Shown here: positions 1 through 64,000 of the stretch, piece after piece | Layout of the letters: each line of letters opens with the position of its first letter | Position numbering within the stretch: position 1 is the first letter of the stretch | Assembly: GCA_964521295.1 (NCBI GenBank) | Contig: CAZFRF010000001.1 | Coordinates: 774,738 to 838,737, forward strand | DNA from: an uncultured Gammaproteobacteria bacterium | GTDB lineage: Bacteria; Patescibacteriota; Microgenomatia; Levybacterales; UBA12049 | Direction of reading: 5' to 3' | Length of the DNA: 64,000 nt | Made by a program: the position numbers and the translations under genes | The notes under the pieces: model-generated | What the model saw: only the letters and a program-made list of their open reading frames with translations | Told to the model about the DNA's origin: nothing | Database searches by the model: none

Positions 1-992
1 CGGAAAACACCACTTTAATTGTTGGTCCAAATACAATTGGTAAAACTAATATTATTGAATCTGTTTTCTTAATTTCAACAGGAAAAAGCTTTAAAACAGA
101 TAAAGATGTTCAAATGCTTTCTATAGGCAAAGAAGTTGGCAGAGTAAAAGCTAAAGTTGACGATCTCAAATTGGAAGTAGTTTTAACTAATGGTTATGTC
201 AGTGGAGTGAAGAGTCAATATAAAAAGTTCTTGATTAATGGAGTGGCTAAAAGACGCGCAGATTTTGCAGCTAATTTGATTGTTGTTTTATTTTCCCCAG
301 CAGATTTGGATGTGATCATTGGTTCTCCTTCGCTAAGGCGAAATTTACTAGATGATGTTTTAGAGCAAACTGATAGGGAATATAGAATTGCTAATATTGC
401 CTATGTTAAAGCTATAAGACAAAGAAATGCTCTCTTGGAGCTAGCTAGGGAAACGGGAAATAGATCAGAAAAGCAGTTTGAGTATTGGGATAAATTAGTT
501 ATTGATAATGGTCAAGTTTTAACTCAAAAAAGAGAAGAATTTATTAATTTTGTAAATAATAGTAAAAAGGATATTTTTGATTTTAAGCTTTCTTATGACA
601 AAAGCGAAATTTCGCAAGAGAGGCTAGAACAGTACTCATCTGCAGAGGTAGCATCGGCTGTTACATTGGTTGGTCCTCATAGGGATGATTTTATTATCTT
701 AATGCCCAAAGAGGACGGTTTTTACGATGTAAAATCATTTGGAAGTCGCGGGCAACAAAGACTTGCAATTTTACAGTTAAAATCTTTACAAATTAAATTT
801 ATTGAAGAAAAAATAGGAAAAAAGCCTTTACTTCTTCTTGACGATATTTTTTCCGAGCTAGATGAAGGACATATTAATTTAATTTTAGAACAAGTAGGTA
901 GGGAGCAAACAATAATTACTACGACCCATAAAGAGTTTGTGCCACAAAAATATCTTAAGGATATTAACGTGATAGAATTAGAAAAGCTATGA
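1..992 (+). CDS. recF: DNA replication/repair protein RecF (5'-partial, continues upstream of window)
   Basis: Frame 3 is open from nt 3; Walker A 'GPNTIGKTNIIESVFLISTGKS' at window start in frame with ORF 114..992; SMC/RecF-type C-terminal signature 'LLLLDDIFSELDEGH'. Confidence 0.85.
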   Translation, partial: ENTTLIVGPNTIGKTNIIESVFLISTGKSFKTDKDVQMLSIGKEVGRVKAKVDDLKLEVVLTNGYVSGVKSQYKKFLINGVAKRRADFAANLIVVLFSPADLDVIIGSPSLRRNLLDDVLEQTDREYRIANIAYVKAIRQRNALLELARETGNRSEKQFEYWDKLVIDNGQVLTQKREEFINFVNNSKKDIFDFKLSYDKSEISQERLEQYSSAEVASAVTLVGPHRDDFIILMPKEDGFYDVKSFGSRGQQRLAILQLKSLQIKFIEEKIGKKPLLLLDDIFSELDEGHINLILEQVGREQTIITTTHKEFVPQKYLKDINVIELEKL

Positions 993-1858
993 AAATAATC
1001 GTATTAGGTAATGGCCAGTGGGGGAAAACTTTAGCATCTTTGCTTTCTGAAAATAAAAGGAATTATGAATTTTGGAAGCCAGGAGTAGATTTGCCTGATA
1101 ATTCAATTTTAGTAAATTGTTTGCCAGCCAATGTAATTAGAGATGTTTTAGTAACTCATGGTAAAAATCTTAAAAATGTCATTTTTATTAATGGCTCTAA
1201 GGGTGTTGAGCAGAAAACTCATAAGTTGCCTTTTGAAATAGTTACTGAAATCTTGGGAAATATAGACTATTTTACCTTGATTGGTCCTGGCTTTGCTAAA
1301 GAAATAATGGCTAAAATGCCTACTTTAGTTAATATTGGTTTTGTTAAAAAAACTAATGTTGAATTAATAAGAGGCTTATTTGAAACAGATTATTTCAGGG
1401 TAAAAATGGTAGAAGGAGTAAAAGCGCTAGAGCTTTCTTCTGCATTTAAAAACGTTTATGCAATTGCTTGTGGAATAGCTAGTGGATTAGGTTTTGAGTC
1501 TAATACTCAAACTAAGGTAATTTTAATTGCAATTGATGAATTTTATGCGTTAGCAAAGGCTTTAAATATTGAGGTTACAGAAGATATGTTGCCAGGAACA
1601 GTTGGAGATTTAATGTTAACCTGCAGCAGCGTTAATAGTAGAAATTTTAGATTTGGAAAAGGACTTGTTTCAAAAAATCATATAGATGTTTTAAGAGAAA
1701 TAGGGGAAACTGTAGAAGGTTATTCAACAATTAGTTCAGTGGGGTACTTTGAGAAAATATCCGGAGTAAATCTAAAATTAGCTAATTTTGTGTCTAGAAG
1801 TATAGTTAAGGAAACAGATATTAAGAATGAATTTTTAAAACTTTTACGAAATGTTTAG
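989..1858 (+). CDS. gpsA: NAD(P)H-dependent glycerol-3-phosphate dehydrogenase
   Basis: N-terminal Rossmann 'MKIIVLGNGQWG'; conserved blocks 'IGPGFAKEI', 'KNVYAIACGIASGLGF', 'GDLMLTCSSVNSRNFRFG', 'GETVEGY' match GpsA signature regions; 4-nt overlap with recF stop (operon). Confidence 0.85.
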   Translation: MKIIVLGNGQWGKTLASLLSENKRNYEFWKPGVDLPDNSILVNCLPANVIRDVLVTHGKNLKNVIFINGSKGVEQKTHKLPFEIVTEILGNIDYFTLIGPGFAKEIMAKMPTLVNIGFVKKTNVELIRGLFETDYFRVKMVEGVKALELSSAFKNVYAIACGIASGLGFESNTQTKVILIAIDEFYALAKALNIEVTEDMLPGTVGDLMLTCSSVNSRNFRFGKGLVSKNHIDVLREIGETVEGYSTISSVGYFEKISGVNLKLANFVSRSIVKETDIKNEFLKLLRNV

Positions 1859-2166
1859 GAGTTAAATTTTTCAGAAAGTCTAGATAGTTGATAAGTAACC
1901 AAGACTGCAAGAATTGTAACAATTACTGCATAAATAAGTAGGGAAATGATTCCGCTTCCTTGAGGTAAAAATGATTTAACATAGGAATTAACAAATTCTT
2001 GAATTAAGCTATTCCAGGCTAGGGCAGCAACTAGGCCAAAGCCACTGGTGGCTAGTGTTAACATTTGTTTCAGTAATTCTTTTTGAATTGACTTCTTTTC
2101 TATTGATTTCGTTCGGGAATTCTTCGGCATATTTGTTATAATACAACTAGTTAATCTTAATTTCAA
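1855..2166 (-). CDS. small hypothetical membrane protein (2 TM); true start may be internal Met (MPKNSRT...)
   Basis: ORF convergent with gpsA; two hydrophobic helices; no recognisable family. Confidence 0.4.
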   Translation of the reverse strand: MKLRLTSCIITNMPKNSRTKSIEKKSIQKELLKQMLTLATSGFGLVAALAWNSLIQEFVNSYVKSFLPQGSGIISLLIYAVIVTILAVLVTYQLSRLSEKFNS

Positions 2167-2170
2167 GGTT

Positions 2171-3214
2171 ATGTATATTCCTAAATTTTCAATTACAAGT
2201 AAGATACTTAAAAATATAGGTAGTATAGAGGCTTCAAAGGAAATTATTGATCACGCTCCACTTCTTCCGTATTTTGAAAAAGAATTCAGGCAATCAGCAA
2301 TGGTTAGGAGTGTGCATTATGGAACACATATTGAAGGTAATGAGTTGAATTTAACTCAAGCAGAAAAGGTGTTGATGGGGCAGGAGGTAGCGGGAAGAGA
2401 TAGGGATATTCAAGAAGTCATTAACTACAGAAAGGTTTTAGAATATTTATCTGCAGTAACAGGAGATGCAAAGATTACAGAAGAGACAATAAAAAAGATT
2501 CATGAGATTACAGTTGAAAAAATTTTAGCTGCAGAGCAAGCTGGGTTTTATAGACAAACCCAGGTGGTAATTAAAAATAGTCATACAGGTGAAGTTGCTT
2601 TTAGGCCACCACTTGCTATTGCCGTTCCATTCCAGATTAAGGAACTTTTGGCATTTATAGACAGCTCGCAAGAGCAAGATATTCATCCAATTTTGGAGAG
2701 CGGAATTGTTCATTATGAATTCGTCAGAATTCACCCTTTTGTTGATGGAAACGGAAGAGTCGCTAGGGCAATCGCAACATTAATCTTATATCTAAGAGGC
2801 TATGACATTAAAAAGTTTTTTGCCCTAGAAGAATATTTTGATAGAGACGCAATGGCATATTACGATGCATTACAAAGTGTTGAGAAAAAAGAAGGAGATT
2901 TAACAAATTGGCTAGAATATTTTACTTTGGGACTTGCTATTGAGCTGCAAAAAATTAGAGAAAAAGTTGAAAGTATATCAGTCGATGCAAGACTTAAAGA
3001 AAAGTTAGGCGGAGCACCAATTTTACTGACCCCTAGGCAAATAAAAATTATTGAATATATCCAAAAAGTAGGGTATCTTCAAAATCAAGCATTTGAAGGC
3101 CTATTTCCAATGATTTCTGAGGATACGATTCTTAATGAACTTAAGGGATTATTGACAGCAGGTTTAATAAAAAAACATGGGGTAACTAAGGGTGCAAAAT
3201 ATATAATGGCTTAA
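2171..3214 (+). CDS. Fic/DOC family protein (AMPylator-type) with C-terminal winged-helix region
   Basis: Canonical Fic motif 'HPFVDGNGRVARAIATLIL' (HPFx[D/E]GNGR). Confidence 0.85.
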   Translation: MYIPKFSITSKILKNIGSIEASKEIIDHAPLLPYFEKEFRQSAMVRSVHYGTHIEGNELNLTQAEKVLMGQEVAGRDRDIQEVINYRKVLEYLSAVTGDAKITEETIKKIHEITVEKILAAEQAGFYRQTQVVIKNSHTGEVAFRPPLAIAVPFQIKELLAFIDSSQEQDIHPILESGIVHYEFVRIHPFVDGNGRVARAIATLILYLRGYDIKKFFALEEYFDRDAMAYYDALQSVEKKEGDLTNWLEYFTLGLAIELQKIREKVESISVDARLKEKLGGAPILLTPRQIKIIEYIQKVGYLQNQAFEGLFPMISEDTILNELKGLLTAGLIKKHGVTKGAKYIMA

Positions 3215-3215
3215 T

Positions 3216-4937
3216 ATGAAATTTAATACATTAATTGAATATTTCGAAAAATTAGAACAAACCTCATCAAGGCTTTCTTTAATAGAAATTCTGGCTAGTC
3301 TTTTTGCTGAAACAAAGACTGAGGAAATAGAAAAAATTGTTTATTTAATCCAAGGAAGACTTGCTCCATTTTTTGTGCCTTTAGAGATTGGTATGGCAGA
3401 GAAAAATGTAGCAAAATCCGTAGCTGCGGCTTTTAATGTGAGCGCAGAAGAGGTTACTAAAGAATTTAATAAATTAGGAGATATGGGCTTAGCAACAGAG
3501 CATTTTGTTAAGAATACAAAAGTATCAGATATTTCTGTAGATGAAGTATTTAGAATTTTAACTGAAATCGCTAATACTAAAGGTGAGGGAACAGTTGAGA
3601 AAAGACAAACTCTTTTAGCCGATATTTTAAAAAAAGTTGATGCAAAATCGGCAAAACATTTAGTTAGAATTCCTTTAGGAAATGTAAGACTGGGAATTGG
3701 TGATCCGACTGTTTTGGATGCGCTCGCTACTGCAAAATTAGGAGATAAATCACAAAGAAAAGTTCTTGAAGGAGCATATAATAAAACTTCAGATCTAGGA
3801 CTTATTGCTAAAACATTATGGGCAAAAGGTCTTGCTGGAGTAGAAAAATTAGAAGTAAGAGTTGGAAGCCCAATCAGATCTGAACTTTGCGAGCGCTTGC
3901 CAAGTCCAGTAAAAGTAATTGAAAAAATGGGAGAGGTTGATGCGCAGTACAAGTATGATGGTTTTAGAGTTCAGATTCATAAAGATGGTAAAAACGTCAG
4001 GATCTTTTCTAGAAACTTAGAGGAAATGACTCATATGTTTCCAGAGTTAATTCAAGCTGCAATTGAAGAAATTGATGCTAAAACAGTAATTCTAGATGGG
4101 GAAGCTTTAGCATATAATCCAGAATCAGAGGAATTTTTACCTTTTCAAGAAACAACCAAAAGAAGAAGAAAGCATGGAATTGAAGAAATGGCAGCCAAGC
4201 TTCCATTAAAAGCTTTTATTTTTGACATTTTATTTAAGAATGATCAGTCACTTTTAGATAAGCCACTTTCTGAAAGAATGGATATTTTAGCTAAAACCAT
4301 TCAGTCAGATGGGGTACTTATTAAAAGTAAAAACCAAGTAATTAAAGAAGCAAAGCCTCTAGCGGTTATGCTTGAGGATGCAATCTCTAAGGGATTAGAA
4401 GGGGTTGTTATTAAAAAGCTAGAGAGTCCTTACGAAGCCGGTGCAAGGAATTTTAACTGGGTAAAGCTGAAAAGACACAGTAGTGGAGAATTAAATGACA
4501 CGATCGATTGTGTCATCCTAGGATATATTACAGGGAAAGGCAAAAGAGCAGCTTTCGGAGCAGGAGCTCTTTTAGTGGGAATATATGATAAAAAGTTAGA
4601 TGAATTTGTAACAGTTTCCAAAATTGGCACAGGGCTTACAGATGATGAATGGAGAGAGGTTCATAAGAGAGCTGATAAAATAAAAGTTGATCATAAGCCT
4701 GCAAGAGTAAGTTCAACAATTGTTCCTTCAGTTTGGATTAAGCCCGAAATAGTAATAGAAGTTTTAGCTGATGAAATTACCAGAAGCCCAATTCATACTG
4801 CTGGAAAAACAAATGAAGATCCAGGTTATGCATTGAGATTTCCAAGGCTCGTTTCATTTAGGGGTAATGATAAAAAAGCAGAGGATGCAACCACAACAGA
4901 AGAGTTAATTGAAATGTATCAAAATCAAGGTAAATAA
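3216..4937 (+). CDS. ATP-dependent DNA ligase (archaeal/eukaryotic Lig-type)
   Basis: Adenylation motif I 'KYDGFRVQIH' (KxDG), motif III 'LDGEALAY', motif IV 'EGVVIKK', OB-fold C-terminus; 573 aa. Confidence 0.85.
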   Translation: MKFNTLIEYFEKLEQTSSRLSLIEILASLFAETKTEEIEKIVYLIQGRLAPFFVPLEIGMAEKNVAKSVAAAFNVSAEEVTKEFNKLGDMGLATEHFVKNTKVSDISVDEVFRILTEIANTKGEGTVEKRQTLLADILKKVDAKSAKHLVRIPLGNVRLGIGDPTVLDALATAKLGDKSQRKVLEGAYNKTSDLGLIAKTLWAKGLAGVEKLEVRVGSPIRSELCERLPSPVKVIEKMGEVDAQYKYDGFRVQIHKDGKNVRIFSRNLEEMTHMFPELIQAAIEEIDAKTVILDGEALAYNPESEEFLPFQETTKRRRKHGIEEMAAKLPLKAFIFDILFKNDQSLLDKPLSERMDILAKTIQSDGVLIKSKNQVIKEAKPLAVMLEDAISKGLEGVVIKKLESPYEAGARNFNWVKLKRHSSGELNDTIDCVILGYITGKGKRAAFGAGALLVGIYDKKLDEFVTVSKIGTGLTDDEWREVHKRADKIKVDHKPARVSSTIVPSVWIKPEIVIEVLADEITRSPIHTAGKTNEDPGYALRFPRLVSFRGNDKKAEDATTTEELIEMYQNQGK

Positions 4938-4938
4938 T

Positions 4939-6276
4939 ATGGATTATCTATCAGACTTACATCTTCATTCTAAATACTCCAGAGCTGTATCTCCGAGTAT
5001 GAATTTAGACATAATGGCTAAATTTGCTAGGGAAAAAGGATTAAATCTACTTTCAATTTCAGATTTTACTCACCCTGTTTGGCTAAAAGAAGTCAAGGCC
5101 AAGCTTAAGGAAACGCATGAAGGAATTTATGAGCTAGCGGATGAAATAAGTTTTCCAAAACCAGTATATTTTTTATTTTCTACAGAAATTGCCAGCATTT
5201 ATAAGCAAGGAGGAAAATTAAGAAGAATTCATAATTTAATCTTTGCTCCTAATTTAGAAACTGTTGAAAAAATTAATGCAGAGCTTATTAAAAGAGGAGC
5301 GAATTTAAATGCAGATGGAAGACCAATTATTGGTTTATCTTCAAAAGCATTATTGGAATTAATTTTAGAGATAGATAAGAATTGCATGCTTATCCCATGC
5401 CATGTTTGGACTCCGCATTTTGGAGTATATGGTTCAAAGTCTGGGTTTGATTCTTTAGCTGAGTGCTTTGAAGATTTAGAAAAATATGTTTACGGAATTG
5501 AAACTGGAATTTCTTCAGATCCAGAAATGAACTGGAGGATTAAGGAGCTCGAAAAAAGATCAATTTTGTCATTTTCTGATGCTCATAGTCCAGCCAATAT
5601 GGCAAGAGAAGCAACAACTTTTTCTTTATCTGAGATAACATATTCAAATATTAAAAAGGCAATCGAAAGAAGAGGTGGAGCAGAAAACAGAATCAGTTAT
5701 ACAGTTGAATTTTATCCGGAAGAAGGGAAATATCATTTTTCAGGACATCGAAACTGCGGCGTTAGCTTGTCTCCTTCAGAAATAGTTAATAATGGCAATA
5801 TTTGTCCAGTTTGCAGCAGGGAATTAACCGAGGGTGTTGCAATCAGAATAGATCAGTTAGCTGGTCCAAATTATTATAAAGATTACGAAGAAAAAGAAAG
5901 CCCTCTGGGGATTAAATGGTATACAGATTTAGCTAAACATCATCCGCCATATGTGAAATTAGTAAGGTTGATTCAAATTGTCGCCGAGAGTATGGGTTCA
6001 ACTGTAACTAGTCAGAAAAGTATAAATGTGTATACAAATCTAATGCAAGAATTTGGCGTTGAATTAGATATTTTACTTAAAACGAGCTTAGCTGATATTT
6101 CAAGAGTTGCAGGTTCGAGAATTGCTGAGGGAGTTGGAAAAGTTAGGAGAGGGGAGATTGAAATAAGGCCAGGATTTGATGGTGAATACGGTAAGGTTAA
6201 AATCTTTTCTGACGATAAAACTGGTAAATTAAACAAGGAAAATAATATAAGCTCACAGATTGGCATTGACTTTTAA
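4939..6276 (+). CDS. PHP-domain protein with Zn-finger, endonuclease Q (TIGR00375)-like
   Basis: PHP motif 'DLHLHSKYSRA' at N-terminus, internal 'CPVCS' zinc-finger-like Cys pair; start moved to ATG 4939 (in frame) to avoid overlap with ligase. Confidence 0.5.
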   Translation: MDYLSDLHLHSKYSRAVSPSMNLDIMAKFAREKGLNLLSISDFTHPVWLKEVKAKLKETHEGIYELADEISFPKPVYFLFSTEIASIYKQGGKLRRIHNLIFAPNLETVEKINAELIKRGANLNADGRPIIGLSSKALLELILEIDKNCMLIPCHVWTPHFGVYGSKSGFDSLAECFEDLEKYVYGIETGISSDPEMNWRIKELEKRSILSFSDAHSPANMAREATTFSLSEITYSNIKKAIERRGGAENRISYTVEFYPEEGKYHFSGHRNCGVSLSPSEIVNNGNICPVCSRELTEGVAIRIDQLAGPNYYKDYEEKESPLGIKWYTDLAKHHPPYVKLVRLIQIVAESMGSTVTSQKSINVYTNLMQEFGVELDILLKTSLADISRVAGSRIAEGVGKVRRGEIEIRPGFDGEYGKVKIFSDDKTGKLNKENNISSQIGIDF

Positions 6277-6317
6277 TCTTGAGGGATATACTCTAAATTT
6301 GAAAGGAGGTGAATTAA

Positions 6318-6773
6318 ATGGAAGTATTGGATACATACGCGAAACAAATTGCTAAACCACTTGAAGATATTTATGCAAAAGTTCCATCTCTCCCTGGAAA
6401 TATAAGAGAGATTTTAGTAAAAATAGCTCCTTGGTTATCATTAATTTTTGGTGTTCTTATGGTTTTAACTGGAGTAGGTGGACTTGGAGTGTTAACAGCG
6501 CTTTCTCCATTCGTTGCAGCATATGCTGGAGGAATGAGCGTTTTCTTCTTAGTATCTTCAATAGTAGTAATATTACAAGGCGTACTTATGTTATTAGCCT
6601 TTTCTCCTCTTAAGAAAAGAGTAGTAAGAGGTTGGAATTTGCTACTTTGGAGCGAGGTGTTAGCAGTTTTAAGTTCAGTCGTTACCTTAAGTGTTGGTAG
6701 CGTAATCGGAGCATTAATAGGTGCAGCAATTTCATTCTATTTCTTGTTCCAAATGAGGTCTTACTATAAATAA
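6318..6773 (+). CDS. small hypothetical membrane protein (3-4 TM)
   Basis: Perfect SD 'AAAGGAGGTGA' 8 nt upstream of ATG; highly hydrophobic. Confidence 0.5.
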   Translation: MEVLDTYAKQIAKPLEDIYAKVPSLPGNIREILVKIAPWLSLIFGVLMVLTGVGGLGVLTALSPFVAAYAGGMSVFFLVSSIVVILQGVLMLLAFSPLKKRVVRGWNLLLWSEVLAVLSSVVTLSVGSVIGALIGAAISFYFLFQMRSYYK

Positions 6774-6799
6774 AGGTATTTATAGAGAAACGTTTCTAT

Positions 6800-6843
6800 C
6801 AAAGATTACCTGTGTAAAAAATAGGTAATCTTTGATTTTTGTT
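6800..6843 (+). terminator. rho-independent terminator (12-bp perfect stem 'caaagattacct/aggtaatctttg' + T-run)
   Basis: Inverted repeat 6800-6811 / 6823-6834 followed by 'atttttgtt'. Confidence 0.55.
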
Positions 6844-6865
6844 AAAACATGTTAAAATACTAAAT

Positions 6866-7477
6866 ATGAAACTAATTGTTGGTCTAGGAAATCCTGGAGA
6901 AAAGCATGAATTTACAAGACATAACTTAGGTTTTGTTATCTTAGATCATCTTCTAAAAGAAATTGATTCCTCTGCTGTTTTTGAAAAAATCGATAAATTT
7001 AAAAGCCAAATAATTCAAGTCGAATATAAAGCAAAGAGTGGAGAGGTAGAAAAAATCATTTTAGTTAAGCCACAAACTTACATGAACAATAGTGGATTAG
7101 CTGTAAATTTAGTTTCAAGCTTTTATAAAATTCAGCCTGAGGATATTTGGATAGTCCATGATGAATTAGATTTACCGCTTGGTTCTATGAAGATTAGGCT
7201 TGGGGGATCAGCTGCGGGGCATCATGGGATAGAGTCGATAATGGAAGCGTTAAAAGATGAAAAGTTTTGGCGATTTAGAATGGGAATTGGGGTAGCTCAT
7301 AATAAAGATGAATTGGTTAAGCATGATTTTAAAAATGCACAAGATTTTGTTTTAGGAAAGTTTAATCAGCATGAGCAGGGATCATTAAAACATTCAATTA
7401 AAAGAGGCGTTGAAGCCCTTTTAATGGCTCTAGAAAAGGATATTAACTCTTCTATGAATCGTTTTAATACTAAATAA
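6866..7477 (+). CDS. pth: peptidyl-tRNA hydrolase
   Basis: 'MKLIVGLGNPGEKHEFTRHNLGF' canonical Pth N-terminus; start set to internal ATG 6866 (track ORF begins 6839). Confidence 0.9.
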   Translation: MKLIVGLGNPGEKHEFTRHNLGFVILDHLLKEIDSSAVFEKIDKFKSQIIQVEYKAKSGEVEKIILVKPQTYMNNSGLAVNLVSSFYKIQPEDIWIVHDELDLPLGSMKIRLGGSAAGHHGIESIMEALKDEKFWRFRMGIGVAHNKDELVKHDFKNAQDFVLGKFNQHEQGSLKHSIKRGVEALLMALEKDINSSMNRFNTK

Positions 7478-7755
7478 TGCAGAAAGTTTCACAGATACTT
7501 AAAAAATTTGATCCAACAAAAGATAAATATATTTCTAGGGATTTTCAAGCTTTTGGTATTTACTTAGCGGAAGAAATGAATGATTATGCGCATAGAAGTA
7601 TGTGGATTAGGCTTGCAAAAACAAATCATAGGGCAGTTTTAGAGCAAGCATTGTCATTTGTAAAAGATAGTACAGCTGATAATAAGATTGGTTTATTTTT
7701 ATGGAAATTAAAAAAAATTAAAAATGAAAAAGCTGCAGTTAGCAAATCTAAATAA
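7477..7755 (+). CDS. hypothetical protein (92 aa)
   Basis: ORF start overlaps pth stop (ATGA); no recognisable motif. Confidence 0.4.
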   Translation: MQKVSQILKKFDPTKDKYISRDFQAFGIYLAEEMNDYAHRSMWIRLAKTNHRAVLEQALSFVKDSTADNKIGLFLWKLKKIKNEKAAVSKSK

Positions 7756-8284
7756 GATTTTTTCCAATAAGATCTTTATCGTAATTCTGTTTTTACTTTC
7801 ATTAGTTTTATCTTTTGCTGGATTTTATTTTCAGGATTTCTTTGCTCACTCAAGAGGGTGGGGACTTTTAGGAATTTTTATCCTTAATTTTTTTGCAAGT
7901 GCTACATTTTTTGTTTCAGGGCCGGCTTTTTTAACTATAATTGCAGGAGGCAATTTATATAATCCACTTCTCGTAGCTGTGGTGGCTGCAGTGGCAGCCT
8001 CTTTGGGGGATTTGGTTTCGTTTGCATTGGGCTATTCAGGTAGAAATTTGACATATAAGCATCCGGAGAATCATAAGTGGCTTTTTTTAATAGAAGCACA
8101 TTTTAAAAAATATGGCTTACTTATAGTTTTTCTGTTTGCTTTAATTCCTAATCCTTTTTTCGATGCAATTGGTATAGTGGCTGGTATTTTTGGTTTAAAA
8201 CCGGGAAAATTCTTTGTAATTATGCTCTGTGGTCGTTTTTTGAGATTTATGGTATTAGCTTTTAGTGGCGCTAAATTTATATGA
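7724..8284 (+). CDS. DedA/YqaA (VTT-domain)-like membrane protein
   Basis: Gly-rich re-entrant motif 'VSGPAFLTIIAGGNLYNPLLVAVVAAVAASLGDLVSFALGY' typical of COG1238/DedA proteins. Confidence 0.45.
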   Translation: MKKLQLANLNKIFSNKIFIVILFLLSLVLSFAGFYFQDFFAHSRGWGLLGIFILNFFASATFFVSGPAFLTIIAGGNLYNPLLVAVVAAVAASLGDLVSFALGYSGRNLTYKHPENHKWLFLIEAHFKKYGLLIVFLFALIPNPFFDAIGIVAGIFGLKPGKFFVIMLCGRFLRFMVLAFSGAKFI

Positions 8285-8550
8285 CAGTTAGGATTTTTGT
8301 TTTAGGTTTTGTTCAAGGGGTAGGATTTAGGCGCTTTATTAGAAAAAACGCCCAGAAGTTAGGTATTAAGGGTTGGGTTAGAAATACATCAGATGGAAGA
8401 GTGGAAATAGTTGCTCAAGGAGCTAAAGAGCAAATTGAGGAACTTAAAAAGATTGCAGAGAAGGGAACTATCTTTTCTGATGTAAAAGGAATTGTTGTAG
8501 ATAATTTAGAAGAGTCTGAGGTTTTTGAAGGTTTTGAATTACGATTTTGA
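8281..8550 (+). CDS. acyP: acylphosphatase
   Basis: 'VLGFVQGVGFRRF' and 'GWVRNTSDGRVEIVAQG' acylphosphatase signatures 1 and 2; 89 aa. Confidence 0.8.
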   Translation: MTVRIFVLGFVQGVGFRRFIRKNAQKLGIKGWVRNTSDGRVEIVAQGAKEQIEELKKIAEKGTIFSDVKGIVVDNLEESEVFEGFELRF

Positions 8551-9654
8551 TTTATTAGAGAAAAGATAAGCTGCAATAAAAGTTACAATTGGTACAGCTA
8601 AGAGTAACCCCATGCTTCCTGCAATAGTTTTAATTATCTCATCTGCCAGGATTTCATTGTTAAAGATTACCCAGTAAGGTATTTTACTAGGGTTAAGCGC
8701 AAGGAAAATAAAGATAGCGAACGCACTTCCTGCATAGGCTAAGATAAGGGTATTAACCAAAGAGGCAATGTGTTCTTTTCCAACTTTAAAACCTTTGTCA
8801 AAAAGCGTAACTAAGTCATACTTAGGATTTGCCTCTTTTAGTTCCTGAATGGTTGCTGCTTGAGTCGTAGTTATATCATTCAATGCTCCTAGCGTGCCAA
8901 TGATAATTCCGCTCAAAAATAAACCTTTAATATTGATAAAGCTAGTTTGGCCAAATTGGAGCATAAATGAGTCTTCGTCTCCTAAGCCGGTTATAGAATT
9001 TAAGTTCATTGCAAGAATTGCAAAACCTGCTGTTAAAAATAATGCAATAAGTGTTGAAAAAAGCGCAACTGTTGTTTTCTTAGATACTCCATGCGCTAAA
9101 TAAATCGAAGTTGTAAGAATAAAGATAGAGCCAATTAGAGTATATTGTAGGGGATCATTGCCTTTGAGGATGTTTGGGATTATAAAGACTATAATTGTAC
9201 CAAGACTTACAAGCATGCCTAGGATTGAGCCAAGACCTTTAAGACCAGCTATCAAAACTACGGTTAGGAAAAATATGCCTATGAAGAAAAAGAGCATATT
9301 TAATCTGTAAAAGTCATAAACAGAATATTGAGTTTGTCCATTGGGGTAGGTGGTTTTTGCAACAACTATTGTTTGCCCTTTTTTAATTAATTGATCTTTA
9401 TTTATTTGAGTTTGACTTCCATTTTGAATAACAGTAAATTTTCCAGATTTCGAGCCATCGTTTATTTTTACTCTTAGAGTTTGAAAATAAGCAGTAAAGT
9501 TTTCTGTCTTTTTCTGTCCCTCATCAATGATTTCAACAACATTTGCAATGTAAAAAATTTGTTTTGGCGCTTGAAATTGTTTCTCTTGCGCAAAAGAGGG
9601 TTTGACAGTGATTAAGAGAAGGAGAAGGGCAAGTAGTAGGACTTTTATTTTCAT
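8539..9654 (-). CDS. YibE/F-like polytopic membrane protein with N-terminal signal and periplasmic domain
   Basis: Signal peptide 'MKIKVLLLALLLLLITVKPSFA', ~100-aa soluble domain then 6-7 TM helices; family call from memory. Confidence 0.4.
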   Translation of the reverse strand: MKIKVLLLALLLLLITVKPSFAQEKQFQAPKQIFYIANVVEIIDEGQKKTENFTAYFQTLRVKINDGSKSGKFTVIQNGSQTQINKDQLIKKGQTIVVAKTTYPNGQTQYSVYDFYRLNMLFFFIGIFFLTVVLIAGLKGLGSILGMLVSLGTIIVFIIPNILKGNDPLQYTLIGSIFILTTSIYLAHGVSKKTTVALFSTLIALFLTAGFAILAMNLNSITGLGDEDSFMLQFGQTSFINIKGLFLSGIIIGTLGALNDITTTQAATIQELKEANPKYDLVTLFDKGFKVGKEHIASLVNTLILAYAGSAFAIFIFLALNPSKIPYWVIFNNEILADEIIKTIAGSMGLLLAVPIVTFIAAYLFSNKSKS

Positions 9655-9684
9655 AACCAGATTATATCAGACTAAAACTATCTC

Positions 9685-9733
9685 TTGACAAATGCAAATA
9701 ACTTGCATATAATATGCAAATAATTCGCATTTG
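9685..9733 (+). promoter_or_regulatory. consensus sigma70 promoter (TTGACA-17-TATAAT) embedded in a 45-bp imperfect palindrome (candidate repressor operator)
   Basis: -35 TTGACA 9685-9690, 17-nt spacer, -10 TATAAT 9708-9713; arms 'caaatgcaaataacttgcatat' / 'atatgcaaataattcgcatttg' (19/22 complementary) centred on the -10 and overlapping ATG 9731. Confidence 0.55.
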
Positions 9734-10645
9734 TATATGATTAAAACAGAATTAAGTTCAGTATTAAAAGATACAGCAGGTTTGGCTCTTCAGGGCGGAA
9801 TTTTTGCGCCTGAGACTCCTTCTGGAATAGATCTATCTCCATCTTTACAGGTAATGGAAAAAAGATTAGTTGATGGTTTAAGAGAAAATGGTAGAGCAGT
9901 ATATGGATTAGATAATCCAGAGGGAATGGATTTTACAATGGCATTAGGTCCTTATGCAAAATTAATTTTGGTTTTTAAGCAACGCAGGGAAACTTTACCA
10001 ACTCCCGTGACAGCATTTGGAACTATTGCTCCAGACTCAAATTATTTATCAGGTCAATTAAGATTAGCATTTATGGCAAGATATAGTGGAGGAGCATTTC
10101 AGGTTCCCTGGGAATATGATCCAGATAATACATTAGTTAAGCCTTCTACAATTGATACTTATTTATCTGCGGTTAATGAATTAGGCTCAGTAGGAGACCA
10201 TGAGCCCTCTCGTCCAGTTTCAGTTGCAGATCCTAGGCATTTACTTACGGCAATGAGTGAGTTTAATTTAGGATCAGTTGCATCTTCGCAGATTAACTCT
10301 GTAGATGTAACTCAAAGGCCACATGTAGGCGATGTGTGGGAAGCGAATCGTGGAATGTTTCCAATTATTTCAGCTCAAGAAATGGGTAATTTAGAAAACG
10401 ATTTAGTATGGGCGCCATTTACAGTTACAAAAAAATATTCTAGATCTGATAGTTTGCCATTTGGAGTCATGTTAAAACCAGAAAATCTTGATTTAGAAGC
10501 ATTAGGTAGGGGAAGAATTGTACCAGCTAAAGCAAATATTCCTGGTTCTTTGGAGATGATTCAGCAATTAGGTTTTGCAACTCTTCTTACCAAGGGCAAT
10601 GCCGTTGATAATTTTAAAAGAATCCTAGAAAGGAGAGTTGTTTAA
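9731..10645 (+). CDS. hypothetical protein (304 aa), Ala/Gly/Pro-rich, no family recognised
   Basis: First gene of cassette; composition and GC (~38-40%) above flanking genes; acidic, Lys-poor. Confidence 0.55.
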   Translation: MYMIKTELSSVLKDTAGLALQGGIFAPETPSGIDLSPSLQVMEKRLVDGLRENGRAVYGLDNPEGMDFTMALGPYAKLILVFKQRRETLPTPVTAFGTIAPDSNYLSGQLRLAFMARYSGGAFQVPWEYDPDNTLVKPSTIDTYLSAVNELGSVGDHEPSRPVSVADPRHLLTAMSEFNLGSVASSQINSVDVTQRPHVGDVWEANRGMFPIISAQEMGNLENDLVWAPFTVTKKYSRSDSLPFGVMLKPENLDLEALGRGRIVPAKANIPGSLEMIQQLGFATLLTKGNAVDNFKRILERRVV

Positions 10646-11130
10646 TGATGCCTTATGTTGAGGCTTTTACTCCTCAGAAAAGAATTGAACCAATTGTTCC
10701 CCAGGCTACTCAATCAGAATGGGAGCTTGGTGGAGCCGTTTTTCAGTTTGGCTCTATGGAGGAAATGCTTTCTGCCGCTCAACAGCCAATAGTAGAAGTA
10801 GGAGAGGTGAAATTAGAGCCTTCTTTAAATATTGAGGATGATTTCTCCCGTGCTCGTAGAATAATTAATGCAAATTTAGGCGTCTTTACTCAATTGCAAA
10901 GTTCAATTATGATGCGTGCTCAACAATTACAGATTGCTTGTCATCCTCATAATTCATCAATGACAACTATGACATCTCCAATGAGTAATTTAGGAAACGG
11001 TGAATTTGCTAGCGGCGCATTCCTAGGAAATTTAGGAGGAGAAAAACAAACTCATTCTACTGAGCAGCATGGTCACTGTAGTTCATGCGGAGCAGATTTA
11101 AAAGGTGGAAAATGTCCAAAATGTTCATAA
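10645..11130 (+). CDS. hypothetical protein (161 aa) with C-terminal zinc-ribbon
   Basis: Start overlaps upstream stop (ATGATG/TAATG coupling); C-terminus 'CSSCGADLKGGKCPKCS'. Confidence 0.5.
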   Translation: MMPYVEAFTPQKRIEPIVPQATQSEWELGGAVFQFGSMEEMLSAAQQPIVEVGEVKLEPSLNIEDDFSRARRIINANLGVFTQLQSSIMMRAQQLQIACHPHNSSMTTMTSPMSNLGNGEFASGAFLGNLGGEKQTHSTEQHGHCSSCGADLKGGKCPKCS

Positions 11131-11143
11131 AGGAGGTGATTAA

Positions 11144-11308
11144 GTGAAATTTTACAATGTCAAAACAAGACAATCCGTTGAAATTGATGACTCTAAAGTC
11201 CAGGTCATAACAATGAAAAACGGAAAGTTAGCAGCTAAAGCTGAAGATAATGGAATTGGTTTATTCAAAATATTAAGCAGAGAAGACGCTGCAAGACTCA
11301 ACAAGTAA
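11144..11308 (+). CDS. unannotated 54-aa protein (GTG start), SH3-barrel/Sul7d-like pattern
   Basis: Perfect SD 'AAGGAGGTGA' then GTG at 11144; ORF VKFYNVKTRQSVEIDDSKVQVITMKNGKLAAKAEDNGIGLFKILSREDAARLNK*; followed by terminator; not in supplied ORF track (track has an antisense ORF 11152..11376 instead). Confidence 0.45.
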   Translation: MKFYNVKTRQSVEIDDSKVQVITMKNGKLAAKAEDNGIGLFKILSREDAARLNK

Positions 11309-11330
11309 TTGATCTGTATTTTACGCAATA

Positions 11331-11362
11331 CATGGGAGACCTTTGGTCTCCCATGGTGTTTG
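11331..11362 (+). terminator. rho-independent terminator 'catgggagacc-tttg-ggtctcccatg' + T-rich tail
   Basis: 11-bp perfect GC-rich stem 11331-11355 followed by 'gtgtttgt'. Confidence 0.65.
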
Positions 11363-11388
11363 TAAAAAGTTTGCATTAAATTTACAAT

Positions 11389-11820
11389 ATGATAATATCA
11401 GCTAGAATGAAAAATATTAAAGATTTAGGAATTAAATCAACTAACTCTAGAGTTGCAGTTTTAAACTTTTTAGAAAAAGCAGAGAAGCCTTACGATGTCC
11501 AGGCAATAATTGAATATTTAAGAGCTTCAGGATTGTCAACTGATCAAGCAACTGTTTATAGAATTTTAGACCTATTTTATAAAAAGGGAATAGTACAAAA
11601 AATTGAATTAGGAGAAGGTAAGTACAGATATGAAAAAACCCAAGCTCATCATCATCACTTAATCTGTACTAATTGTGGAAGCATAGAGGATGTAAGTGGG
11701 GATTTCGTTGCTGATATAGAAGAAAATATAAAAAAGAATAAGGGATTTGAAGTTAAAAGTCATTCATTGGAATTTTTTGGATTATGTAAAAATTGTCAAT
11801 CTCATTCTTTATCTTCGTAA
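11389..11820 (+). CDS. Fur-family metal-responsive transcriptional regulator (Fur/Zur/PerR)
   Basis: wHTH N-domain, 'HHHHLICTNCGSIEDV' and C-terminal 'CKNC' metal sites. Confidence 0.8.
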   Translation: MIISARMKNIKDLGIKSTNSRVAVLNFLEKAEKPYDVQAIIEYLRASGLSTDQATVYRILDLFYKKGIVQKIELGEGKYRYEKTQAHHHHLICTNCGSIEDVSGDFVADIEENIKKNKGFEVKSHSLEFFGLCKNCQSHSLSS

Positions 11821-11963
11821 CTGCAATTTTTTAATTTATATTTTAGCTTAAAATTTTACCCTCAAAACACATATAAGAATAAAAGAGATTTTGTTTGATT
11901 TTAGGTTTTAATTATTTGGGGGATATAACAGTTTCGGTGTTAATCTCTCTTCTTGAGCATTAA

Positions 11964-12752
11964 TTATTCTTTTAAAGCTGCTTCTATTTGTGCTTTGATT
12001 TGAGAGTAGGGAACTGCCCCGGTAATTTGAACTCCATTGACAAAGGTTGCTGGTGTTCCTGTTACTCCTGCGGCCTGTCCTTCTGATAAGTCTTTATCAA
12101 TGTTTGCTTGATATTTCCTATTTGTTAAGCAACTGTTAAAGCTAGTAGTATCCATGCCTAAGGTTCCTGCTACTTGAGTTAATTTATCAACGGTATACAT
12201 AGATATATCGCTTTCTGGTGGTTGATTTTCATAGAAGTATTTATGCATTTCCCAGAATTTACCTTGTTCGTTTGCACATTCCGCTGCGTTAGCTGCGACT
12301 ACAGAAGGATCACCTAAGAAAGCAAATTGTCTAAAATATAAGACTGCTTTTCCTGCATCAACATACTCTTTAATAAATTGTTGCTCTGATTCGGTATATA
12401 GTTGTTCGCAGAATGGACATCTGAAATCTGCAAATACAATAATTTTAACTTTAGCATTTGGATCTCCCTTGGCTGGTAGGTGACCGACTGCAACATCAAC
12501 TTTAGCGGCTGGAGCTTGTTGTTCTCCAGAGCCATCATCGAGAGCAGTTGGAGCTGTATTTGTTCCTAGGTTACCGGTTCCCTTTTCTAAATATTGAACT
12601 TTAGTAATTAATACTCCAAGTAAAAAAGCAGCGATAACTAATAGTACAGCGAGTATCGGTGTGTAGTTTTTGGGCCTATAAGAAAGAGCAGAGGATGCAG
12701 CTACTGTTGTAGTTTTTTTGATTGATTTGAGTATAGATTTGCCCTTTGGCAT
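11964..12752 (-). CDS. membrane-anchored DsbA-like thiol:disulfide oxidoreductase
   Basis: N-terminal TM, thioredoxin fold with 'FRCPFCEQ' CxxC active site. Confidence 0.75.
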   Translation of the reverse strand: MPKGKSILKSIKKTTTVAASSALSYRPKNYTPILAVLLVIAAFLLGVLITKVQYLEKGTGNLGTNTAPTALDDGSGEQQAPAAKVDVAVGHLPAKGDPNAKVKIIVFADFRCPFCEQLYTESEQQFIKEYVDAGKAVLYFRQFAFLGDPSVVAANAAECANEQGKFWEMHKYFYENQPPESDISMYTVDKLTQVAGTLGMDTTSFNSCLTNRKYQANIDKDLSEGQAAGVTGTPATFVNGVQITGAVPYSQIKAQIEAALKE

Positions 12753-12826
12753 ACAAGCATTTTATTTTTTTTGCAAACTCGTGTCAATAGGAGAAACCAC
12801 TATACGAAAGGTAAGTAAGGAATTGT

Positions 12827-12853
12827 TTGACAACGCTTGGTTTATCGTATAAT
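12827..12853 (+). promoter_or_regulatory. putative promoter TTGACA-15-TATAAT, -10 located 9 nt from ATG 12863
   Basis: TTGACA 12827-12832, TATAAT 12848-12853. Confidence 0.35.
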
Positions 12854-12862
12854 CTCAAACTA

Positions 12863-13864
12863 ATGAACAAAGTTGTCTTTTTTGAAATGGAGTCATGGGA
12901 AGAGGAGTATGTTAAAAAGATTCTTAATCTGGAAAATTCCGTATCTACTTCTGAAAAATTAACTTTAGCCAACGTGTCGAATTTTACCGAGGCAGAGGCA
13001 ATATCAATCTTTATCTATTCCGAAATTACCAAAGAATTAATAGATAGTTTGCCTAATCTAAAGTTTATTACTACTAGATCAATGGGCTATGACCACATAG
13101 ATATTAATTATTGCAAAGAGAAGGGAATTAAAGTTGCTTATGTTCCTACTTATGGATCACATACAGTTGCAGAACATACATTTGCTTTAATTTTGGCTAT
13201 TTCACGAAAAATTGTATCTTCAGTTGAAAGAGCCAGAAGTGGAGAATTCGGCAATGCAGGACTTGAAGGCTTTGATTTATTTGGTAAAACAATTGGTTTG
13301 ATTGGTACTGGTCATATTGGTAAAAACGTAGCTAGTCTTGCTCTAGCTTTTGGAATGAAGGTTCTAGCTTACAGTAGGCATGAAGACGAGGAGCTAAAAG
13401 CAAAAGGAGTTAACTTTGTTTCGCTGGATGAGCTATTAACGTCTTCTGATATTGTTTCCTTGCATCTTCCTCACACTAAAGAAACAGAGCACATTATCAA
13501 TATGGATTTATTATCTAAGTTTAAAAAAGGCGCTGTCTTAATTAATACAGCTAGAGGTGCTTTAGTTGAAACTGCTGCAATAGCGGAAGGATTAGAGAAG
13601 GGAATCTTTGCAGGGGTTGGTCTAGATGTATTAGAAGAAGAAGCAGATTTGCGAGAAGAAAGAGAGCTTTTGTCATCTGAATATCTTGCTAAAGTTGATT
13701 TAAAAACCCAACTATTAAATCATGTTTTGCTTACACAACAGGATGTAATTATTACTCCCCACAATGCATTTAATAGTAGAGAAGCCTTGCAAGAAATATT
13801 AGAAACTACAATTTCTAATGTAAAAGGATATTTGCAGGGCAATCTAATCAATATTATTGAATAA
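12863..13864 (+). CDS. D-isomer-specific 2-hydroxyacid dehydrogenase (D-lactate/phosphoglycerate DH family)
   Basis: NAD-binding 'GLIGTGHIGKNVA', catalytic R/E/H blocks ('TARGALV', 'ITPHNAFNS'); start at internal ATG 12863. Confidence 0.85.
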   Translation: MNKVVFFEMESWEEEYVKKILNLENSVSTSEKLTLANVSNFTEAEAISIFIYSEITKELIDSLPNLKFITTRSMGYDHIDINYCKEKGIKVAYVPTYGSHTVAEHTFALILAISRKIVSSVERARSGEFGNAGLEGFDLFGKTIGLIGTGHIGKNVASLALAFGMKVLAYSRHEDEELKAKGVNFVSLDELLTSSDIVSLHLPHTKETEHIINMDLLSKFKKGAVLINTARGALVETAAIAEGLEKGIFAGVGLDVLEEEADLREERELLSSEYLAKVDLKTQLLNHVLLTQQDVIITPHNAFNSREALQEILETTISNVKGYLQGNLINIIE

Positions 13865-13951
13865 ATATTTTGTTCATGAGTTTTAGTTACTATACTTTTA
13901 TTCCATAGTTGACGAAATTAAAAAGTTTATGTAAATTAGTAAAGCAGATAT

Positions 13952-14278
13952 ATGGCAGACTTAGTTTTAACAGATCAAAATTTTCAACAGGAAGTTCTTT
14001 CTTCAGAAATGCCAGTGTTAGTAGATTTTTGGGCTACTTGGTGTGCTCCATGTAGAATAGTTGGCCCAATTATTGAAGAATTAGCAACAGAATATCAGGG
14101 TAAACTAAAAGTTGGAAAATTAGATGTTGATGTAAATGGTCAAGCTTCGCAAAATTATGGAGTAATGAGTATTCCAACTGTCATGCTTTTTAAAAAGGGC
14201 CAGCCGGTAAAAGTATTAGTTGGGGCACAAAGCAAAGATAATTATAAAAGAGAAATTGAAGCTATCTTAAACGGATAA
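13952..14278 (+). CDS. trxA: thioredoxin
   Basis: 'VDFWATWCAPCR' active site, 108 aa. Confidence 0.9.
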   Translation: MADLVLTDQNFQQEVLSSEMPVLVDFWATWCAPCRIVGPIIEELATEYQGKLKVGKLDVDVNGQASQNYGVMSIPTVMLFKKGQPVKVLVGAQSKDNYKREIEAILNG

Positions 14279-14295
14279 TCTGTCCTTACCTTCTT

Positions 14296-15213
14296 ATGGA
14301 AAACATTTATGACGTCATTATTATTGGAAGCGGTCCCGCTGGTTTAACCTCAGCAATTTATACAACGCGTGCAGATTTAAAAACTCTTGTTATTGCTGGT
14401 GGCAAATGGGGAGGGCAACTAATGTTAACCACATTAGTAGAGAATTTTCCAGGATTTCCAGAAGGTATTCAAGGACCAGAGCTTATGGCAAATATGCGAA
14501 AACAGGCTGAAAAATTTGGCACAGAATTTTTAGATGAGGAGTTTATTGCTGCAGATTTTTCTAGTAAACCCTTTATTATTACAGCTTCAGATAAAACTTT
14601 TAAAGCTAAAAGTGTCATTATTGCTACGGGAGCAGATACGAAATGGTTAGGAGTTCCTGGGGAGCTAGAGAAGATTGGTAGAGGCGTATCGAGCTGCGCA
14701 CCATGCGATGCTGTATTTTTTAGAAATAAAAATGTAATTGTAGTTGGCGGAGGAGACAGTGCAATGGAGGAAGCAATGGTTTTAACTAAATTTGCTAGCT
14801 CTGTAACTTTAATTCATAGAAAAGATAGTTTTAGAGCTTCAGAAATTATGCAAAAAAGAGTCAAGGAAAATCCAAAGATTAAAATTATGTTCAATAGTGA
14901 AATAGTTGAAGTTTTAGGGGAGAACAATGTAACAGGAGTTAAGGTTAAGAATAGTTTAGACAACAGCGTGTCTGAAATGTCAATCGATGGTGTTTTTGTG
15001 GCAATTGGTCATATGCCTAATACCAAAGTCTTTAAAGATATCGATCTTGATGAAGCAGGTTTTATAAAAGTTCATGATCATTTTTTAACCAATAAAGAAG
15101 GTGTATTTGTAGCAGGTGATGTTCATGATTCGCATTATAAGCAAGCAATAACTGCAGCAGGATACGGTTGCGCTGCGGCTTTAGAAGTTGAAAAATGGCT
15201 GTCTAATATGTAG
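14296..15213 (+). CDS. trxB: thioredoxin-disulfide reductase
   Basis: FAD 'IIGSGPAG', redox 'CAPCD', NADPH 'VVGGGDSAMEEA'; adjacent to trxA. Confidence 0.85.
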   Translation: MENIYDVIIIGSGPAGLTSAIYTTRADLKTLVIAGGKWGGQLMLTTLVENFPGFPEGIQGPELMANMRKQAEKFGTEFLDEEFIAADFSSKPFIITASDKTFKAKSVIIATGADTKWLGVPGELEKIGRGVSSCAPCDAVFFRNKNVIVVGGGDSAMEEAMVLTKFASSVTLIHRKDSFRASEIMQKRVKENPKIKIMFNSEIVEVLGENNVTGVKVKNSLDNSVSEMSIDGVFVAIGHMPNTKVFKDIDLDEAGFIKVHDHFLTNKEGVFVAGDVHDSHYKQAITAAGYGCAAALEVEKWLSNM

Positions 15214-15336
15214 TCATTGTTTTGAGCTTATTTTTATATTAAAATCACTTTTATGATAAAGAAAACTACAATTATTAGCATTATTATTGCCTCCTAGAGG
15301 AGGAATGCTAGTTTTGTAGAAATACAAACAAAGTAT

Positions 15337-15360
15337 GCCTCCCAGACGGGAGGTTTTTTT
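15337..15360 (+). terminator. rho-independent terminator 'cctccc-agac-gggagg' + T7
   Basis: Stem 15337-15353 followed by 'ttttttt'. Confidence 0.6.
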
Positions 15361-15380
15361 ATGGAAAAGGAGGTGAAATT

Positions 15381-15692
15381 ATGTCGCCAGAAGTAGTAAT
15401 TGAAAATGCAGTTGGACAAGTAATAAGAAAGATTATATTACCTGATGCTGTTAATTCAACTTGTGAAGCTGAAGATGTGTTAGCAAAAGTGATTAAACCT
15501 GGAGCTGTAAGACTATCGACAGGATTAGTAGCTGGAGCTCAAGAAGTTTTAAGTAGAAAATATGTTGATAAAGGAATCTTGGTGAATTTCGCAGCTGGAG
15601 AAAATAGGGTGGATTTACGAAGGGTAAGCGCAGAGGGTGAAGTGAGTTTTGTTTCTGTTATCGCACGGCCTATTGGAGTAAGGATTCGGTAG
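15381..15692 (+). CDS. hypothetical protein (103 aa), Ala/Val/Gly-rich
   Basis: Perfect SD 'AAAGGAGGTGA' + ATG; immediately upstream of subtilase gene. Confidence 0.5.
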   Translation: MSPEVVIENAVGQVIRKIILPDAVNSTCEAEDVLAKVIKPGAVRLSTGLVAGAQEVLSRKYVDKGILVNFAAGENRVDLRRVSAEGEVSFVSVIARPIGVRIR

Positions 15693-15741
15693 GTTTCTTA
15701 GCGTATTGACATTGATATAGGCTTATGTCTAAATAAATTAA

Positions 15742-18700
15742 GTGGAAGAAAGCTCTTTTGTTGATAATAAAATCGCTTCATCGTCAAATCTAAATAATTC
15801 TAGCGTGGATTGGCTAAGAAAGAATCTTAAATTTATTTTTCCCTGTGTTTTGGTTGTGTTTTTGCTCTTTTTTATAGGTTTATTGTTATTTAATAAGCAA
15901 CCAAATGAGAAAATAATTGCCGTAAAAGGAGTAGAGGATTCAAGAATAAAAACAGTAGGTTATATTGTTGAATTTAAAGACCCACCTTTAAATAATTTAT
16001 CAAGAACTAATGAGTCATTCTATTCAGCTAAAGAGAAGGCTGCTGATAGTGTTTTAAGTATTTTAAATAAGAATGCTTTTTCTTTAACAAGCAATGATGT
16101 CAATAATCTAAAAGTAAGAGCTCAGTTTAGTAGTGTTTTAAATGGAATTGCAGTTGATGTTACAGAGGAAGAAGCAGAAAAGATAAAAGAATCTCCTTAT
16201 GTTAAGGCTGTATATCCTGATCGTGAAGTGCGAGTAAATCTTTATCAATCAGTTCCTTTAATGGGAGCAAATAGAGTTTGGGAGTTGACTGATCAGGCAA
16301 ATAATAATGTAACAGGTAAGGGAGTTAAGGTTGCAATTTTAGATACAGGCGTGGATTATACAAATGCTGATCTGGGCGCAACGCCTCTTAAAGAAAGGTC
16401 TTTGACTAAAATTACTCCAAAGCCATTATTTGATGAATTTTTAGCATATTGGGATCATACGATTGCCTATGATAAAGATAGGCTTTTATATCCATTAAGT
16501 AACGATTCAGTGGGTATTTATTCATTTAAAGATAAAAAACTAACTAAAGTTAATTTATCTACTCCAATTTCTAAGCCTGGAATAGATAGAGTATTTTTAG
16601 AAGGACAGAAAATTATTTATATGTCTGCTAATTCGAAACAAATGGGTTTGTTTGTTAAGGATTTGACAACAAATAAAACTACCAAAATTTCCGATCTCGG
16701 TCAAATAGGGCATTGGGCAACAGCTGGTAATGTTGATTACTCAAACGGGAATGTAATTTATGCTAGCAGAACAGGATCAAAAGATGCAAAAGGAAGAGTT
16801 TTATATAATATTTATTCTTACGATCTTTCGGCTAAAAAACAAACAAAATTAATAGACAATACGACTTCACTCCCCGCGATTCATGTTTATGGAAAAACAT
16901 TAATTTATTCCTTGTTTATCTCTAAAGACAAGGGATATAGGATTTTTAAAATTGATTTAAACACCAACAAAAGACAAGTTTTGTATGTTCCTAAAGCAGG
17001 GCAATTGGTAGATTTTAAAGGAGATAATATTTTATATGCAGCTAATGCTAAATTGGGTTACAGATCTTATTATCTTTATAATCTAGTTACAAAAAAAGCT
17101 CAAGAAATTCATTATCCAGCGGATGATAATTCAGTGCCAAATAAATATTATAAATCCGAGTCCCAAGCATGGACTGCTTTTGCTGAGCCTGATTATCCAG
17201 AAGGATTTATTGGAGATGGCGTAGTTTTCTTTGAAACAAGCTTTATTTCAGATGTTGGCAAGATGGCCGTATATGATTTAAATAATAATAAATACGCAAA
17301 GATAAATGTGATTATACCATCCTCTACGGTTACAGGATCTGGAAATAGAATTTGTTTTATTTCTTCTGGAGACCTAAATATTTATTGTCATGTTTATGAT
17401 CCGAACTATAATTATGCACTTCCTACGAATTTATTTAATTCTAAGGTTGTTGGGGGATACAATTTTATTGATAACAGCAACAATCCAATTGATGATATGG
17501 GTCATGGTACGCATGTGGCAGGAATAGTGGGGGGAAATGGATCTTTAAAGGGAGTTGCTCCAGGAGTTGAGATAGTTGCATATAAGGTTTTGGATTATTC
17601 AGGTTCTGGTAGTACTTCCAAGATTCTTTCAGCAATTGATGCGGCGATAGCAACAAGGCTTGATGATGATCAGACAAATGACATTTCTGTACTAAGTATG
17701 AGTTTGGGCGCTTATTGTGATAAATATGATGCGAAATGTGGGCCAAATGATGTTTTGTCGCGTGCTGTAGATAGAGCAAGTGTAAATGGAATTACTTCTG
17801 CAATTTCTGCTGGTAATGATGGTCCTTATAACTCGAGTATTAATAGTCCTGGTACGGCAAGGACAGCAATTACTGTGGGAGCAGTTACTAAATCCAAACA
17901 AATAACTTCGTATAGCTCACGAGGTCCAGTAATTTTGGGAGATGAAGTTATTCAAAAGCCGGATGTATTAGCTCCAGGGCATGATATTTGCTCATCTTTG
18001 CTTAATGGTTACGCTTTGCCAGGTGATGAGCGGTGTTTTGATAATAAACATATTTTCATGTCGGGTACAAGTATGGCAGCACCTCATATTGCAGGAGTTG
18101 TTGCTTTGATTAAGCAAATGTATTCTGATTGGACACCATCTGAAATAAAAAATGCGATCATGAGCAATGCGGACTTATTAGTTTATCCAGCAAATACACA
18201 AGGAGCAGGATTTGTTAATGTAGCTAGAGTATTTTCTCTATTTCCAAGTCCAACTTCCACTTTAACTCCGACTCCTACTAATATAAGTAATTCAAGCGTT
18301 GTTAAGACAGTTAAGACAATTGAGCTTCAGCCAATTGCTGATACATATGTAAAATCTGATCAGGTTAATACAAATTTTGGTAAAGGAGCAACGCTTATTG
18401 CTGATAATGATTCGATTGCTTATAGCTATCTTAAGTTTAGTCTGAATAGCCTTAAAGGTAAGACTCTTTTGAAAGCTACTCTGCAGGTTCAAGTAGCACC
18501 AGGAGCTGATTCTGAATCAACTTTATCTAAGGGAATTCAGGCTTATTTAGTTAATAACACATCGTGGTCTGAAATAAATTTGAATTACAAAACTAAATTA
18601 AAAAATGACAAGCTGCTTGCAACTCTAAGCGGAGTCAAAGAGTCTGGAGACGTGCTTTCTTTTAATATTACTTCAGGTATCAGTGGTAAATTTGGCTCGT

Positions 18701-18801
18701 TAGTCTCATTATCTTTAGTAAATTTGGGAACAGATGGAATTGCTTTTAATTCCAAAGAAGCAACAGTGGGTAAGCCTAAGTTAATCATAGAATACAAGTA
18801 G
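15742..18801 (+). CDS. membrane-anchored S8 subtilisin-like serine protease with I9 propeptide, inserted beta-propeller and C-terminal beta-sandwich domain
   Basis: GTG start; TM near N-term; catalytic Asp 'AILDTGVDY', His 'HGTHVAG', Ser 'SGTSMAAPH'; ~380 aa between Asp and His with TolB-like repeats. Confidence 0.85.
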   Translation: MEESSFVDNKIASSSNLNNSSVDWLRKNLKFIFPCVLVVFLLFFIGLLLFNKQPNEKIIAVKGVEDSRIKTVGYIVEFKDPPLNNLSRTNESFYSAKEKAADSVLSILNKNAFSLTSNDVNNLKVRAQFSSVLNGIAVDVTEEEAEKIKESPYVKAVYPDREVRVNLYQSVPLMGANRVWELTDQANNNVTGKGVKVAILDTGVDYTNADLGATPLKERSLTKITPKPLFDEFLAYWDHTIAYDKDRLLYPLSNDSVGIYSFKDKKLTKVNLSTPISKPGIDRVFLEGQKIIYMSANSKQMGLFVKDLTTNKTTKISDLGQIGHWATAGNVDYSNGNVIYASRTGSKDAKGRVLYNIYSYDLSAKKQTKLIDNTTSLPAIHVYGKTLIYSLFISKDKGYRIFKIDLNTNKRQVLYVPKAGQLVDFKGDNILYAANAKLGYRSYYLYNLVTKKAQEIHYPADDNSVPNKYYKSESQAWTAFAEPDYPEGFIGDGVVFFETSFISDVGKMAVYDLNNNKYAKINVIIPSSTVTGSGNRICFISSGDLNIYCHVYDPNYNYALPTNLFNSKVVGGYNFIDNSNNPIDDMGHGTHVAGIVGGNGSLKGVAPGVEIVAYKVLDYSGSGSTSKILSAIDAAIATRLDDDQTNDISVLSMSLGAYCDKYDAKCGPNDVLSRAVDRASVNGITSAISAGNDGPYNSSINSPGTARTAITVGAVTKSKQITSYSSRGPVILGDEVIQKPDVLAPGHDICSSLLNGYALPGDERCFDNKHIFMSGTSMAAPHIAGVVALIKQMYSDWTPSEIKNAIMSNADLLVYPANTQGAGFVNVARVFSLFPSPTSTLTPTPTNISNSSVVKTVKTIELQPIADTYVKSDQVNTNFGKGATLIADNDSIAYSYLKFSLNSLKGKTLLKATLQVQVAPGADSESTLSKGIQAYLVNNTSWSEINLNYKTKLKNDKLLATLSGVKESGDVLSFNITSGISGKFGSLVSLSLVNLGTDGIAFNSKEATVGKPKLIIEYK

Positions 18802-18843
18802 AACTTCTTGACTTTTGGATATGTTAAGGTTTAAACTCCGCTT

Positions 18844-19341
18844 ATGAAAGTTGATAAATTAGCCGTAGTAGCTGGTGGAGCATTAATTATTTTTGTAGTA
18901 GCATATTTTATTATGCAGGCCTTGAAGGCCAATCCAAAATTTGGAGGTACATTTGGTACAACTGTTAAGGCAACGCTTACACCAACCCAGGCTCCAGGAC
19001 AAGTTGCAAGTAATAATGGTAAAACTATGACTGCTAATTCTGGAAATATTGTTGTTAATTCTCCTGTCTCAGGTTCCAGCGTAAGCAGTGTTTTTGTGGT
19101 TAAGGGTAGGGCAAGGGTTTTTGAAAATGTTGTAAATTATAGAGTTAGTGATACCAAGTCTAATGTATTACTAGAGGGAAGCGTTTTAGCTAAGTCAAAA
19201 GATGCAGGTCAGTTTGGAGATTTTAATTTTACAATATCGGGATTAACTGGAAAAGGACAAATTATCCTACAACTTTTTGATTACAGTGCTAAAGATGGCT
19301 CTGAAATTGACAAAGTTATTATTCCCCTTAACTTAAATTAA
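18844..19341 (+). CDS. secreted Gmad2-type immunoglobulin-like domain protein
   Basis: N-terminal TM/signal; 'VNSPVSGSSVSSVFVVKGRARVFENVVNYRV...GQFGDFNFTI' matches Gmad2/GerM-associated Ig-like pattern. Confidence 0.55.
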   Translation: MKVDKLAVVAGGALIIFVVAYFIMQALKANPKFGGTFGTTVKATLTPTQAPGQVASNNGKTMTANSGNIVVNSPVSGSSVSSVFVVKGRARVFENVVNYRVSDTKSNVLLEGSVLAKSKDAGQFGDFNFTISGLTGKGQIILQLFDYSAKDGSEIDKVIIPLNLN

Positions 19342-19383
19342 GTTTTAATTGACTCTGTAGATAATTAGTGCAATCATTAATGT

Positions 19384-19851
19384 GTGAATAAAATTATTAA
19401 ATTAATTTTATTGGTGTTAGTTTGTGAGGGGATAGGAATATTGGGTTCTATTTTTACTGTTTCTGCAATTCCAACGTGGTATGCAGGGTTAAATAAGCCA
19501 TTTTTTAGTCCACCAAATTTTGTCTTTGGTCCAGTTTGGACGACTTTATATTTTTTAATGGCTTTAGCGTTGTTTTTGGTTTTAGAACAAAAGTTAAAGA
19601 AAGATAGGCAAAAGATAATTTTTCTATTTTCCCTACAGCTTTTTCTTAATTTTATTTGGTCTTTTATCTTTTTTGGAGCTCAAAATCCCGCCTTAGCATT
19701 CGTAAACATAATAGCGCTTTGGGCTTCAATTGCAATATTAATTTATAAATTCTGGCAACACTCTAAAGTGGCTAGTTTATTGCTGACGCCCTATCTTGCT
19801 TGGGTAAGTTTTGCCTCAGTTCTCAATCTTTTTATTATCATCTTAAACTAA
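19384..19851 (+). CDS. TspO/MBR (tryptophan-rich sensory protein) family
   Basis: 5-TM 155-aa protein, 'FFSPPNFVFGPVWTTLYFLMALA' matches TspO conserved loop/TM2. Confidence 0.7.
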   Translation: MNKIIKLILLVLVCEGIGILGSIFTVSAIPTWYAGLNKPFFSPPNFVFGPVWTTLYFLMALALFLVLEQKLKKDRQKIIFLFSLQLFLNFIWSFIFFGAQNPALAFVNIIALWASIAILIYKFWQHSKVASLLLTPYLAWVSFASVLNLFIIILN

Positions 19852-19852
19852 T

Positions 19853-19881
19853 TTGACAATTAAAAAAAATAGGACTAGAAT
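19853..19881 (+). promoter_or_regulatory. consensus-like promoter TTGACA-17-TAGAAT directly abutting ORF start (leaderless configuration)
   Basis: TTGACA 19853-19858, TAGAAT 19876-19881; TTG at 19885 / ATG at 19894. Confidence 0.45.
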
Positions 19882-19884
19882 TTC

Positions 19885-20079
19885 TTGTGGAATATGGCAG
19901 TTCAAAAATTAGAATTAAGCGGTAGAGAAGGTATCCATTCGGTAATTGGTTATCCAACTGTAGAAACACCAATTAGGCCAATTGTATTTGAGCCTCATCA
20001 TCAAACAAGAGGCATAGAAGCTGCATTTAGAAGATGGGATTTAGCTCATGCACCTAAAAAACCACACTCGCACCATTAA
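19885..20079 (+). CDS. small hypothetical protein (61-64 aa; likely starts at ATG 19894)
   Basis: ORF immediately after promoter; His-rich C-terminus 'KKPHSHH'. Confidence 0.35.
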   Translation: MWNMAVQKLELSGREGIHSVIGYPTVETPIRPIVFEPHHQTRGIEAAFRRWDLAHAPKKPHSHH

Positions 20080-20082
20080 ATA

Positions 20083-20110
20083 TTGACATCCTCTTAGTAT
20101 TAAATATAAT
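20083..20110 (+). promoter_or_regulatory. promoter TTGACA-16-TATAAT, 7 nt upstream of ATG 20118 (leaderless)
   Basis: TTGACA 20083-20088, TATAAT 20105-20110. Confidence 0.45.
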
Positions 20111-20117
20111 TACCCTC

Positions 20118-20522
20118 ATGACACCAGATAATGAAAAAAAAGTTGGAAAAGTTCCAGTAGATGAAAAGGTTAGGATAATTCAGGAAAGAATACAGCCAGT
20201 TATAGTTAGAGAAGAGCAGGTTCAGGCTTATTCAAGCGGTGGATTAAGGACTGGTTTCGAGGTCTGTCAAGTAGCTGGGGCTGGAGAATCATTCGTAAGG
20301 TATTCATGGGAAAGAGGATATAGATCTGCAGGTACATATATTCTGGAAGATGCAATATTACAGCCTGGTTATGTTGGGCTATATATTAGAAATATTGATA
20401 ACGTTGGTTTAGATAATTCTAAGGTTGCAACCCACTCGGATTGGAGTAGGTTAAGAAGGGCAGTGAAGGGGCGTTTGCGTCATGCTGGTTTTAGTCAACA
20501 AATGCCTGGGTTTAGATTTTAG
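20118..20522 (+). CDS. hypothetical protein (134 aa), Arg/Gly-rich, GC-elevated
   Basis: ORF with leaderless promoter; no family recognised. Confidence 0.4.
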   Translation: MTPDNEKKVGKVPVDEKVRIIQERIQPVIVREEQVQAYSSGGLRTGFEVCQVAGAGESFVRYSWERGYRSAGTYILEDAILQPGYVGLYIRNIDNVGLDNSKVATHSDWSRLRRAVKGRLRHAGFSQQMPGFRF

Positions 20523-20541
20523 TTTGATATAATTTATTTAG

Positions 20542-21015
20542 ATGATTAATTGCATTTTTGAAGATGGTGGTAAGGGTAGTCTTAGGCATGTTACGGTTAA
20601 TGCATTGATTTTTAAAGATAATAAGATTCTATTAGCGAAAAGAGCAGCGAATTTATCTAATCCAGGGAAATGGGGTTTAATTGGTGGCTTTGTAGGTAGA
20701 GATGAAGTGATATCAGTTGCTATTGCAAGGGAAATTTTTGAAGAGACTGGTTTACGAATTGTAAATTTACAATTTTTATTTATAGTAGATAATCCAAATA
20801 GGGCAAAGGAGGATAGGCAAAATATTTGTTTTATCTATAGTTGTGATGCGGGCGAAAAAGAAGGCGAGCCAGATAAAGAGTCCACGGAAATTAGATGGTT
20901 CAATCTTCATGAGCTTCCCTCTGATCAAGAAATAGCTTTTGATCATTCTGAAATTATTCAATTTTATTTAAAAAATAAAGATAATCCTCAAAATTTATTA
21001 TTTAAATCTTCCTAA
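20542..21015 (+). CDS. NUDIX hydrolase
   Basis: Nudix box 'GGFVGRDEVISVAIAREIFEETGL' (Gx5Ex7REUxEExGU). Confidence 0.8.
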   Translation: MINCIFEDGGKGSLRHVTVNALIFKDNKILLAKRAANLSNPGKWGLIGGFVGRDEVISVAIAREIFEETGLRIVNLQFLFIVDNPNRAKEDRQNICFIYSCDAGEKEGEPDKESTEIRWFNLHELPSDQEIAFDHSEIIQFYLKNKDNPQNLLFKSS

Positions 21016-21022
21016 GCACGAC

Positions 21023-21051
21023 TTGACACTTATCTAGCCTTGTGATAATAT
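21023..21051 (+). promoter_or_regulatory. putative rRNA operon promoter (TTGACA-17-TAATAT with TG extended -10)
   Basis: TTGACA 21023-21028; 'tgTGaTAATAT' 21041-21051. Confidence 0.45.
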
Positions 21052-21222
21052 CGATCTTGTGAATGAATCTAACCCAAAGTTTGCTTTGGAGTTACGAGGA
21101 AATTACTTTATGATGACACTAAAGACAATAACTTTTTTAAACCTTAAGGGTTTTTAGTGACTTCTTAAAATTTTCCTCAAAAACAATTCATCAGTAAAAT
21201 TTTTTTCGTGGATGGCGAGGCA

Positions 21223-21295
21223 TGGGCCCGAAGTTTACCCGGTTGAACGCCTCATTTGCAATGAGGAGGTAGGGAGTTCGACTCTCCTCGGGTCC
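21223..21295 (+). tRNA. tRNA-Ala (anticodon UGC)
   Basis: Manual fold: acceptor gggcccg/cgggtcc with G3:U70 Ala identity pair, D-stem gttt/gaac, anticodon stem cctca/tgagg, loop 'tttgcaa' (anticodon tgc), T-arm gggag-ttcgact-ctcct; CCA not encoded. Confidence 0.85.
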
Positions 21296-21389
21296 ACAAG
21301 TGTTTTATTTATTTGCGCGTAGCGCTTTCCAGTATGCTCTGGACGCTACCCGCAAATAAGTAAGAGTTGGCTCTTTAAAAAGTGAAGAG

Positions 21390-24640
<3,251 letters not shown>

Positions 24641-24698
24641 ATTAAATTTTTCTTATCTTCACCTTTTAGAGGGCCAAATTTACTTAATTGAAATTTTT

Positions 24699-24812
24699 CC
24701 CGGTGTTTTTAGCGAAGCGGCACCACCTCTTCCCATTCCGAACAGAGAAGTGAAACGCTTCAGCGCCTACGATACTGAGCATGGGCTCGTGGACAATAGG
24801 TCAATGCCGGGA
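24699..24812 (+). rRNA. rrf: 5S ribosomal RNA
   Basis: 'ccaccucuucccauuccgaacagagaagugaaacgcuucagcgccuacgauacug' 5S loop B/C-helix III consensus; helix I cccggug/...gccggg; T-run after. Confidence 0.8.
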
Positions 24813-24842
24813 TTTTTTATGGTAAAGTGACACGTCCTATAG

Positions 24843-24871
24843 TTGACAAATTAGCCTCAAAAGACTATAAT
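24843..24871 (+). promoter_or_regulatory. perfect consensus promoter TTGACA-17-TATAAT, 8 nt upstream of ATG 24880 (leaderless)
   Basis: TTGACA 24843-24848; TATAAT 24866-24871. Confidence 0.5.
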
Positions 24872-24879
24872 TATCGTTT

Positions 24880-25620
24880 ATGGAAGCACGAAGAAGACCT
24901 GATGCGTCACACATTATTCAGACGAATGCAATTTTGAATGGATTAACTCCTGAGGTGGTTACGGGAAAAGATCTAAATCATTTTGTGGTTGCCGTTAGAG
25001 ATGAGATCTCTGCGCAATTGGCCGAGAGTGGTTTTAGACAAACTGAAATAGCTAGAATGCTTGGAAAAGGATGTAGCTCTTCTGTTTCTACAGGGATAAG
25101 ACGAGCTTTATCTAGAAGATTTGTAGTAGATGGGGCGCCACGACCAAGTGATGTGCCTACAGTTTATTTGCCCATTGCTCATTTAGGGGGACCAGAAGTG
25201 AATTTTGAAGCAATTGTTGAACAGAGAAAGAAAAGAGAGCTTAGAAAAGAAAAAGCTAGACAAAACAAGGAAAAAATATTGCAAGCCCGTGAGAAAAGAA
25301 GGCAAGAGGCAATAGTAAATGAAGCCTTTGTCATGGTTACTATTCCAATAGTTGCTGAGCATTATGGGGTAGAGCCTGAAGCTATTATTTCTGAAAAAAG
25401 ACCGAAAGTATTAGTTCATCCAAGACAAGCAATCTTATATATTCTTTCTAAAGAAACCACTTTAAGCATGAAGCAAATAGCGGAATTAGTTGGAAAAAGT
25501 GACCATACTGTTGTTTTGCATGCAATCGAAAGAACAGAGGCTCATCTCGCTAATGATGAGCATTTCCAAAAAAGAATGGATAAGTTAATTGAGGAAATAA
25601 GACAAGCAGCTTCTAGCTAA
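24880..25620 (+). CDS. DnaA domain IV-only (DnaA C-terminal HTH) protein with Arg/Lys-rich coiled-coil linker
   Basis: C-terminus 'RPKVLVHPRQAILYILSKETTLSMKQIAELVGKSDHTVVLHAIERTE' aligns with DnaA box-binding domain 'ARPRQIAMYLAKELTxxSLPEIGxxFGGRDHTTVLHACRKIE'; no AAA+ motifs; GC and Arg content atypical for locus. Confidence 0.6.
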   Translation: MEARRRPDASHIIQTNAILNGLTPEVVTGKDLNHFVVAVRDEISAQLAESGFRQTEIARMLGKGCSSSVSTGIRRALSRRFVVDGAPRPSDVPTVYLPIAHLGGPEVNFEAIVEQRKKRELRKEKARQNKEKILQAREKRRQEAIVNEAFVMVTIPIVAEHYGVEPEAIISEKRPKVLVHPRQAILYILSKETTLSMKQIAELVGKSDHTVVLHAIERTEAHLANDEHFQKRMDKLIEEIRQAASS

Positions 25621-25642
25621 AATTTGTGCTATATTTAGATTA

Positions 25643-27379
25643 ATGTTATCTAAAAAAGTACTGATTGGTTTTATCCCTGTTGTTTTAATAATTCTTCTGG
25701 CTTCATTTTTACGTTTTATTTGGGTAGATAAGGTCCCTAACGCTGTTGGAGGAGATGAGATTGTATATCTAGTTACAGCCAAGGCTTCATTTTTAACAGG
25801 CCATGATATTTTTCAAAAATGGTCACCCATAAACGGTTTATTTTTTAAGTATCCTAAAGGCGAAACTCAAGCAGAGCTTCCTTATATTATTGATTCATTC
25901 TTTGTCGGGCCAATGCCTTTTTCTCTTTTAATAGCACATCTACCTACGGCTATTATGAGTACTTTAATGGCATTATTTGTCTATTTAGTTACTAAAGAGC
26001 TATTGGGAAGGAGAGCGGGTATTTTTGCAGGTTTAATAGCTGCAGTAAATCCTTGGTTTATATATATTGGCAGAACTGCCTATGAGGGAACTCCAGCTAT
26101 GCTTTTTTTCTTGGTTGGGTTTTGGGTTCTTCTTAAAACAAAAGGGTGGAGGATTCTTCTTTCATTTCCCTTTTTTGTTTTGGCGTTTTATTCTTATATA
26201 GCGACTAAGCTTATTTTCTTGCCTTTAATTTTAGTATTTATTGCTTATACGTATCTTTATATTACAAATAAGAAGTATTTTAAGCAGTATTTAGTGTTAT
26301 TCTTGCTGTGTATTGGTTTAGTTGGATTCTTCTTTGTTTCTTTGAAGATGAATCCATCTACTGCAAGGCTTTCTGAAATCCTAACTCCCTTTGATCCAGC
26401 AATTACTAATGAGGTAAATGCTATTAGAAAGACATCTATTTATAATCCCTTAACTGAAATCTTAACTAATAAGTATACGGTGTTTGCGAATATTCTGTTT
26501 ACAAAAACTTTGAAAAGTTTTGCCGCTGATTATTTATTTGTTAATGGAGATGAGTTTTTCTCAATATGGAGGCATGGTATGTTTTATTATATTGACGCTC
26601 TATTTATGTTACTTGGTCTACTTTTTATGTTCAGTAAAAAAAGACCTGTTTTTAGTTTGTTTTCTTTACTTATTTTAATAGGAATTATTCCACAAGTGTT
26701 TCATAAGGCTGATACAGTTAATTTTGTAATTCATATGACAATGTCAATTGTTTTTATGGTTATATTGATAGGTTACGGAATCTCCGAAACGATAGAATAT
26801 TTTAAAAATAAAAAAGTAAAGCTTTTTGCATCGCTTATAATTATGGCTTTATATGTTATTTCTGTAGTTAATTTTTTCAATATATATATTTTTTGGAGTT
26901 CGCTCCAAGGGTATTTTGATTTTAAGATAAGAACATTGTCTTCATACGCGGTTAGAGCAGAACAAAAAGGACAACAGGTCTATGTTTACTCCAACGCCTC
27001 GTTTGATTTTTTTAAGAAATATATGTTTTATTCTAATGTCTACACTAAAGATTCAGCACAAACTATAGCTAATAATTTAAATAATGATAAATATACATTT
27101 GGTAATGTTACTTTTGTTTCGTGTAATAAGCCTGTGCCATTTGAGAAAACTAATAACGTAGTAATTTTTGATAATCAATGTGGTCCAGGACTTGTGTCCG
27201 GAAGTCATTTGAGTATCGCTTTTCTTAAGGACGGAGGAGAAGTGTTTCAAATATATAATGATAAAGTTTGCATAGGCGCAGGGTTAAGTAGGTATGCAAG
27301 TGGAATTAAATTAGCAGATTTTAATATGGAATCGTTGTCAAATAAAACTTTTTGTGAGAAATTTATTACTTCTCTTTAA
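25643..27379 (+). CDS. GT-C fold glycosyltransferase, GT39/GT83 (PMT/ArnT)-like
   Basis: 11-13 TM; first periplasmic loop 'GGDEIVYL' (DE motif) as in PMT/ArnT family; C-terminal soluble domain. Confidence 0.65.
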   Translation: MLSKKVLIGFIPVVLIILLASFLRFIWVDKVPNAVGGDEIVYLVTAKASFLTGHDIFQKWSPINGLFFKYPKGETQAELPYIIDSFFVGPMPFSLLIAHLPTAIMSTLMALFVYLVTKELLGRRAGIFAGLIAAVNPWFIYIGRTAYEGTPAMLFFLVGFWVLLKTKGWRILLSFPFFVLAFYSYIATKLIFLPLILVFIAYTYLYITNKKYFKQYLVLFLLCIGLVGFFFVSLKMNPSTARLSEILTPFDPAITNEVNAIRKTSIYNPLTEILTNKYTVFANILFTKTLKSFAADYLFVNGDEFFSIWRHGMFYYIDALFMLLGLLFMFSKKRPVFSLFSLLILIGIIPQVFHKADTVNFVIHMTMSIVFMVILIGYGISETIEYFKNKKVKLFASLIIMALYVISVVNFFNIYIFWSSLQGYFDFKIRTLSSYAVRAEQKGQQVYVYSNASFDFFKKYMFYSNVYTKDSAQTIANNLNNDKYTFGNVTFVSCNKPVPFEKTNNVVIFDNQCGPGLVSGSHLSIAFLKDGGEVFQIYNDKVCIGAGLSRYASGIKLADFNMESLSNKTFCEKFITSL

Positions 27380-28092
27380 TTAACTTTTTTTGCAACAACC
27401 ACGCAGTAGGTGAATAGATCTTTTCCTCCAAAGTAAAACTTTGTTACTTTGAACCCGCACTCTTTCAAAAGAACTTCAACTTGTTTTCGAGACTGAATCA
27501 AGGATACTTCATCTGGATGAAGTCTAATTTTTCTTCTTAAAATATCATTTAAGACAAAATGTAAAGTGTTTAAGAATATAACTGACATTCCATATCTTGG
27601 TGGCCAGAATAATACTAATTTTCCATTTGTTTTTAAAATTCGGTGAAATTCTTTGAATACTTTAGTATTTTCAGATCCAGTAAAATGTTCGTGAACTCCC
27701 AGATTATAAATTCCCTCAAAAGTGTTAGCTTTAGTTGGAATGTCAAAAATACTAGCTTTTAGGGTTTTAGCAGATTGACCATTGTTTACTTTGTAAAGTT
27801 TTAAGGCTTGAGCTGAGATATCTAGGGCTGTGATGTCAAAATTTTTCTGTAAGTCTAAATCAACTTGTCCTGCGCCAGAGCCTGCATGTAAAAGAGTAGA
27901 TCCTTTTTTGAATTCCTGATTAATAAAATAATTTAGCGCGTTTTTAATGATGTAAAGTCTGTAGAATGAGGCAATTACTCTGTAGATTGATTGTGAAGTA
28001 GTTTTTTTCTTCGTCCAATACTTATCCCATTCTTGTTCTTCATTTTTAGCTTTGATTTTTGACATTCCAAGATTATAAAATATTTTCTGCAA
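27376..28092 (-). CDS. class I SAM-dependent methyltransferase
   Basis: Motif I 'LLHAGSGAGQVDLDL', motif post-I acidic 'ALDIS'. Confidence 0.75.
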   Translation of the reverse strand: MQKIFYNLGMSKIKAKNEEQEWDKYWTKKKTTSQSIYRVIASFYRLYIIKNALNYFINQEFKKGSTLLHAGSGAGQVDLDLQKNFDITALDISAQALKLYKVNNGQSAKTLKASIFDIPTKANTFEGIYNLGVHEHFTGSENTKVFKEFHRILKTNGKLVLFWPPRYGMSVIFLNTLHFVLNDILRRKIRLHPDEVSLIQSRKQVEVLLKECGFKVTKFYFGGKDLFTYCVVVAKKVN

Positions 28093-28097
28093 AACTA

Positions 28098-30203
28098 CTA
28101 GTGGAATTTTAGAGTTGAAATAATATTATCAAATAGTCTTAAGTTATCTGAGTTGGCTGGATGGACTACGGCTTTTATTAAGTCATTTTCATAAAATAAG
28201 TAAAAAAGATAGGTGGATTCATTGTTAAATATTTTTACATAAGCAAAAGACGTATTAGGAATTTCAGCTTTACCTTCTTTAATTAGGGGTCCATAGGCTG
28301 ATTTATCGGTTGAAATTATTGATTCATAGTTTGGCGCTGATTTTAGTGCAATGTGTTCTAAATAAATACTTAATCCAGTTTTAGGATTAGTTAAAGTTAG
28401 ATTATCCTTTTCTTCTGTAACTGTTAATTCTGTAGGGTAGGTTAAGCTAAATTTAGAGTTATTTTGGCTTTGTAGGTTTAAAATATTTTTTATAATTTCT
28501 ATTTGAGAGTTAGGGAATTTTTCAAATAGCGTTTTATATTTAAGTTGATTATTAATTATTTTGTGACTCGGACTAATTGGTTTTTGACTAATCTTAAAAG
28601 TGATACCATTGTCGATTAGAAAATAATCTCCTAATTTACAGTAATTTATATTGCAAGTTTTAAATATGTCAGGCGCATAATTTAAAATATAGCTTTTATC
28701 AATATAGAAGCTTTTATTAGGATTTTCTTTAATTAATCTAATAAGAATATCTGTTTGATTATTTTTATTTGATTTTAGGATTATTTGTTCTAAGCTAGTT
28801 GATGTTTGAATGTTTTGACCTTTGGAAATATTTTGCCTATACCACTTAAAATCGTAATAAAAATTACCTATTAATGGAAAAATATCTGGTCGGGTTTTAC
28901 TTACGAATTTAGCGTATGCAGTTTGACCTTCAAATATATTCCCTCCGCCAATTAGAATTGCATTATTAGCTATCCCTGAATAGAGATTTGCAATATACGT
29001 TGAGGTAATATTATTGCTGGCTCTATTTAAATAATTGAACCAAAAAAATAAGGGGAGTAGGGAGATGGTGATGGCAAAGAAAATTAATAGCTTTTCAGGA
29101 AGTTGGGGTATTTTGGAATAAGTTTTACTCGCTAAGTTATTGATTGCAACGCCAAAGAATAATGCTAAAGCAATAAAACTAGGCAAGAACCAATATTCTT
29201 GATTTCCGGAGATATATAAAATTCCCAAAATTGAACTCGTTAACAAGATTGAAATTAGCATTAGTAGTAATGATGTTCTATTTTTTAAGCTAAGCATGCC
29301 AATTGCTGATAATAGTAGGAGTAATGGATTGAACTGAATTAATAGTATTTCAAAATAGTGTGATAGGGTTTTTAATAAGATTTTAAAGTTAAGCGTAAAT
29401 CCAATTATTTCTGTGCTTTCGCTTTTTGAAACAAAACCCTTCCCGCTCATTACATCCCAAATTGAGCTTAGGGTTGTAGGATTGCCAAAATTTAAATAAG
29501 GATTTTGTTGTGCGCGTAGAGGTAGGTATAGGTATAGAAGAGTCGTAATAATAAGTATTATGAGAATATTTGAAAGTATGAATTTTTTATTTTTAATTAA
29601 TACATCTTTAAAAAATAAAGCAAAAATAGCTATTGGGATTAAAGAGAAGACTATGATTGGATTAAGCCCGGATCCAATTCCCAAAACAATGCTAATGATG
29701 AGTATCATTTTTTTTATTTTTTGATTAAATTTATAATCATTTTTAATGATTAATTCTCTTGTTTTAAGTAGTAAGAATAAGATTAAAAATATAAAGGTAA
29801 TTGTCAGGGGGAAGGATTCGATGTTAATTGTGCCAGACCAAAATTGATAAGAAAAAGCAACAGAAACTGTGGTGATAAATGCAGCTAGATTAGTGAATTG
29901 ATTAATATTTTTGCCACATAAGAGTTTAACACTCAAAAATATTAAAGTTAAAGTTATACATGAGGCAAGTATAGATATTAAATATAAATTTGTATTTAGA
30001 GAAAAAGGGAGTTTGGTAAATAAATATCCAATGATTAAGTAAGTAGGATAGCCTGGAGGCAAAGGAATTGCCAGATCAACAACTGCAGCAGAGAATAATC
30101 CAGAATCGGCAAATCCGTTTTCTCTTGAAAACGTAAGTAGATAGATAGCAAGAGGGATAAATACGCTAGCAATTAAATAAATATTTATTTTTATATTTCT
30201 CAT
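28098..30203 (-). CDS. DUF2723/TMEM260-like polytopic membrane protein (putative GT-C glycosyltransferase)
   Basis: 701 aa, ~12 TM N-terminal half with 'FADSGLFSAAVVDLAIPLPPGYPTYL' loop typical of DUF2723, Asn-rich C-terminal soluble half. Confidence 0.45.
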   Translation of the reverse strand: MRNIKINIYLIASVFIPLAIYLLTFSRENGFADSGLFSAAVVDLAIPLPPGYPTYLIIGYLFTKLPFSLNTNLYLISILASCITLTLIFLSVKLLCGKNINQFTNLAAFITTVSVAFSYQFWSGTINIESFPLTITFIFLILFLLLKTRELIIKNDYKFNQKIKKMILIISIVLGIGSGLNPIIVFSLIPIAIFALFFKDVLIKNKKFILSNILIILIITTLLYLYLPLRAQQNPYLNFGNPTTLSSIWDVMSGKGFVSKSESTEIIGFTLNFKILLKTLSHYFEILLIQFNPLLLLLSAIGMLSLKNRTSLLLMLISILLTSSILGILYISGNQEYWFLPSFIALALFFGVAINNLASKTYSKIPQLPEKLLIFFAITISLLPLFFWFNYLNRASNNITSTYIANLYSGIANNAILIGGGNIFEGQTAYAKFVSKTRPDIFPLIGNFYYDFKWYRQNISKGQNIQTSTSLEQIILKSNKNNQTDILIRLIKENPNKSFYIDKSYILNYAPDIFKTCNINYCKLGDYFLIDNGITFKISQKPISPSHKIINNQLKYKTLFEKFPNSQIEIIKNILNLQSQNNSKFSLTYPTELTVTEEKDNLTLTNPKTGLSIYLEHIALKSAPNYESIISTDKSAYGPLIKEGKAEIPNTSFAYVKIFNNESTYLFYLFYENDLIKAVVHPANSDNLRLFDNIISTLKFH

Positions 30204-30305
30204 TAGTGTAAATATAGCAAACCTTATATTGTTTTAACACAGATTGTAACAAGAGTTAGATAGTGGTATACTGTATCTACTTTAATAAGAAAGGTAATTT
30301 AATGA

Positions 30306-31382
30306 ATGTCGTCTGTAAATCAATCTAAAGCAACCACAATGGCCGATTTAATGAAATCGGTTCAAACAAATTTTGTAAGTCCACATAAAGGTGATATTTT
30401 AGATGGAACTATTAAAAAAATCTCATCCGCGGAGATTACTGTTAACATTGGTGCAAAAACAGATGCTGTTGTTTTAGAGAAAGATAGAAATATTTTAAAA
30501 AGCTTGCTCTCTTCAATAAAAGTAGGAGATAAAGTTAAAGTTAGCGTTCTAAATCCAGAGTCAGATTTTGGCTATCCAGTTGTGTCTTTAAGAAAGTTTA
30601 ATGAGGAGAGGATGTGGGGAAGAGTTGAGGAGCTTAAAAAAGCAAAAACCAAAATTGAAGTGACAATTGACGAGATTACAAAGGGTGGATTTGTGGCTTC
30701 AAGTAAAGAAGGGGTTTCGGGATTTTTACCTAATTCTCAAGTTTCCTTTATGGAGGGTGGCCAAGCCTTGCTCGGTAAAACATTAACTGTTTGCGTTATT
30801 GAGGTAAGTAAGGCCTTGAAGAAAGTAATTTTGTCTCAAAAAGCTACAATTGAAGCAGCGGATTTTGAAAATGCAGCTAAGGATTTAAAAAGAGGTCAAA
30901 GAATTGAAGTTAATATCTCCAATGTCGCTCCGTTTGGTATCTTTACGACCCTAGATCTTGCTGATGGTACAAAGCTTGAGGGGTTTGTGCATATTTCAGA
31001 GATCGCTTGGGAGAAAACAGATACAATTCCAGCTAGCTTTGTTCCTGGCTCAAAATTAACAGTTGAAGTATTAGGCTTAGATAAGGAATCAAAGAGGGTT
31101 AATTTATCAATAAAAAGACTAACTGCAAATCCCCTTGAAGCTAAATTAAGAGAATACACAGTTGATAAAAAGGTAATGGGAACTATTACTAAGGTTATGG
31201 ATAGTGGTTTAGTAGTTGATTTGGGCGAAGGGATTGAAGGGTTTGTTAAGAAAGAAAAACTTCCTCCAACAGTTACTTATTCTCAGGGATCTAGTCTTGA
31301 AGCAACAGTGCTCGAGGTTGATAAGAAGCAAAGAGTTATTTTGGCACCTGTTCTCAAAGTTAAGCCAATTGGATACCGCTAG
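30306..31382 (+). CDS. ribosomal protein S1-like (four S1 domains)
   Basis: Four repeated S1/OB units ('GDILDGTIKKI', 'GRVEEL..VTIDEITKGGFVA', 'GQRIEVNISNVAPFGIFT', 'VMGTITKVMDSGLVVDL'). Confidence 0.7.
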   Translation: MSSVNQSKATTMADLMKSVQTNFVSPHKGDILDGTIKKISSAEITVNIGAKTDAVVLEKDRNILKSLLSSIKVGDKVKVSVLNPESDFGYPVVSLRKFNEERMWGRVEELKKAKTKIEVTIDEITKGGFVASSKEGVSGFLPNSQVSFMEGGQALLGKTLTVCVIEVSKALKKVILSQKATIEAADFENAAKDLKRGQRIEVNISNVAPFGIFTTLDLADGTKLEGFVHISEIAWEKTDTIPASFVPGSKLTVEVLGLDKESKRVNLSIKRLTANPLEAKLREYTVDKKVMGTITKVMDSGLVVDLGEGIEGFVKKEKLPPTVTYSQGSSLEATVLEVDKKQRVILAPVLKVKPIGYR

Positions 31383-31411
31383 TTACTATTTGGTTGCTAG
31401 TATTTGAAACT

Positions 31412-32737
31412 ATGAAAACAACAACAATGTTTGTTTGTCAGGAATGCGGCTATGAGACTCCGAAATTTTTGGGAAAATGCCCTGAATGTGGCCTCTGGAA
31501 TACGCTAAAGCAGTTTAAGATTCAAGGATCTAAGCCTAGTTCTAATGATCTGTTTGCGCAGGATAAATTTGCTAAAAAACCAAGTCTTATTTCAGAGGTT
31601 TCTCAAGAAAAAAAAGATAGGATTTTAACAAACATTGCTGAGTTAGATACTGTTTTAGGAGGAGGAGTGGTTATGGGAAGCGTTACTTTGCTTGCCGGAG
31701 ATCCTGGGATTGGAAAGTCAACTTTACTCTTGCAAGTTGCTCTAAATTTATCTAAAAATCAAACAGTTTTATACGTGAGTGGAGAAGAGTCAGAATCTCA
31801 GGTAAAAATGCGCGCTGAAAGACTTTCTAAAAATTTAAAAACCAATCAATTATTTTTGATTTCTGCAACTAATCCAGATTCAATAGTAAGTTTAATCGAA
31901 GAAACAAGACCTGCTTTTGTAATTATCGATTCTATTCAGACTATGGCTTCAGAAAATCTAGAAGGGTTATCCGGTAGTGTGGGTCAAATTAGATATGCCA
32001 CAACTCAGTTTATTAGAGCAGCAAAAACATTAAATATTCCGGTCATTTTAGTGGGACACGTAACAAAAGAGGGAATGGTAGCTGGTCCTATGACCTTATC
32101 TCATATGGTCGATACAGTCCTATTTTTAGAGGGAGAGAAAAATACTGGGATAAGGCTTTTAAGAAGCTTAAAGAATAGATTCGGTCCAGTCGATGAAGTA
32201 GGTGTTTTTTCGATGCAAGGCGAAGGCTTAGCTGAGGTTAAGAATCCTGAGGGATTATTTGTTAATGAGAATAAGTCTGCGGGATCTGTTCTGACAATTA
32301 CCCTTGAAGGAACTCGGGCTTTCCTGGTTGAAATTCAAGCTTTAGTCGTGTATTCTAAGTTACCTATGCCCAGAAGGGTTGCCTCAGGCGTAGATTATAA
32401 AAGATTGGAATTACTTTTGGCTGTTTTACAAAAACACGGAAGAATGCCTTTGGATCAAATGGATGTTTTTGTAAACGTTGCGGGCGGATTTAAACTTTCA
32501 GACCCAGCTAGTGACCTTGCAATCGTTTTAGCGATATTTTCTAGCTTTAAGAATATAAGTTTAACTAAAACTGTTGCAGCAGCAGAAGTAGGGCTTTTAG
32601 GAGAGCTAAGAGTGCCAATGCTTTTGGATAAGAGAATTAAGGAGGCAAGAAAGCTTGGTTTTACAAAGATACTGACGCCAAAAGCGTACAAAAATATTTC
32701 AGAAGTGGTTAGGGTTTTAGGAGGAATAAATGGCTAA
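31412..32737 (+). CDS. radA: DNA repair protein RadA/Sms
   Basis: Zn-finger 'CQECGYETPKFLGKCPECGLWN', Walker A 'GDPGIGKST', 'LKNRFGP' RadA motif, Lon-protease-like C-domain; start moved to ATG 31412. Confidence 0.9.
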   Translation: MKTTTMFVCQECGYETPKFLGKCPECGLWNTLKQFKIQGSKPSSNDLFAQDKFAKKPSLISEVSQEKKDRILTNIAELDTVLGGGVVMGSVTLLAGDPGIGKSTLLLQVALNLSKNQTVLYVSGEESESQVKMRAERLSKNLKTNQLFLISATNPDSIVSLIEETRPAFVIIDSIQTMASENLEGLSGSVGQIRYATTQFIRAAKTLNIPVILVGHVTKEGMVAGPMTLSHMVDTVLFLEGEKNTGIRLLRSLKNRFGPVDEVGVFSMQGEGLAEVKNPEGLFVNENKSAGSVLTITLEGTRAFLVEIQALVVYSKLPMPRRVASGVDYKRLELLLAVLQKHGRMPLDQMDVFVNVAGGFKLSDPASDLAIVLAIFSSFKNISLTKTVAAAEVGLLGELRVPMLLDKRIKEARKLGFTKILTPKAYKNISEVVRVLGGING

Positions 32738-33539
32738 AAAAAACAAAACAAAAAAAACAACAGAGGAAGTAAAATTAGATACAATTCAAGCGGTTGATGG
32801 AACGGGTAGATCAATTCATTTTTCGCCAAAAGTAATGGGTCTTTTGGCAGATGAGATAGCTAAAACAGTAGTTAATAGGTTGCCAAGTTTTAGAAGGTCT
32901 AGGAAACCAAAAGAAACAAAAAAAATAGAAAATGGTATATTTCTAGATACCTCGGCCATAATTGACGGGAGAATTTTTGAAGTTATTAATTTAGGTCTTT
33001 TAAGAGGGGAAATAGTAATCCTTGAAAGTATTCTTTTAGAACTAAAACACATTGCTGACTCTAAAGATTTGGTTAAAAGAGAGCGAGGAAGAAAAGGACT
33101 CATTTTACTTGAAAAGGTCAAGAAGGTTAAAGAAATTAAATTTACAGTTATTTCTTCAGAAAAGGAAAAGGGAATGGGATTGGATAGGCTTGCTGAGGTT
33201 GACGAGAGATTAATTTTTGCTGCCAAACATAATAAAGCAAGGCTTATTACTTGCGACTATAATCTTGAGAAAAAGGCGAGTATTAATGGCGTTAATGCAA
33301 TTAATGTAAATACCTTAGCGAATGTATTAAAGGTTATTGCTGTTCCAGGTGAGACTTTGCATATTAAAATTCAACATAAGGGCAAAGATATTACACAAGG
33401 GGTTGGTTACCTTGATGATGGAACAATGATTGTTGTTGAAAATGCTAGTTTAGATATTGGTAAGGAGTTAAATGTTGTAGTATCCAGGGTTATTCAAACT
33501 GCGGCTGGTAGAATATTGTTTTCAAAAAAAATCCTTTAG
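32730..33539 (+). CDS. PIN + TRAM domain protein (YacL-like)
   Basis: PIN core 'LDTSAIIDGRI', C-terminal TRAM 'GETLHIKIQHKGKDITQGVGYLDDGTMIVVENAS'; conserved radA-yacL synteny. Confidence 0.75.
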   Translation: MAKKNKTKKTTEEVKLDTIQAVDGTGRSIHFSPKVMGLLADEIAKTVVNRLPSFRRSRKPKETKKIENGIFLDTSAIIDGRIFEVINLGLLRGEIVILESILLELKHIADSKDLVKRERGRKGLILLEKVKKVKEIKFTVISSEKEKGMGLDRLAEVDERLIFAAKHNKARLITCDYNLEKKASINGVNAINVNTLANVLKVIAVPGETLHIKIQHKGKDITQGVGYLDDGTMIVVENASLDIGKELNVVVSRVIQTAAGRILFSKKIL

Positions 33540-34444
33540 TTTCTCCTTTTTTTAACCAAGTAGGCAATTATTGAGACAATAACAATTACACTTATTACTA
33601 CTATAAAATTAATACTTCCTTGGGTAAAATAAGTAACTTTTGCGTTAAGATTTGTATCTGATTTGCCAAAGTGTAAATTAAGCTCAGCAGTATAAAAGCC
33701 AGGGATAAGAAAATTTGAATCTCTTTTTATATTTATCTCATAACGCCTAATGCTTTCAGGTAAGGCATCTAAAGAATTCTCATTTAAAATTCCCTTAGCG
33801 ATTTGATTACCAAAAATGTCTTTTATTTTAACTATTCCATAAGGGACAACATGAACATTGCCGTTGTTTTGAAATCTAAGACTAAAGCTTTCGGGATTAT
33901 CTACGCCATCTCTACTAGGTTTAAAAGATAATATTTTTCCATCTTCTATTTCGTTACCAGTCGAAGCTCTAACAAAAAGAAGGCTAGATAATACGGCCTT
34001 GATAACGACTTGTTTATCTGTTTTTGGTTGAATTATTTCAGCTAGAACACTTGCATAGTGTCCTCCTTTAGTAATTCTATTTTTATCAATAAAAACTTTT
34101 ATTGTTTTAGATTCATTAGGAGAGAGTTGTATGTTCTTGTTTTCAAAAGAAATCCAAGAAGATAGGCTATATTTATAATTTGCGGCATCTTTACCTTCTA
34201 AAAAACTTAATCTATAGCTGTCTTCAAGTTCAGTAAAATCTTTAACACTGAGTAGGAGATTGATGTCGGAGTCAGTGTTATTGGTATAGGTGAGTGCATA
34301 TTCTGCTGGATCTGAAGCTAGATCTAGATGTATGATTGAAGGCGTTACGCTAATTCCTTTTTGAGATTGTGCAAATGAGTTTTTTACAGCAAATGAAAAA
34401 AATAGTATTAATACAACTGAAGTAAAGACTGACTTTTTGAGCAT
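33536..34444 (-). CDS. DUF916/CscA-like cell-surface protein, paralog 1 (signal peptide + C-terminal TM anchor)
   Basis: 'AQSQKGISVTPSIIHLDL...' beta-sandwich, C-terminal 'VVISVIVIVSIIAYLVKKRRN' anchor; paralogous to 35099..36142 and 36139..37185. Confidence 0.45.
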   Translation of the reverse strand: MLKKSVFTSVVLILFFSFAVKNSFAQSQKGISVTPSIIHLDLASDPAEYALTYTNNTDSDINLLLSVKDFTELEDSYRLSFLEGKDAANYKYSLSSWISFENKNIQLSPNESKTIKVFIDKNRITKGGHYASVLAEIIQPKTDKQVVIKAVLSSLLFVRASTGNEIEDGKILSFKPSRDGVDNPESFSLRFQNNGNVHVVPYGIVKIKDIFGNQIAKGILNENSLDALPESIRRYEINIKRDSNFLIPGFYTAELNLHFGKSDTNLNAKVTYFTQGSINFIVVISVIVIVSIIAYLVKKRRN

Positions 34445-34498
34445 ACAATCATCATAGCAAAAGTGTCTTAATATGTTAAGATTTGGTATGATAAATAA

Positions 34499-35098
34499 GT
34501 GAAAAAGATCATTTTACTTGTCTTTTCAGTCTTTATTTTAATTGCTGTAATTATTGTCTTCTTTATTTTGAATAGTAGTCCTAACAAGCTCTCTCAGGCT
34601 GAAAAAGATGCAGCTTTGGTAAATTTATTAGGCAGAAAGCCAATTTTAGATGAAAAAGATGCGCCTAAGGGTGATGTGGAGTATAAGGGTAAAGCTTTAA
34701 GTTTTAAATATCCCGCTGCAGCTAAGATGTTTGTGACTTTAGTAAATGGTAAGGAAGTTAAGGATACTTGGCATATAGATTATCTAAATTTTGATATTGA
34801 TGATCCACGTTTATCAATGCTTATTACGGTTGCTGATAGTCCAACATCTGTCACCTTGATTGAGGATTATCCAGCAGTTAAGCTTAGGATTATTCAGCCT
34901 GCAATGTTTAATAAGAGTGAAATTAAAGTTAATGGTCAAAATGGTTTAGTCTTTATTAAAACTGATAATTCAGGATTTGAAAAAACAGCTTTTGTTTATT
35001 ACAAGGCAAAGATATTTATGTTTTCGATGCAGGGAGCGGATTTAGTTTCAGCTGATCCAATTTTTCAAAGAATAATTAACTCAGTTAAGTTTAAATAA
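34499..35098 (+). CDS. hypothetical exported protein with N-terminal TM anchor
   Basis: 'MKKIILLVFSVFILIAVIIVFFIL' then 170-aa soluble domain; only plus-strand gene inside minus-strand surface locus. Confidence 0.4.
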   Translation: MKKIILLVFSVFILIAVIIVFFILNSSPNKLSQAEKDAALVNLLGRKPILDEKDAPKGDVEYKGKALSFKYPAAAKMFVTLVNGKEVKDTWHIDYLNFDIDDPRLSMLITVADSPTSVTLIEDYPAVKLRIIQPAMFNKSEIKVNGQNGLVFIKTDNSGFEKTAFVYYKAKIFMFSMQGADLVSADPIFQRIINSVKFK

Positions 35099-36142
35099 TT
35101 ATCTTCTCATTCGTTTTTTAATTTCTTTGTTGATATAGAATCTAATAATAAATCGAGCGACAAAGAAGAAAATAATTAGGCCAATAAGCAGGGTTATTAT
35201 TACTTTGTAGGGTATTACCCAAAAAGTAATGCTTTGCTCGATTGGAATATCTCTTTTACCATTATCATAAACCAATAAGAGATTGGCAGTATATTTACCA
35301 ATTCTAAAGCTTGTTAATTTATTCCAATTGATAGTCAGTTTTTCTAGTGCTTTTCCATTCTTATCTAACTTTATTTGTCCATCTTCTTTTAAGGGTTCTT
35401 TAACTATAAATCCGTCAAACCAGCTAGCAGTGAGATCTCGTCTGGTTTCTGGAATGATGTTAGCTGCTGTTTGATTAACATCTAAAATACCAATATTGTC
35501 GTTATTGCCACTGGTAATAAAAATATTTCCTCTAGGTCTAACATGAACATTGCCAGTGTTTTCAAGTTTAATATTGAAATTAATAGGTAAGTATTCATTA
35601 ATATAATTAGGTGTTGAGAAGTTAAGTATCTTGACTTCGGCTTTCGCTCCATTTTTTCTAACATTTAAAAGGATTGGTACAGCAGCCGCTCCTGTTATTT
35701 TAGTTCCAACTTGATTTAATTTATCATTGTTTTCTTGGGTAAAGTTAACTGCAAAGTAGTATCCATAGGCTGCTGTCTTAGGTACTTCAATGGAAAAGGG
35801 TACATCTGTCCATTCCAAGGGTTTTGCAACAAAGGTTTTCTCCTTAAACTTAATCCAAGACAAGCTATTGTCATCGTTTTCATCTTTAATTACTAAATCT
35901 CCATTGTCATCTCCTGTTAGTTTCTTAACTTCAAGCTTTATTGACAAAGGATTGCTTGTATTATTCCTTACTCTAATCTTGTCAGAAACAGTACTTCCAG
36001 GATTTGCAGACAAGTCAAAGAAAACAGGCGAGACTGTTACATCATAGTTAGGAGATTGTTGGGCGAAAGAATATTTAGCTCCAAATATGAAAACTAGAGT
36101 AAGGGAAATTAGAAATAATCCTGAAAATAAGGTTTTCTTCAT
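35099..36142 (-). CDS. DUF916/CscA-like cell-surface protein, paralog 2
   Basis: Signal peptide, 141 aa identical to paralog 3, C-terminal TM 'IITLLIGLIIFFFVARFIIRFYINKEIKKRMRR'. Confidence 0.55.
   Translation of the reverse strand: MKKTLFSGLFLISLTLVFIFGAKYSFAQQSPNYDVTVSPVFFDLSANPGSTVSDKIRVRNNTSNPLSIKLEVKKLTGDDNGDLVIKDENDDNSLSWIKFKEKTFVAKPLEWTDVPFSIEVPKTAAYGYYFAVNFTQENNDKLNQVGTKITGAAAVPILLNVRKNGAKAEVKILNFSTPNYINEYLPINFNIKLENTGNVHVRPRGNIFITSGNNDNIGILDVNQTAANIIPETRRDLTASWFDGFIVKEPLKEDGQIKLDKNGKALEKLTINWNKLTSFRIGKYTANLLLVYDNGKRDIPIEQSITFWVIPYKVIITLLIGLIIFFFVARFIIRFYINKEIKKRMRR
35642..36069. repeat. 428-bp perfect direct repeat, copy A (within paralog 2)
   Basis: 100% identical to 36677..37106; offset ~1036 bp; identical antisense ORFs 35790..36047 and 36827..37084 in the track are a by-product. 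Confidence 0.9.
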
Positions 36143-37185
36143 TTTTTGAATATCTTTATTATTCTCTTTATAAGGTTTTTAATTGTGTTAGCAAAGCCTA
36201 AGAAAGCAAAAACTACAAAGGCAATAGCAATTAAAACAACCTTCCAGGGAAAAACAAAGAAGCTGGTTTCGCTTTGGAAAGGAATGTCTCTGGTATTAGT
36301 ACTGATTACAAGAAGCGATGTGGCAGTATATTTACCAATTCTTAAGTCTAAGATCTTATCAAATTTAATTTTAAGTGTAGTCTGAGGTTTTCCGTTCTTA
36401 TCTAACTTTATTTGCCCATCTTCCATCTTGGGCTCTTCGGTAATAAAGGAATCATTCCAAATTGACTCAAACGCCTTTTTTGTATTTGGTAAAACTGTTC
36501 CTTGAGTACTGTTGACATCTAGAATAGCCACTTGTCTGCCTAAGAAGTCTCTAATAAAAATATTCCCTCTGGGTTTAACATGAACATTGCCAGTATTTTG
36601 AAAAACTGTAGTTAGGCTTACTGGTAAGTATTCGTAAAAACCTTTTGTTGCTGTAAAACTTTTAACATTTCCTTCGAATTTCGCTCCATTTTTTCTAACA
36701 TTTAAAAGGATTGGTACAGCAGCCGCTCCTGTTATTTTAGTTCCAACTTGATTTAATTTATCATTGTTTTCTTGGGTAAAGTTAACTGCAAAGTAGTATC
36801 CATAGGCTGCTGTCTTAGGTACTTCAATGGAAAAGGGTACATCTGTCCATTCCAAGGGTTTTGCAACAAAGGTTTTCTCCTTAAACTTAATCCAAGACAA
36901 GCTATTGTCATCGTTTTCATCTTTAATTACTAAATCTCCATTGTCATCTCCTGTTAGTTTCTTAACTTCAAGCTTTATTGACAAAGGATTGCTTGTATTA
37001 TTCCTTACTCTAATCTTGTCAGAAACAGTACTTCCAGGATTTGCAGACAAGTCAAAGAAAACAGGCGAGACTGTTACATCATAGTTAGGAGATTGTTGGG
37101 CGAAAGTAGATACTAAAGGGATAAAAACAAAAAAACCCACTAAAAGGCTTAGGGGCAGCAGTAATTTTTTTAACCTCAAATTCAT
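36139..37185 (-). CDS. DUF916/CscA-like cell-surface protein, paralog 3
   Basis: Start overlaps stop of paralog 2 (ATGA-type coupling); same mature N-terminus 'AQQSPNYDVTVSPVFFDLSANPGS...'. Confidence 0.55.
   Translation of the reverse strand: MNLRLKKLLLPLSLLVGFFVFIPLVSTFAQQSPNYDVTVSPVFFDLSANPGSTVSDKIRVRNNTSNPLSIKLEVKKLTGDDNGDLVIKDENDDNSLSWIKFKEKTFVAKPLEWTDVPFSIEVPKTAAYGYYFAVNFTQENNDKLNQVGTKITGAAAVPILLNVRKNGAKFEGNVKSFTATKGFYEYLPVSLTTVFQNTGNVHVKPRGNIFIRDFLGRQVAILDVNSTQGTVLPNTKKAFESIWNDSFITEEPKMEDGQIKLDKNGKPQTTLKIKFDKILDLRIGKYTATSLLVISTNTRDIPFQSETSFFVFPWKVVLIAIAFVVFAFLGFANTIKNLIKRIIKIFKK
36677..37106. repeat. 428-bp perfect direct repeat, copy B (within paralog 3)
   Basis: See copy A. Confidence 0.9.
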
Positions 37186-37193
37186 GATAGATC

Positions 37194-38312
37194 CTAGAAT
37201 GATCCGGCAGCAACGACTGTAAGTGTATCGCTATAGTCATTTGCTGCAGATTGGGTAGCAGCAACTGATGCTCTTACATTTAACGTAACGGTTGTTCCTG
37301 ACTGGCTTCCTCCTAGGCTTGCAACTTGTCTAAATTGTGTATCAATATGTCCAACAGTAGAAGCGCTTCCTTGATATCCTGCAGCAATTGTTGGAGTATT
37401 CGTTCCAGGTTGAGCGTCTAATCCATAACCACTAGTTGTTCCATTGGTTGTTAAGGTTCCAATTTGAGGATATGCTCCTAGACTAAAGATTTGCGCATTA
37501 GCAGTTGGGGAATATAGTCCATTCCAGTTAGTTCCTTTTACCCAAGATACAAAGCCATTCCTAGCGTTAGTTGAAACTGTTTGCGTAACAGTTCCAGATG
37601 AGATTGCAGTTGTTGAAATAGAGCCTAAGGCAACTGAGTTAGCAGATAGAGAGAAAGTCATAGTTGCGGCAACAGATGCTGTAACTGTAATTTGATCTGC
37701 TCCAGAAGATACAACTGAAGTTGCCCAGTCTAATGTATCAACGTATGGTGTTCCTCCTTGGGTTTTTAATGTACCAGTTTTATCATTTCCAGCTGAACCG
37801 ACAGTAGAGGAGGCTCCTGCAAAGTTAAAGCAATAGAAGGTTCCAGTTGATAGATCTGTGGTTGGGAAGGTAACATTAAGTCCATTAACGTTTGAAGCAG
37901 TATTAATTCCGGGCCAGGCAGTTGCTGCTCCACCACCAACTGGATCAGTTGGCAGATTAGTAGTTGTTACAGTCCAGTTAGATGCAGTGGAAGAAATGGT
38001 CCAACCTTGTGGGAATGTTATTACTGTGCCAGTCTCTGTTCCTGAAGTTGATGTTTTAAGACAAGCTGTTCCGGAAATAGCAGATCCAGTTGCTAATCTA
38101 TCAAATCTAACAAAACCTTCTGTAATAGTTGCATTGGCTTTTCCTGGAGTAAATAAAGGGTAGAGAATAAGTAAAAGTAAGGATAAGTTTAAGACTAAAC
38201 TCAAAATGTTATTCTTTTCTTTTAAATTGTTCACCTTAATATTTTGGGCAATTTTAGATAAGTCCATAAAATAATATACTTCTAGCAAATCATATTCATA
38301 AACTCTTGTCAA
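37194..38312 (-). CDS. Thr/Ser/Gly-rich secreted surface protein with conserved C-terminal motif (...NDYSDTLTVVAAGSF); probable start at internal Met (MDLSKIAQ..., ~38267)
   Basis: Signal-anchor 'ILSLVLNLSLLLLILYPLF'; N-domain paralogous to N-domain of 48874..51708 gene; C-terminus shared with 38330..39403. Confidence 0.5.
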   Translation of the reverse strand: MTRVYEYDLLEVYYFMDLSKIAQNIKVNNLKEKNNILSLVLNLSLLLLILYPLFTPGKANATITEGFVRFDRLATGSAISGTACLKTSTSGTETGTVITFPQGWTISSTASNWTVTTTNLPTDPVGGGAATAWPGINTASNVNGLNVTFPTTDLSTGTFYCFNFAGASSTVGSAGNDKTGTLKTQGGTPYVDTLDWATSVVSSGADQITVTASVAATMTFSLSANSVALGSISTTAISSGTVTQTVSTNARNGFVSWVKGTNWNGLYSPTANAQIFSLGAYPQIGTLTTNGTTSGYGLDAQPGTNTPTIAAGYQGSASTVGHIDTQFRQVASLGGSQSGTTVTLNVRASVAATQSAANDYSDTLTVVAAGSF

Positions 38313-38329
38313 TAGTATTGTTGAGCTAT

Positions 38330-39403
38330 TTAGAATGAACCCGTTGCTATAACAGTTAAAATATCACTATAGTCATTTGCTGAAGGAGTAGTGTTTTTAA
38401 CTTTGGCTTTTAATTCAAATGAAGCTTGTCCATTAGTTACTGGTGCAGAAGTGGAATCTGCTATCGGTCTTTTACTGGTGTCGATTACGCCAACATTGTC
38501 ACTTGCTCCATTATAGGGAGATAAAAGTTCCATGGGTCCGCCTGAAGTTTGAGCTACTGTTGTTCCTCTGGCTCCGTAGCCCTCAAGGGCTGCGGAAAGA
38601 TCAGTAGAGGAGCTACTGATGTTATAGTTACTTGCAGTTGTGCTTTTTAACCCATTATTTGTACCATAAAGATATATTAAGCCGCCGTTTGTAGCATTTG
38701 TGGTAATTGTGACATTTACTTTATCGGAAGACGTTGTAACAGACCCGGCTGTTAAGTTGCCTATGTTAACAGAAAATGGAGGAGAAATAAGACTAGTAGT
38801 GGTTAAGCTGAATGTAAAGCTAGGGTTTACGGTTGCCGAAGATGCAATCGGAGAATATTTACTTTGAGTATATGTTCCATTTCTGGCTGTTACCCTAGCA
38901 TAATAGGTAGTTCCTGGATAAAGTCCTATTAAGGTAAAGCCGCTTCCTGATCCCCATGCACTATATGTTTGCCAAGCAGGGCTTTGCCCCAAGGTATTAT
39001 CTGCCTGTACAAAAAACGTATCAGATGCAAAGTCAGCTGATCCCGATGATATTTGAATTGCAAAGGTTGAATCAGAAGAATTGTTAGCATTGTTTATAGT
39101 TAGACTAAGTTTGTTATAGTAATTTGAAGGGTTACTGAAAGTTGGCATTCCTGGAGTATTAGCCTGAAGAGTGTTGGTTAATCCTGCTCCCAAAATAAAA
39201 TTCGTCGACGAGGCAGAGGCAGTGTCTACTTCTCCTGATGAGCCCTGAAATAAGAAATTTTCTGAACTTGAAGTTGCAACACCTCCAGAGCCAAAACCAT
39301 ATTCAAGTAATTGATAATTTGTGCTTGTTGGTCCAGCTAGGGCAATAGGAGAAAATGCAAAATAACTTAAACTTAAGGCTAATAAAATTAATTTCTTATT
39401 CAT
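38330..39403 (-). CDS. Thr/Ser-rich secreted surface protein with same C-terminal motif (...NDYSDILTVIATGSF)
   Basis: Signal peptide 'MNKKLILLALSLSYFAFSPIALA'; fibronectin-like 'YYARVTARNGTYTQSKYSP' segment. Confidence 0.5.
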   Translation of the reverse strand: MNKKLILLALSLSYFAFSPIALAGPTSTNYQLLEYGFGSGGVATSSSENFLFQGSSGEVDTASASSTNFILGAGLTNTLQANTPGMPTFSNPSNYYNKLSLTINNANNSSDSTFAIQISSGSADFASDTFFVQADNTLGQSPAWQTYSAWGSGSGFTLIGLYPGTTYYARVTARNGTYTQSKYSPIASSATVNPSFTFSLTTTSLISPPFSVNIGNLTAGSVTTSSDKVNVTITTNATNGGLIYLYGTNNGLKSTTASNYNISSSSTDLSAALEGYGARGTTVAQTSGGPMELLSPYNGASDNVGVIDTSKRPIADSTSAPVTNGQASFELKAKVKNTTPSANDYSDILTVIATGSF

Positions 39404-39415
39404 ATTTTTAGTTTA

Positions 39416-39835
39416 TTATATTGGCAAATAGAATGCACTAAGTCCAAACAAAGGATGTAAATATTCAAACGTACAAACTTGGGGAATAGAGTTTTTGTTA
39501 CATAAAACTGCCATTTGTGACTGTGCAAATGTAAGCTCATTTGTGCGGTAATTAATTAAAGTTTTTAAGGCTGCTTTCATGTCATTTTCAGTTGGATAGA
39601 GAACATTAAGCGAACTTAAGGAAATACCTCTCAAAAAGTCCTTAGCTAGGGAAGGACTTATTTTTTCATAGATTTGTCTATATGTTTCAATTACATTTAA
39701 ATAGCCTGTGTAGACAAAGTATTTTTCCTGCGCAAAGAATCTAAAATACGCACTTGCTTGAGCGTGTTTTTCATGAGCTCTATCTACAAAAGCGTAGAGT
39801 AGTTCAGTTGTAACAAATACTTTTTTACTTGTCAT
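39416..39835 (-). CDS. hypothetical protein, possible PIN-like toxin partner
   Basis: 139 aa immediately downstream (8-nt gap) of HTH gene; N-terminal 'KVFVTTELLYAFVD' weakly PIN-like; call by context only. Confidence 0.3.
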   Translation of the reverse strand: MTSKKVFVTTELLYAFVDRAHEKHAQASAYFRFFAQEKYFVYTGYLNVIETYRQIYEKISPSLAKDFLRGISLSSLNVLYPTENDMKAALKTLINYRTNELTFAQSQMAVLCNKNSIPQVCTFEYLHPLFGLSAFYLPI

Positions 39836-39842
39836 AATCTAG

Positions 39843-40118
39843 CTACAAATTAAGCGATGCGCCCCTTCCTTGTAGCTGAAAGAAGGGATCAATGTCTGTA
39901 AAAGTTTTAGCTGGAGATCTAGTTTCGGTTGCAGTTTTCATTTTAGGAATTCTAGGAGCGAACTCGCGATTTAGTTCTTGAAGCTGAGATTCTTTAATAC
40001 GAACGTTGCCTCCAACTTTAATAGCCTTTAATCTACCTTCGCGAATATAGCGTCTAACAGTTAGGGGATGAACCTTTAGAATAAATGCTGCTTGGTTAAT
40101 ATTAAACAAATTTTCCAT
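39843..40118 (-). CDS. excisionase/MerR-type HTH (HTH_17) DNA-binding protein, antitoxin-like
   Basis: 'AAFILKVHPLTVRRYIREGRLKAIKVGGNVRIKESQLQE' matches HTH_17 excisionase-family fold. Confidence 0.55.
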   Translation of the reverse strand: MENLFNINQAAFILKVHPLTVRRYIREGRLKAIKVGGNVRIKESQLQELNREFAPRIPKMKTATETRSPAKTFTDIDPFFQLQGRGASLNL

Positions 40119-40261
40119 GTTTTTAAATTTTTAAGGCTAATTTTTCACAAAGGCCTTATACAATTTTATACAATATTATGCAATTTTATGCAAGATATCA
40201 GAATATTTGACGGCTGGGTTTAAACTTAGTGTAATTAATATTACGAAGTAATATTAATTAA

Positions 40262-43200
40262 ATGCTTAACCTGCCCATAATCAATTCTAGAAAAATTTTC
40301 ACGCTACTAGCAATAGTTATTTTAGCCATAGTTTTCTTAAGTCTAAAACCATTTGTTTTTGCTGCTACGGGTATTCCACGAACAATTAATTTCCAAGGTA
40401 AATTAGTAAACAACTCTTCAGGAATTAATGTTACAAATTCAACTTACTCAGTAGTTTTCACGCTTTACGATAAAGATTCAGGGGGAACAGCTTTGTGGAC
40501 TGAGACTCAAAGTGTTACAACTGTTGATGGAATTTTCAGGGTTGCCTTGGGTTCAGTAACCCCAATCCCTTCTAATTTTAACTTTAACTGGGATGGTTTG
40601 TATCTGGGTATGAAAGTTGGAGCAGATTCAGAAATGACTCCAAGAATTCAAATGGCTTCAGTTCCATTTGCATTCAATTCCCAAAAAGTAGCAGGGTTAA
40701 CTGTTCAGGATACATCAGGTAATGCTTCAACTTCTGGAACTCTACAGATTGCAAATGCAAAAACCATTAACCTGGGTACACAAAACCTTACCTTGACCAC
40801 AACAGGAGATACGACAATCACATTGCCTACAACGGGAACTTTACTTACAAATTCTGCAACAGCAGTACAGACAATAACCTCTACTCAGGGAACTGGCACG
40901 GTTTTAGCTGTCGCTGATTCATCGGCACTTTCTGGAGCATTAACTGGATTTGCTGTTAATTTAACCTCTTCGACCAATAGTCAGAATAAGACTGGTCTTA
41001 GTTTTGATCTTTCAGGTGGTACTGGTGCGACATATTACGATATATTAGGTACTGGTAGTACATGGAGTATTACTAGAGCTGGTGTATTAACTGTTTCTTC
41101 ATGTACGGGTTGTGGAGGAGGAGGCGCAAGTTATTGGAATTTAGTTTCTGGTAATGGAGTTTCAAATGGTGGATACATAACACCAATTAATTCAACCGCA
41201 GATTTCTTTTTGGGTGGTCAGGCAACAACATCTGCAAAATTTGGAGTGCTAAATTTAAATTCTGGAATTCCAATCGCAACAATTGCTGGTAATTTTGTTA
41301 TTCAGCCTCAACTGGGTGGAGGAGGAAGGTTAGGAATTGGAACTGATCCATCTGTCTACAATTATCTAATTGATGCAACTAAAGATATTAACGATATTTC
41401 AACCGTTAATGTTTGGAATCCAAATTTAGGAAGTGCTGCTTGGGCTGGATTTAGAGCAGGTGGCTCACAGTCTAGTGGCGATAACATTCAACTTCTTTTT
41501 ACTGGTAGTCAGCAAGGAGGCAGTGCATTAAATAGAATTGCTAGCTCAGCATTACTTGAATCAGGCTCAGGCGCAAGTGGAGGATTAATTTTAATAACTG
41601 ATCATTCTTCTGCACCGATAATTTTCGCAACTGGCGGAAATGCTTTAACCAATGAGAGATTAAGGATTACTTCTACGGGTGTCTTAAGTTTGGGTAGTAC
41701 TTCCGGAGAATCACAGCTAAGCGTTACTAGGCCTTTGTCGTGGGGCGCTACTGGTAAATCCTTAGCTATACTTAATCAAATTGAAAATCAGGATATTTTC
41801 ACAGCTTCTGCTTCAGGAACTCCAGTTATAACAATTTCTAGGGCTGGAGGATTGGGAATCGGTGGAGGACCAGGCTCAAGTCCAAATTACGGAACAGGCT
41901 CAAATTGTCTTTTAGGAGGAACTACTATTTCCTGGGGGTCTTGTGCGGCTGGTTCTGGAGATGGAATAGATAGATGGCAAGTAAACAATGGAGTGTTATC
42001 TCCTGGAAACCAAACCTTGGATTTTGCTGTTGGCGGAACAGCTTCGACATCTGCAAAATTATTAGTGTCTCAGTTGGGAACTAATGCAATAGCTTCAGTT
42101 GCTGGTTCAACTTCTTTTTCAGCATTAGTAGTTGATAATAGTGGTACAGGAAGTTTATTTACCGCATCTTCTTCTGGATTAACGAGATTTGTAATTAACA
42201 AAAATGGCGGAGTTGGTATTAATACAGCATCAATTGGTGATGGCCTAGAGCTAGATGTTAATGGAAGCGCAAGAATTGGAACAACTGCAGTTGCGGCTCC
42301 AGATGATATTATGAAAACTGATACTACAGACTTTACAGTTAGTGGGTATAGCGCAACTACTGTAACCACGAGCGGAGATAAGATAACTTTGCCTGTAAAT
42401 CAAATAGCCAGCGCAAAAGTTCCAGCAGCAGGACCAAATACAACATATGCGGTTGCAACCTGGTCAGCTGCTTTAACCAGAGCAGATGGAAAAGTGTTAG
42501 TTATAACAGGTGATTCCGCCAATACATCAGGTAATGTAAGAAAAACAACCATTTATGAATCTAGATCTAATACTTTTTTAGCAGGTCCTTCTTTAGTTAA
42601 TACACCACATGCCTCAAATGCTGCTGTATTTCAGCTTGCTAATGGTACTTTCTTAGTTGCTTTGGGAAATGGATCGCAAATTTATAATCAAGCTGGTGTT
42701 AATGGTACGGGAAGCTTTACCCAAGGAGCTCCTTTAATGGCTAATCCGGCATCTCCAAATACAAATTCAGTTGTGGGTGCAGGTGCCCGTTTTATTAGAA
42801 GGTTTGATGGCTCATTAATTTTAATTTTAGGTGGGAATAGTACTATGACAAATATTTATAATCCAACTAATAATCAATTTATTTATGGACCTAGTTTAAC
42901 AACAGGTGTTGCTTCAGGAAGTGCAGTATTCCAAAGACCAGATGGGAAATGGATTGTTGTCGTTGGTGGAGGAACCAGTACTACTAATATATATGATCCA
43001 TCGCTTGGAAATGGTGGTGCTTTTACCGCAGGACCAGCTCTTGCTGCTGGAAATGCAAATTATGGAGCTAATGTTTTTCAATTATCAGATGGTAGATTCA
43101 TGTTGATTAACGGTGGAGGAACGAATACTACTAATATATACAATCCTATTTCTAATACTTTTACATCTGGTCCAACTTTAACAACAAATGTTGGTTCGGG

Positions 43201-46200
43201 TTCTCAAACAATCCAAAGATCAGATGGTAAATGGTTGGTAGTGGCTGGTGGAGGATCAAAAGCTGTAAATTTATATGATCCAACAACAAATACATTTAGT
43301 CAGCCTGCAAATTCTGATTTAACAGCTCCAGCTGGAGTTGGCGCAGTTACATTCCAGAGAGAAGATGGAAAATATATAGTAGTTCATGGAGGAAATTATA
43401 ACGTTGGCGTAAACGTTGTCTCGACAACTCTATATGATGCAGGTTGGCAAACTAGTGGTATTTGGATTTCTGAGGATATAAATAATACAAAAATATCAAC
43501 TTATTCAGCTATATCATGGGTTTCAAATCCACAAATAGCTGCAACGCCTTCGTCAAACGTTACATTTCAGGTTAAAACCTCTCCTACCCAGGGAGGATTA
43601 GCTACAGCTACTTGGAATACTATTGCGAATACAGGTGATTTAATTCAAGCTGTAGCTGGAGCGCAATGGATAAAGATTCAAGCTTTGTTTGCAGCTCAAA
43701 TTCCTCAACCATATACAGTAAGTATTCCTAATAATATTCAATCAGGAGTTTGGCCAGCTGAGGGAGGAGTTTCGTACTTTAGGTATGCATTAGAACCTAC
43801 TTTATTCAGAATTAGAATTATTAATCCAATTGCGGGTTATGGAGGTTGGGTTTCAACAGATTTATATAATGGTAGAAATGAAGCAACTCAAGGTGCTGTA
43901 CTGGATAATGTTGTAATTGATAATACAAATAGATTAACTCTGGCTACAAATAGATTTAATGGTTCTGCTTCAGCGTCTGCGGGTGTAATTATTGCTTCTG
44001 CTTCAGCAAATTTGGGTGGAGCTGCTGGAGCTGGTTCAGTTACCATAACCTTGCCAAGTGGTAAGTTATTAGTAATACTAGGTCAAGCTAAAAACTCTAC
44101 TGTAATTTACGATCCTATTACAGGTCAATCTACTGCAGGTCCAATTTTGTCATCCGCAACAACAACAACTGGTACGTTTGCTTTCCAAAGACCTGATGGT
44201 AATTTTGTTGTAGTTATAGGAGGAACAGCAATTACTAATATCTATAATGTTTCCTCAAATACTTTTTCTGTCGGTCCGTCTTTGTCGGGAAATGCAGGAA
44301 CTGGAGCCCATGCGATTCAAAGGCCAGATGGAAAGTTTGTTATCTTTAGAGGAGGTACAACTGTATTTACAAATATTTATGATCCAATTTCGAATTCAAT
44401 GGTTGATGGACCACAGGTTACAGGAGGCTCTGTTGGTGCTGGAGCATTTTCAATTAGAAGATCTGATGGAAGATATTTAACAATTTTAGGAAATAATACT
44501 GCTGTAGTAAATTTATATGATCCATATCAAAATTCCTTTACCTTAGGAGCTGCTGTATCAGGTGCAGTAAGTACAAATGGTAATGGAATTATGCTTCCTA
44601 ATGGTAGAGTTTGGGCAACTAGAACAACAACTACTTCGGAAACTATTAATCCATTAGTAACAGCTGAGCCTGTAGCTGCCTCAGGTTATTCAGTTGCAGG
44701 TCCTGCTATTACTTCAATTGGTGTTGGTTCTCATATGATTCCAATGGCTGATGGCAAGGTAATGCTTTTTACTGGAAATTCTGTTTCATATAACGTTTAT
44801 AACCCTGCAGCTAATACAATGGTTGTATCATCAACTGGTACAGTTGCCGTTGGTGCATTACCACAAACCGTGGGAGATGGAGCTCAGTCAATTCAGCTTC
44901 CGAATGGTAAGTTTTTAGTTATCTCTGGAAACAATACAACAAATACTATGATTGTTGATACGGGTTTTGTTATGAATGGCACCTATATTTCTGAGCCTAT
45001 TTATGCACCTACATTGAGTAGTGCTACTTCACTTCTATGGAAGAATGTCGGCGGAGGAAATGTTAATGCAAAATATAGGACAGCAGCATCAAGTACCGCT
45101 TTAACAACTACTCAATGGGTAGACTTAGAAAAAGATGATGGAGCGCTTGCACCAAATCCAGGCGATCAATGGGTACAGATAAGACTTGATTTGCAAGCCT
45201 ATCTGCCTAAACAGCCTTATGAAAAAGTAAATGTTACCTCTAATACTTCTGCTGGAGGATTTAGATACTGGCAAGCTCCATCGGCTCCAATATTGCAATA
45301 TTGGAGATTAGTTAATAATACGGATCCGAATTTATTGGTTATGACTAGTGGTGGACAAAGACAGTTTAGATTTCAGGCTGATGGTCAAGCATTTACTGCT
45401 TTAAATGGAGCTTGGAATACGGGTGGAGCAGATTTGGCAGAAAGATATACTTCTAAAGAGGTTCTCGAAGCAGGAGAGGTGGTTGTTGGTGATAAGTTTA
45501 ATGCTCAAAATGTTATAAGAGCGACGACTCCGTATCAGTCTAATATTATGGGGGTGGTTTCAACTCAGCCAGGTTTTGTAGCTGGTGCATATACTCCTGA
45601 TTCATATCCAATTGCTTTAGTTGGACGTGTTCCCGTTAAGATTTCAAATGAAAATGGTGAAGTTAGATCAGGTGATTATTTAACTTCTGCATCAATTCCT
45701 GGATATGCAATGAAAGCAACAGTTGCTGGAAGAGTTTTGGGAACTGCTTTGGAAGATTTCGATAGCACTAAAGAAACAGTTGAATGTCCAACTGATGGTT
45801 ATGGCAGTATTGGTACAACGAGATGTGGAGTTATTACTGCCTTTATTAATTTAACAAGCTATACAGGTGCTGACATTGAGACATTGATGGCTGATAGAAA
45901 CTTCGCATTAGGAATTTCTCAGACAGGACTTCAGTCAGACTCATTCTTAAATGGAGTTGATGAAAAAGATAGAAAGATAGTTGAGTTCTTAAAATCTCTT
46001 AAAGAAGAAAACGGTGTGGAGTCTAATTCGCAAATGTTTACAGGAAGACTTTCTGCTGTTAAAATTTTAAGCTCAGATATAGTTGCAGATTTAATTACAG
46101 CAAAAACAATTAGAGCAGATAGAATTGAAGGCTTGGAAATTTTAACGAATCAAATTTCAAGCTTAAATTCGAGATTAAATACCCTAACTAGTACGGGCTC

Positions 46201-46840
46201 TGGTGTTTTAGGAGATGCTACTGAATCTGCAAATCTTAATACTACTTTTGATTTAAATAATTCAGCAACAGCTTCAGCTGACTTTAATATTAGAGGCAAT
46301 AGTGTGGTTGAGGGAATGTTTATGGTTCTAAAAACTATAACAACTCCTAATCTACTAGTTTCAGATTTTGCGAGCTTTTTTGGAGATGTAGTCTTTAAGA
46401 AAAATGTTAATTTTGAAGGAAGGCCAACCTTTAATAATGATACAGCTGGATTTGCAATAGTTTCTAAAGGAGATAGTTCAGTCGAGATAGAATTTGATGA
46501 TGAGTATAGAGAGATTCCAGTAATTACAGCCAGTATTGTTTTGGATAAGGCTGATAATCCTCAAGAACAAAAACAATTAGAAGACGAGATTCTAAGTGGA
46601 AACTTGTCTTATATAGTAACTCAAAGAACTACTAAGGGGTTTGTGATTAGATTAAATAAATTAGCTAATGCAAACATTAGTTTCTCTTGGGTTGCAATAT
46701 CAGTTAAAAATGCAAAGACAGTTACAAAAAATTCAAATAGGGCAAGTATTAATCCTCAAGCGACTCAGTCTGCTGGTTTTCAGTCAATAGTAAACCAGCT
46801 AAATTTATCAAATTCTAATCAGAATGGGGGTGAGAACTAA
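40262..46840 (+). CDS. giant (2192 aa) secreted Kelch-like beta-propeller repeat / fibre-like protein
   Basis: N-terminal signal anchor; N-domain 'INFQGKLVNNSSGINVTNSTYSVVFTLYDKDSGGTALWTETQSVTTVDGIFRVALG'; >=14 ~48-aa repeats 'NIYxPxxNxFxxGPxLxxxxxxGAxxFQRxDGKxxVVGGG'; C-terminal coiled coil 'RIEGLEILTNQISSLNSRLNTLTS'. Confidence 0.8.
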   Translation: MLNLPIINSRKIFTLLAIVILAIVFLSLKPFVFAATGIPRTINFQGKLVNNSSGINVTNSTYSVVFTLYDKDSGGTALWTETQSVTTVDGIFRVALGSVTPIPSNFNFNWDGLYLGMKVGADSEMTPRIQMASVPFAFNSQKVAGLTVQDTSGNASTSGTLQIANAKTINLGTQNLTLTTTGDTTITLPTTGTLLTNSATAVQTITSTQGTGTVLAVADSSALSGALTGFAVNLTSSTNSQNKTGLSFDLSGGTGATYYDILGTGSTWSITRAGVLTVSSCTGCGGGGASYWNLVSGNGVSNGGYITPINSTADFFLGGQATTSAKFGVLNLNSGIPIATIAGNFVIQPQLGGGGRLGIGTDPSVYNYLIDATKDINDISTVNVWNPNLGSAAWAGFRAGGSQSSGDNIQLLFTGSQQGGSALNRIASSALLESGSGASGGLILITDHSSAPIIFATGGNALTNERLRITSTGVLSLGSTSGESQLSVTRPLSWGATGKSLAILNQIENQDIFTASASGTPVITISRAGGLGIGGGPGSSPNYGTGSNCLLGGTTISWGSCAAGSGDGIDRWQVNNGVLSPGNQTLDFAVGGTASTSAKLLVSQLGTNAIASVAGSTSFSALVVDNSGTGSLFTASSSGLTRFVINKNGGVGINTASIGDGLELDVNGSARIGTTAVAAPDDIMKTDTTDFTVSGYSATTVTTSGDKITLPVNQIASAKVPAAGPNTTYAVATWSAALTRADGKVLVITGDSANTSGNVRKTTIYESRSNTFLAGPSLVNTPHASNAAVFQLANGTFLVALGNGSQIYNQAGVNGTGSFTQGAPLMANPASPNTNSVVGAGARFIRRFDGSLILILGGNSTMTNIYNPTNNQFIYGPSLTTGVASGSAVFQRPDGKWIVVVGGGTSTTNIYDPSLGNGGAFTAGPALAAGNANYGANVFQLSDGRFMLINGGGTNTTNIYNPISNTFTSGPTLTTNVGSGSQTIQRSDGKWLVVAGGGSKAVNLYDPTTNTFSQPANSDLTAPAGVGAVTFQREDGKYIVVHGGNYNVGVNVVSTTLYDAGWQTSGIWISEDINNTKISTYSAISWVSNPQIAATPSSNVTFQVKTSPTQGGLATATWNTIANTGDLIQAVAGAQWIKIQALFAAQIPQPYTVSIPNNIQSGVWPAEGGVSYFRYALEPTLFRIRIINPIAGYGGWVSTDLYNGRNEATQGAVLDNVVIDNTNRLTLATNRFNGSASASAGVIIASASANLGGAAGAGSVTITLPSGKLLVILGQAKNSTVIYDPITGQSTAGPILSSATTTTGTFAFQRPDGNFVVVIGGTAITNIYNVSSNTFSVGPSLSGNAGTGAHAIQRPDGKFVIFRGGTTVFTNIYDPISNSMVDGPQVTGGSVGAGAFSIRRSDGRYLTILGNNTAVVNLYDPYQNSFTLGAAVSGAVSTNGNGIMLPNGRVWATRTTTTSETINPLVTAEPVAASGYSVAGPAITSIGVGSHMIPMADGKVMLFTGNSVSYNVYNPAANTMVVSSTGTVAVGALPQTVGDGAQSIQLPNGKFLVISGNNTTNTMIVDTGFVMNGTYISEPIYAPTLSSATSLLWKNVGGGNVNAKYRTAASSTALTTTQWVDLEKDDGALAPNPGDQWVQIRLDLQAYLPKQPYEKVNVTSNTSAGGFRYWQAPSAPILQYWRLVNNTDPNLLVMTSGGQRQFRFQADGQAFTALNGAWNTGGADLAERYTSKEVLEAGEVVVGDKFNAQNVIRATTPYQSNIMGVVSTQPGFVAGAYTPDSYPIALVGRVPVKISNENGEVRSGDYLTSASIPGYAMKATVAGRVLGTALEDFDSTKETVECPTDGYGSIGTTRCGVITAFINLTSYTGADIETLMADRNFALGISQTGLQSDSFLNGVDEKDRKIVEFLKSLKEENGVESNSQMFTGRLSAVKILSSDIVADLITAKTIRADRIEGLEILTNQISSLNSRLNTLTSTGSGVLGDATESANLNTTFDLNNSATASADFNIRGNSVVEGMFMVLKTITTPNLLVSDFASFFGDVVFKKNVNFEGRPTFNNDTAGFAIVSKGDSSVEIEFDDEYREIPVITASIVLDKADNPQEQKQLEDEILSGNLSYIVTQRTTKGFVIRLNKLANANISFSWVAISVKNAKTVTKNSNRASINPQATQSAGFQSIVNQLNLSNSNQNGGEN

Positions 46841-46963
46841 CATCAATGTTTAAAGTTATTCTTGATGCAATAAAAAATTATTTTTTGCTTTTACAGTTTA
46901 ATCCAAAATAAGCATAAAGAGGTAATTGACTTAAGTAAAAATTTCGCTAGAATAATTTAATAC

Positions 46964-47923
46964 ATGAGAAATGCTAAGCGTTTCTTTATTTTTTTGTTCT
47001 TAGCAAGTATTGCAGCTAACCTTTTGTTAATTGGTTGTTATTTTTACTTTCATACGGATTCTAGGCTTCCGGTAAAGAATGAAGGGACTTTTAATAATTT
47101 AGAGCAACAATTTCCTTTACTTTCCAAAAGGACATTATTTGATTTGCCTCAGGATACATTAATCAATTTCTTGGATTTAAGAAAACAAATTAGAGTCGAA
47201 ACGGAAAAGTATAAGGACGAAATCGGACTTTATTTTGAATACTTACCGACAGGTACAAATATTAATGTTAGCTCCAATACTGAGTATCATGCTGCTTCGC
47301 TTTTTAAAGTACCAGTTGTTATGGCATATTATCATTTTCAGGAAAGAACAGGAATCAAAGATAAAGATACGGTAATAAAATATTCGGAATTAGATAACGA
47401 GTTCGGAGACTTATGGAAAAAGGGAGCAGGTTATCCAATTAAACTATCTGAAGCTGTAAGATTGGCTTTGGAGAAGTCAGATAATACAGCAGCTAAAGTT
47501 GTAGCCAATAATATTACAGATCAAGATTTTGCACCTGTTTATAATGGTTTAGATATAGAATTAGAGGCGGATAATGAGGGAGCAATAGTAACTGCTAAGG
47601 GTTATTCTTCTATTTTAAAAGCTTTATATTTTGCTTCAGTTATCAATAGAGAAGATTCTCATAGGATACTGCAATATTTAGCAAATACTCCTTTTAATGA
47701 TAAATTAGCTGCACCAATACCTAAAAATGTGACAGTAGCACATAAAATCGGTAATTTTATAGATGATGATGGCGTGGATGTTTATAATGATTGTGGTATT
47801 GTTTATGTTCCCAGAAGACCATATCTTTTATGTATGTTGTCAAAATCTGATGAAGTCGTAGCTAGAGAAAGAATGCAAAAACTTTCCAAAATGGTTTATG
47901 ATTTCGTCGCTAATGCGAACTAA
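46964..47923 (+). CDS. class A beta-lactamase-fold serine hydrolase, paralog 1 (N-terminal TM)
   Basis: 'SLFK' (SxxK), 'SDNTAAK' (SDN), 'HKIGN' (KTG-like) motifs. Confidence 0.6.
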   Translation: MRNAKRFFIFLFLASIAANLLLIGCYFYFHTDSRLPVKNEGTFNNLEQQFPLLSKRTLFDLPQDTLINFLDLRKQIRVETEKYKDEIGLYFEYLPTGTNINVSSNTEYHAASLFKVPVVMAYYHFQERTGIKDKDTVIKYSELDNEFGDLWKKGAGYPIKLSEAVRLALEKSDNTAAKVVANNITDQDFAPVYNGLDIELEADNEGAIVTAKGYSSILKALYFASVINREDSHRILQYLANTPFNDKLAAPIPKNVTVAHKIGNFIDDDGVDVYNDCGIVYVPRRPYLLCMLSKSDEVVARERMQKLSKMVYDFVANAN

Positions 47924-47925
47924 AA

Positions 47926-48846
47926 ATGTTTAAAAAATTACCTCAAATTATATTTATTCTCTTAATTTTAAGCATTAGTCTTAATTTGTTTTTTGGATAT
48001 AAGCTAGCAAATGTAAATTCTAATTTTAAAGATCAAGAGATTAAATTTAATCTCTTGGCGAAAAGAATATTTCTGGAAAACTTTAGCGATATTTTAATAA
48101 ATTTTCTGGATTTAAGATCTAATTTGCGTAATCTGACTAGTCCTTGGGGGGATGATTTTGCAATGTATTTTGAATATTTGCCAACCGGTACAAATATTAA
48201 TATTAATTCTACAAACGAATATTATGTTGCTTCGCTTTTCAAATTACCTGTGGTAATGGCTTATTTTAGACATAAGGAAAAAAATGGGATTACTCGAGAT
48301 ATAACAACTAAATTAAGGCCAGATGAGATTGATCCCAGGTATGGAGAATTGTGGAAGAAGGGCGTTGGTTATGAAATAAGCTTAGATGAGGCTGCCAAAC
48401 TTGCTCTTTTAGATTCAGATAATACCGCCACTAAAGCACTTGGGCCTTATATAGATCAGTCAGATTTTGATGATGTTTATAAGGCAATTGATATAGAGTT
48501 AAAAATTGCTTCGGAAGGGGCATTACTTTCACCAAAAAACTATTCTTCAATCTTAAAAGCTTTGTATTTTAGCGCGGTGCTTAGTAAAGAGCATTCGCAA
48601 TTAATTTTAAATTATTTATCACAAACTAAGTTTGATGACAAATTAGTGGCAGGTATTCCTAATAATGTTAAAGTTGCCCATAAGATTGGAGTAATTGATG
48701 GCCAGTCTTATATGGATTGTGGTATTGTTTATATTCCCAAGAGACCATATGTTTTATGTATGATTTCTAAAAGCGATGAGCTGACTGCGCAGTCTAGGAT
48801 GCAGCAAGTATCCAAAGCAGTGTATGACTACGTTTCTTCTAGATAA
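47926..48846 (+). CDS. class A beta-lactamase-fold serine hydrolase, paralog 2
   Basis: 'SLFK', 'SDNTATK', 'HKIGV'; ~45% identical to upstream paralog. Confidence 0.6.
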   Translation: MFKKLPQIIFILLILSISLNLFFGYKLANVNSNFKDQEIKFNLLAKRIFLENFSDILINFLDLRSNLRNLTSPWGDDFAMYFEYLPTGTNININSTNEYYVASLFKLPVVMAYFRHKEKNGITRDITTKLRPDEIDPRYGELWKKGVGYEISLDEAAKLALLDSDNTATKALGPYIDQSDFDDVYKAIDIELKIASEGALLSPKNYSSILKALYFSAVLSKEHSQLILNYLSQTKFDDKLVAGIPNNVKVAHKIGVIDGQSYMDCGIVYIPKRPYVLCMISKSDELTAQSRMQQVSKAVYDYVSSR

Positions 48847-48873
48847 AATCAATGCAGGACAATTAAGGGGTTT

Positions 48874-51708
48874 CTAGGACGTTAATTTTCTGCGTTTGTG
48901 AAGAATCCATAAAAATAAATTAAATAACGATACAAGAATAAAGGGTAGAGTCTTTATTCCAAAATTAGAAATAAATAATAATTCAAAAAATAAAGACAAA
49001 AGCAGTAGGGTTTCAAAAGAGATGCCAATGGTCGAGCATATAAAATTGACTACTTTATCTTTGACTTTGTTTTCCCAGTTGTCTTCTTCAATTGTTATTT
49101 TTAAGGCTACATCAGTTTTTTCTTCATACGGAATTTGAGATGTAGATTTATAGCCTTTTTTCATAACCATTAAACTATATTGGCCTAGCCCTTTTTTGAA
49201 GAAAAATTCTCCTTTACCATTTGTCTTGGTACTGGCTATTATTTGCTCAGATGTTGTATCGGTAAGATAGATATTGGCTAGGGGTATGATTTTGCCATTC
49301 GTATCAACAATTACTCCATTAATATACTTCTTATTTCTTTCTCTGTGATTAATTAAATAGAAAAAATATGTAACAAATGTAGATAGGGGGATGTGATGTT
49401 TTTGTGAAAAAGCGAAAAGAGTAATTGTTATAAAAGAAGCTAAAATAACTGTCGCAATCAGATCGAAAAATCTTAAAGAAATATTAAGTATAGAGATATA
49501 TTGAACAGTGCTTTTTAGGAAAACATCGTTGAAGCTGTTGTAGAAATATTTAAGCATGGAAACAATGCTTAATGGATGGCGCTCTAATGTAATTATTGGA
49601 TAATTTGTTTGATCATTATCAGAGATAGTAAAAATTACATTTTTTTCATTATATCCAATGTTGGTAACAGTTGCTTTATATTTTCCCTTGGGTAAAACAA
49701 AATCTAAGTAACCATTGTGGTCACTAAATCCTGGATTAGTGATATTTAGACTGCTTGATACCAGAGGAATAAAGATTCTTTGTTTATCGTTATAAATATA
49801 AAGCATGACCCTTGCGCCTTCAATTGGCTCATCTGTGTTAGATTTTTCTACAACAGTTAAGGGGTTGGTGACTGCAAGTCCAGTTAATTTTCGTTCTGTT
49901 AGGTTGCCGTTTTCATCTTCATAGCTAAGAATTAGGTCATATGATCCTGGTTCAACATTAGACTTAATCGTAGCTGTAAATACACCAGGTTTAATTTCAA
50001 TTAAAGAAACATTATTACTGGCTACCTCATCCTCAATTTTAAAATTGTTAAAGCCTAAAACTTGCCTACTATTTTTTAATTTAGCTTTTTTGCGAACAAT
50101 TAATTTAGCTTTTTTGATTACTTGGTCTGATTTGAAGGAAAACTTTAATTGTAAATTAGTACTTGCAGGAATAACTACAAATTCTTCTTTTTTAGCATTA
50201 GAATCATTGCTGTCTACATTAGTTGTGTCATAGATGATGTTGTTTTTACTTGTAACAACAATACTATTCTCGTTAATTACATTGGGTGGAGCGCTAGCTG
50301 TGGTAAAAGTGAAAATATCAGAATTTATTGTTTTGCCGCTTTTTGTTAAGGCTTTAACGATAAAGAAATATTGCGTAGCGGAATCTAAGTTATTAAGTGT
50401 AAGAGATTGTTTAGTTTTATATTCATTTGCAGAAAAAGTCTTGCTTAGACTATTGACGTTTGTGCCGTAATTAATAGTTAACTTGCTATTGTTTAATGTT
50501 TCAGCATAGATTACTGCTGAATTTTGAGAAATAGATCTTATCTCCAAAACATTAAATACATTGGTTGGTTTTGGGGTGGGGGTGAGGCTTGGAGTTAGGG
50601 TTAAGGTCGGAGTGAGTGTGGTTGTTGATTGAGGTGAGTTGGTGGGTGTAGAAGTTGGCCCGGAAGTTGGTGTAGGGGTAGGATTAAGATTGGAATCATA
50701 AAGATAGTCTTGGCTTACATTTGAGTCTGGGGTGACAGTAGTATTAGCTGTGGCTTTCGCTGAGACGGTGAAGTTAACGGGTAAAGAGCCTGTATATGAA
50801 TCATTAGTTTTTAATTTAAAAGTAAGAAGATTATTAGATGAATTAGCTGGAAAACTAGAATATGTCCAGGTAATTTTATTATGTACAATATCTATAACAG
50901 GAGAGACTCCATTAATTCCGTTGTCTGCGCTGCCTGTTACGTAATCTACGATTTCAACAGATGGGGATGAATTACCCTGAATAGTGCCCTGACTCCAGTT
51001 AGCCTCAAATGTAATAGGGAAAACACTGTTTAGATAAGAGCCATAATTAAGCTTATATGTTAAGGTTTTGTTCTGGGAAAATTGAGTACCCGTGTCAACT
51101 GAGGATAATTCTACTTGCAAGTCTGAAGTATGAGGATCTACTGAAGCTGTAACGTTAATATTGTCGTTATTTACTATTGAAAGAGCATAGCTACTTAAAT
51201 CTACGGTTACATTTGAGCTATTTTTAGTAAAAATAGTGCCTTGTTTATCATTGCCAACATTTCCTGTTGTAGATGATGTACCTTTAAAATTAAAACAATA
51301 AAGAGTATTGCTTGTTAAATCACTTCCATTAAAAGTAACTCCTTGGTTGGAAACGTTTGAGGCTGTTGAGCTAATTCCTGGCCATGGAGTAGAGCCTGTG
51401 GGTAGATTAGTCGTGCTTGTTGTCCAGTTAGACGTAGTTTGAGAAATTGTAAAATCTGATGGAAAGGCAATTACTACTTTTGCTTCTGTGTCTTTTGCTG
51501 CTGATGAAGGCTGAACGCAAGCAGTGCCAGACAAGGAAGTATTAGGTTTTTGGGAATCTAGTCTAATATACGCATTGCTAAAAACAGAAGCAAAGGAAAT
51601 AGAGGGAAGGAATAATAAAATAATAATACCTAAAAGAAGGGTAAGCTTTTTTTGCATATTTATATTTACTCTACATAATTTTTTGCCTTCTAGCAATGCT
51701 TGACACAA
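48874..51708 (-). CDS. large surface protein: surface-paralog N-domain, Pro/Thr linker, Ig/FN3-like and two CarbopepD_reg-like domains interleaved with TM segments (likely start ATG 51657)
   Basis: N-domain paralogous to 37194..38312 ('GTACxxxS...TSNWTxxTTNLPT...LYCFNF'); linker 'PTPTPTSGPTSTPTNSPQSTTTLTPTLTLTPSLTPTPKPT'; 'GARVMLYIY...KGKYKATVTNIGY' and 'GVIVDTNGK...GQYSLMVMKKGY'. Confidence 0.65.
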   Translation of the reverse strand: MCQALLEGKKLCRVNINMQKKLTLLLGIIILLFLPSISFASVFSNAYIRLDSQKPNTSLSGTACVQPSSAAKDTEAKVVIAFPSDFTISQTTSNWTTSTTNLPTGSTPWPGISSTASNVSNQGVTFNGSDLTSNTLYCFNFKGTSSTTGNVGNDKQGTIFTKNSSNVTVDLSSYALSIVNNDNINVTASVDPHTSDLQVELSSVDTGTQFSQNKTLTYKLNYGSYLNSVFPITFEANWSQGTIQGNSSPSVEIVDYVTGSADNGINGVSPVIDIVHNKITWTYSSFPANSSNNLLTFKLKTNDSYTGSLPVNFTVSAKATANTTVTPDSNVSQDYLYDSNLNPTPTPTSGPTSTPTNSPQSTTTLTPTLTLTPSLTPTPKPTNVFNVLEIRSISQNSAVIYAETLNNSKLTINYGTNVNSLSKTFSANEYKTKQSLTLNNLDSATQYFFIVKALTKSGKTINSDIFTFTTASAPPNVINENSIVVTSKNNIIYDTTNVDSNDSNAKKEEFVVIPASTNLQLKFSFKSDQVIKKAKLIVRKKAKLKNSRQVLGFNNFKIEDEVASNNVSLIEIKPGVFTATIKSNVEPGSYDLILSYEDENGNLTERKLTGLAVTNPLTVVEKSNTDEPIEGARVMLYIYNDKQRIFIPLVSSSLNITNPGFSDHNGYLDFVLPKGKYKATVTNIGYNEKNVIFTISDNDQTNYPIITLERHPLSIVSMLKYFYNSFNDVFLKSTVQYISILNISLRFFDLIATVILASFITITLFAFSQKHHIPLSTFVTYFFYLINHRERNKKYINGVIVDTNGKIIPLANIYLTDTTSEQIIASTKTNGKGEFFFKKGLGQYSLMVMKKGYKSTSQIPYEEKTDVALKITIEEDNWENKVKDKVVNFICSTIGISFETLLLLSLFFELLFISNFGIKTLPFILVSLFNLFLWILHKRRKLTS

Positions 51709-51735
51709 AAGTAGAGTTTTAATTAAGATAAATTA

Positions 51736-52494
51736 GTGAAACTAAAATTAGATATTAAAAAAGTAAAAGAATCTGCGATTAAAAATAAGCCTATTACAAT
51801 CGTAATTTCAATAATAGTTTTAGGTGCCTTATTAGTATCATTGTTTTTTTATTTTCAATATAGAAAAACACAAAGTTTATTAAATAATCCTACTCAACAA
51901 GCAGAGCTTGAGGCTGAGAAATTGGTAGTTCAGGTAGGAAAGTTAATTGATCTTCCTAAGAATGAAAAGCCTACAGTATTAACTGTTTCCGATGTAACAA
52001 AACTACTTGATCAACCTTTTTTTGCTAATGCTAAAAATGGTGATAGGGTACTTATCTACACTTTAGCAAACAAAGAAATATTGTTTAGACAAAGTGAAAA
52101 TAAAATTATTGAGGTTGCGCATGTTAATTTAAATTTAGATCAGCCAACTCCTACTTCTGCTTCAACTAATCCAGTAGCGAAACCAACTTCAATCGAAGAT
52201 CAATCTGAAGAGGAATATAGCGTGCAAGTTTTAAATGGAACTTTGACTGTTGGTTTTGCTACTTCAACTCAAAAACAAATTGAATCTAGTCTTCCTAATT
52301 ATAAAGTTGTTGCTAAAGGGGATGCCGCTAAAAACGGTTATTCACAGACAATAGTTGTTAATGTATCTGGAGCAAGTAAAACTGCAGCTGAAAAGCTTGC
52401 AGGGCTTTTAAATGCTAAGGTAGAAAGCTTACCCGAAGAAGAAAATGCAAAGAGTGGAGTAGACTTTTTAGTTATACTTGGCTCTTCAAACTAA
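51736..52494 (+). CDS. LytR_C (LytR/CpsA/Psr C-terminal) domain protein with N-terminal TM
   Basis: 'SVQVLNGTLTVGFATSTQKQIES...VNVSGASKTAAEKLAGLLNAKV' LytR_C pattern. Confidence 0.55.
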   Translation: MKLKLDIKKVKESAIKNKPITIVISIIVLGALLVSLFFYFQYRKTQSLLNNPTQQAELEAEKLVVQVGKLIDLPKNEKPTVLTVSDVTKLLDQPFFANAKNGDRVLIYTLANKEILFRQSENKIIEVAHVNLNLDQPTPTSASTNPVAKPTSIEDQSEEEYSVQVLNGTLTVGFATSTQKQIESSLPNYKVVAKGDAAKNGYSQTIVVNVSGASKTAAEKLAGLLNAKVESLPEEENAKSGVDFLVILGSSN

Positions 52495-52497
52495 AAA

Positions 52498-52536
52498 GGA
52501 GATACGATAACCTGCCCAATCATCGTATCTCCATTA
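52498..52536 (-). terminator. hairpin 'ggagatacgat...atcgtatctcc' with T-run on minus strand (A-run on plus)
   Basis: 11-bp perfect stem 52502-52512/52526-52536; 'taaaaa' 5' on plus = 'ttttta' 3' on minus. Confidence 0.4.
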
Positions 52537-53107
52537 TAGCTTCCAAATACTGATCTAAAAATATCAATCAATATCAATTAAATCGTTTAGTTTTAGCTTC
52601 GTCATTTTTCCTTGACAACCCTTTATTTTTTTGCTAAAACTTCTCAATAGGTAATTAGTTTTATTTCCTGCCTAAAGGACTAATTGCCCTTTTTCCAAGA
52701 GCATTGCTTATCGTACAAAAGAAGTTATCTAAATCCTAGTAACGAAAGCGATGCTCTTTTTTTGAGCTTTAAAGTAATACCACAGGTATTCTTATCCCTT
52801 TTTCCAGCAATTTTTTAAATTGCTCTGCGCCTTGTCTTACCAAGGCATCTTGTTTGTAATCAGAAATCGATTTAACAGTTCTCCTGGCTTCTTTTGTAAA
52901 AAGGTTCAATTTCATGATTAATAGAATTTTAGCATACGTTGTCAAGGGTGTCAAACCTATAGCAAAATATACACAAAAAACCCTATACCCTATAATAAAA
53001 TGTGGATGGTTTTGGATTGATATATCAAGCTAATTAAAATAGTTAAAAAATATGTGGATAACTTTTGGATAAGTACAATGAGGGTTTTAATATCTTGTGC
53101 CTTATGC

Positions 53108-56100
53108 TTATTTACTTTTTCTAATATGTTTTAGAGTTACGAAAGAAAGGGTGATTATTAATAAACCAAACCCTAATAGCTCTAAGTATTGAGGTAAGAA
53201 AATAATTACTATTTGCTTATTGCCTTGAGTGATCCAGCCATTAGACCAGTTGTTTACCATTACATGTTCCAGTTCTTTTGTAATAAAAGGAGAGAGTAAG
53301 GATTTTAAGGCACAGCTAAGTTGAGAGCTACAATTAATAGGATAAGCTTTGAAGCCTTTTTCGAATGAGTAATTTAAATTAAGAATAAATGCCTTACCGT
53401 TTGTATTAATCAAATACATACTTGGACTTAACTCAGAATAGTTGGTAATATTGCCACTAAAATTTGTAACATTGGTATTATTAATCTCTTCTAAATTATT
53501 CAACATTTCGTAAGGAATAGGGACAAATTCAATTGATTTGAGATAATTAGTTGATTTAGTTCCTTTAATTCCGTTTGCTTCAATGTTTAAGTCATAGCCA
53601 ATTCCTTCCTTTTCTGTGGCTGGGATTATGAATAGGTTTTTGGTAAATTCTTTTGCATTAGTTAAGCTTGTATAGATATCACATCTTCTAGTTGTATAGT
53701 TAGTTAAACAAATATTTAAAGGTAATCCATTTGCGTTTTTAGCTTCGATGATTAGTAAGTAGGCTGATTGATGGTTTAAATTAGGATAGGAGAAGTGATC
53801 ACAGAAAAGCCCAAGGCTTGTATCATATTTAATTTGCTTGACTCCATTTATTGTTTCAAGAGTTTTAGAAGCAATATTATTTTTGCCTTGACAGTCATTG
53901 GTTAATTTATCTATTGCTAAAATATCAAAGCCAGGATTGATAGCGTTGCTTAGCGGGACATAGATCTTATTAAAGCTAAGTTCAGAGTTGATTTGCTCTT
54001 GGTTTATTAAGCTATTAGGTATATTAATATCTCCCAAAGATTTGGAGTATGAAGCTGCAAAATTTTGGAGAGTTAATTTTTGAGGTTTGTTCTCGTTTTC
54101 GAAAAAGATTTTAATTGCTCTTGTATTGGAGTTTTTAGCATTCAAAGGGATACTAAAGGTATAAGTGGTGTTGTTTTTATTTGGATTTAAATAATAAATA
54201 CACTTTGAAGTCTCTTGGCTAAATAGACAAGCGTTAACCTTAGCCTTGGTTTGAGTATCAAAGGAAAAATTAGTTAGGATATTAAGATCTTTGGTTTCTT
54301 CAGGAAAAAAGCCATAGGGGACAAGCATGCAGATATCTTCTTGAGCACTTATTTTGATTTGACTAGGGCTAAAAATAGCACTAAGAGATGATTTGTCCTT
54401 ACAGCCCGAGAAGAAAGGATTTAATTGAACTTGAATATTAGTAAGAGGAATAAAGCCACTTTTGTCAAAAATTGAGATTGTATTGCCTGAGTTTTTTAAA
54501 CTTATTTTGTCTAAGGCAACTGGAGTATCTGTAGGTAGGTTATTTAGTTCAAAGACTTGGTTCTCGTTAATACTAAGTAATAGATCAGAAGATAGTTCCT
54601 TGGTCTCCACAGAGCTTCTGATTGGGGTAGTAAGCGAAGAGTTGTCAAAGATAGGAGAAATTGGGTATAGAGCAACATTAAGATTATCAGTTTTCTTTTC
54701 AATGATTAAATTTGCAAATAGATTGTCTTGCTTACTGATGAGATTATTTGTAGGAATTGTTAAATTCGTCTGCGGAGTGAAGGTGATGGTTTCATTGTTT
54801 GCAGAAATAAGTTGCGGGTTTGCCTTAGATTGATTATTAAGTAAATTTCTAAAAGGAAAGTTAATACTGTGAAGATTAAAATTATCTCGAGCAATAATGT
54901 AGTCGCCAAAACTTGCATATGCAGAATCAATATAGGTGGTTGAATACTCAGGGCTAATATTTAAATTCGTGCCAATTTTTCTAATCAATTCAGGATTAGT
55001 TTTTAAAGTAAATAAAGTGATTTTGCCAAAATCTTGCCTGGCTTTAATCAATCCCGTTTCTTGTAACAGTTCTTCAGACTCGGAAAAATATAGAGATGAG
55101 TCTTCGTGCTCAGGGTCGATAACGCTTCGATCAAGTAGAATAAAACCTATTTGATACTTTTCAATCGTGTTTTGTAAAAGGGTTGAATTTTTTGAGTAGA
55201 TTGCGTATGACATTTCTCTAAAATATGATTCATTTTTAGGATTCCAACGATCAAAATCTCTATCTAAGAGTGGTTGTTTTATACCAAAATATAAAAAGCC
55301 TGCTCCTTGGAAGCTTGGTTGATTGTTCCAATTATAGTAGACCCATCCCCAAGGTGAGCTAATGGGTAAGTTGGCTACTTTTAAATTAGAATTTTGAGTA
55401 TTTAGGTAAGTAAATAATTGAAAATATTCAGTAGGAATATTTACTCTAACGAGTTTGTTGATTAGATTTCCATTGAAAGAGGGAAGATTATAGATAGCTA
55501 GGATTATAAATACTATAAAGGTAAAGATATAGGCGCTCTGTTCAGAAACCTTACTTATTATCAGCTTGCAGGCAAAGGCAAAGAAAATTGCAATTAAAAA
55601 GATATGAATGTTTAAGATCTTGTCTTGCGGAAATCTCAAGGCTTCCTGAAAAAAGGGTATGTGGTTTTGGAAAAAGTTAAATAACGGTGTAAATGGAAAA
55701 TTTGCATTTACAAAGAAAAACAGCGAAATAATAAATAGGATTAAAAAAGGCAATGCTTCCTTTGCTTTGGTTTTAGCAAAATAAATGAGTCCGGCAATAC
55801 TTACAAAGCCAAAAGTGTAACCAAAAACTAGAATAGGGAAGTTTTTTAGATAGTTAATATAGAAGCTGAGAAGATCAATGAATTGACCCCCGCCTTTGTA
55901 GATGCTCCAATCAAAGTAGAAATTTTTTAATAAAAGTACAGAGCTTAAATTGCCAAATTCCTTATTTTTAAGGAAAGCTTGCTCTGAGAAGAGAAGGTTA
56001 ATATTTGCATTTTGCACTTCTTTAGCATGATTGAGGACAAAGTATAAATTAGGTACTAGCCAAAAAGAGTTAATTAGAAGTGTAATAAAGATTAAAGACA

Positions 56101-56755
56101 GGGCTTGTTTTAAATGTTTTTTAAGAATTAAAGATCGAGATAAAACATAGACGATAAAGCAAAGAAAAAACACGTACCAAAGTGTCGCCGCATATGCAGA
56201 TGGACTGTTAAATAAGGTCAATATTGCAAATAGAAGTAAATTTTTTGTTCTATTTTCTGAATCTAGAAAATTAGTTGCAAAAAGAAAAATAAAGGGTAAA
56301 GTTGCAAAAAGAGTAGTAAACATCTCAAAAGGAACGTTAAAGATTTGCAATGTTCCATAGTTTAATAGATAGAATAGTCCTCCCAGAAATGCTGCTAATT
56401 TATTTTTTAATAAATGTTTTTCTAAAAATAAATACATTCCAATTGGTCCGAGTATTAAATTTAGAAAAATATATGAATAGCGAAGTAAGGATTCGGGAAG
56501 AATGAAATGCTCTAGGTAGAGAAGAAAGATTCTGGGTAAATCAGCCATGTGGGAATGAGCGGTGACCGCACCTAGGCCTTGCTCTGGTCTAAATACTCCA
56601 AAAATTGTTCTTTGGAAATTTAAATTAAAGTTAAATTCTGGGTGGAGGGTATCCCAGCCTGAAAGAAAAGTATTGGGAGTGTAATTTAAAATAGATAACA
56701 AGGTTGAAATTAAGAATAGAAAAAGAATAGGCCAGTATTTTTTAAAGAGGTTCAT
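53108..56755 (-). CDS. large (~1215 aa) polytopic membrane protein, YfhO/GT-C-like N-terminal TM region + large extracytoplasmic Asn-rich C-terminal domain (track start 56818 alternative)
   Basis: ~14 TM in first 480 aa, then soluble domain, final TM; start set at ATG 56755 (MNLFKKYW) 8 nt after GT2 stop rather than 56-nt overlap. Confidence 0.5.
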   Translation of the reverse strand: MNLFKKYWPILFLFLISTLLSILNYTPNTFLSGWDTLHPEFNFNLNFQRTIFGVFRPEQGLGAVTAHSHMADLPRIFLLYLEHFILPESLLRYSYIFLNLILGPIGMYLFLEKHLLKNKLAAFLGGLFYLLNYGTLQIFNVPFEMFTTLFATLPFIFLFATNFLDSENRTKNLLLFAILTLFNSPSAYAATLWYVFFLCFIVYVLSRSLILKKHLKQALSLIFITLLINSFWLVPNLYFVLNHAKEVQNANINLLFSEQAFLKNKEFGNLSSVLLLKNFYFDWSIYKGGGQFIDLLSFYINYLKNFPILVFGYTFGFVSIAGLIYFAKTKAKEALPFLILFIISLFFFVNANFPFTPLFNFFQNHIPFFQEALRFPQDKILNIHIFLIAIFFAFACKLIISKVSEQSAYIFTFIVFIILAIYNLPSFNGNLINKLVRVNIPTEYFQLFTYLNTQNSNLKVANLPISSPWGWVYYNWNNQPSFQGAGFLYFGIKQPLLDRDFDRWNPKNESYFREMSYAIYSKNSTLLQNTIEKYQIGFILLDRSVIDPEHEDSSLYFSESEELLQETGLIKARQDFGKITLFTLKTNPELIRKIGTNLNISPEYSTTYIDSAYASFGDYIIARDNFNLHSINFPFRNLLNNQSKANPQLISANNETITFTPQTNLTIPTNNLISKQDNLFANLIIEKKTDNLNVALYPISPIFDNSSLTTPIRSSVETKELSSDLLLSINENQVFELNNLPTDTPVALDKISLKNSGNTISIFDKSGFIPLTNIQVQLNPFFSGCKDKSSLSAIFSPSQIKISAQEDICMLVPYGFFPEETKDLNILTNFSFDTQTKAKVNACLFSQETSKCIYYLNPNKNNTTYTFSIPLNAKNSNTRAIKIFFENENKPQKLTLQNFAASYSKSLGDINIPNSLINQEQINSELSFNKIYVPLSNAINPGFDILAIDKLTNDCQGKNNIASKTLETINGVKQIKYDTSLGLFCDHFSYPNLNHQSAYLLIIEAKNANGLPLNICLTNYTTRRCDIYTSLTNAKEFTKNLFIIPATEKEGIGYDLNIEANGIKGTKSTNYLKSIEFVPIPYEMLNNLEEINNTNVTNFSGNITNYSELSPSMYLINTNGKAFILNLNYSFEKGFKAYPINCSSQLSCALKSLLSPFITKELEHVMVNNWSNGWITQGNKQIVIIFLPQYLELLGFGLLIITLSFVTLKHIRKSK

Positions 56756-56762
56756 ATTTTTA

Positions 56763-57524
56763 TTATACAGATTTAATGATTGGAGATAAAAAGGAGCGGA
56801 TAGGAGCTTGGTAGTCATATAGAGTTTTTGACTTTACTAAAAGCTTGAAAAGAGAAAAGATGTTTTTTCTTAAATCTACTACATAATTTTGTGGGTGATT
56901 TCTATGTAAGTGTAAATTATCAGCTAAATTTGCTAATTTTCCATAAGACATAATTTTAAGGAAGATGTCGCTATAGATAAAAGGATCAGAACTAATATTA
57001 AACTTTAACACGTCTTTAGGAAGCATTAATTTATTGATAAGCATGGTTTCAAATTGCATTGTAATTCCATGAAGAGGATTTTTATAAATTTCTTCGCTTA
57101 GGGTAGGGAACTGACTGGTTTTAATTTTCTTTCCATTTGCATCTATAAATGTACATTGAGATCCAACAGCAACTATGTCAGGATTTTGAGTCAAGAATTT
57201 ATATTGCTTTGCGAGCCTAGTTAGTTTTGATATGTCATCTGTGCTCATAAAGGCAATAAAATCACCCTTAGTTTTTTTAATAAGCCTATTTAGAGTGACA
57301 GCAATACCATATCTTTTAACATTTTTGTAAATTCTGAGTCTTTTATCTATTTTTTTGAATTGTCTTAAGATAGACATGGATTTATCTGAGGAGAAATCAT
57401 CAATAGCAATAACTTCAAGGTTTTTATATGTTTGGTTTAGAATACTAGATAGAGAGTCTGCGAGGGTTTCTGCAGCGTTATGGACAGGAAGAATAACTGT
57501 AATTAATGGTTTTTCTTTTTTCAT
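56763..57524 (-). CDS. family 2 glycosyltransferase
   Basis: 'LITVILPVHNAAETLADSLSSILNQTYKNLEVIAIDDFSSDKS' GT2 DxD-containing N-domain. Confidence 0.8.
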   Translation of the reverse strand: MKKEKPLITVILPVHNAAETLADSLSSILNQTYKNLEVIAIDDFSSDKSMSILRQFKKIDKRLRIYKNVKRYGIAVTLNRLIKKTKGDFIAFMSTDDISKLTRLAKQYKFLTQNPDIVAVGSQCTFIDANGKKIKTSQFPTLSEEIYKNPLHGITMQFETMLINKLMLPKDVLKFNISSDPFIYSDIFLKIMSYGKLANLADNLHLHRNHPQNYVVDLRKNIFSLFKLLVKSKTLYDYQAPIRSFLSPIIKSV

Positions 57525-57707
57525 TTAATACCTTGCAGGTAGCTTAGTACGTGGTTAAATATGGACAAATAATTAACCGATAAATTCTAGGTAGAGTATA
57601 GCAATTTTAGAGGCAAAAGTCAAGTTTAGAGGGATATTTTTAGCCTCAAAAATCAAATTTTAGGCACAAAAAATCCCTTATAAAAAATAAGGGATTTTAA
57701 GTATATT

Positions 57708-58166
57708 TTAACTTTTTAAAGCTGGTGCGAAAACCGTGCTTACGCTAAAGTTTGGATCACTTTTATGATCTTTTCTCATAGCTCTCATAGCACTTCCAAT
57801 TGCTTTATTAATAGCATCTTCCTTGATCTTGCAAGGTTCTACGATTACGCTGACTGGGTAGTCTGCATAAACTTCATTAGCTCTTACTTTGCCGTTGATT
57901 CTTACGCCAACTGATCCTGTATGTTCGTTATCGTCAAATAGTTGTCTACCGTTTAGGTGTCCATCTCCGTTTACAAGCACCATTTTAGCTGTAACTCTTA
58001 ACGTATCACCTTGTTGTAGGGCAATAGGTTTTGCTTTATCAGTACAATGTGCTCTTACTAAGGCTCCGTCAGCTTCAGTAATCATAGGAGTTCCGCCTAA
58101 TACAACTGCTGCTCCAAGAGTTGCTGCTCCGATTCTTCTTCTATTTCCTTCTAAAAAATTTCTCAT
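57708..58166 (-). CDS. secreted hypothetical protein (152 aa from ATG 58166), shares C-terminal domain with 59544..60716 product
   Basis: Perfect SD 'AAAGGAGGTGAAAAT' upstream of MRNFLEG; signal 'GNRRRIGAATLGAAVVLGG'; GC-elevated. Confidence 0.5.
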   Translation of the reverse strand: MRNFLEGNRRRIGAATLGAAVVLGGTPMITEADGALVRAHCTDKAKPIALQQGDTLRVTAKMVLVNGDGHLNGRQLFDDNEHTGSVGVRINGKVRANEVYADYPVSVIVEPCKIKEDAINKAIGSAMRAMRKDHKSDPNFSVSTVFAPALKS

Positions 58167-58264
58167 ATTTTCACCTCCTTTATATATAGGATTTAAATTC
58201 AATTGAAGCTCAAAGTTTAACAATATTTGAGGCTGAAGTCAAGCTCAGCAACATAAAAATAAAG

Positions 58265-59443
58265 CTACTTTAAGCTATAATCTCTAGCGACTAAATTGTG
58301 TGGCGAAGCATTCCAAATTCCTTTGGAATAATATAATGTGCCTGTTGATCGAGTTGTATGATCATTATCTTCTAAATTATCGCTTACAAGCGTAGGGTAA
58401 GAATACCAAGTATCCATTGTTGTTCTTGCTGCTTGAGTTTGAGGAAAAGCTGCAATTAGTTTTGGTTCGTCCCAATTTATTCCATCAGCTGAAGTTGTTT
58501 GTGCGAATCCAGCATTAGTTTCAAAAATACAAAGATATTTGCCTAAATCTTTATTAAAACTAACACTTGGTAAAGCAGAGTATCCAGCATTATCGATATT
58601 GCTTGGTACAGGGATGACAGGTTTTAAGTCAGTGGTTTGTCCGGCTATAAATCCTTGATTGGTATAGAATTCTAGGCTTGGTTCAATTGTGCCATTGTTT
58701 ACTCTTGCTCTTGCTAAGTAAATTTGATCAGGATGCTGTTCTGTTTTTTGTGCACTCCAATCAATATGATAAATATATAAATAATCTCCAATTTGAATTG
58801 CGTCTGGTTGACCTGCTCCAGATACTCTTTCTCCAGGATTGGCAATGTCATCGCCTTTGATAATAACTTGCTTGTTTATCCAGCTTAAGCCTCCATCAAA
58901 AGATTCAGCACTCGCAACAGAGGCTCTAAATCCACTTCCATCAGTTGGGGTTTTCCATTCTTCTTGATGTAAGAGGGCAGTCAAATGTTTTTCATTTTCC
59001 TGATCTAAACTAAAAACAGCTGTGATTCCGGTATAGTTATAGCCAGGATTTTGCTCAGGAGAATATACTTCTTGTATTTTTTCTGGGTTAACAAGATTAT
59101 TTTCAATAGCAGACTTTAAACTTTGATCATCGGTATCAATTGCAAAAGTAGAGACTTTTGATGAAATAAAGTATCTTCTTGTCCCGTTACTAAAGGTAAT
59201 GTAAGGCATATGTCCGTCAGGAGTCCATAAGAGTTTTTGGTCAATTAATGAAAGATTATGTTCTGTTCCTAAAGTTATAAAGTCAGGTTTTTCTTGGGGC
59301 ACTTCAGTAGATGGGGAAGGTAACTGTGTTTCAGATTGCGCTACTACTACTTCAGGAAAAGAAGCTCCTCCCATTGCGATTGAGGCAGATAATATTCCTG
59401 TAGCTACTTTTCTTCTGAGTGTTGTTTCAATTAACCTTGACAT
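58265..59443 (-). CDS. secreted BNR/Asp-box repeat beta-propeller protein (sialidase/glycosyl-hydrolase-like)
   Basis: Asp-box-like 'SFDGGLSW' and 'SADGINWDE'; signal peptide; leaderless promoter TTGCAA(59478-59473)-17-TATAAT(59455-59450) 6 nt before ATG. Confidence 0.5.
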   Translation of the reverse strand: MSRLIETTLRRKVATGILSASIAMGGASFPEVVVAQSETQLPSPSTEVPQEKPDFITLGTEHNLSLIDQKLLWTPDGHMPYITFSNGTRRYFISSKVSTFAIDTDDQSLKSAIENNLVNPEKIQEVYSPEQNPGYNYTGITAVFSLDQENEKHLTALLHQEEWKTPTDGSGFRASVASAESFDGGLSWINKQVIIKGDDIANPGERVSGAGQPDAIQIGDYLYIYHIDWSAQKTEQHPDQIYLARARVNNGTIEPSLEFYTNQGFIAGQTTDLKPVIPVPSNIDNAGYSALPSVSFNKDLGKYLCIFETNAGFAQTTSADGINWDEPKLIAAFPQTQAARTTMDTWYSYPTLVSDNLEDNDHTTRSTGTLYYSKGIWNASPHNLVARDYSLK

Positions 59444-59500
59444 CTATGGATTATAACAATTAAGGCTAAATATTGCAACTATAGGTTATTAAACACAAAA

Positions 59501-59527
59501 AATCCCGTCGTATTAACGGGATTTTTG
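59501..59527 (-). terminator. rho-independent terminator 'cccgttaatacgacggg' + T-run (minus strand)
   Basis: Stem 59504-59507/59517-59520 extended, followed on minus strand by 'atttttt'. Confidence 0.5.
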
Positions 59528-59543
59528 TAAGATAAGTTTAGTA

Positions 59544-60716
59544 TTAATTTTTTAATTGATTAACACTTTTTTTATCTAAAGTTCTACCAGTTCCACGTAA
59601 AGCATGTAAGACATCTTGATATTTTTCTTTTACATCTGCATTAGTTGCAGTAGGGCAAAAGATTGTTACGTCTCCGCCACCATAAGGTGTTTGAATAACG
59701 TGTCTTTTACCATCAGTTAAAACGTTAACTGATCCTGTTGTTGCTTTACTGTCATGATAATGTTTACCATCGATTATTGCATCTGCTTGAACGATAATTT
59801 TGTGTCCTGCAGGTACTACGAATCTTTCTCCTAAAGACATTACATGATCGGTTGTTAATTCAGGGCATGGTTCTGGTGTTGGTTTAGGACTTGGTGTTGG
59901 GTTCTTGTGAACACAATCGCCATCGCATGTGCATTTTTGAATCTCTTCTAACAATTGCTCGTTTGTTAATTGAAGTCTTAAATTCCCTAAAGCTAACTTT
60001 TGATCTAAAGTTAGAGTAGAGGGATCTAAAGCTAATAATTCTTTTAACAATGCATCATTTTCTGAGGTTATCGGTGTAACTGTAACTTCAGAAATAGGTT
60101 CTTGAGTTGGTTGAGTTGTAGCTTCAGGCATTTGTCCTTTTTCAAGTTGTCCTTGATCTACGGTAGATTCTTTTCCTGTCCAAGTTACAACATCAACTGT
60201 TTGACATCCGTCTACACAGCCTGTTGCTTCCATGGTTGCTCTTTGTAAGTCTACCCAACTAGTTCTAGTATCTGTTAAACCTGCGACTAAATCTCCTCCG
60301 TATGGAAAGACTGCTTCGCCGGTTGTTTGAACATCTACTATTAATCCAGTGTGATCTGGATCAACGCCTTGTCCTTTGTTGTTATCGGAATCAAAAAGAA
60401 ATCTTAATTTATCTTCTGATGTGTTTCTCATGGCTACATCGCCAATTAAGAAATCTCCTGGAATAACGCTGATTGCTCCACCTTTTTCGCAGTGGTAGCT
60501 TCCGCCTCCTGTAGAATCAGTTAATTTACAACCAAGCATTTGTCTTTCAACGAGTGTAGGTGTTGGTTGCTGATTGTCTGTTCCATCTAGGGTTACTGGC
60601 GCATCAGCTGCTCTTGCAGATATTCCAACCATTCCTTCCAATACTGCAGCAACAGCCAAAGTTGCTCCTGCAGCTTTGCCTAATCTTTTTCTAGGTTGAC
60701 CTTCTAATTTTGTCAT
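59544..60716 (-). CDS. secreted hypothetical protein (390 aa), Cys-containing, Pro/Thr linker
   Basis: SD 'AAGGAGGTGAAAAATAA'+ATG; signal 'KRLGKAAGATLAVAAVLEG'; C-terminal domain 'IIDGKHYHDSKATTGSVNVLTDGKRH' paralogous to 57708 gene 'VNGDGHLNGRQLFDDNEHTGSVGVRINGKVR'. Confidence 0.5.
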   Translation of the reverse strand: MTKLEGQPRKRLGKAAGATLAVAAVLEGMVGISARAADAPVTLDGTDNQQPTPTLVERQMLGCKLTDSTGGGSYHCEKGGAISVIPGDFLIGDVAMRNTSEDKLRFLFDSDNNKGQGVDPDHTGLIVDVQTTGEAVFPYGGDLVAGLTDTRTSWVDLQRATMEATGCVDGCQTVDVVTWTGKESTVDQGQLEKGQMPEATTQPTQEPISEVTVTPITSENDALLKELLALDPSTLTLDQKLALGNLRLQLTNEQLLEEIQKCTCDGDCVHKNPTPSPKPTPEPCPELTTDHVMSLGERFVVPAGHKIIVQADAIIDGKHYHDSKATTGSVNVLTDGKRHVIQTPYGGGDVTIFCPTATNADVKEKYQDVLHALRGTGRTLDKKSVNQLKN

Positions 60717-61421
60717 TTATTTTTCACCTCCTTGTAAATTGGTTTTATTTGTTTTTCTTCTAAGTAAATAGCCTCCAATTGCGCCAGGGAATAGGGCAAT
60801 TAAAGGTAACATTTCTGGTCCGGTTGAAGGTGTTTTGGTAATCTTTGGTGCTGGTAATACTTGAGGTACATTTGTACCCAATACTTGTTTTTCTACACAA
60901 AATTGTGAGCTAGTTGAATTTGCCATACCATTATTATCTGTACCAGTTGCTTGGTTAACTAAACAAACTGTTCCTTGGTCAGCTGGCATAAGGTTTGCAT
61001 CTGAAACTTTACCAACAACATTATATTTAACTGTTTGTCCAGGGTTTAAATTTACAACATTAAAAGTTAAGGTTTTATTATTGTTATTAAAATTTCCAGG
61101 TCCAGATACGAAACTTAAGAATTGTGGGAAGGTATCAACAACTTTTAAATTAGAGATAACTTGATCTCCAGTGTTTTTAACTATAATTTGGAATTTTACT
61201 TGTTGAGATGGAGTATATCTTGGATCATTAACTGAAAGGTTGTTGATGTAACTTCCGCCACCCTTACCAGGTTTTTGAACTAATTTTTCAATAGAGAAGG
61301 AATTAGTAGAGGTACAATTTTGGCCTCCACCATAAATTACGTTACAATCCGCAAAAGAAACTTGCGGTTTCAAAGCAACTAATAATAAGGACAAAATAAA
61401 GATAGATAATAATTTTTTCAT
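60717..61421 (-). CDS. DUF11-like (conserved repeat domain) surface protein with sortase-like C-terminal sorting signal
   Basis: Signal peptide; 'LKVVDTFPQFLSFVSGPG...NVVNLNPGQTVKYNVVGKV' DUF11-type beta-sandwich; C-terminus 'KTPSTGPE'+hydrophobic 'MLPLIALFPGAIGGYLL'+'RRK'. Confidence 0.5.
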   Translation of the reverse strand: MKKLLSIFILSLLLVALKPQVSFADCNVIYGGGQNCTSTNSFSIEKLVQKPGKGGGSYINNLSVNDPRYTPSQQVKFQIIVKNTGDQVISNLKVVDTFPQFLSFVSGPGNFNNNNKTLTFNVVNLNPGQTVKYNVVGKVSDANLMPADQGTVCLVNQATGTDNNGMANSTSSQFCVEKQVLGTNVPQVLPAPKITKTPSTGPEMLPLIALFPGAIGGYLLRRKTNKTNLQGGEK

Positions 61422-61627
61422 TTGGATAATAAATTAACCTATAATGTTAATTAAGATTGGGGAATTATAGCAATTCGCTATAGGGTATGTCAAGCAAGGT
61501 GAGTATTTTTACAATGTTTCTTACCTAAATATTACATTAAATTAATAAATTGAGTTTAAATTCTTACAAATTAGGCAGGAGATGTAGTTGACAAGCTTAG
61601 TGATATAGATTTAAATTAGTATTAGGG

Positions 61628-63871
61628 ATGAATTTATTATTTCTTGTTTCTTTGCTACTGTCTATATTTCAAAGCACCTCTTCTTTAAATGCAGATTTAA
61701 ATAAATTTAATTTATCGATAGATAGTAAAACAGAAGCCTCACATGATGTTTTGGCTGCATTTGATCCTTTTTATGAAGATTATACGCCTGCTGATCCAAT
61801 TGTCGCTGATAGTCCAGCTGTTGCCGTTCAGGCAAATGCGACTGACGCTCTTGCAGATACCCCAGTTTCCTCAAGTATAGCTAATTCTACTTCTAAGCCT
61901 AATATAGTAGTAATAATGCTTGACGATATTAATCCTATTGATGGGAGATTATGGGATAGTTCTCTTACGCCAAATATTAATTCTCTGTTTGTTGATGAAG
62001 GAATTAATTTCACAAATTATTTTGGAGAAACTTCACTTTGTTGTCCAGGTAGAGTTGGTTTTTTGACAGGGCAGCATACCCAAAACCACGGAGTAGGGGA
62101 TTTAGACGGAACTAAATTTAAGCCTAAGGATACGATAGCTACAGAGCTTCAGTCCAAAGGTTATTACACGATGTTAGTTGGAAAATATATAAACTTTTAT
62201 GATCGTATTCCTGCTAGTAGAGCAATTCCTCCAGGTTGGACGAAGTTTGATGCGCAGTATACGGGCAATGGGAAGTATTTTAACTATAATATTATTTCTA
62301 AAAATGGAAGTTCTTATACAAGAAAGCATTATGGTGCTACAGCTGCAGATTATGCCACAGATGTTGAAACTAATATTGCAGTAAAAAGAATTAAAGAAGC
62401 TCCAGCTAATAAGCCAATATTTGCTTATATTGCGCCAACGGCTGCTCATGGTGATTGGACTCCTGCTCCAAGGCATGTAAACACATCTAAGTGTGACAAT
62501 TTATACTGGAAGCCACCAAGTTATGCTGAAGATGTTTCTGATAAACCTAGTTATGTTAGCCACTTAACTGGTCAAGACTCATCAGCGGGACATAGTTTAA
62601 CTAAGTATTGCAAAACACTTTTATCAGTTGATGAAATGGTGGGAAGGGTTAAGAAGGCCTTAAATAGTACGGGTAGGTTAAGTAATACTCTCTTTGTTTT
62701 CACCGCAGACAACGGTATGAGCTGGGGGGAGCATAGGTTAACAATGAAGACTACTCCATATTCAACTAGACTTCCTCTATATATTACTTGGCCTGCGGGA
62801 AGAGGTAGGACTCCAGCAGTTAATACAACAACAATTACTAATATCGATTTCGGTTCAACTTTTTGTGAAATCGCTGGTTGCGTAATGGGTCCTTATCCAA
62901 ATGGACAAAAAACATCTGATGGCTTAAGCTTTCTTCCTTTAATTAAGGGTCAAGCTGTTAACTGGAGAAGAGATTTTATATTAGAGAGTCAACCAATTAA
63001 GCCTATTGATCAAGCTGCCCCAGGAGACAGACCTGCTTGGTGGGCAATCAGAACAACAGAGACAAATCCTTTAGGAATGTGGCATTATGTTGAATATAAT
63101 AATGGAGAGAAAGAGTTATATGATGTTTCAAATGGACCTTGTTATGCTTGGAATTCGAGCATGAGCGGAGATCCTTGTGAGTTAAATAATTTGCTTTCAA
63201 ATAGCGCACCCCTTCCCGCAGACGAAAATTTAGTTTTAAATATGAAATCAGGATTATCAGCTTTGAAAGCTCAGAAAGGACTTTTATCTAGCTTGACGCC
63301 TACTCCAACAGTTACGCCAACCTATACTCCAACTCCAACTTTAACTCAAATAGAGAACGGGACAGTAATAAATAATGTTAAAACTTATACAAAGTCTGTT
63401 ATTGCCATTTCAGATGCGCATGTTAGGTCAGATATTCCTGGATCAAATTATGGAGGTAGCACTTCGATTAGAGCAGATGGTAGTCCAGCGTTTGTTACTT
63501 ATCTAAAGCTAGATTTAACTCCATTTAAGGGTAAAACTGTTACTAATGCTATTTTGAAATTAACAGTTGCCAATATTACAGATGCTAATTCTGCCTTATC
63601 TGAAGGGCTTAGTTTCTATTCGATTTCCACGTCTTGGGGAGAGAATACAGTTACTTATAATAATCGCCCAGCCAATGGTACCTTATTAGGAACAGTTACT
63701 GGCGCAAAGGCTCAGAATGAAGTTGCCAGCCTTGATTTGACTAATTTTATAAAGCAAAACGTTGGCAAGATTGTGTCAGTGTCAATAGTAAATACAGGTC
63801 CTGATGCGATCATGTTTAACTCTAGAGAAGCAAGTTCAAATAAGCCAAGTTTAACCGTTACCTATAAGTAG
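61628..63871 (+). CDS. formylglycine-dependent sulfatase with C-terminal beta-sandwich domain shared with the subtilase
   Basis: Signal peptide; 'NIVVIMLDDIN' metal-binding, 'SLCCPGRVGFLTGQ' CxPxR sulfatase signature, 'TADNGMSWGEH'; C-terminal ~190 aa homologous to C-terminus of 15742..18801. Confidence 0.8.
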   Translation: MNLLFLVSLLLSIFQSTSSLNADLNKFNLSIDSKTEASHDVLAAFDPFYEDYTPADPIVADSPAVAVQANATDALADTPVSSSIANSTSKPNIVVIMLDDINPIDGRLWDSSLTPNINSLFVDEGINFTNYFGETSLCCPGRVGFLTGQHTQNHGVGDLDGTKFKPKDTIATELQSKGYYTMLVGKYINFYDRIPASRAIPPGWTKFDAQYTGNGKYFNYNIISKNGSSYTRKHYGATAADYATDVETNIAVKRIKEAPANKPIFAYIAPTAAHGDWTPAPRHVNTSKCDNLYWKPPSYAEDVSDKPSYVSHLTGQDSSAGHSLTKYCKTLLSVDEMVGRVKKALNSTGRLSNTLFVFTADNGMSWGEHRLTMKTTPYSTRLPLYITWPAGRGRTPAVNTTTITNIDFGSTFCEIAGCVMGPYPNGQKTSDGLSFLPLIKGQAVNWRRDFILESQPIKPIDQAAPGDRPAWWAIRTTETNPLGMWHYVEYNNGEKELYDVSNGPCYAWNSSMSGDPCELNNLLSNSAPLPADENLVLNMKSGLSALKAQKGLLSSLTPTPTVTPTYTPTPTLTQIENGTVINNVKTYTKSVIAISDAHVRSDIPGSNYGGSTSIRADGSPAFVTYLKLDLTPFKGKTVTNAILKLTVANITDANSALSEGLSFYSISTSWGENTVTYNNRPANGTLLGTVTGAKAQNEVASLDLTNFIKQNVGKIVSVSIVNTGPDAIMFNSREASSNKPSLTVTYK

Positions 63872-64000
63872 ATTTTAAATTCAATCTTGACAAAAGATGT
63901 AGTTTATGATGTAATTACGTTGCTTTTAATTATTCTTCAAAGCTCGCTGGTCGAGCAAAAGCAACCCAAACATTGAGAATATAATTTTGTAAAAATTATA

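Follow-up and report, generated by a model that had tools for sequence, protein, structure and literature searches.

A perfect 428-nt repeat between two tandem PapD-like genes of a Microgenomatia bacterium and its probable origin by domain-restricted gene conversion

Two adjacent genes, here called a and b, coincide without a mismatch over 428 nt in the window, i.e. the 64,000-nucleotide stretch of DNA analysed here, and are strongly diverged on both sides of that segment. The locus raises the question of how such a sharply bounded identity came about, and what it might mean for the encoded proteins. An earlier note on this DNA had taken the genes for surface-protein paralogs that had undergone a very recent conversion or duplication, and the repeat for a hotspot of deletion or duplication (copy-number phase variation) and a likely assembly hazard.

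The repeat, the paired proteins and their operon

A self-comparison of the window, shifted by 1037 nt, aligns the two copies (Table 1) over 428 nt with 0 mismatches, the resulting 100% identity being possibly a slight inflation due to consensus polishing, and the same 1037-nt spacing is returned by the repeat finder. This bears out the perfect segment and the spacing of about 1 kb given in the earlier note, as well as the extent that it gave in protein terms: the peptide common to both products comprises 141 residues, from A29 to K169 of the 348-aa protein, at the start of the mature chain (AQQSPNYD...NVRKNGAK). The DNA tract starts two codons before the shared peptide, within the signal-peptide cleavage motif (S/T-F-A-Q-Q). 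Ungapped identity in the flanks is ~22-32% on the signal-peptide side and ~52-68% on the C-terminal side, where one conserved 50-nt island reaches 82%. Since, at the 58% identity that the pair shows elsewhere, a 428-nt perfect run has a probability of ~0.58^428 (<1e-100), a chance origin is excluded. Each copy also contains an identical 85-aa antisense ORF (35790-36047 and 36827-37084).

The stop codon of gene a overlaps the start codon of gene b (ATGA), and the two form a translationally coupled minus-strand pair. Both match the Pfam model DUF916 (PF06030) over residues 26-130, with 31.5 bits for a and 30.9 for b against a gathering score of 27.3 bits, and the strands of domain 1 span residues 37-163. 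The signal peptides were read directly from the sequence. In fold and architecture a and b are secreted, membrane-anchored, two-domain PapD-like proteins of the DUF916/WxLIP type; a PDB sequence search with the profile of the a/b family returned only noise. Their likely function is that of pilus-assembly chaperones. In PapD-like chaperones and WxLIP it is the N-terminal domain that serves as strand donor to the pilin or partner.

The host is a Microgenomatia (Levybacteria-like) CPR bacterium, and the pair forms part of a pilin-like operon, which is conserved. A third, distant paralogue is the last gene of the operon and keeps this position in related loci (related loci and genomes are given below by L numbers). 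Among the remaining genes, the 199-aa one has a counterpart of 197-200 aa at the equivalent position in L073, L075, L077 and L081-L083, and the 139-aa one a counterpart of 139-141 aa in L073-L075, L077 and L084. Pilin-like gene 2 has orthologues of 354-359 aa at a conserved position and shares a conserved 3' end with pilin-like gene 1 (repeat family D4). The latter matches the NCBIfam model NF058579 (CPR_pilus_PamT) over residues 5-78 with 35 bits, a partial match below the cut-off of 240, and its AF2 model (pLDDT 77) shows a secreted protein that combines FN3 with a beta-sandwich and has a disordered N-terminal segment. A Foldseek search of this 357-aa model against the PDB found generic FN3 tandems only and no Pam pilin, in a setting where no solved Pam pilin structure exists for comparison; PDB sequence searches with the two pilin-like proteins gave only noise, and the NCBIfam models of PamC/PamD type matched neither a, b, the third paralogue nor the homologues from Saccharimonadia. 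The link between this operon and the Pam pilus is indirect.

Table 1. Features of the a/b locus, with positions counted from the first letter of the window
Feature	Position	Strand	Remarks
Third, distant paralogue, 302 aa	33536..34444	-	~30% identical to a and b; PF06030 sub-threshold, 18.6 bits
Conserved gene, 199 aa	34499..35098	+	between gene b and third paralogue; N-terminal hydrophobic segment; no family match
Gene b, 347 aa	35099..36142	-	architecture of gene a, with another signal peptide, C-terminal domain and membrane tail (...FWVIPYK...YINKEIKKRMRR)
Repeat copy in gene b	35642..36069	-	domain equivalent to that of the gene a copy
Gene a, 348 aa	36139..37185	-	signal peptide (MNLRLKKLLLPL...FA/QQ), PapD-like domain 1 (DUF916), domain 2, C-terminal membrane helix
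Repeat copy in gene a	36679..37106	-	codons 27-169; end of signal peptide and whole N-terminal Ig-like (DUF916) domain, to the 'GAK' hinge
Pilin-like gene 2, 372 aa from a TTG start	37194..38312	-	directly upstream of gene a; C-terminus ...ANDYSDTLTVVAAGSF
Pilin-like gene 1, 357 aa	38330..39403	-	signal peptide, low-confidence N-terminal segment of ~55 residues, FN3-like domain, C-terminal beta-sandwich
Conserved gene, 139 aa	39416..39835	-	at cluster head; no family match
HTH_17 DNA-binding protein, 91 aa	39843..40118	-	PF12728, 41.9 bits; first cluster gene; conserved in relatives
Giant secreted protein, 2192 aa	40262..46840	+	divergently transcribed; no Pfam match; position beside cluster conserved

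Divergence within and between genomes

Comparison of a with b in the window yields a dS of 0 for the N-domain, and a dN of 0.48 and a dS of 1.7 for the C-domain. Recency, as proposed in the earlier note, is upheld by this absence of synonymous change inside a tract outside of which it is saturated, and so is its observation that the signal peptides and C-terminal halves are diverged. Related genomes form a graded series for the same N-domain comparison: dS is 0.010 in L075, 0.020 in L014, 0.021 in L073, 0.043 in L074, 0.17 in L004, 0.36 in L001, 0.63 in L002, 0.78 in L003 and saturated in L018, against a C-domain dN of ~0.5 and a dS from ~1.3 to beyond the range of the method in every genome compared. 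Within a genome the N-domains of a and b are 84-100% identical in nine of ten cases, the exception being L018 (63%), whereas between species their DNA identity is only 58-78%, with saturated synonymous divergence. The median dN between species is 0.246 for the N-domain versus 0.24-0.27 for the C-domain, i.e. the same, and the identity within genomes is therefore not the result of purifying selection. L073-L075 have a higher GC3 in the N-domain than in the C-domain, whereas the window, L001, L004 and L014 do not, and this comparison gives no consistent signature of biased conversion.

The interspecies divergence likewise bears on the notion that a constraint at the nucleotide level, e.g. an embedded RNA, a regulatory element or the 85-aa antisense ORF, keeps the copies identical in place of recombination. 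The presence of that ORF on the opposite strand of both copies might speak for it; however, an identical ORF is a mechanical consequence of a repeat, no Rfam family matches the repeat segment, and the saturated synonymous sites and low DNA identity between species show that the segment is under no such constraint. We accord this notion a negligible probability.

Segment-specific trees bear on the history of the pair. In the C-domain tree a and b form deep clades that each span species, whereas in the N-domain tree, which is incongruent with it, a and b pair by genome. The a-type and b-type signal peptides, C-domains and membrane tails occur as separate orthologues in many species, and distant relatives (L005-L010, L015 and L031) possess the same a/b pair with fully diverged N-domains. 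Judged from these sequences, the C-halves and signal peptides are those of ancient paralogues. If the whole gene had been duplicated in tandem recently, and its signal peptide and C-half had then diverged very fast, two adjacent genes of equal length and the same architecture would result; this scenario is refuted by the segment-specific trees, the contrast between the C-domain and N-domain dS and the distant relatives with the pair, and its probability is vanishingly small. The duplication that the earlier note had offered as an alternative origin thus falls away, since each C-half and each signal peptide is represented by orthologues of its own in other species.

Perfect tracts at the same position are found in further lineages: 455 nt in L100, 445 in L075, 437 in L093, 412 in L014, 364 in L074, 345 in L073, 342 in L004 and 317 in L090. 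Together with the window, nine lineages thus have their own species-specific perfect tract (317-455 nt), and decaying mosaic tracts are seen in L001, L085 and L091. That the perfect tracts descend from one identical sequence inherited in common is contradicted by the 58-78% identity between species. In reference residues the tracts start at 19-29, where the signal peptide ends (the exact run in L074 starts at 46), and end at 134-169, with none extending beyond residue 169 of the 'GAK' hinge. The profile of the a/b family additionally recovers paired paralogues in loci of Saccharimonadia. Domain-restricted concerted evolution, beyond one recent event, recurs across the whole clade; the earlier note was right about the recency of the event in the window and missed this recurrence.

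This recurrence also weighs on the suspicion that the repeat was created or homogenised by an assembler or polisher from one copy or from two diverged copies. Repeats longer than a read are hard to assemble. The exact a and b proteins are absent from other contigs in the encoding-contig index, so that the genome of the window is without an independent assembly for comparison, and L084, a k=31 Logan contig from a relative ~87% identical over the aligned 4.2 kb, breaks at the repeat boundary, ending 29 nt into the repeat. Such a break is, however, the expected result of a real repeat in a k=31 graph, and it supports the assembly hazard of which the earlier note had warned. The tandem arrangement itself is present in several independent assemblies, among them contigs of 608, 818 and 936 kb, and the eight further lineages with their own perfect tract come from different projects and assemblers. 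Moreover, flanks that differ by ~40-45% mean that a and b cannot be a duplicated consensus, and polishing is unable to homogenise sequences that are 60-70% identical. An artefact is accordingly very improbable.

We therefore regard it as highly probable that the repeat in the window arose by fresh gene conversion between old paralogues arranged in tandem. Homologous recombination repeatedly copies the N-terminal domain from one gene into the other, such that the domain stays identical within a genome and diverges between species at the normal rate. The tracts run from the end of the signal peptide to the inter-domain hinge or stop short of it, probably bounded by flanks too diverged for recombination; selection probably acts, too, against conversion of the stretch specific to a or b with which domain 2 begins.

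Hybrid genes and loss of a copy

Being direct, the repeat is also a substrate for deletion, as comparison with many relatives shows: recombination between its copies removes the C-half of gene a together with the signal peptide of gene b and leaves one in-frame hybrid gene. Such hybrids, with an a-type signal peptide, the shared domain and a b-type C-half, are indeed recovered: the a-type signal peptide (M-x-Y-G-x-K-K-L-L-L-P) stands on 40 of the 55 unique b-type C-halves. The proposal of a deletion hotspot in the earlier note is thereby substantiated, the predicted fusion product being present in many related genomes. Operons with one copy only occur in six GTDB species (L011, L012, L013, L017, L021 and L022), in L077-L080 (one protein from four samples, three of which are k=31 Logan contigs), and in L081, L082/L083 and ~20 metagenome contigs. 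Some of the single-copy hybrids on SPAdes contigs may be collapsed assemblies; k=31 contigs are unable to cross a repeat, yet some carry the single hybrid gene, which supports deletion. When the hybrid and two-copy states, called by signal-peptide motifs alone, are mapped on the C-domain tree, parsimony requires 11 changes (bootstrap 10-12) versus 13.2 for shuffled states, making the number of deletions only a rough lower bound of 'many'. Very frequent deletion would produce this near-random scatter, and so would a tree of poor resolution or noise in the state calls. That the fused gene recurrently survives suggests that a and b are partly redundant.

One locus might have stood for the reciprocal, three-copy product. 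P0017/L076 shows the arrangement [a C-tail][b-SP-N-a C][b-SP-N-b C]; with L003 it shares 99.3% identity over its first 756 nt and 82% over the remainder, the switch falling exactly at the hinge. This chimeric look led us to reject it as evidence: it is probably a chimeric contig and possibly a case of inter-lineage recombination. Contig ends in the metagenome scan are seemingly enriched at the domain borders; retrieval relied on peptide patterns inside the gene, and the enrichment was set aside as biased for that reason.

The two copy states invite a reading as programmed surface-antigen variation, in which the repeat would serve reversible copy-number or phase switching, or a cassette-like antigenic variation. 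One-copy and two-copy states are scattered among close relatives, L076, where gene b is preceded by an a-type C-half, matches the single-copy L082/L083 downstream with 99.9% identity, and the proteins are exported and membrane-anchored. Nevertheless, deletion is irreversible, no three-copy array was found in ~160 loci, L076 has a chimeric look, and the converted domain becomes uniform and not diversified. There are no silent cassettes, reverse transcriptase, invertase or simple-sequence tract nearby, and a diversity-generating retroelement or cassette mechanism was rejected for want of a reverse transcriptase, A-biased mismatches and extra silent copies. Programmed variation is thus improbable. 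Neither the surface antigen nor the copy-number phase variation of the earlier note is sustained: fold and architecture are those of membrane-anchored PapD-like/WxLIP assembly chaperones, as opposed to adhesins or antigens, and the sole three-copy candidate fails with L076.

Relation to known systems and implications

RecA-dependent gene conversion between bacterial paralogues is known from tufA/tufB of Salmonella and E. coli, and partial conversion with chimera formation from babA/babB and sabA/sabB of Helicobacter pylori. As in these systems, paralogues of one genome resemble each other more than orthologues of different genomes do, the tract edges are sharp, and the homology also yields chimeric or fused genes; as in bab/sab, only part of the gene is homogenised. 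Unlike them, a and b are adjacent and translationally coupled, the tract corresponds to one structural domain, and at least nine lineages of an uncultivated CPR clade show the pattern. What results is a uniform chaperone domain and not adhesin switching. Gene conversion and unequal recombination between tandem paralogues are textbook processes, of which the a/b pair is a good new example.

In architecture a and b resemble PamC and PamD (WP_260763277.1 and WP_260763284.1), which in the Pam pilus system of Ca. Mycosynbacter amalyticus (Troman et al. 2026, bioRxiv 10.64898/2026.03.03.709456) are putative chaperones anchored in the membrane. In both sets a signal peptide is followed by two beta-sandwich domains of PapD/FimC type and, at the C-terminus, a transmembrane helix; both have several paralogues in one operon with pilin or pilin-like genes and without an usher, and both are distributed in Microgenomatia and Saccharimonadia. 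In contrast to a and b, the PamC and PamD genes of M. amalyticus are non-adjacent, and the a/b clade has three paralogues (a, b and the distant third). The preprint makes no mention of paralogue homogenisation, DUF916 or WxL. The WxLIP proteins of the Firmicutes WxL clusters have a DUF916-DUF3324-TM architecture (Hassan et al. 2023, PMC10599100; crystal structure PDB 9i1y). The a/b proteins differ from them in that no WxL-domain protein is found among the neighbouring proteins scanned with Pfam, in that their second domain, followed by the membrane helix, has no sequence match to PF11797 (DUF3324), and in their host, a CPR bacterium with pilin-like neighbours. Relative to the classical chaperone-usher chaperones, an a/b-type protein is only 9-12% identical in sequence to PapD, FimC, CfaA and CsuC and is membrane-anchored instead of being soluble in the periplasm; no usher-like gene is present among the scanned neighbours, and the envelope is monoderm-like.

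Functionally, gene conversion would furnish both proteins with the same client-binding domain, with domain 2 and the membrane anchor differing. This raises the issue of whether the identity of the N-domain is maintained by selection, with both chaperones needing the same client-binding module that co-evolves with fast-evolving pilins, and with the one-gene/two-gene polymorphism acting as a functional switch in pilus assembly. A neutral, homology-limited process would yield much the same N-domain pattern, and we consider maintenance by selection doubtful, if still worth entertaining. Were it true, the client would be routed by domain 2 and the membrane tail to two distinct steps of assembly, recombination would repeatedly switch off a pilus-assembly function via gene fusion, the locus would amount to a natural domain-swap experiment on chaperone specificity in the CPR donor-strand systems of Pam/WxLIP type, and a shared DUF916 chaperone would tie the Pam pili to the Firmicutes WxL clusters.

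At a practical level, short-read assemblies are broken or confused at the a/b locus, naive gene trees of these proteins would mix orthologues with paralogues, and the hybrid genes are prone to mis-assignment in pan-genome and neighbourhood analyses of pam operons. For the family, the pair presents an unusually clean, clade-wide case of concerted evolution restricted to one domain, among uncultivated bacteria whose genomes are very small, and it does so in putative chaperones of a pilus type first described in 2026. It thereby offers testable clues to their workings: the DUF916 N-terminal domain as the shared, perhaps client-binding, module, and domain 2 with the anchor as the differentiated ones.

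Two adjacent genes with a common N-terminal domain

Aligned against itself at an offset of 1037 nt, the window shows a 428-nt segment of 100% identity, without a mismatch, in two neighbouring genes, a and b, whose stop and start codons overlap as ATGA. Identity drops sharply at both edges of the repeat: in 50-nt windows it is ~22-32% beyond the edge on the 5' side of the genes and ~52-68% on the 3' side, with a single conserved island at 82%. The common peptide comprises 141 residues (A29-K169 of gene a), and both the segment and the peptide are as the earlier note had described them. The DNA tract begins two codons before A29, within the cleavage motif of the signal peptide, and extends to one base past the codons for 'GAK', the inter-domain hinge. 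With the rest of the pair 58% identical, such a perfect run cannot be of chance origin.

Positions of the a/b locus and of other features in the window
Feature	Position	Strand	Details
tRNA-Ala, 23S rRNA, 5S rRNA	21224-24812	+	23S rRNA of 3245 nt
199-aa gene	34499-35098	+	N-terminal hydrophobic segment, no family match; opposite strand, within cluster
Gene b	35099-36142	-	ORF, 347 aa
Repeat copy in b	35642-36069		428 nt
Gene a	36139-37185	-	ORF, 348 aa
Repeat copy in a	36679-37106		428 nt
Conserved 3' end, pilin-like genes	37194-37249		55 nt at 75%
Conserved 3' end, pilin-like genes	38331-38385		55 nt at 75%
Giant secreted protein	40262-46840	+	2192 aa, no Pfam match; divergent from cluster
Beta-lactamase2 paralogue	46964-47923	+	PF13354, 106 bits
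Beta-lactamase2 paralogue	47926-48846	+	PF13354, 133 bits

The two proteins match PF06030 (the WxLIP_PGBD domain, formerly DUF916) at 31.5 and 30.9 bits, above the Pfam cut-off of 27.3, over residues ~26-130, i.e. inside the identical tract. An AlphaFold2 model of a (30 homologues, mean pLDDT 82.5) has a signal-peptide helix, a first beta-sandwich (strands 37-163), a short hinge, a second beta-sandwich (172-311) and a C-terminal helix (314-346). The last strand of the common domain, residues 154-163 (AAAVPILLNV), has alternating hydrophobics and is preceded by a low-confidence loop. Troman et al. (bioRxiv 10.64898/2026.03.03.709456) report the same architecture for PamC/PamD, membrane-anchored proteins that putatively act as chaperones of the 'Pam' pilus, a pilus type of CPR bacteria, chiefly Saccharimonadia and Microgenomatia. 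The PF06030 match and the two-sandwich, membrane-anchored model point to chaperone-like proteins rather than the 'surface antigen' proposed earlier, and we file a and b as predicted DUF916/WxLIP-family, PapD-like, membrane-anchored chaperone-like proteins resembling PamC/PamD in architecture. Their closest structural match is the WxLIP crystal structure 9i1y, and Saccharimonadia homologues (L048, L057) give PF06030 matches below threshold (E ~1e-3). The Pam preprint mentions neither WxL nor DUF916 (bioRxiv 10.64898/2026.03.03.709456), and CPR Pam operons may have a so far overlooked link to the WxL clusters of Firmicutes.

The surrounding cluster is conserved in relatives, with the order HTH_17 regulator, 139-aa protein, two secreted pilin-like proteins, a, b, the 199-aa gene on the other strand (197-200 aa in all related loci examined) and a third, distant paralogue. 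The giant gene has the same place in four related loci (L073, L075, L077, L084), and its product may be the 'tail fibre-like protein' linked to pam operons by Troman et al. (bioRxiv 10.64898/2026.03.03.709456). Pilin-like protein 1 matches NCBIfam PamT over its N-terminal 75 residues, far below the cut-off; in its model a disordered N-terminal segment precedes an FN3-like domain and a C-terminal sandwich, and the model recovers only generic FN3 tandems from the PDB. The conserved 3' ends of the two pilin-like genes encode ANDYSD[TI]LTV[VI]A[AT]GSF, a possible assembly- or donor-strand-related motif whose last residues are invariant in 31 homologues.

Elsewhere, the window holds a second adjacent paralogue pair, of the Beta-lactamase2 family. 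The 23S rRNA in the window exceeds the 2925-nt model through insertions totalling ~320 nt, and a 16S rRNA was not found anywhere in the 64,000 nt, suggesting that the rRNA operon is unlinked and its 23S expanded. Many operon-bearing CPR MAG records (L001-L033 and other loci) bear the title 'uncultured Gammaproteobacteria bacterium', 'Sulfuricella sp.' or 'Pseudomonadales', apparently through taxonomic mislabelling in the source records.

Domain-restricted concerted evolution at the a/b locus

That the tandem arrangement is an assembly artefact is very unlikely: it recurs in independent assemblies from different projects, on contigs including ones of 608 kb, 818 kb and 936 kb. Moreover, a Logan k=31 contig of a relative (L084, SRR17233806; ~87% identical to the window over an aligned 4.2 kb) terminates at L084:5336, equivalent to window 37078 and 29 nt inside the repeat, the point at which a true repeat is bound to break a k=31 graph. 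The same break bears out the assembly hazard of which the earlier note had warned.

In a database search, several relatives proved to carry the two paralogues on one contig, and scans of species-representative genomes and metagenomes gave ~160 related loci. Trees of the two halves are incongruent. The C-domains form two deep clades, a-type and b-type, each with one gene per two-copy genome, and signal peptides and membrane tails split likewise; the N-domains pair up within each genome. For ten two-copy genomes, codon-based estimates give N-domain dS values between a and b from 0 upwards (see the table below); for the C-domains of all ten pairs dN is ~0.5, with dS from ~1.3 to beyond the method's range. 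The recent event postulated earlier was thus a conversion, as seen in an N-domain dS of 0 in the window versus ~1.3 or more for the C-domain and in the incongruent trees, while its alternative, duplication, is contradicted by the deep C-domain clades across two-copy genomes. Between species the N-domains are only 58-78% identical in DNA, and their median dN (0.246) equals the C-domain level (0.24-0.27). The N-domain is hence not unusually constrained, and its within-genome identity must be the product of repeated, independent gene conversion.

Synonymous divergence of the N-domains (a vs b) and perfect tracts in the window and related loci
Locus	N-domain dS	Perfect tract (nt)
Window	0	428
L075	0.010	445
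L014	0.020	412
L073	0.021	345
L074	0.043	364
L004	0.17	342
L001	0.36
L002	0.63
L003	0.78
L018	saturated
L100		455
L093		437
L090		317

Nine lineages, the window included, have their own perfect tract at the same position. The N-domains are mosaics of identical and diverged patches in three loci (L001, L085, L091), have decayed to 63-93% in four (L002, L003, L087, L095), and are fully diverged in distant relatives with the same pair (L005-L010, L015, L031). The homogenised N-domain groups with the a-type N-domains of these distant relatives, which suggests that the first conversion ran from a to b.

The limits of the tracts are conserved across lineages: in reference coordinates, the long tracts have their starts between residues 19 and 29 and their ends between 134 and 169, none passing the hinge. 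A conserved DNA island (NTGNVHV...) ~30 codons downstream of the hinge could have anchored longer tracts; that no tract goes beyond the hinge despite it is suggestive, though not proof, of selection against conversion of the a/b-specific start of domain 2. On a metagenome contig (L100:742-2803) the 455-nt tract reaches upstream into the signal-peptide hydrophobic core, unlike in other lineages.

Recurrent fusion of a and b

Recombination between the direct repeats would leave one in-frame gene with an a-type signal peptide, the common domain and a b-type C-half. Six species-representative genomes (L011, L012, L013, L017, L021, with L020 as a second contig of the same MAG, and L022) carry a single such hybrid between the pilin genes and the 199-aa gene, with the a-type motif M-x-Y-G-x-K-K-L-L-L-P and the b-type tail FWVIPYK...YINREVKKR. 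Hybrids account for 40 of the 55 unique b-type C-halves, in keeping with the deletion hotspot predicted earlier. Four samples have one and the same hybrid protein, P0088, in single-copy context; in three of them it lies on a k=31 Logan contig, which would be unable to pass through a repeated domain. The Logan contig L081 has the same fused arrangement, is 92-93% identical to the two-copy L074 and has an N-domain matching both L074 copies; L082 and L083 represent one hybrid in two independent assemblies. Hybrids are thus genuine in several lineages at least.

In the b-type C-domain tree, hybrids are mixed among two-copy forms. Parsimony requires 11 changes (bootstrap 10-12); since shuffling the states gives a similar figure, 13.2, it can be read only as a sign of many separate fusions or of a polymorphism of long standing. 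A three-copy array was found in none of the ~160 scanned loci. The one candidate for a reciprocal product is L076 (JGI 3300037213, Ga0395679_001476), which over 1-1311 runs from an a-type C-tail through a b-type signal peptide and N-domain with an a-type C-half to a complete b gene. It matches locus L003 at 99.3% over the first 756 nt and at 82% over the remainder, with the switch exactly at the hinge; given this jump it was rejected as probably a chimeric assembly, or else inter-lineage recombination at the domain border. Copy-number 'phase variation', as envisaged in the earlier note, accordingly finds no support.

Mechanism and functional implications

That bacterial paralogues undergo gene conversion and repeat-mediated deletion is well known. 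Here, RecA-type homologous recombination between the tandem copies would homogenise the N-domain through non-reciprocal outcomes and delete the interval through unequal or intramolecular crossovers, with flank divergence restricting the tracts; the presence of a radA gene at a distance of 2 kb is circumstantial only. The Pam preprint does not mention paralogue homogenisation (bioRxiv 10.64898/2026.03.03.709456), and our literature search found no paper tying gene conversion to CPR pilus genes. The a/b locus is a new, well-documented case of a known process, in a system described only recently.

Classical chaperones complement the pilin with the final strand of their domain 1. A hairpin of the DUF916 domain of WxLIP is predicted to enter the WxL partner (PMC10599100), and chaperone strands of the Pam system are predicted to enter the pilin's open sandwich (bioRxiv 10.64898/2026.03.03.709456). 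Given these modes of insertion and the features of residues 154-163, we propose that a and b would present an identical putative client-binding module and differ in domain 2 and anchor. The identity of the N-domains may be either selected or merely tolerated, both fitting the data, and the frequent survival of fusions indicates that a and b are partly redundant.

Follow-up and report, generated by a model that had tools for sequence, protein, structure and literature searches.

The mosaic adhesive trimer (MAT) fibre superfamily of Bdellovibrio bacteriovorus (Caulton et al. 2024, PMC10769870; NF053851) comprises long fibres with a signal peptide, a conserved N-domain of ~130 aa, variable tips and mosaic, swappable adhesive domains. 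In 13 of the 21 members, the fibre carries a C-terminal autoproteolytic chaperone (PMC10769870). In phage phi29, the pre-neck appendage (tailspike) protein gp12 ends in the D4 domain (MEROPS/Pfam Peptidase_G2, PF11962; PDB 3GQ7, 3GQH, 3SUC). This beta-tulip autochaperone is needed for trimerisation (bioRxiv 10.1101/216911; PMC3357383), and mature gp12 in virions stops at residue 691 (PMC6542822). The endosialidase tailspikes (phage K1F endoNF, S74) are trimeric fibres with a beta-propeller and a lectin-like beta domain per chain, matured by the release of a C-terminal intramolecular chaperone.

We analysed a 64-kb stretch of DNA (the window) from a Patescibacteria (Microgenomatia/Levybacteria-like) bacterium. 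Its longest ORF probably encodes a cellular surface fibre that resembles phage receptor-binding proteins, forms a trimer, is folded by a gp12-type chaperone and is cleaved between A1723 and D1724. The protein is similar to MAT fibres in its length, in the signal peptide followed by a homologous beta-rich N-domain, in the swappable middle, in the predicted chaperone and in being made by a bacterium living on or in other bacteria. It differs from MAT in an N-domain that matches only in part and scores under the NCBIfam cutoff, in a chaperone of gp12/G2 (beta-tulip) rather than S74 type, in a 469-aa tail containing an H-lectin-like knob besides a coiled coil, and in its cargo of two Kelch propellers. 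The host phylum, Patescibacteria, is also different, with a monoderm-like envelope and a conserved WxLIP/HTH_17 locus. With gp12 D4, the protein shares a domain C-terminal to the functional part and the motif D-x-A-E-x-[YF] aligned to the cleavage site. However, identity to D4 is only ~26% and under the Pfam threshold, and D4 is the extreme C-terminus of gp12 (163 aa), whereas here ~310 further residues follow the domain. The passenger consists of Kelch propellers instead of a pectate-lyase-like beta-helix, and the fibre is predicted to be Sec-exported, while gp12 is assembled in the cytoplasm. The endosialidases differ in their six-bladed catalytic sialidase propeller, compared to seven-bladed and most likely non-catalytic Kelch propellers here, and in the S74 Ser-Lys chaperone.

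Gene Integrity and the Conserved Locus

The ORF is uninterrupted from the ATG at 40262 to the stop codon ending at 46840 on the + strand. The first-pass annotation called it the largest gene in the window, and the runner-up has indeed 1236 aa compared to 2192 aa. The peptides quoted there were all found in the translation (INFQGKLVNN...FTLYD at aa 42-70, ALWTETQSV at aa 77-85 and RIEGLEILTNQISSLNSRLNTL at aa 1954-1975). At least 14 relatives from independent assemblies are colinear with the protein along 66-80% of its length. This confirms that the ORF is real and is not the frameshift or fusion artefact considered earlier. The gene is surrounded by an rRNA operon and by genes for S1, RadA, a glycosyltransferase and envelope proteins. 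Capsid, portal, terminase, tail-tube and baseplate genes are absent from the 64 kb, and a PHROGs search gave no significant match. The locus is chromosomal and is not a prophage.

Table 1. Features of the fibre gene and its upstream region.
Feature	Residues (aa)	Position in window	Strand	Remarks
Upstream partners: 139-aa protein, two ~360-aa secreted proteins, two WxLIP_PGBD proteins		35099..39835	-	Conserved
HTH_17 (excisionase-type) DNA-binding protein		39843..40118	-	Divergent from fibre gene; Pfam E 1.2e-10
Four direct TAT(A/G)CAA boxes, 10-bp spacing		40157..40193	.	Divergent intergenic region; read from sequence
TTGACG (-35-like) and TGTAAT (-10-like), then perfect inverted repeat TTAATATTAC-GAA-GTAATATTAA		40207..40260	+	Ends just 5' of ATG
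Sec-type signal peptide or N-terminal membrane segment	1-35	40262..40366	+	SRK, hydrophobic core, VFA|AT
MAT-N-like beta-rich N-domain (conserved head)	36-150	40367..40711	+	NCBIfam NF053851 Bdello_MAT_N
Fibre shaft, G/S/T/N/A-rich (58%)	151-700	40712..42361	+	Composition; partly common to relatives
Kelch propeller 1, seven blades	701-1060	42362..43441	+	Motifs at aa 738, 790, 844, 890, 939, 984, 1031
Beta-rich domain and linker	1061-1240	43442..43981	+	Paralogous to aa 1571-1723
Kelch propeller 2, seven blades	1241-1570	43982..44971	+	Motifs aa 1262-1544; AF2 7 x 4 strands, pLDDT 80-95
Beta-sandwich, then ~35-aa segment up to predicted cleavage site	1571-1723	44972..45430	+	AF2
DLAERY (invariant D-x-A-E-x-Y)	1724-1729	45431..45448	+	Predicted autocleavage A1723/D1724
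gp12-D4-like (Peptidase G2-type, beta-tulip) intramolecular chaperone domain	1724-1880	45431..45901	+
Stalk with heptad coiled coil IEGLEILTNQISSLNSRLNTL (aa ~1955-1977)	1881-2060	45902..46441	+	Conserved in family
H-type-lectin-like beta-sandwich knob	2061-2151	46442..46714	+
Low-complexity tail and stop	2152-2192	46715..46840	+	By inspection of the sequence; poorly conserved

The HTH_17 regulator, the WxL-interacting-type surface proteins and the fibre gene form a conserved chromosomal locus (Table 1). In L004, L005 and L006, an HTH_17 orthologue (60-64% identity) is found at this position. The upstream partners keep their order and sequence (35-62% identity) beside relatives bearing other cargo. 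The WxLIP_PGBD proteins match Pfam PF06030 above the cutoff (E ~2e-7), and the two ~360-aa secreted proteins share the C-terminal end ...LTV(V/I)A(A/T)GSF. A CarboxypepD_reg membrane protein, LytR_C and beta-lactamase-fold genes also belong to the neighbourhood. The array of TAT(A/G)CAA boxes recurs upstream of relatives in L004, L005, L006, L007-L010 and L012 and is a candidate operator array for the adjoining HTH_17 protein. The inverted repeat (-9.2 kcal/mol, RNAfold) is retained with both arms changed in L004/L012, L006-L010 and L014. It represents a hairpin of the 5' leader or, alternatively, a palindromic operator.

Head, Shaft and Kelch Cargo

The protein was expected to begin with an anchor. 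An N-terminal segment is present, but its K/R residues, hydrophobic core and VFA|AT look like those of a Sec signal peptide, with an almost invariant A at position 34 (alignment A2), and it may be cleaved instead of anchoring. The next ~110 aa are, judging by profile matches, homologous to the N-domain of Bdellovibrio MAT fibres. Bdello_MAT_N matches the query fragment with E 1.3e-8, at 35 bits against the 60-bit cutoff and only over profile positions 7-77 of 162. It also matches the N-modules of 18/18 relatives (best E 8e-13), all under the cutoff. This agrees with the earlier comparison to the N-termini of tail-fibre-like adhesins. A family search with the shaft (aa 151-700) gave no match.

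The blade motif [FI]Q[RL]xDG[KR] recurs every 44-54 aa, with seven copies at aa 738-1031 and another seven at aa 1262-1544. Therefore, there are exactly 14 blades in two propellers; of the previously suggested two or three propellers with at least 14 blades, the third propeller was not found in the motif scan. The Kelch character of the repeats exceeds chance. Pfam Kelch_6 was found on the segment with E 3.7e-5 and in 7/12 homologous units (best E 5e-8), and a profile search against PDB sequences matched Kelch proteins at E 2.6e-8. In propeller 1, aa 934-1019 match Kelch_6 and PDB 6ryx. Modelling of segments had been proposed as a check, and aa 1236-1723 modelled with AF2 (pLDDT 78, pTM 0.74) form seven four-stranded blades and a beta-sandwich. 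The sandwich spans model residues 335-450 (pLDDT ~75-89), and residues 454-488 are below 50 in the monomer. The two cargo units are 29% identical (alignment A3). The middle part was also described as carbohydrate-binding-like. A beta-sandwich is indeed predicted there, but it matches no known CBM family, so this label is unproven; the domain at aa 1061-1240 has no Pfam match.

Using Foldseek, we found that the modelled cargo unit matches galactose oxidase and KLHL/KEAP1 Kelch domains (E ~1e-12). The best fold match, a seven-bladed Kelch propeller with a beta-sandwich, is to galactose oxidase/AA5 copper radical oxidases and GlxA. However, aa 701-1723 contain no Cys, which the Tyr-Cys cofactor needs, and just four His, none invariant; conserved His/Tyr copper ligands are lacking. 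The unit is therefore not an oxidase, and the propellers are most likely non-catalytic, ligand-binding (adhesive) modules.

C-Terminal Module

Homology to relatives with other cargo starts exactly at aa 1721-1724, where the motif D-x-A-E-x-Y is located. Its D, E and Y are invariant in alignment A1. Of 186 family proteins, 173 have the motif, with a median distance of 481 aa to the C-terminus and a variable P1 residue. In the alignment to gp12, the motif falls on D692-F697, and the invariant D of the family coincides with D692, at which the released gp12 fragment 3gqh begins. A tail profile matched gp12 alone among PDB sequences, and hhalign gave 82.7% probability (E 9.5e-6). The phi29 gp12 autochaperone is also the best PDB structural match of the first domain, and sequence relatives with a short version of this domain end jumbo-phage virion proteins beside tail-fibre genes. 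Searches of the kind that had been recommended, against tail-fibre and intramolecular-chaperone families, led to a gp12-type chaperone, and the "phage-tail-derived" ancestry of the module is real. The assignments to Pfam Peptidase_G2 (15 vs 25 bits) and H_lectin (18 vs 24 bits) are sub-threshold.

The coiled coil and the globular knob noticed in the first-pass annotation were both recovered. In the conserved stalk, L1958, L1961, I1965, L1968, L1972 and L1975 have the a/d spacing of heptads. AF2 predicts helices in the stalk, and their low pLDDT is what one would expect of an oligomeric element. The knob is a beta-sandwich related in fold to GalNAc-/Gal-binding lectins and to tailspike and pyocin-fibre tips. 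The coiled coil and knob are part of the 469-aa module common to the family, which most likely serves in intramolecular chaperoning or in registering the chains. By analogy with gp12, the module is probably removed by autocleavage; hence, the functional tip probably lies elsewhere than in the knob.

Several observations count against gp12-like cleavage. The tail is threefold longer than D4 (469 vs 163 aa), and a strictly conserved lectin-like knob would be odd in a disposable part. No trimeric beta-helix is predicted for the segment before the site, and the confidence of this segment in the monomer model is low. ATP takes part in the release of D4 from gp12 and is not available outside the cell. 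Close beta-tulip relatives, the capsid decoration proteins, do not cleave.

Family and Cargo Swapping

The family is very large (about 29,000 cluster representatives) and essentially unannotated. Among 118 relatives, the head is common to ~100, the tail to ~80 and the propeller cargo to ~19. The family is thus a mosaic in which head and tail are conserved and the middle cargo is swapped, and this is what a removable C-terminal chaperone predicts. One relative (P0104) is annotated beside an integrase.

Discussion

The Kelch propellers lie between a conserved head and a gp12-chaperone-like tail, and a role as a host-attachment fibre is therefore plausible. The signal peptide, the MAT-type N-domain (aa 1-150) and the G/S/T-rich shaft would export the protein and hold it at the cell surface. 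The cargo, two tandem units of a seven-bladed propeller and a beta-sandwich (aa ~700-1723), would bind the ligand. After export, three tail modules (aa 1724-2192), each with the beta-tulip autochaperone, coiled-coil stalk and H-lectin-like sandwich, would join, register the chains and drive trimerisation, by analogy with gp12 and S74-bearing MAT fibres. An autocatalytic cut at A1723/D1724, involving the conserved acidic pair D1724/E1727, would free the tail, and the second Kelch unit would become the distal, binding end.

It is possible, though we consider it rather doubtful, that the same fibre retains its C-module. The tulip domain, coiled coil and knob would then form a distal tip that binds a conserved glycan present, for instance, on the cell wall of the host or on the envelope of the bacterium itself, with the Kelch cargo providing secondary specificity or spacing. 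The lectin kinship of the knob and its strong conservation across the family are consistent with this. The P22 tailspike keeps a C-terminal auto-chaperone-like domain (PMC3357383), and those MAT fibres that lack S74 retain a terminal beta-sandwich (PMC10769870). However, without cleavage it is difficult to account for an invariant motif that sits exactly at the module boundary and aligns with the scissile site of gp12. In addition, variation along a fibre normally peaks at its receptor-binding tip, and strong conservation would be unusual there.

A structural protein of the envelope or a nutrient-scavenging protein, such as a component of a WxL-type complex or an S-layer-associated scaffold, binding polysaccharides from the environment and unrelated to host attachment, seems unlikely to us. 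The Firmicutes WxL loci encode cell-surface complexes, and the synteny with WxLIP_PGBD, secreted partners and the other envelope genes, together with the CBM, F5/8-C, LamG and M23 cargo of relatives, fits such a function. The architecture, in contrast, fits the recognition fibres of predators and phages (MAT, gp12), and cargo swaps at a constant locus are typical of recognition proteins under diversifying pressure. A tail fibre of a prophage, tailocin or mobile element, or a fusion of several genes, is very improbable and effectively refuted: despite the phage-derived domains, the adjoining excisionase-type HTH and the integrase beside P0104, the gene has a Sec signal that virion fibres lack, no phage structural genes within the 64 kb, synteny across divergent genomes and full-length colinear relatives.

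Under the favoured explanation of a cleaved, chaperone-folded surface fibre, the family would evolve by cargo swaps between a constant head and tail at a fixed locus. If this is true, an ultrasmall Patescibacteria-type bacterium would possess a secreted phage-tail-fibre-like protein with conserved ends and exchangeable binding cargo.

Results

The fibre gene is intact and has colinear relatives

The window is a low-GC (~35%) segment of a bacterial chromosome that holds an unlinked 23S-5S rRNA unit and housekeeping genes. The fibre gene, already described in the first-pass annotation as the biggest ORF of the window, is uninterrupted, and all the peptides quoted there were found in its product. 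We ruled out a frameshift or fusion artefact because 14 or more relatives, each assembled independently, align colinearly with 66-80% of the fibre protein (42-48% identity). Searches with the whole protein against Pfam, NCBIfam and PDB sequences gave sub-threshold hints only. By its sequence scores, the protein stays below the curated thresholds for strict membership of the MAT (Bdellovibrio mosaic adhesive trimer), Peptidase_G2 and H_lectin models; profile and fold comparison nevertheless give good support for remote homology. The positions of the protein modules and of the neighbouring features are collected in the table.

Modules of the fibre protein (aa) and features of the window (nt)
Feature	Position	Strand	Description
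Sec signal peptide	aa 1-35		Predicted; basic residues, hydrophobic core, VFA/AT; read from the sequence
Head domain	aa 36-150		Partial match to the N-domain of Bdellovibrio MAT fibres
Shaft	aa 151-700		G/S/T/N/A-rich (58%); no family match
Cargo	aa ~700-1723		
Propeller 1 blade motifs	aa 738, 790, 844, 890, 939, 984, 1031		
Propeller 2 blade motifs	aa 1262, 1308, 1352, 1398, 1443, 1493, 1544		
Tail	aa 1724-2192		C-terminal module
23S rRNA match	21401-24645		3245 nt; tRNA-Ala before, 5S after
Large membrane protein	25643-27379	+	Protein O-mannosyltransferase-type match
Large membrane protein	28098-30203	-	Protein O-mannosyltransferase-type match
Surface-protein cluster, first part	35099-39835	-	
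Surface-protein cluster, second part	48874-51708	-	
Divergent intergenic region	40119-40261		
Fibre gene	40262-46840	+	ATG to stop; 2192 aa
Beta-lactamase2-fold protein	46964-47923	+	E 1e-30
Beta-lactamase2-fold protein	47926-48846	+	E 1e-38
1236-aa ORF	53108-56818	-	No Pfam match
Sulfatase-CBM96 fusion	61628-63871	+	E 1e-34 and 4e-27

The head is related to the N-domain of MAT fibres

The adhesin-type N-domain of the first-pass annotation appears to be a remote homologue of the MAT N-domain. All 18 of the family N-modules matched the NCBIfam model NF053851, the best of them at E 8e-13; on a fragment of the query the model gave E 1.3e-8 and 34.8 bits, below the curated 60-bit cutoff, in a partial match covering profile positions 7-77 of 162. 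MAT fibres consist of a signal peptide, a conserved beta-rich N-domain of ~130 aa, a trimeric fibre and swappable adhesive domains, and 13 of 21 members carry a C-terminal self-cleaving S74 chaperone (PMC10769870). The layout described for them is exactly the one predicted here from sequence. An S74 chaperone, defined by a domain with the S-D-x-x-x-K catalytic motif, was rejected for the fibre protein, which has no S74 match. The window also encodes two large membrane proteins with matches to protein O-mannosyltransferase-type families (PMT_2; TMEM260-like, E 5e-18), which could glycosylate the S/T-rich fibre.

The cargo carries two Kelch propellers

The cargo is a tandem duplication whose unit comprises one seven-bladed propeller and one beta domain of ~170 aa. 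The Kelch-type repeats proposed from inspection were borne out by Kelch_6, a PDB profile search, an AF2 model and Foldseek. As for their number, at least 14 blades in two or three propellers had been suggested; the blade motifs give exactly 14 repeats with a period of 44-54 aa, within the range of tandem Kelch repeats (~44-56 aa), and they form two propellers, not three. On the segment, Pfam Kelch_6 reached 24.0 bits (E 3.7e-5; cutoff 25.3 bits), and it matched 7 of 12 homologous units (best E 5e-8). The cargo profile retrieved "Kelch protein" 9tsn (E 2.6e-8) and copper oxidase 6ryv (E 1.8e-7) from PDB sequences. In the AF2 model of aa 1236-1723 (pLDDT 78, pTM 0.74), seven four-stranded blades followed by a sandwich are predicted, as expected of Kelch propellers, which have six or seven such blades. 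Foldseek matched this model of unit 2 to galactose oxidases, GlxA, and the Kelch domains of KLHL12/KLHL and KEAP1 (probability 1.0, E 1e-10 to 1e-12). From 29% identity and the seven motifs, we infer that unit 1 adopts the same fold.

A copper-radical oxidase of the galactose oxidase/AA5 type was ruled out. Such enzymes have a copper site of 2 His and 2 Tyr and a Cys-Tyr cross-link; aa 701-1723 contain no Cys, and the only His residues (783, 1042, 1350 and 1491) are not conserved. Neither residue occurs among the invariant or nearly invariant columns of the cargo-unit alignment. Since the oxidase active site is absent, the propellers are most likely binding modules. Endosialidase tailspikes are a precedent for propellers carried on a chaperone-matured trimer (PMC3357383). 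The middle part of the protein had also been called carbohydrate-binding-like. This label is unproven because the sandwiches that follow the propellers match no known carbohydrate-binding family; a known module of this kind was rejected after the sandwiches of 12 homologues gave no such Pfam match.

The tail opens with a motif in register with phi29 gp12

The tail is the most informative part of the fibre protein. In relatives with entirely different cargo, similarity to the query starts abruptly at aa 1721-1724 and continues to the C-terminus. The first residues of the tail are an invariant D-x-A-E-x-Y (DLAERY, D1724-Y1729); the residue before them varies. All 20 aligned sequences keep the D and the E of this motif, and D-x-[AGS]-E-x-[YFMW] is present in 173 of the 186 family proteins that have a downstream GRVPVKV-like motif, lying a median 481 aa before the C-terminus.

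When the tail profile was compared with PDB sequences, the sole match was gp12, the pre-neck appendage of phage phi29, and it was weak (E 0.2-0.5). The family's invariant D aligns to gp12 D692, the residue with which 3gqh, a crystal structure of the released C-terminal fragment, begins, so that D1724 and E1727 correspond to D692 and E695. The hhalign comparison with gp12 residues 680-854 gave the same register (82.7% probability, E 9.5e-6, 80 columns). The tail domain has the beta-tulip fold of the gp12 autochaperone, and its sequence places an acidic D-x-x-E at the putative scissile bond on the N-terminal edge of the domain. Xiang and colleagues are said to have assigned catalytic roles to D692 and E695 in 2009. 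In gp12 this domain, D4, is removed by cleavage after folding (PMC3357383), and the mature form in virions ends at residue 691 (PMC6542822). In bioRxiv 10.1101/216911, Rossmann's group is cited as likening D4 to "some bacterial adhesion proteins". Pfam Peptidase_G2 (PF11962) gave 15.1-16.5 bits on the query, which does not reach the gathering threshold of 25 bits; jumbo-phage relatives scored 20.7-22.3 bits, the gp12 control 282 bits, and one of 20 family members reached E 2e-6.

In a tblastn search, a short version of the tail domain (…KY/ADLAERY…GRVPVKV…) was found to make up the final ~130 aa of jumbo-phage virion structural proteins, namely PA5oct gp359, whose gene adjoins a long-tail-fibre gene, and a protein of Sinorhizobium phage Phosso. 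The coiled coil noticed in the first-pass annotation lies in the conserved stalk after the beta-tulip domain and is a canonical heptad (L1958, L1961, I1965, L1968, L1972, L1975). In the relative P0117 (1621 aa), the C-terminal ~475 aa contain a gp12-like D-Y-A-E beta-tulip domain, and Peptidase_S74 (E 9e-10) replaces the coiled-coil stalk; two different autoproteolytic chaperone types thus occur together in its tail.

The ends are conserved and the cargo is exchanged

In a word-indexed search, the head was common to ~100 of 118 relatives and the tail to ~80, and the double-propeller cargo to only ~19. Other relatives carry FG-GAP, LVIVD, LamG, CBM, F5/8-C, M23, SH3 or S74 domains. Cargo differs between relatives at the orthologous locus, that is, adhesive domains are exchanged on a constant scaffold as in MAT fibres. 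If a fibre has a C-terminal chaperone that can be removed, precisely this pattern of constant ends around a variable middle is expected. The MAG labels of head-module relatives are Levybacteria, Roizmanbacteria, Shapirobacteria, Microgenomates, Saccharibacteria and Parcubacteria, which makes a Patescibacterium of the Microgenomatia type the most likely source of the window. No further head or tail paralogues were found within the window.

An exhaustive search with the tail profile returned 29,189 cluster representatives (clusters at 50% identity) at E <= 1e-3, 24,112 at E <= 1e-10 and 4,672 at E <= 1e-30. Each of the top 150 matches carries the module at its C-terminus, in proteins of up to 4,422 aa. 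Pfam barely detects the gp12-type chaperone in this cellular family. With ~24,000 representatives at E <= 1e-10, the sequence matches show that cells make far wider use of the gp12-type intramolecular chaperone than phages do.

The locus is conserved in relatives with different cargo

The gene order around the fibre gene recurs at 35-64% identity beside relatives with different cargo: P0006 (3017 aa), P0050 (2238 aa) and P0047 (1301 aa). The recurring genes are a divergent HTH_17 gene, a 139-aa gene, and genes for two secreted proteins of ~360 aa and two WxLIP_PGBD proteins, which are peptidoglycan-binding and WxL-interacting. Downstream there are a membrane protein with a CarboxypepD_reg domain and, beside one of the relatives, a gene of the beta-lactamase fold.

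The surface-protein cluster flanks the fibre gene, and its order and sequences are kept in three relatives' loci, L004-L006. It comprises the two WxLIP_PGBD proteins, which are paralogues, the 139-aa protein, the two ~360-aa secreted proteins, which end in DYSD(T/I)LTV(V/I)A(A/T)GSF, and a 944-aa protein that has an N-domain shared with ORF 37194-38312, a CarboxypepD_reg domain and C-terminal TM helices. Directly 3' of the fibre gene are the tandem paralogous Beta-lactamase2-fold proteins, both with N-terminal TM segments; L006 has a single orthologue at the same position. In L006, a 128-aa gene of the bAvd/23S_rRNA_IVP four-helix-bundle type (6200-6586) is inserted between the HTH_17 and 139-aa genes. 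Avd proteins are accessory factors of diversity-generating retroelements.

The divergent intergenic region contains four TAT(A/G)CAA boxes with an exact 10-bp spacing, a promoter-like pair TTGAC/TGTAAT and a perfect inverted repeat, TTAATATTAC-GAA-GTAATATTAA, which ends just 5' of the ATG. This layout is kept upstream of the closer relatives (loci L004, L006-L010, L012 and L014), where the inverted repeat is retained with changes on both arms. The boxes and the repeat probably act as operators of the HTH_17 protein, as a leader hairpin, or as both.

Farther from the fibre gene, the 1236-aa ORF may encode another large envelope protein of the locus; a 28%-identical homologue is comparably placed downstream of the L005 fibre gene. 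The sulfatase fused to a CBM96 carbohydrate-binding module is unusual in a reduced genome. The length of the 23S rRNA match, compared with the 2925-nt model, suggests one or more insertions (intron or IVS) in that gene. The rRNA genes are unlinked, and no 16S was found in the window.

Discussion

The fibre protein probably works like a MAT fibre or a phage receptor-binding protein, and the overall reading in the first-pass annotation was essentially right. We propose that it is exported via Sec and that its MAT-type head would keep it at the cell surface. Assembly would begin at the three C-terminal modules (beta-tulip ring, coiled coil and sandwich), whose association would bring the chains into register in the manner of gp12 D4 and S74 chaperones, and the fibre would thus be a trimer. 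The chain would then be cut between A1723 and D1724 with the assistance of the invariant D and E. Cleavage would free the tail and leave the second Kelch unit exposed as the distal binding end. The homologies, the motif with its register, the mosaicism and the synteny are direct results of the analysis, whereas trimerisation, cleavage, anchoring and the ligand or host are inferred.

Several observations count against this mechanism. The MAT, Peptidase_G2 and H_lectin matches are all sub-threshold, and in the monomer model ~35 residues before the predicted cleavage site have no confident structure. Release of D4 in gp12 depends on ATP, which cannot apply outside the cell. In addition, the tail has three times the length of gp12 D4, and the lectin-like knob at its end is strictly conserved. 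It is conceivable, if rather unlikely, that the tail is retained and that this H-lectin knob is the true tip; the alignment of D1724 and E1727 with the gp12 residues at the point of release favours a removable tail instead.

The WxLIP_PGBD neighbours may be read in two ways. Speculatively, they could be the anchoring partner of the head. Less probably still than a retained tail, the fibre protein could be a scaffold in a WxL-type complex that serves the envelope or nutrient scavenging, host attachment not being involved; the MAT-like exchange of adhesive cargo points to the surface fibre. A prophage fibre or an assembly artefact is effectively refuted: a prophage or tailocin origin was rejected because the window has no phage structural genes and the PHROGs search gave a single match, at E 0.011, and the colinear relatives dispose of an artefact.

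In the literature searched, we found neither a description of a MAT-type head combined with double Kelch cargo, an extended gp12-type tail and a conserved Patescibacteria locus, nor a paper linking MAT or gp12-type chaperones to Patescibacteria. How these bacteria recognise and bind host cells is an acknowledged open question, for which type IV pili and unnamed "adhesins" are the sole leads (PMC11665869, PMC10633639). Our analysis connects the giant CPR proteins of a huge, unannotated family with two systems understood from experiment, the Bdellovibrio MAT fibres and the phi29 gp12 autochaperone. It proposes a specific, testable maturation mechanism and links a dark-matter family to host recognition by episymbiotic CPR bacteria (PMC11665869). 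The MAT/gp12 link yields testable predictions: a cleavage site at A1723/D1724, two catalytic residues, a trimeric state and a defined binding module.

Tentatively, the family may be to Patescibacteria what receptor-binding proteins are to phages and MAT fibres to Bdellovibrio. Modular, cargo-swapping fibres would then set which host cell the ultrasmall episymbiont attaches to and would mature outside the cell by a gp12-type self-cleaving chaperone; the released coiled-coil/H-lectin trimer might later act as a free or wall-bound lectin. If this is true, a "host-range code" of uncultured CPR bacteria could be read from the ~29,000 family clusters.
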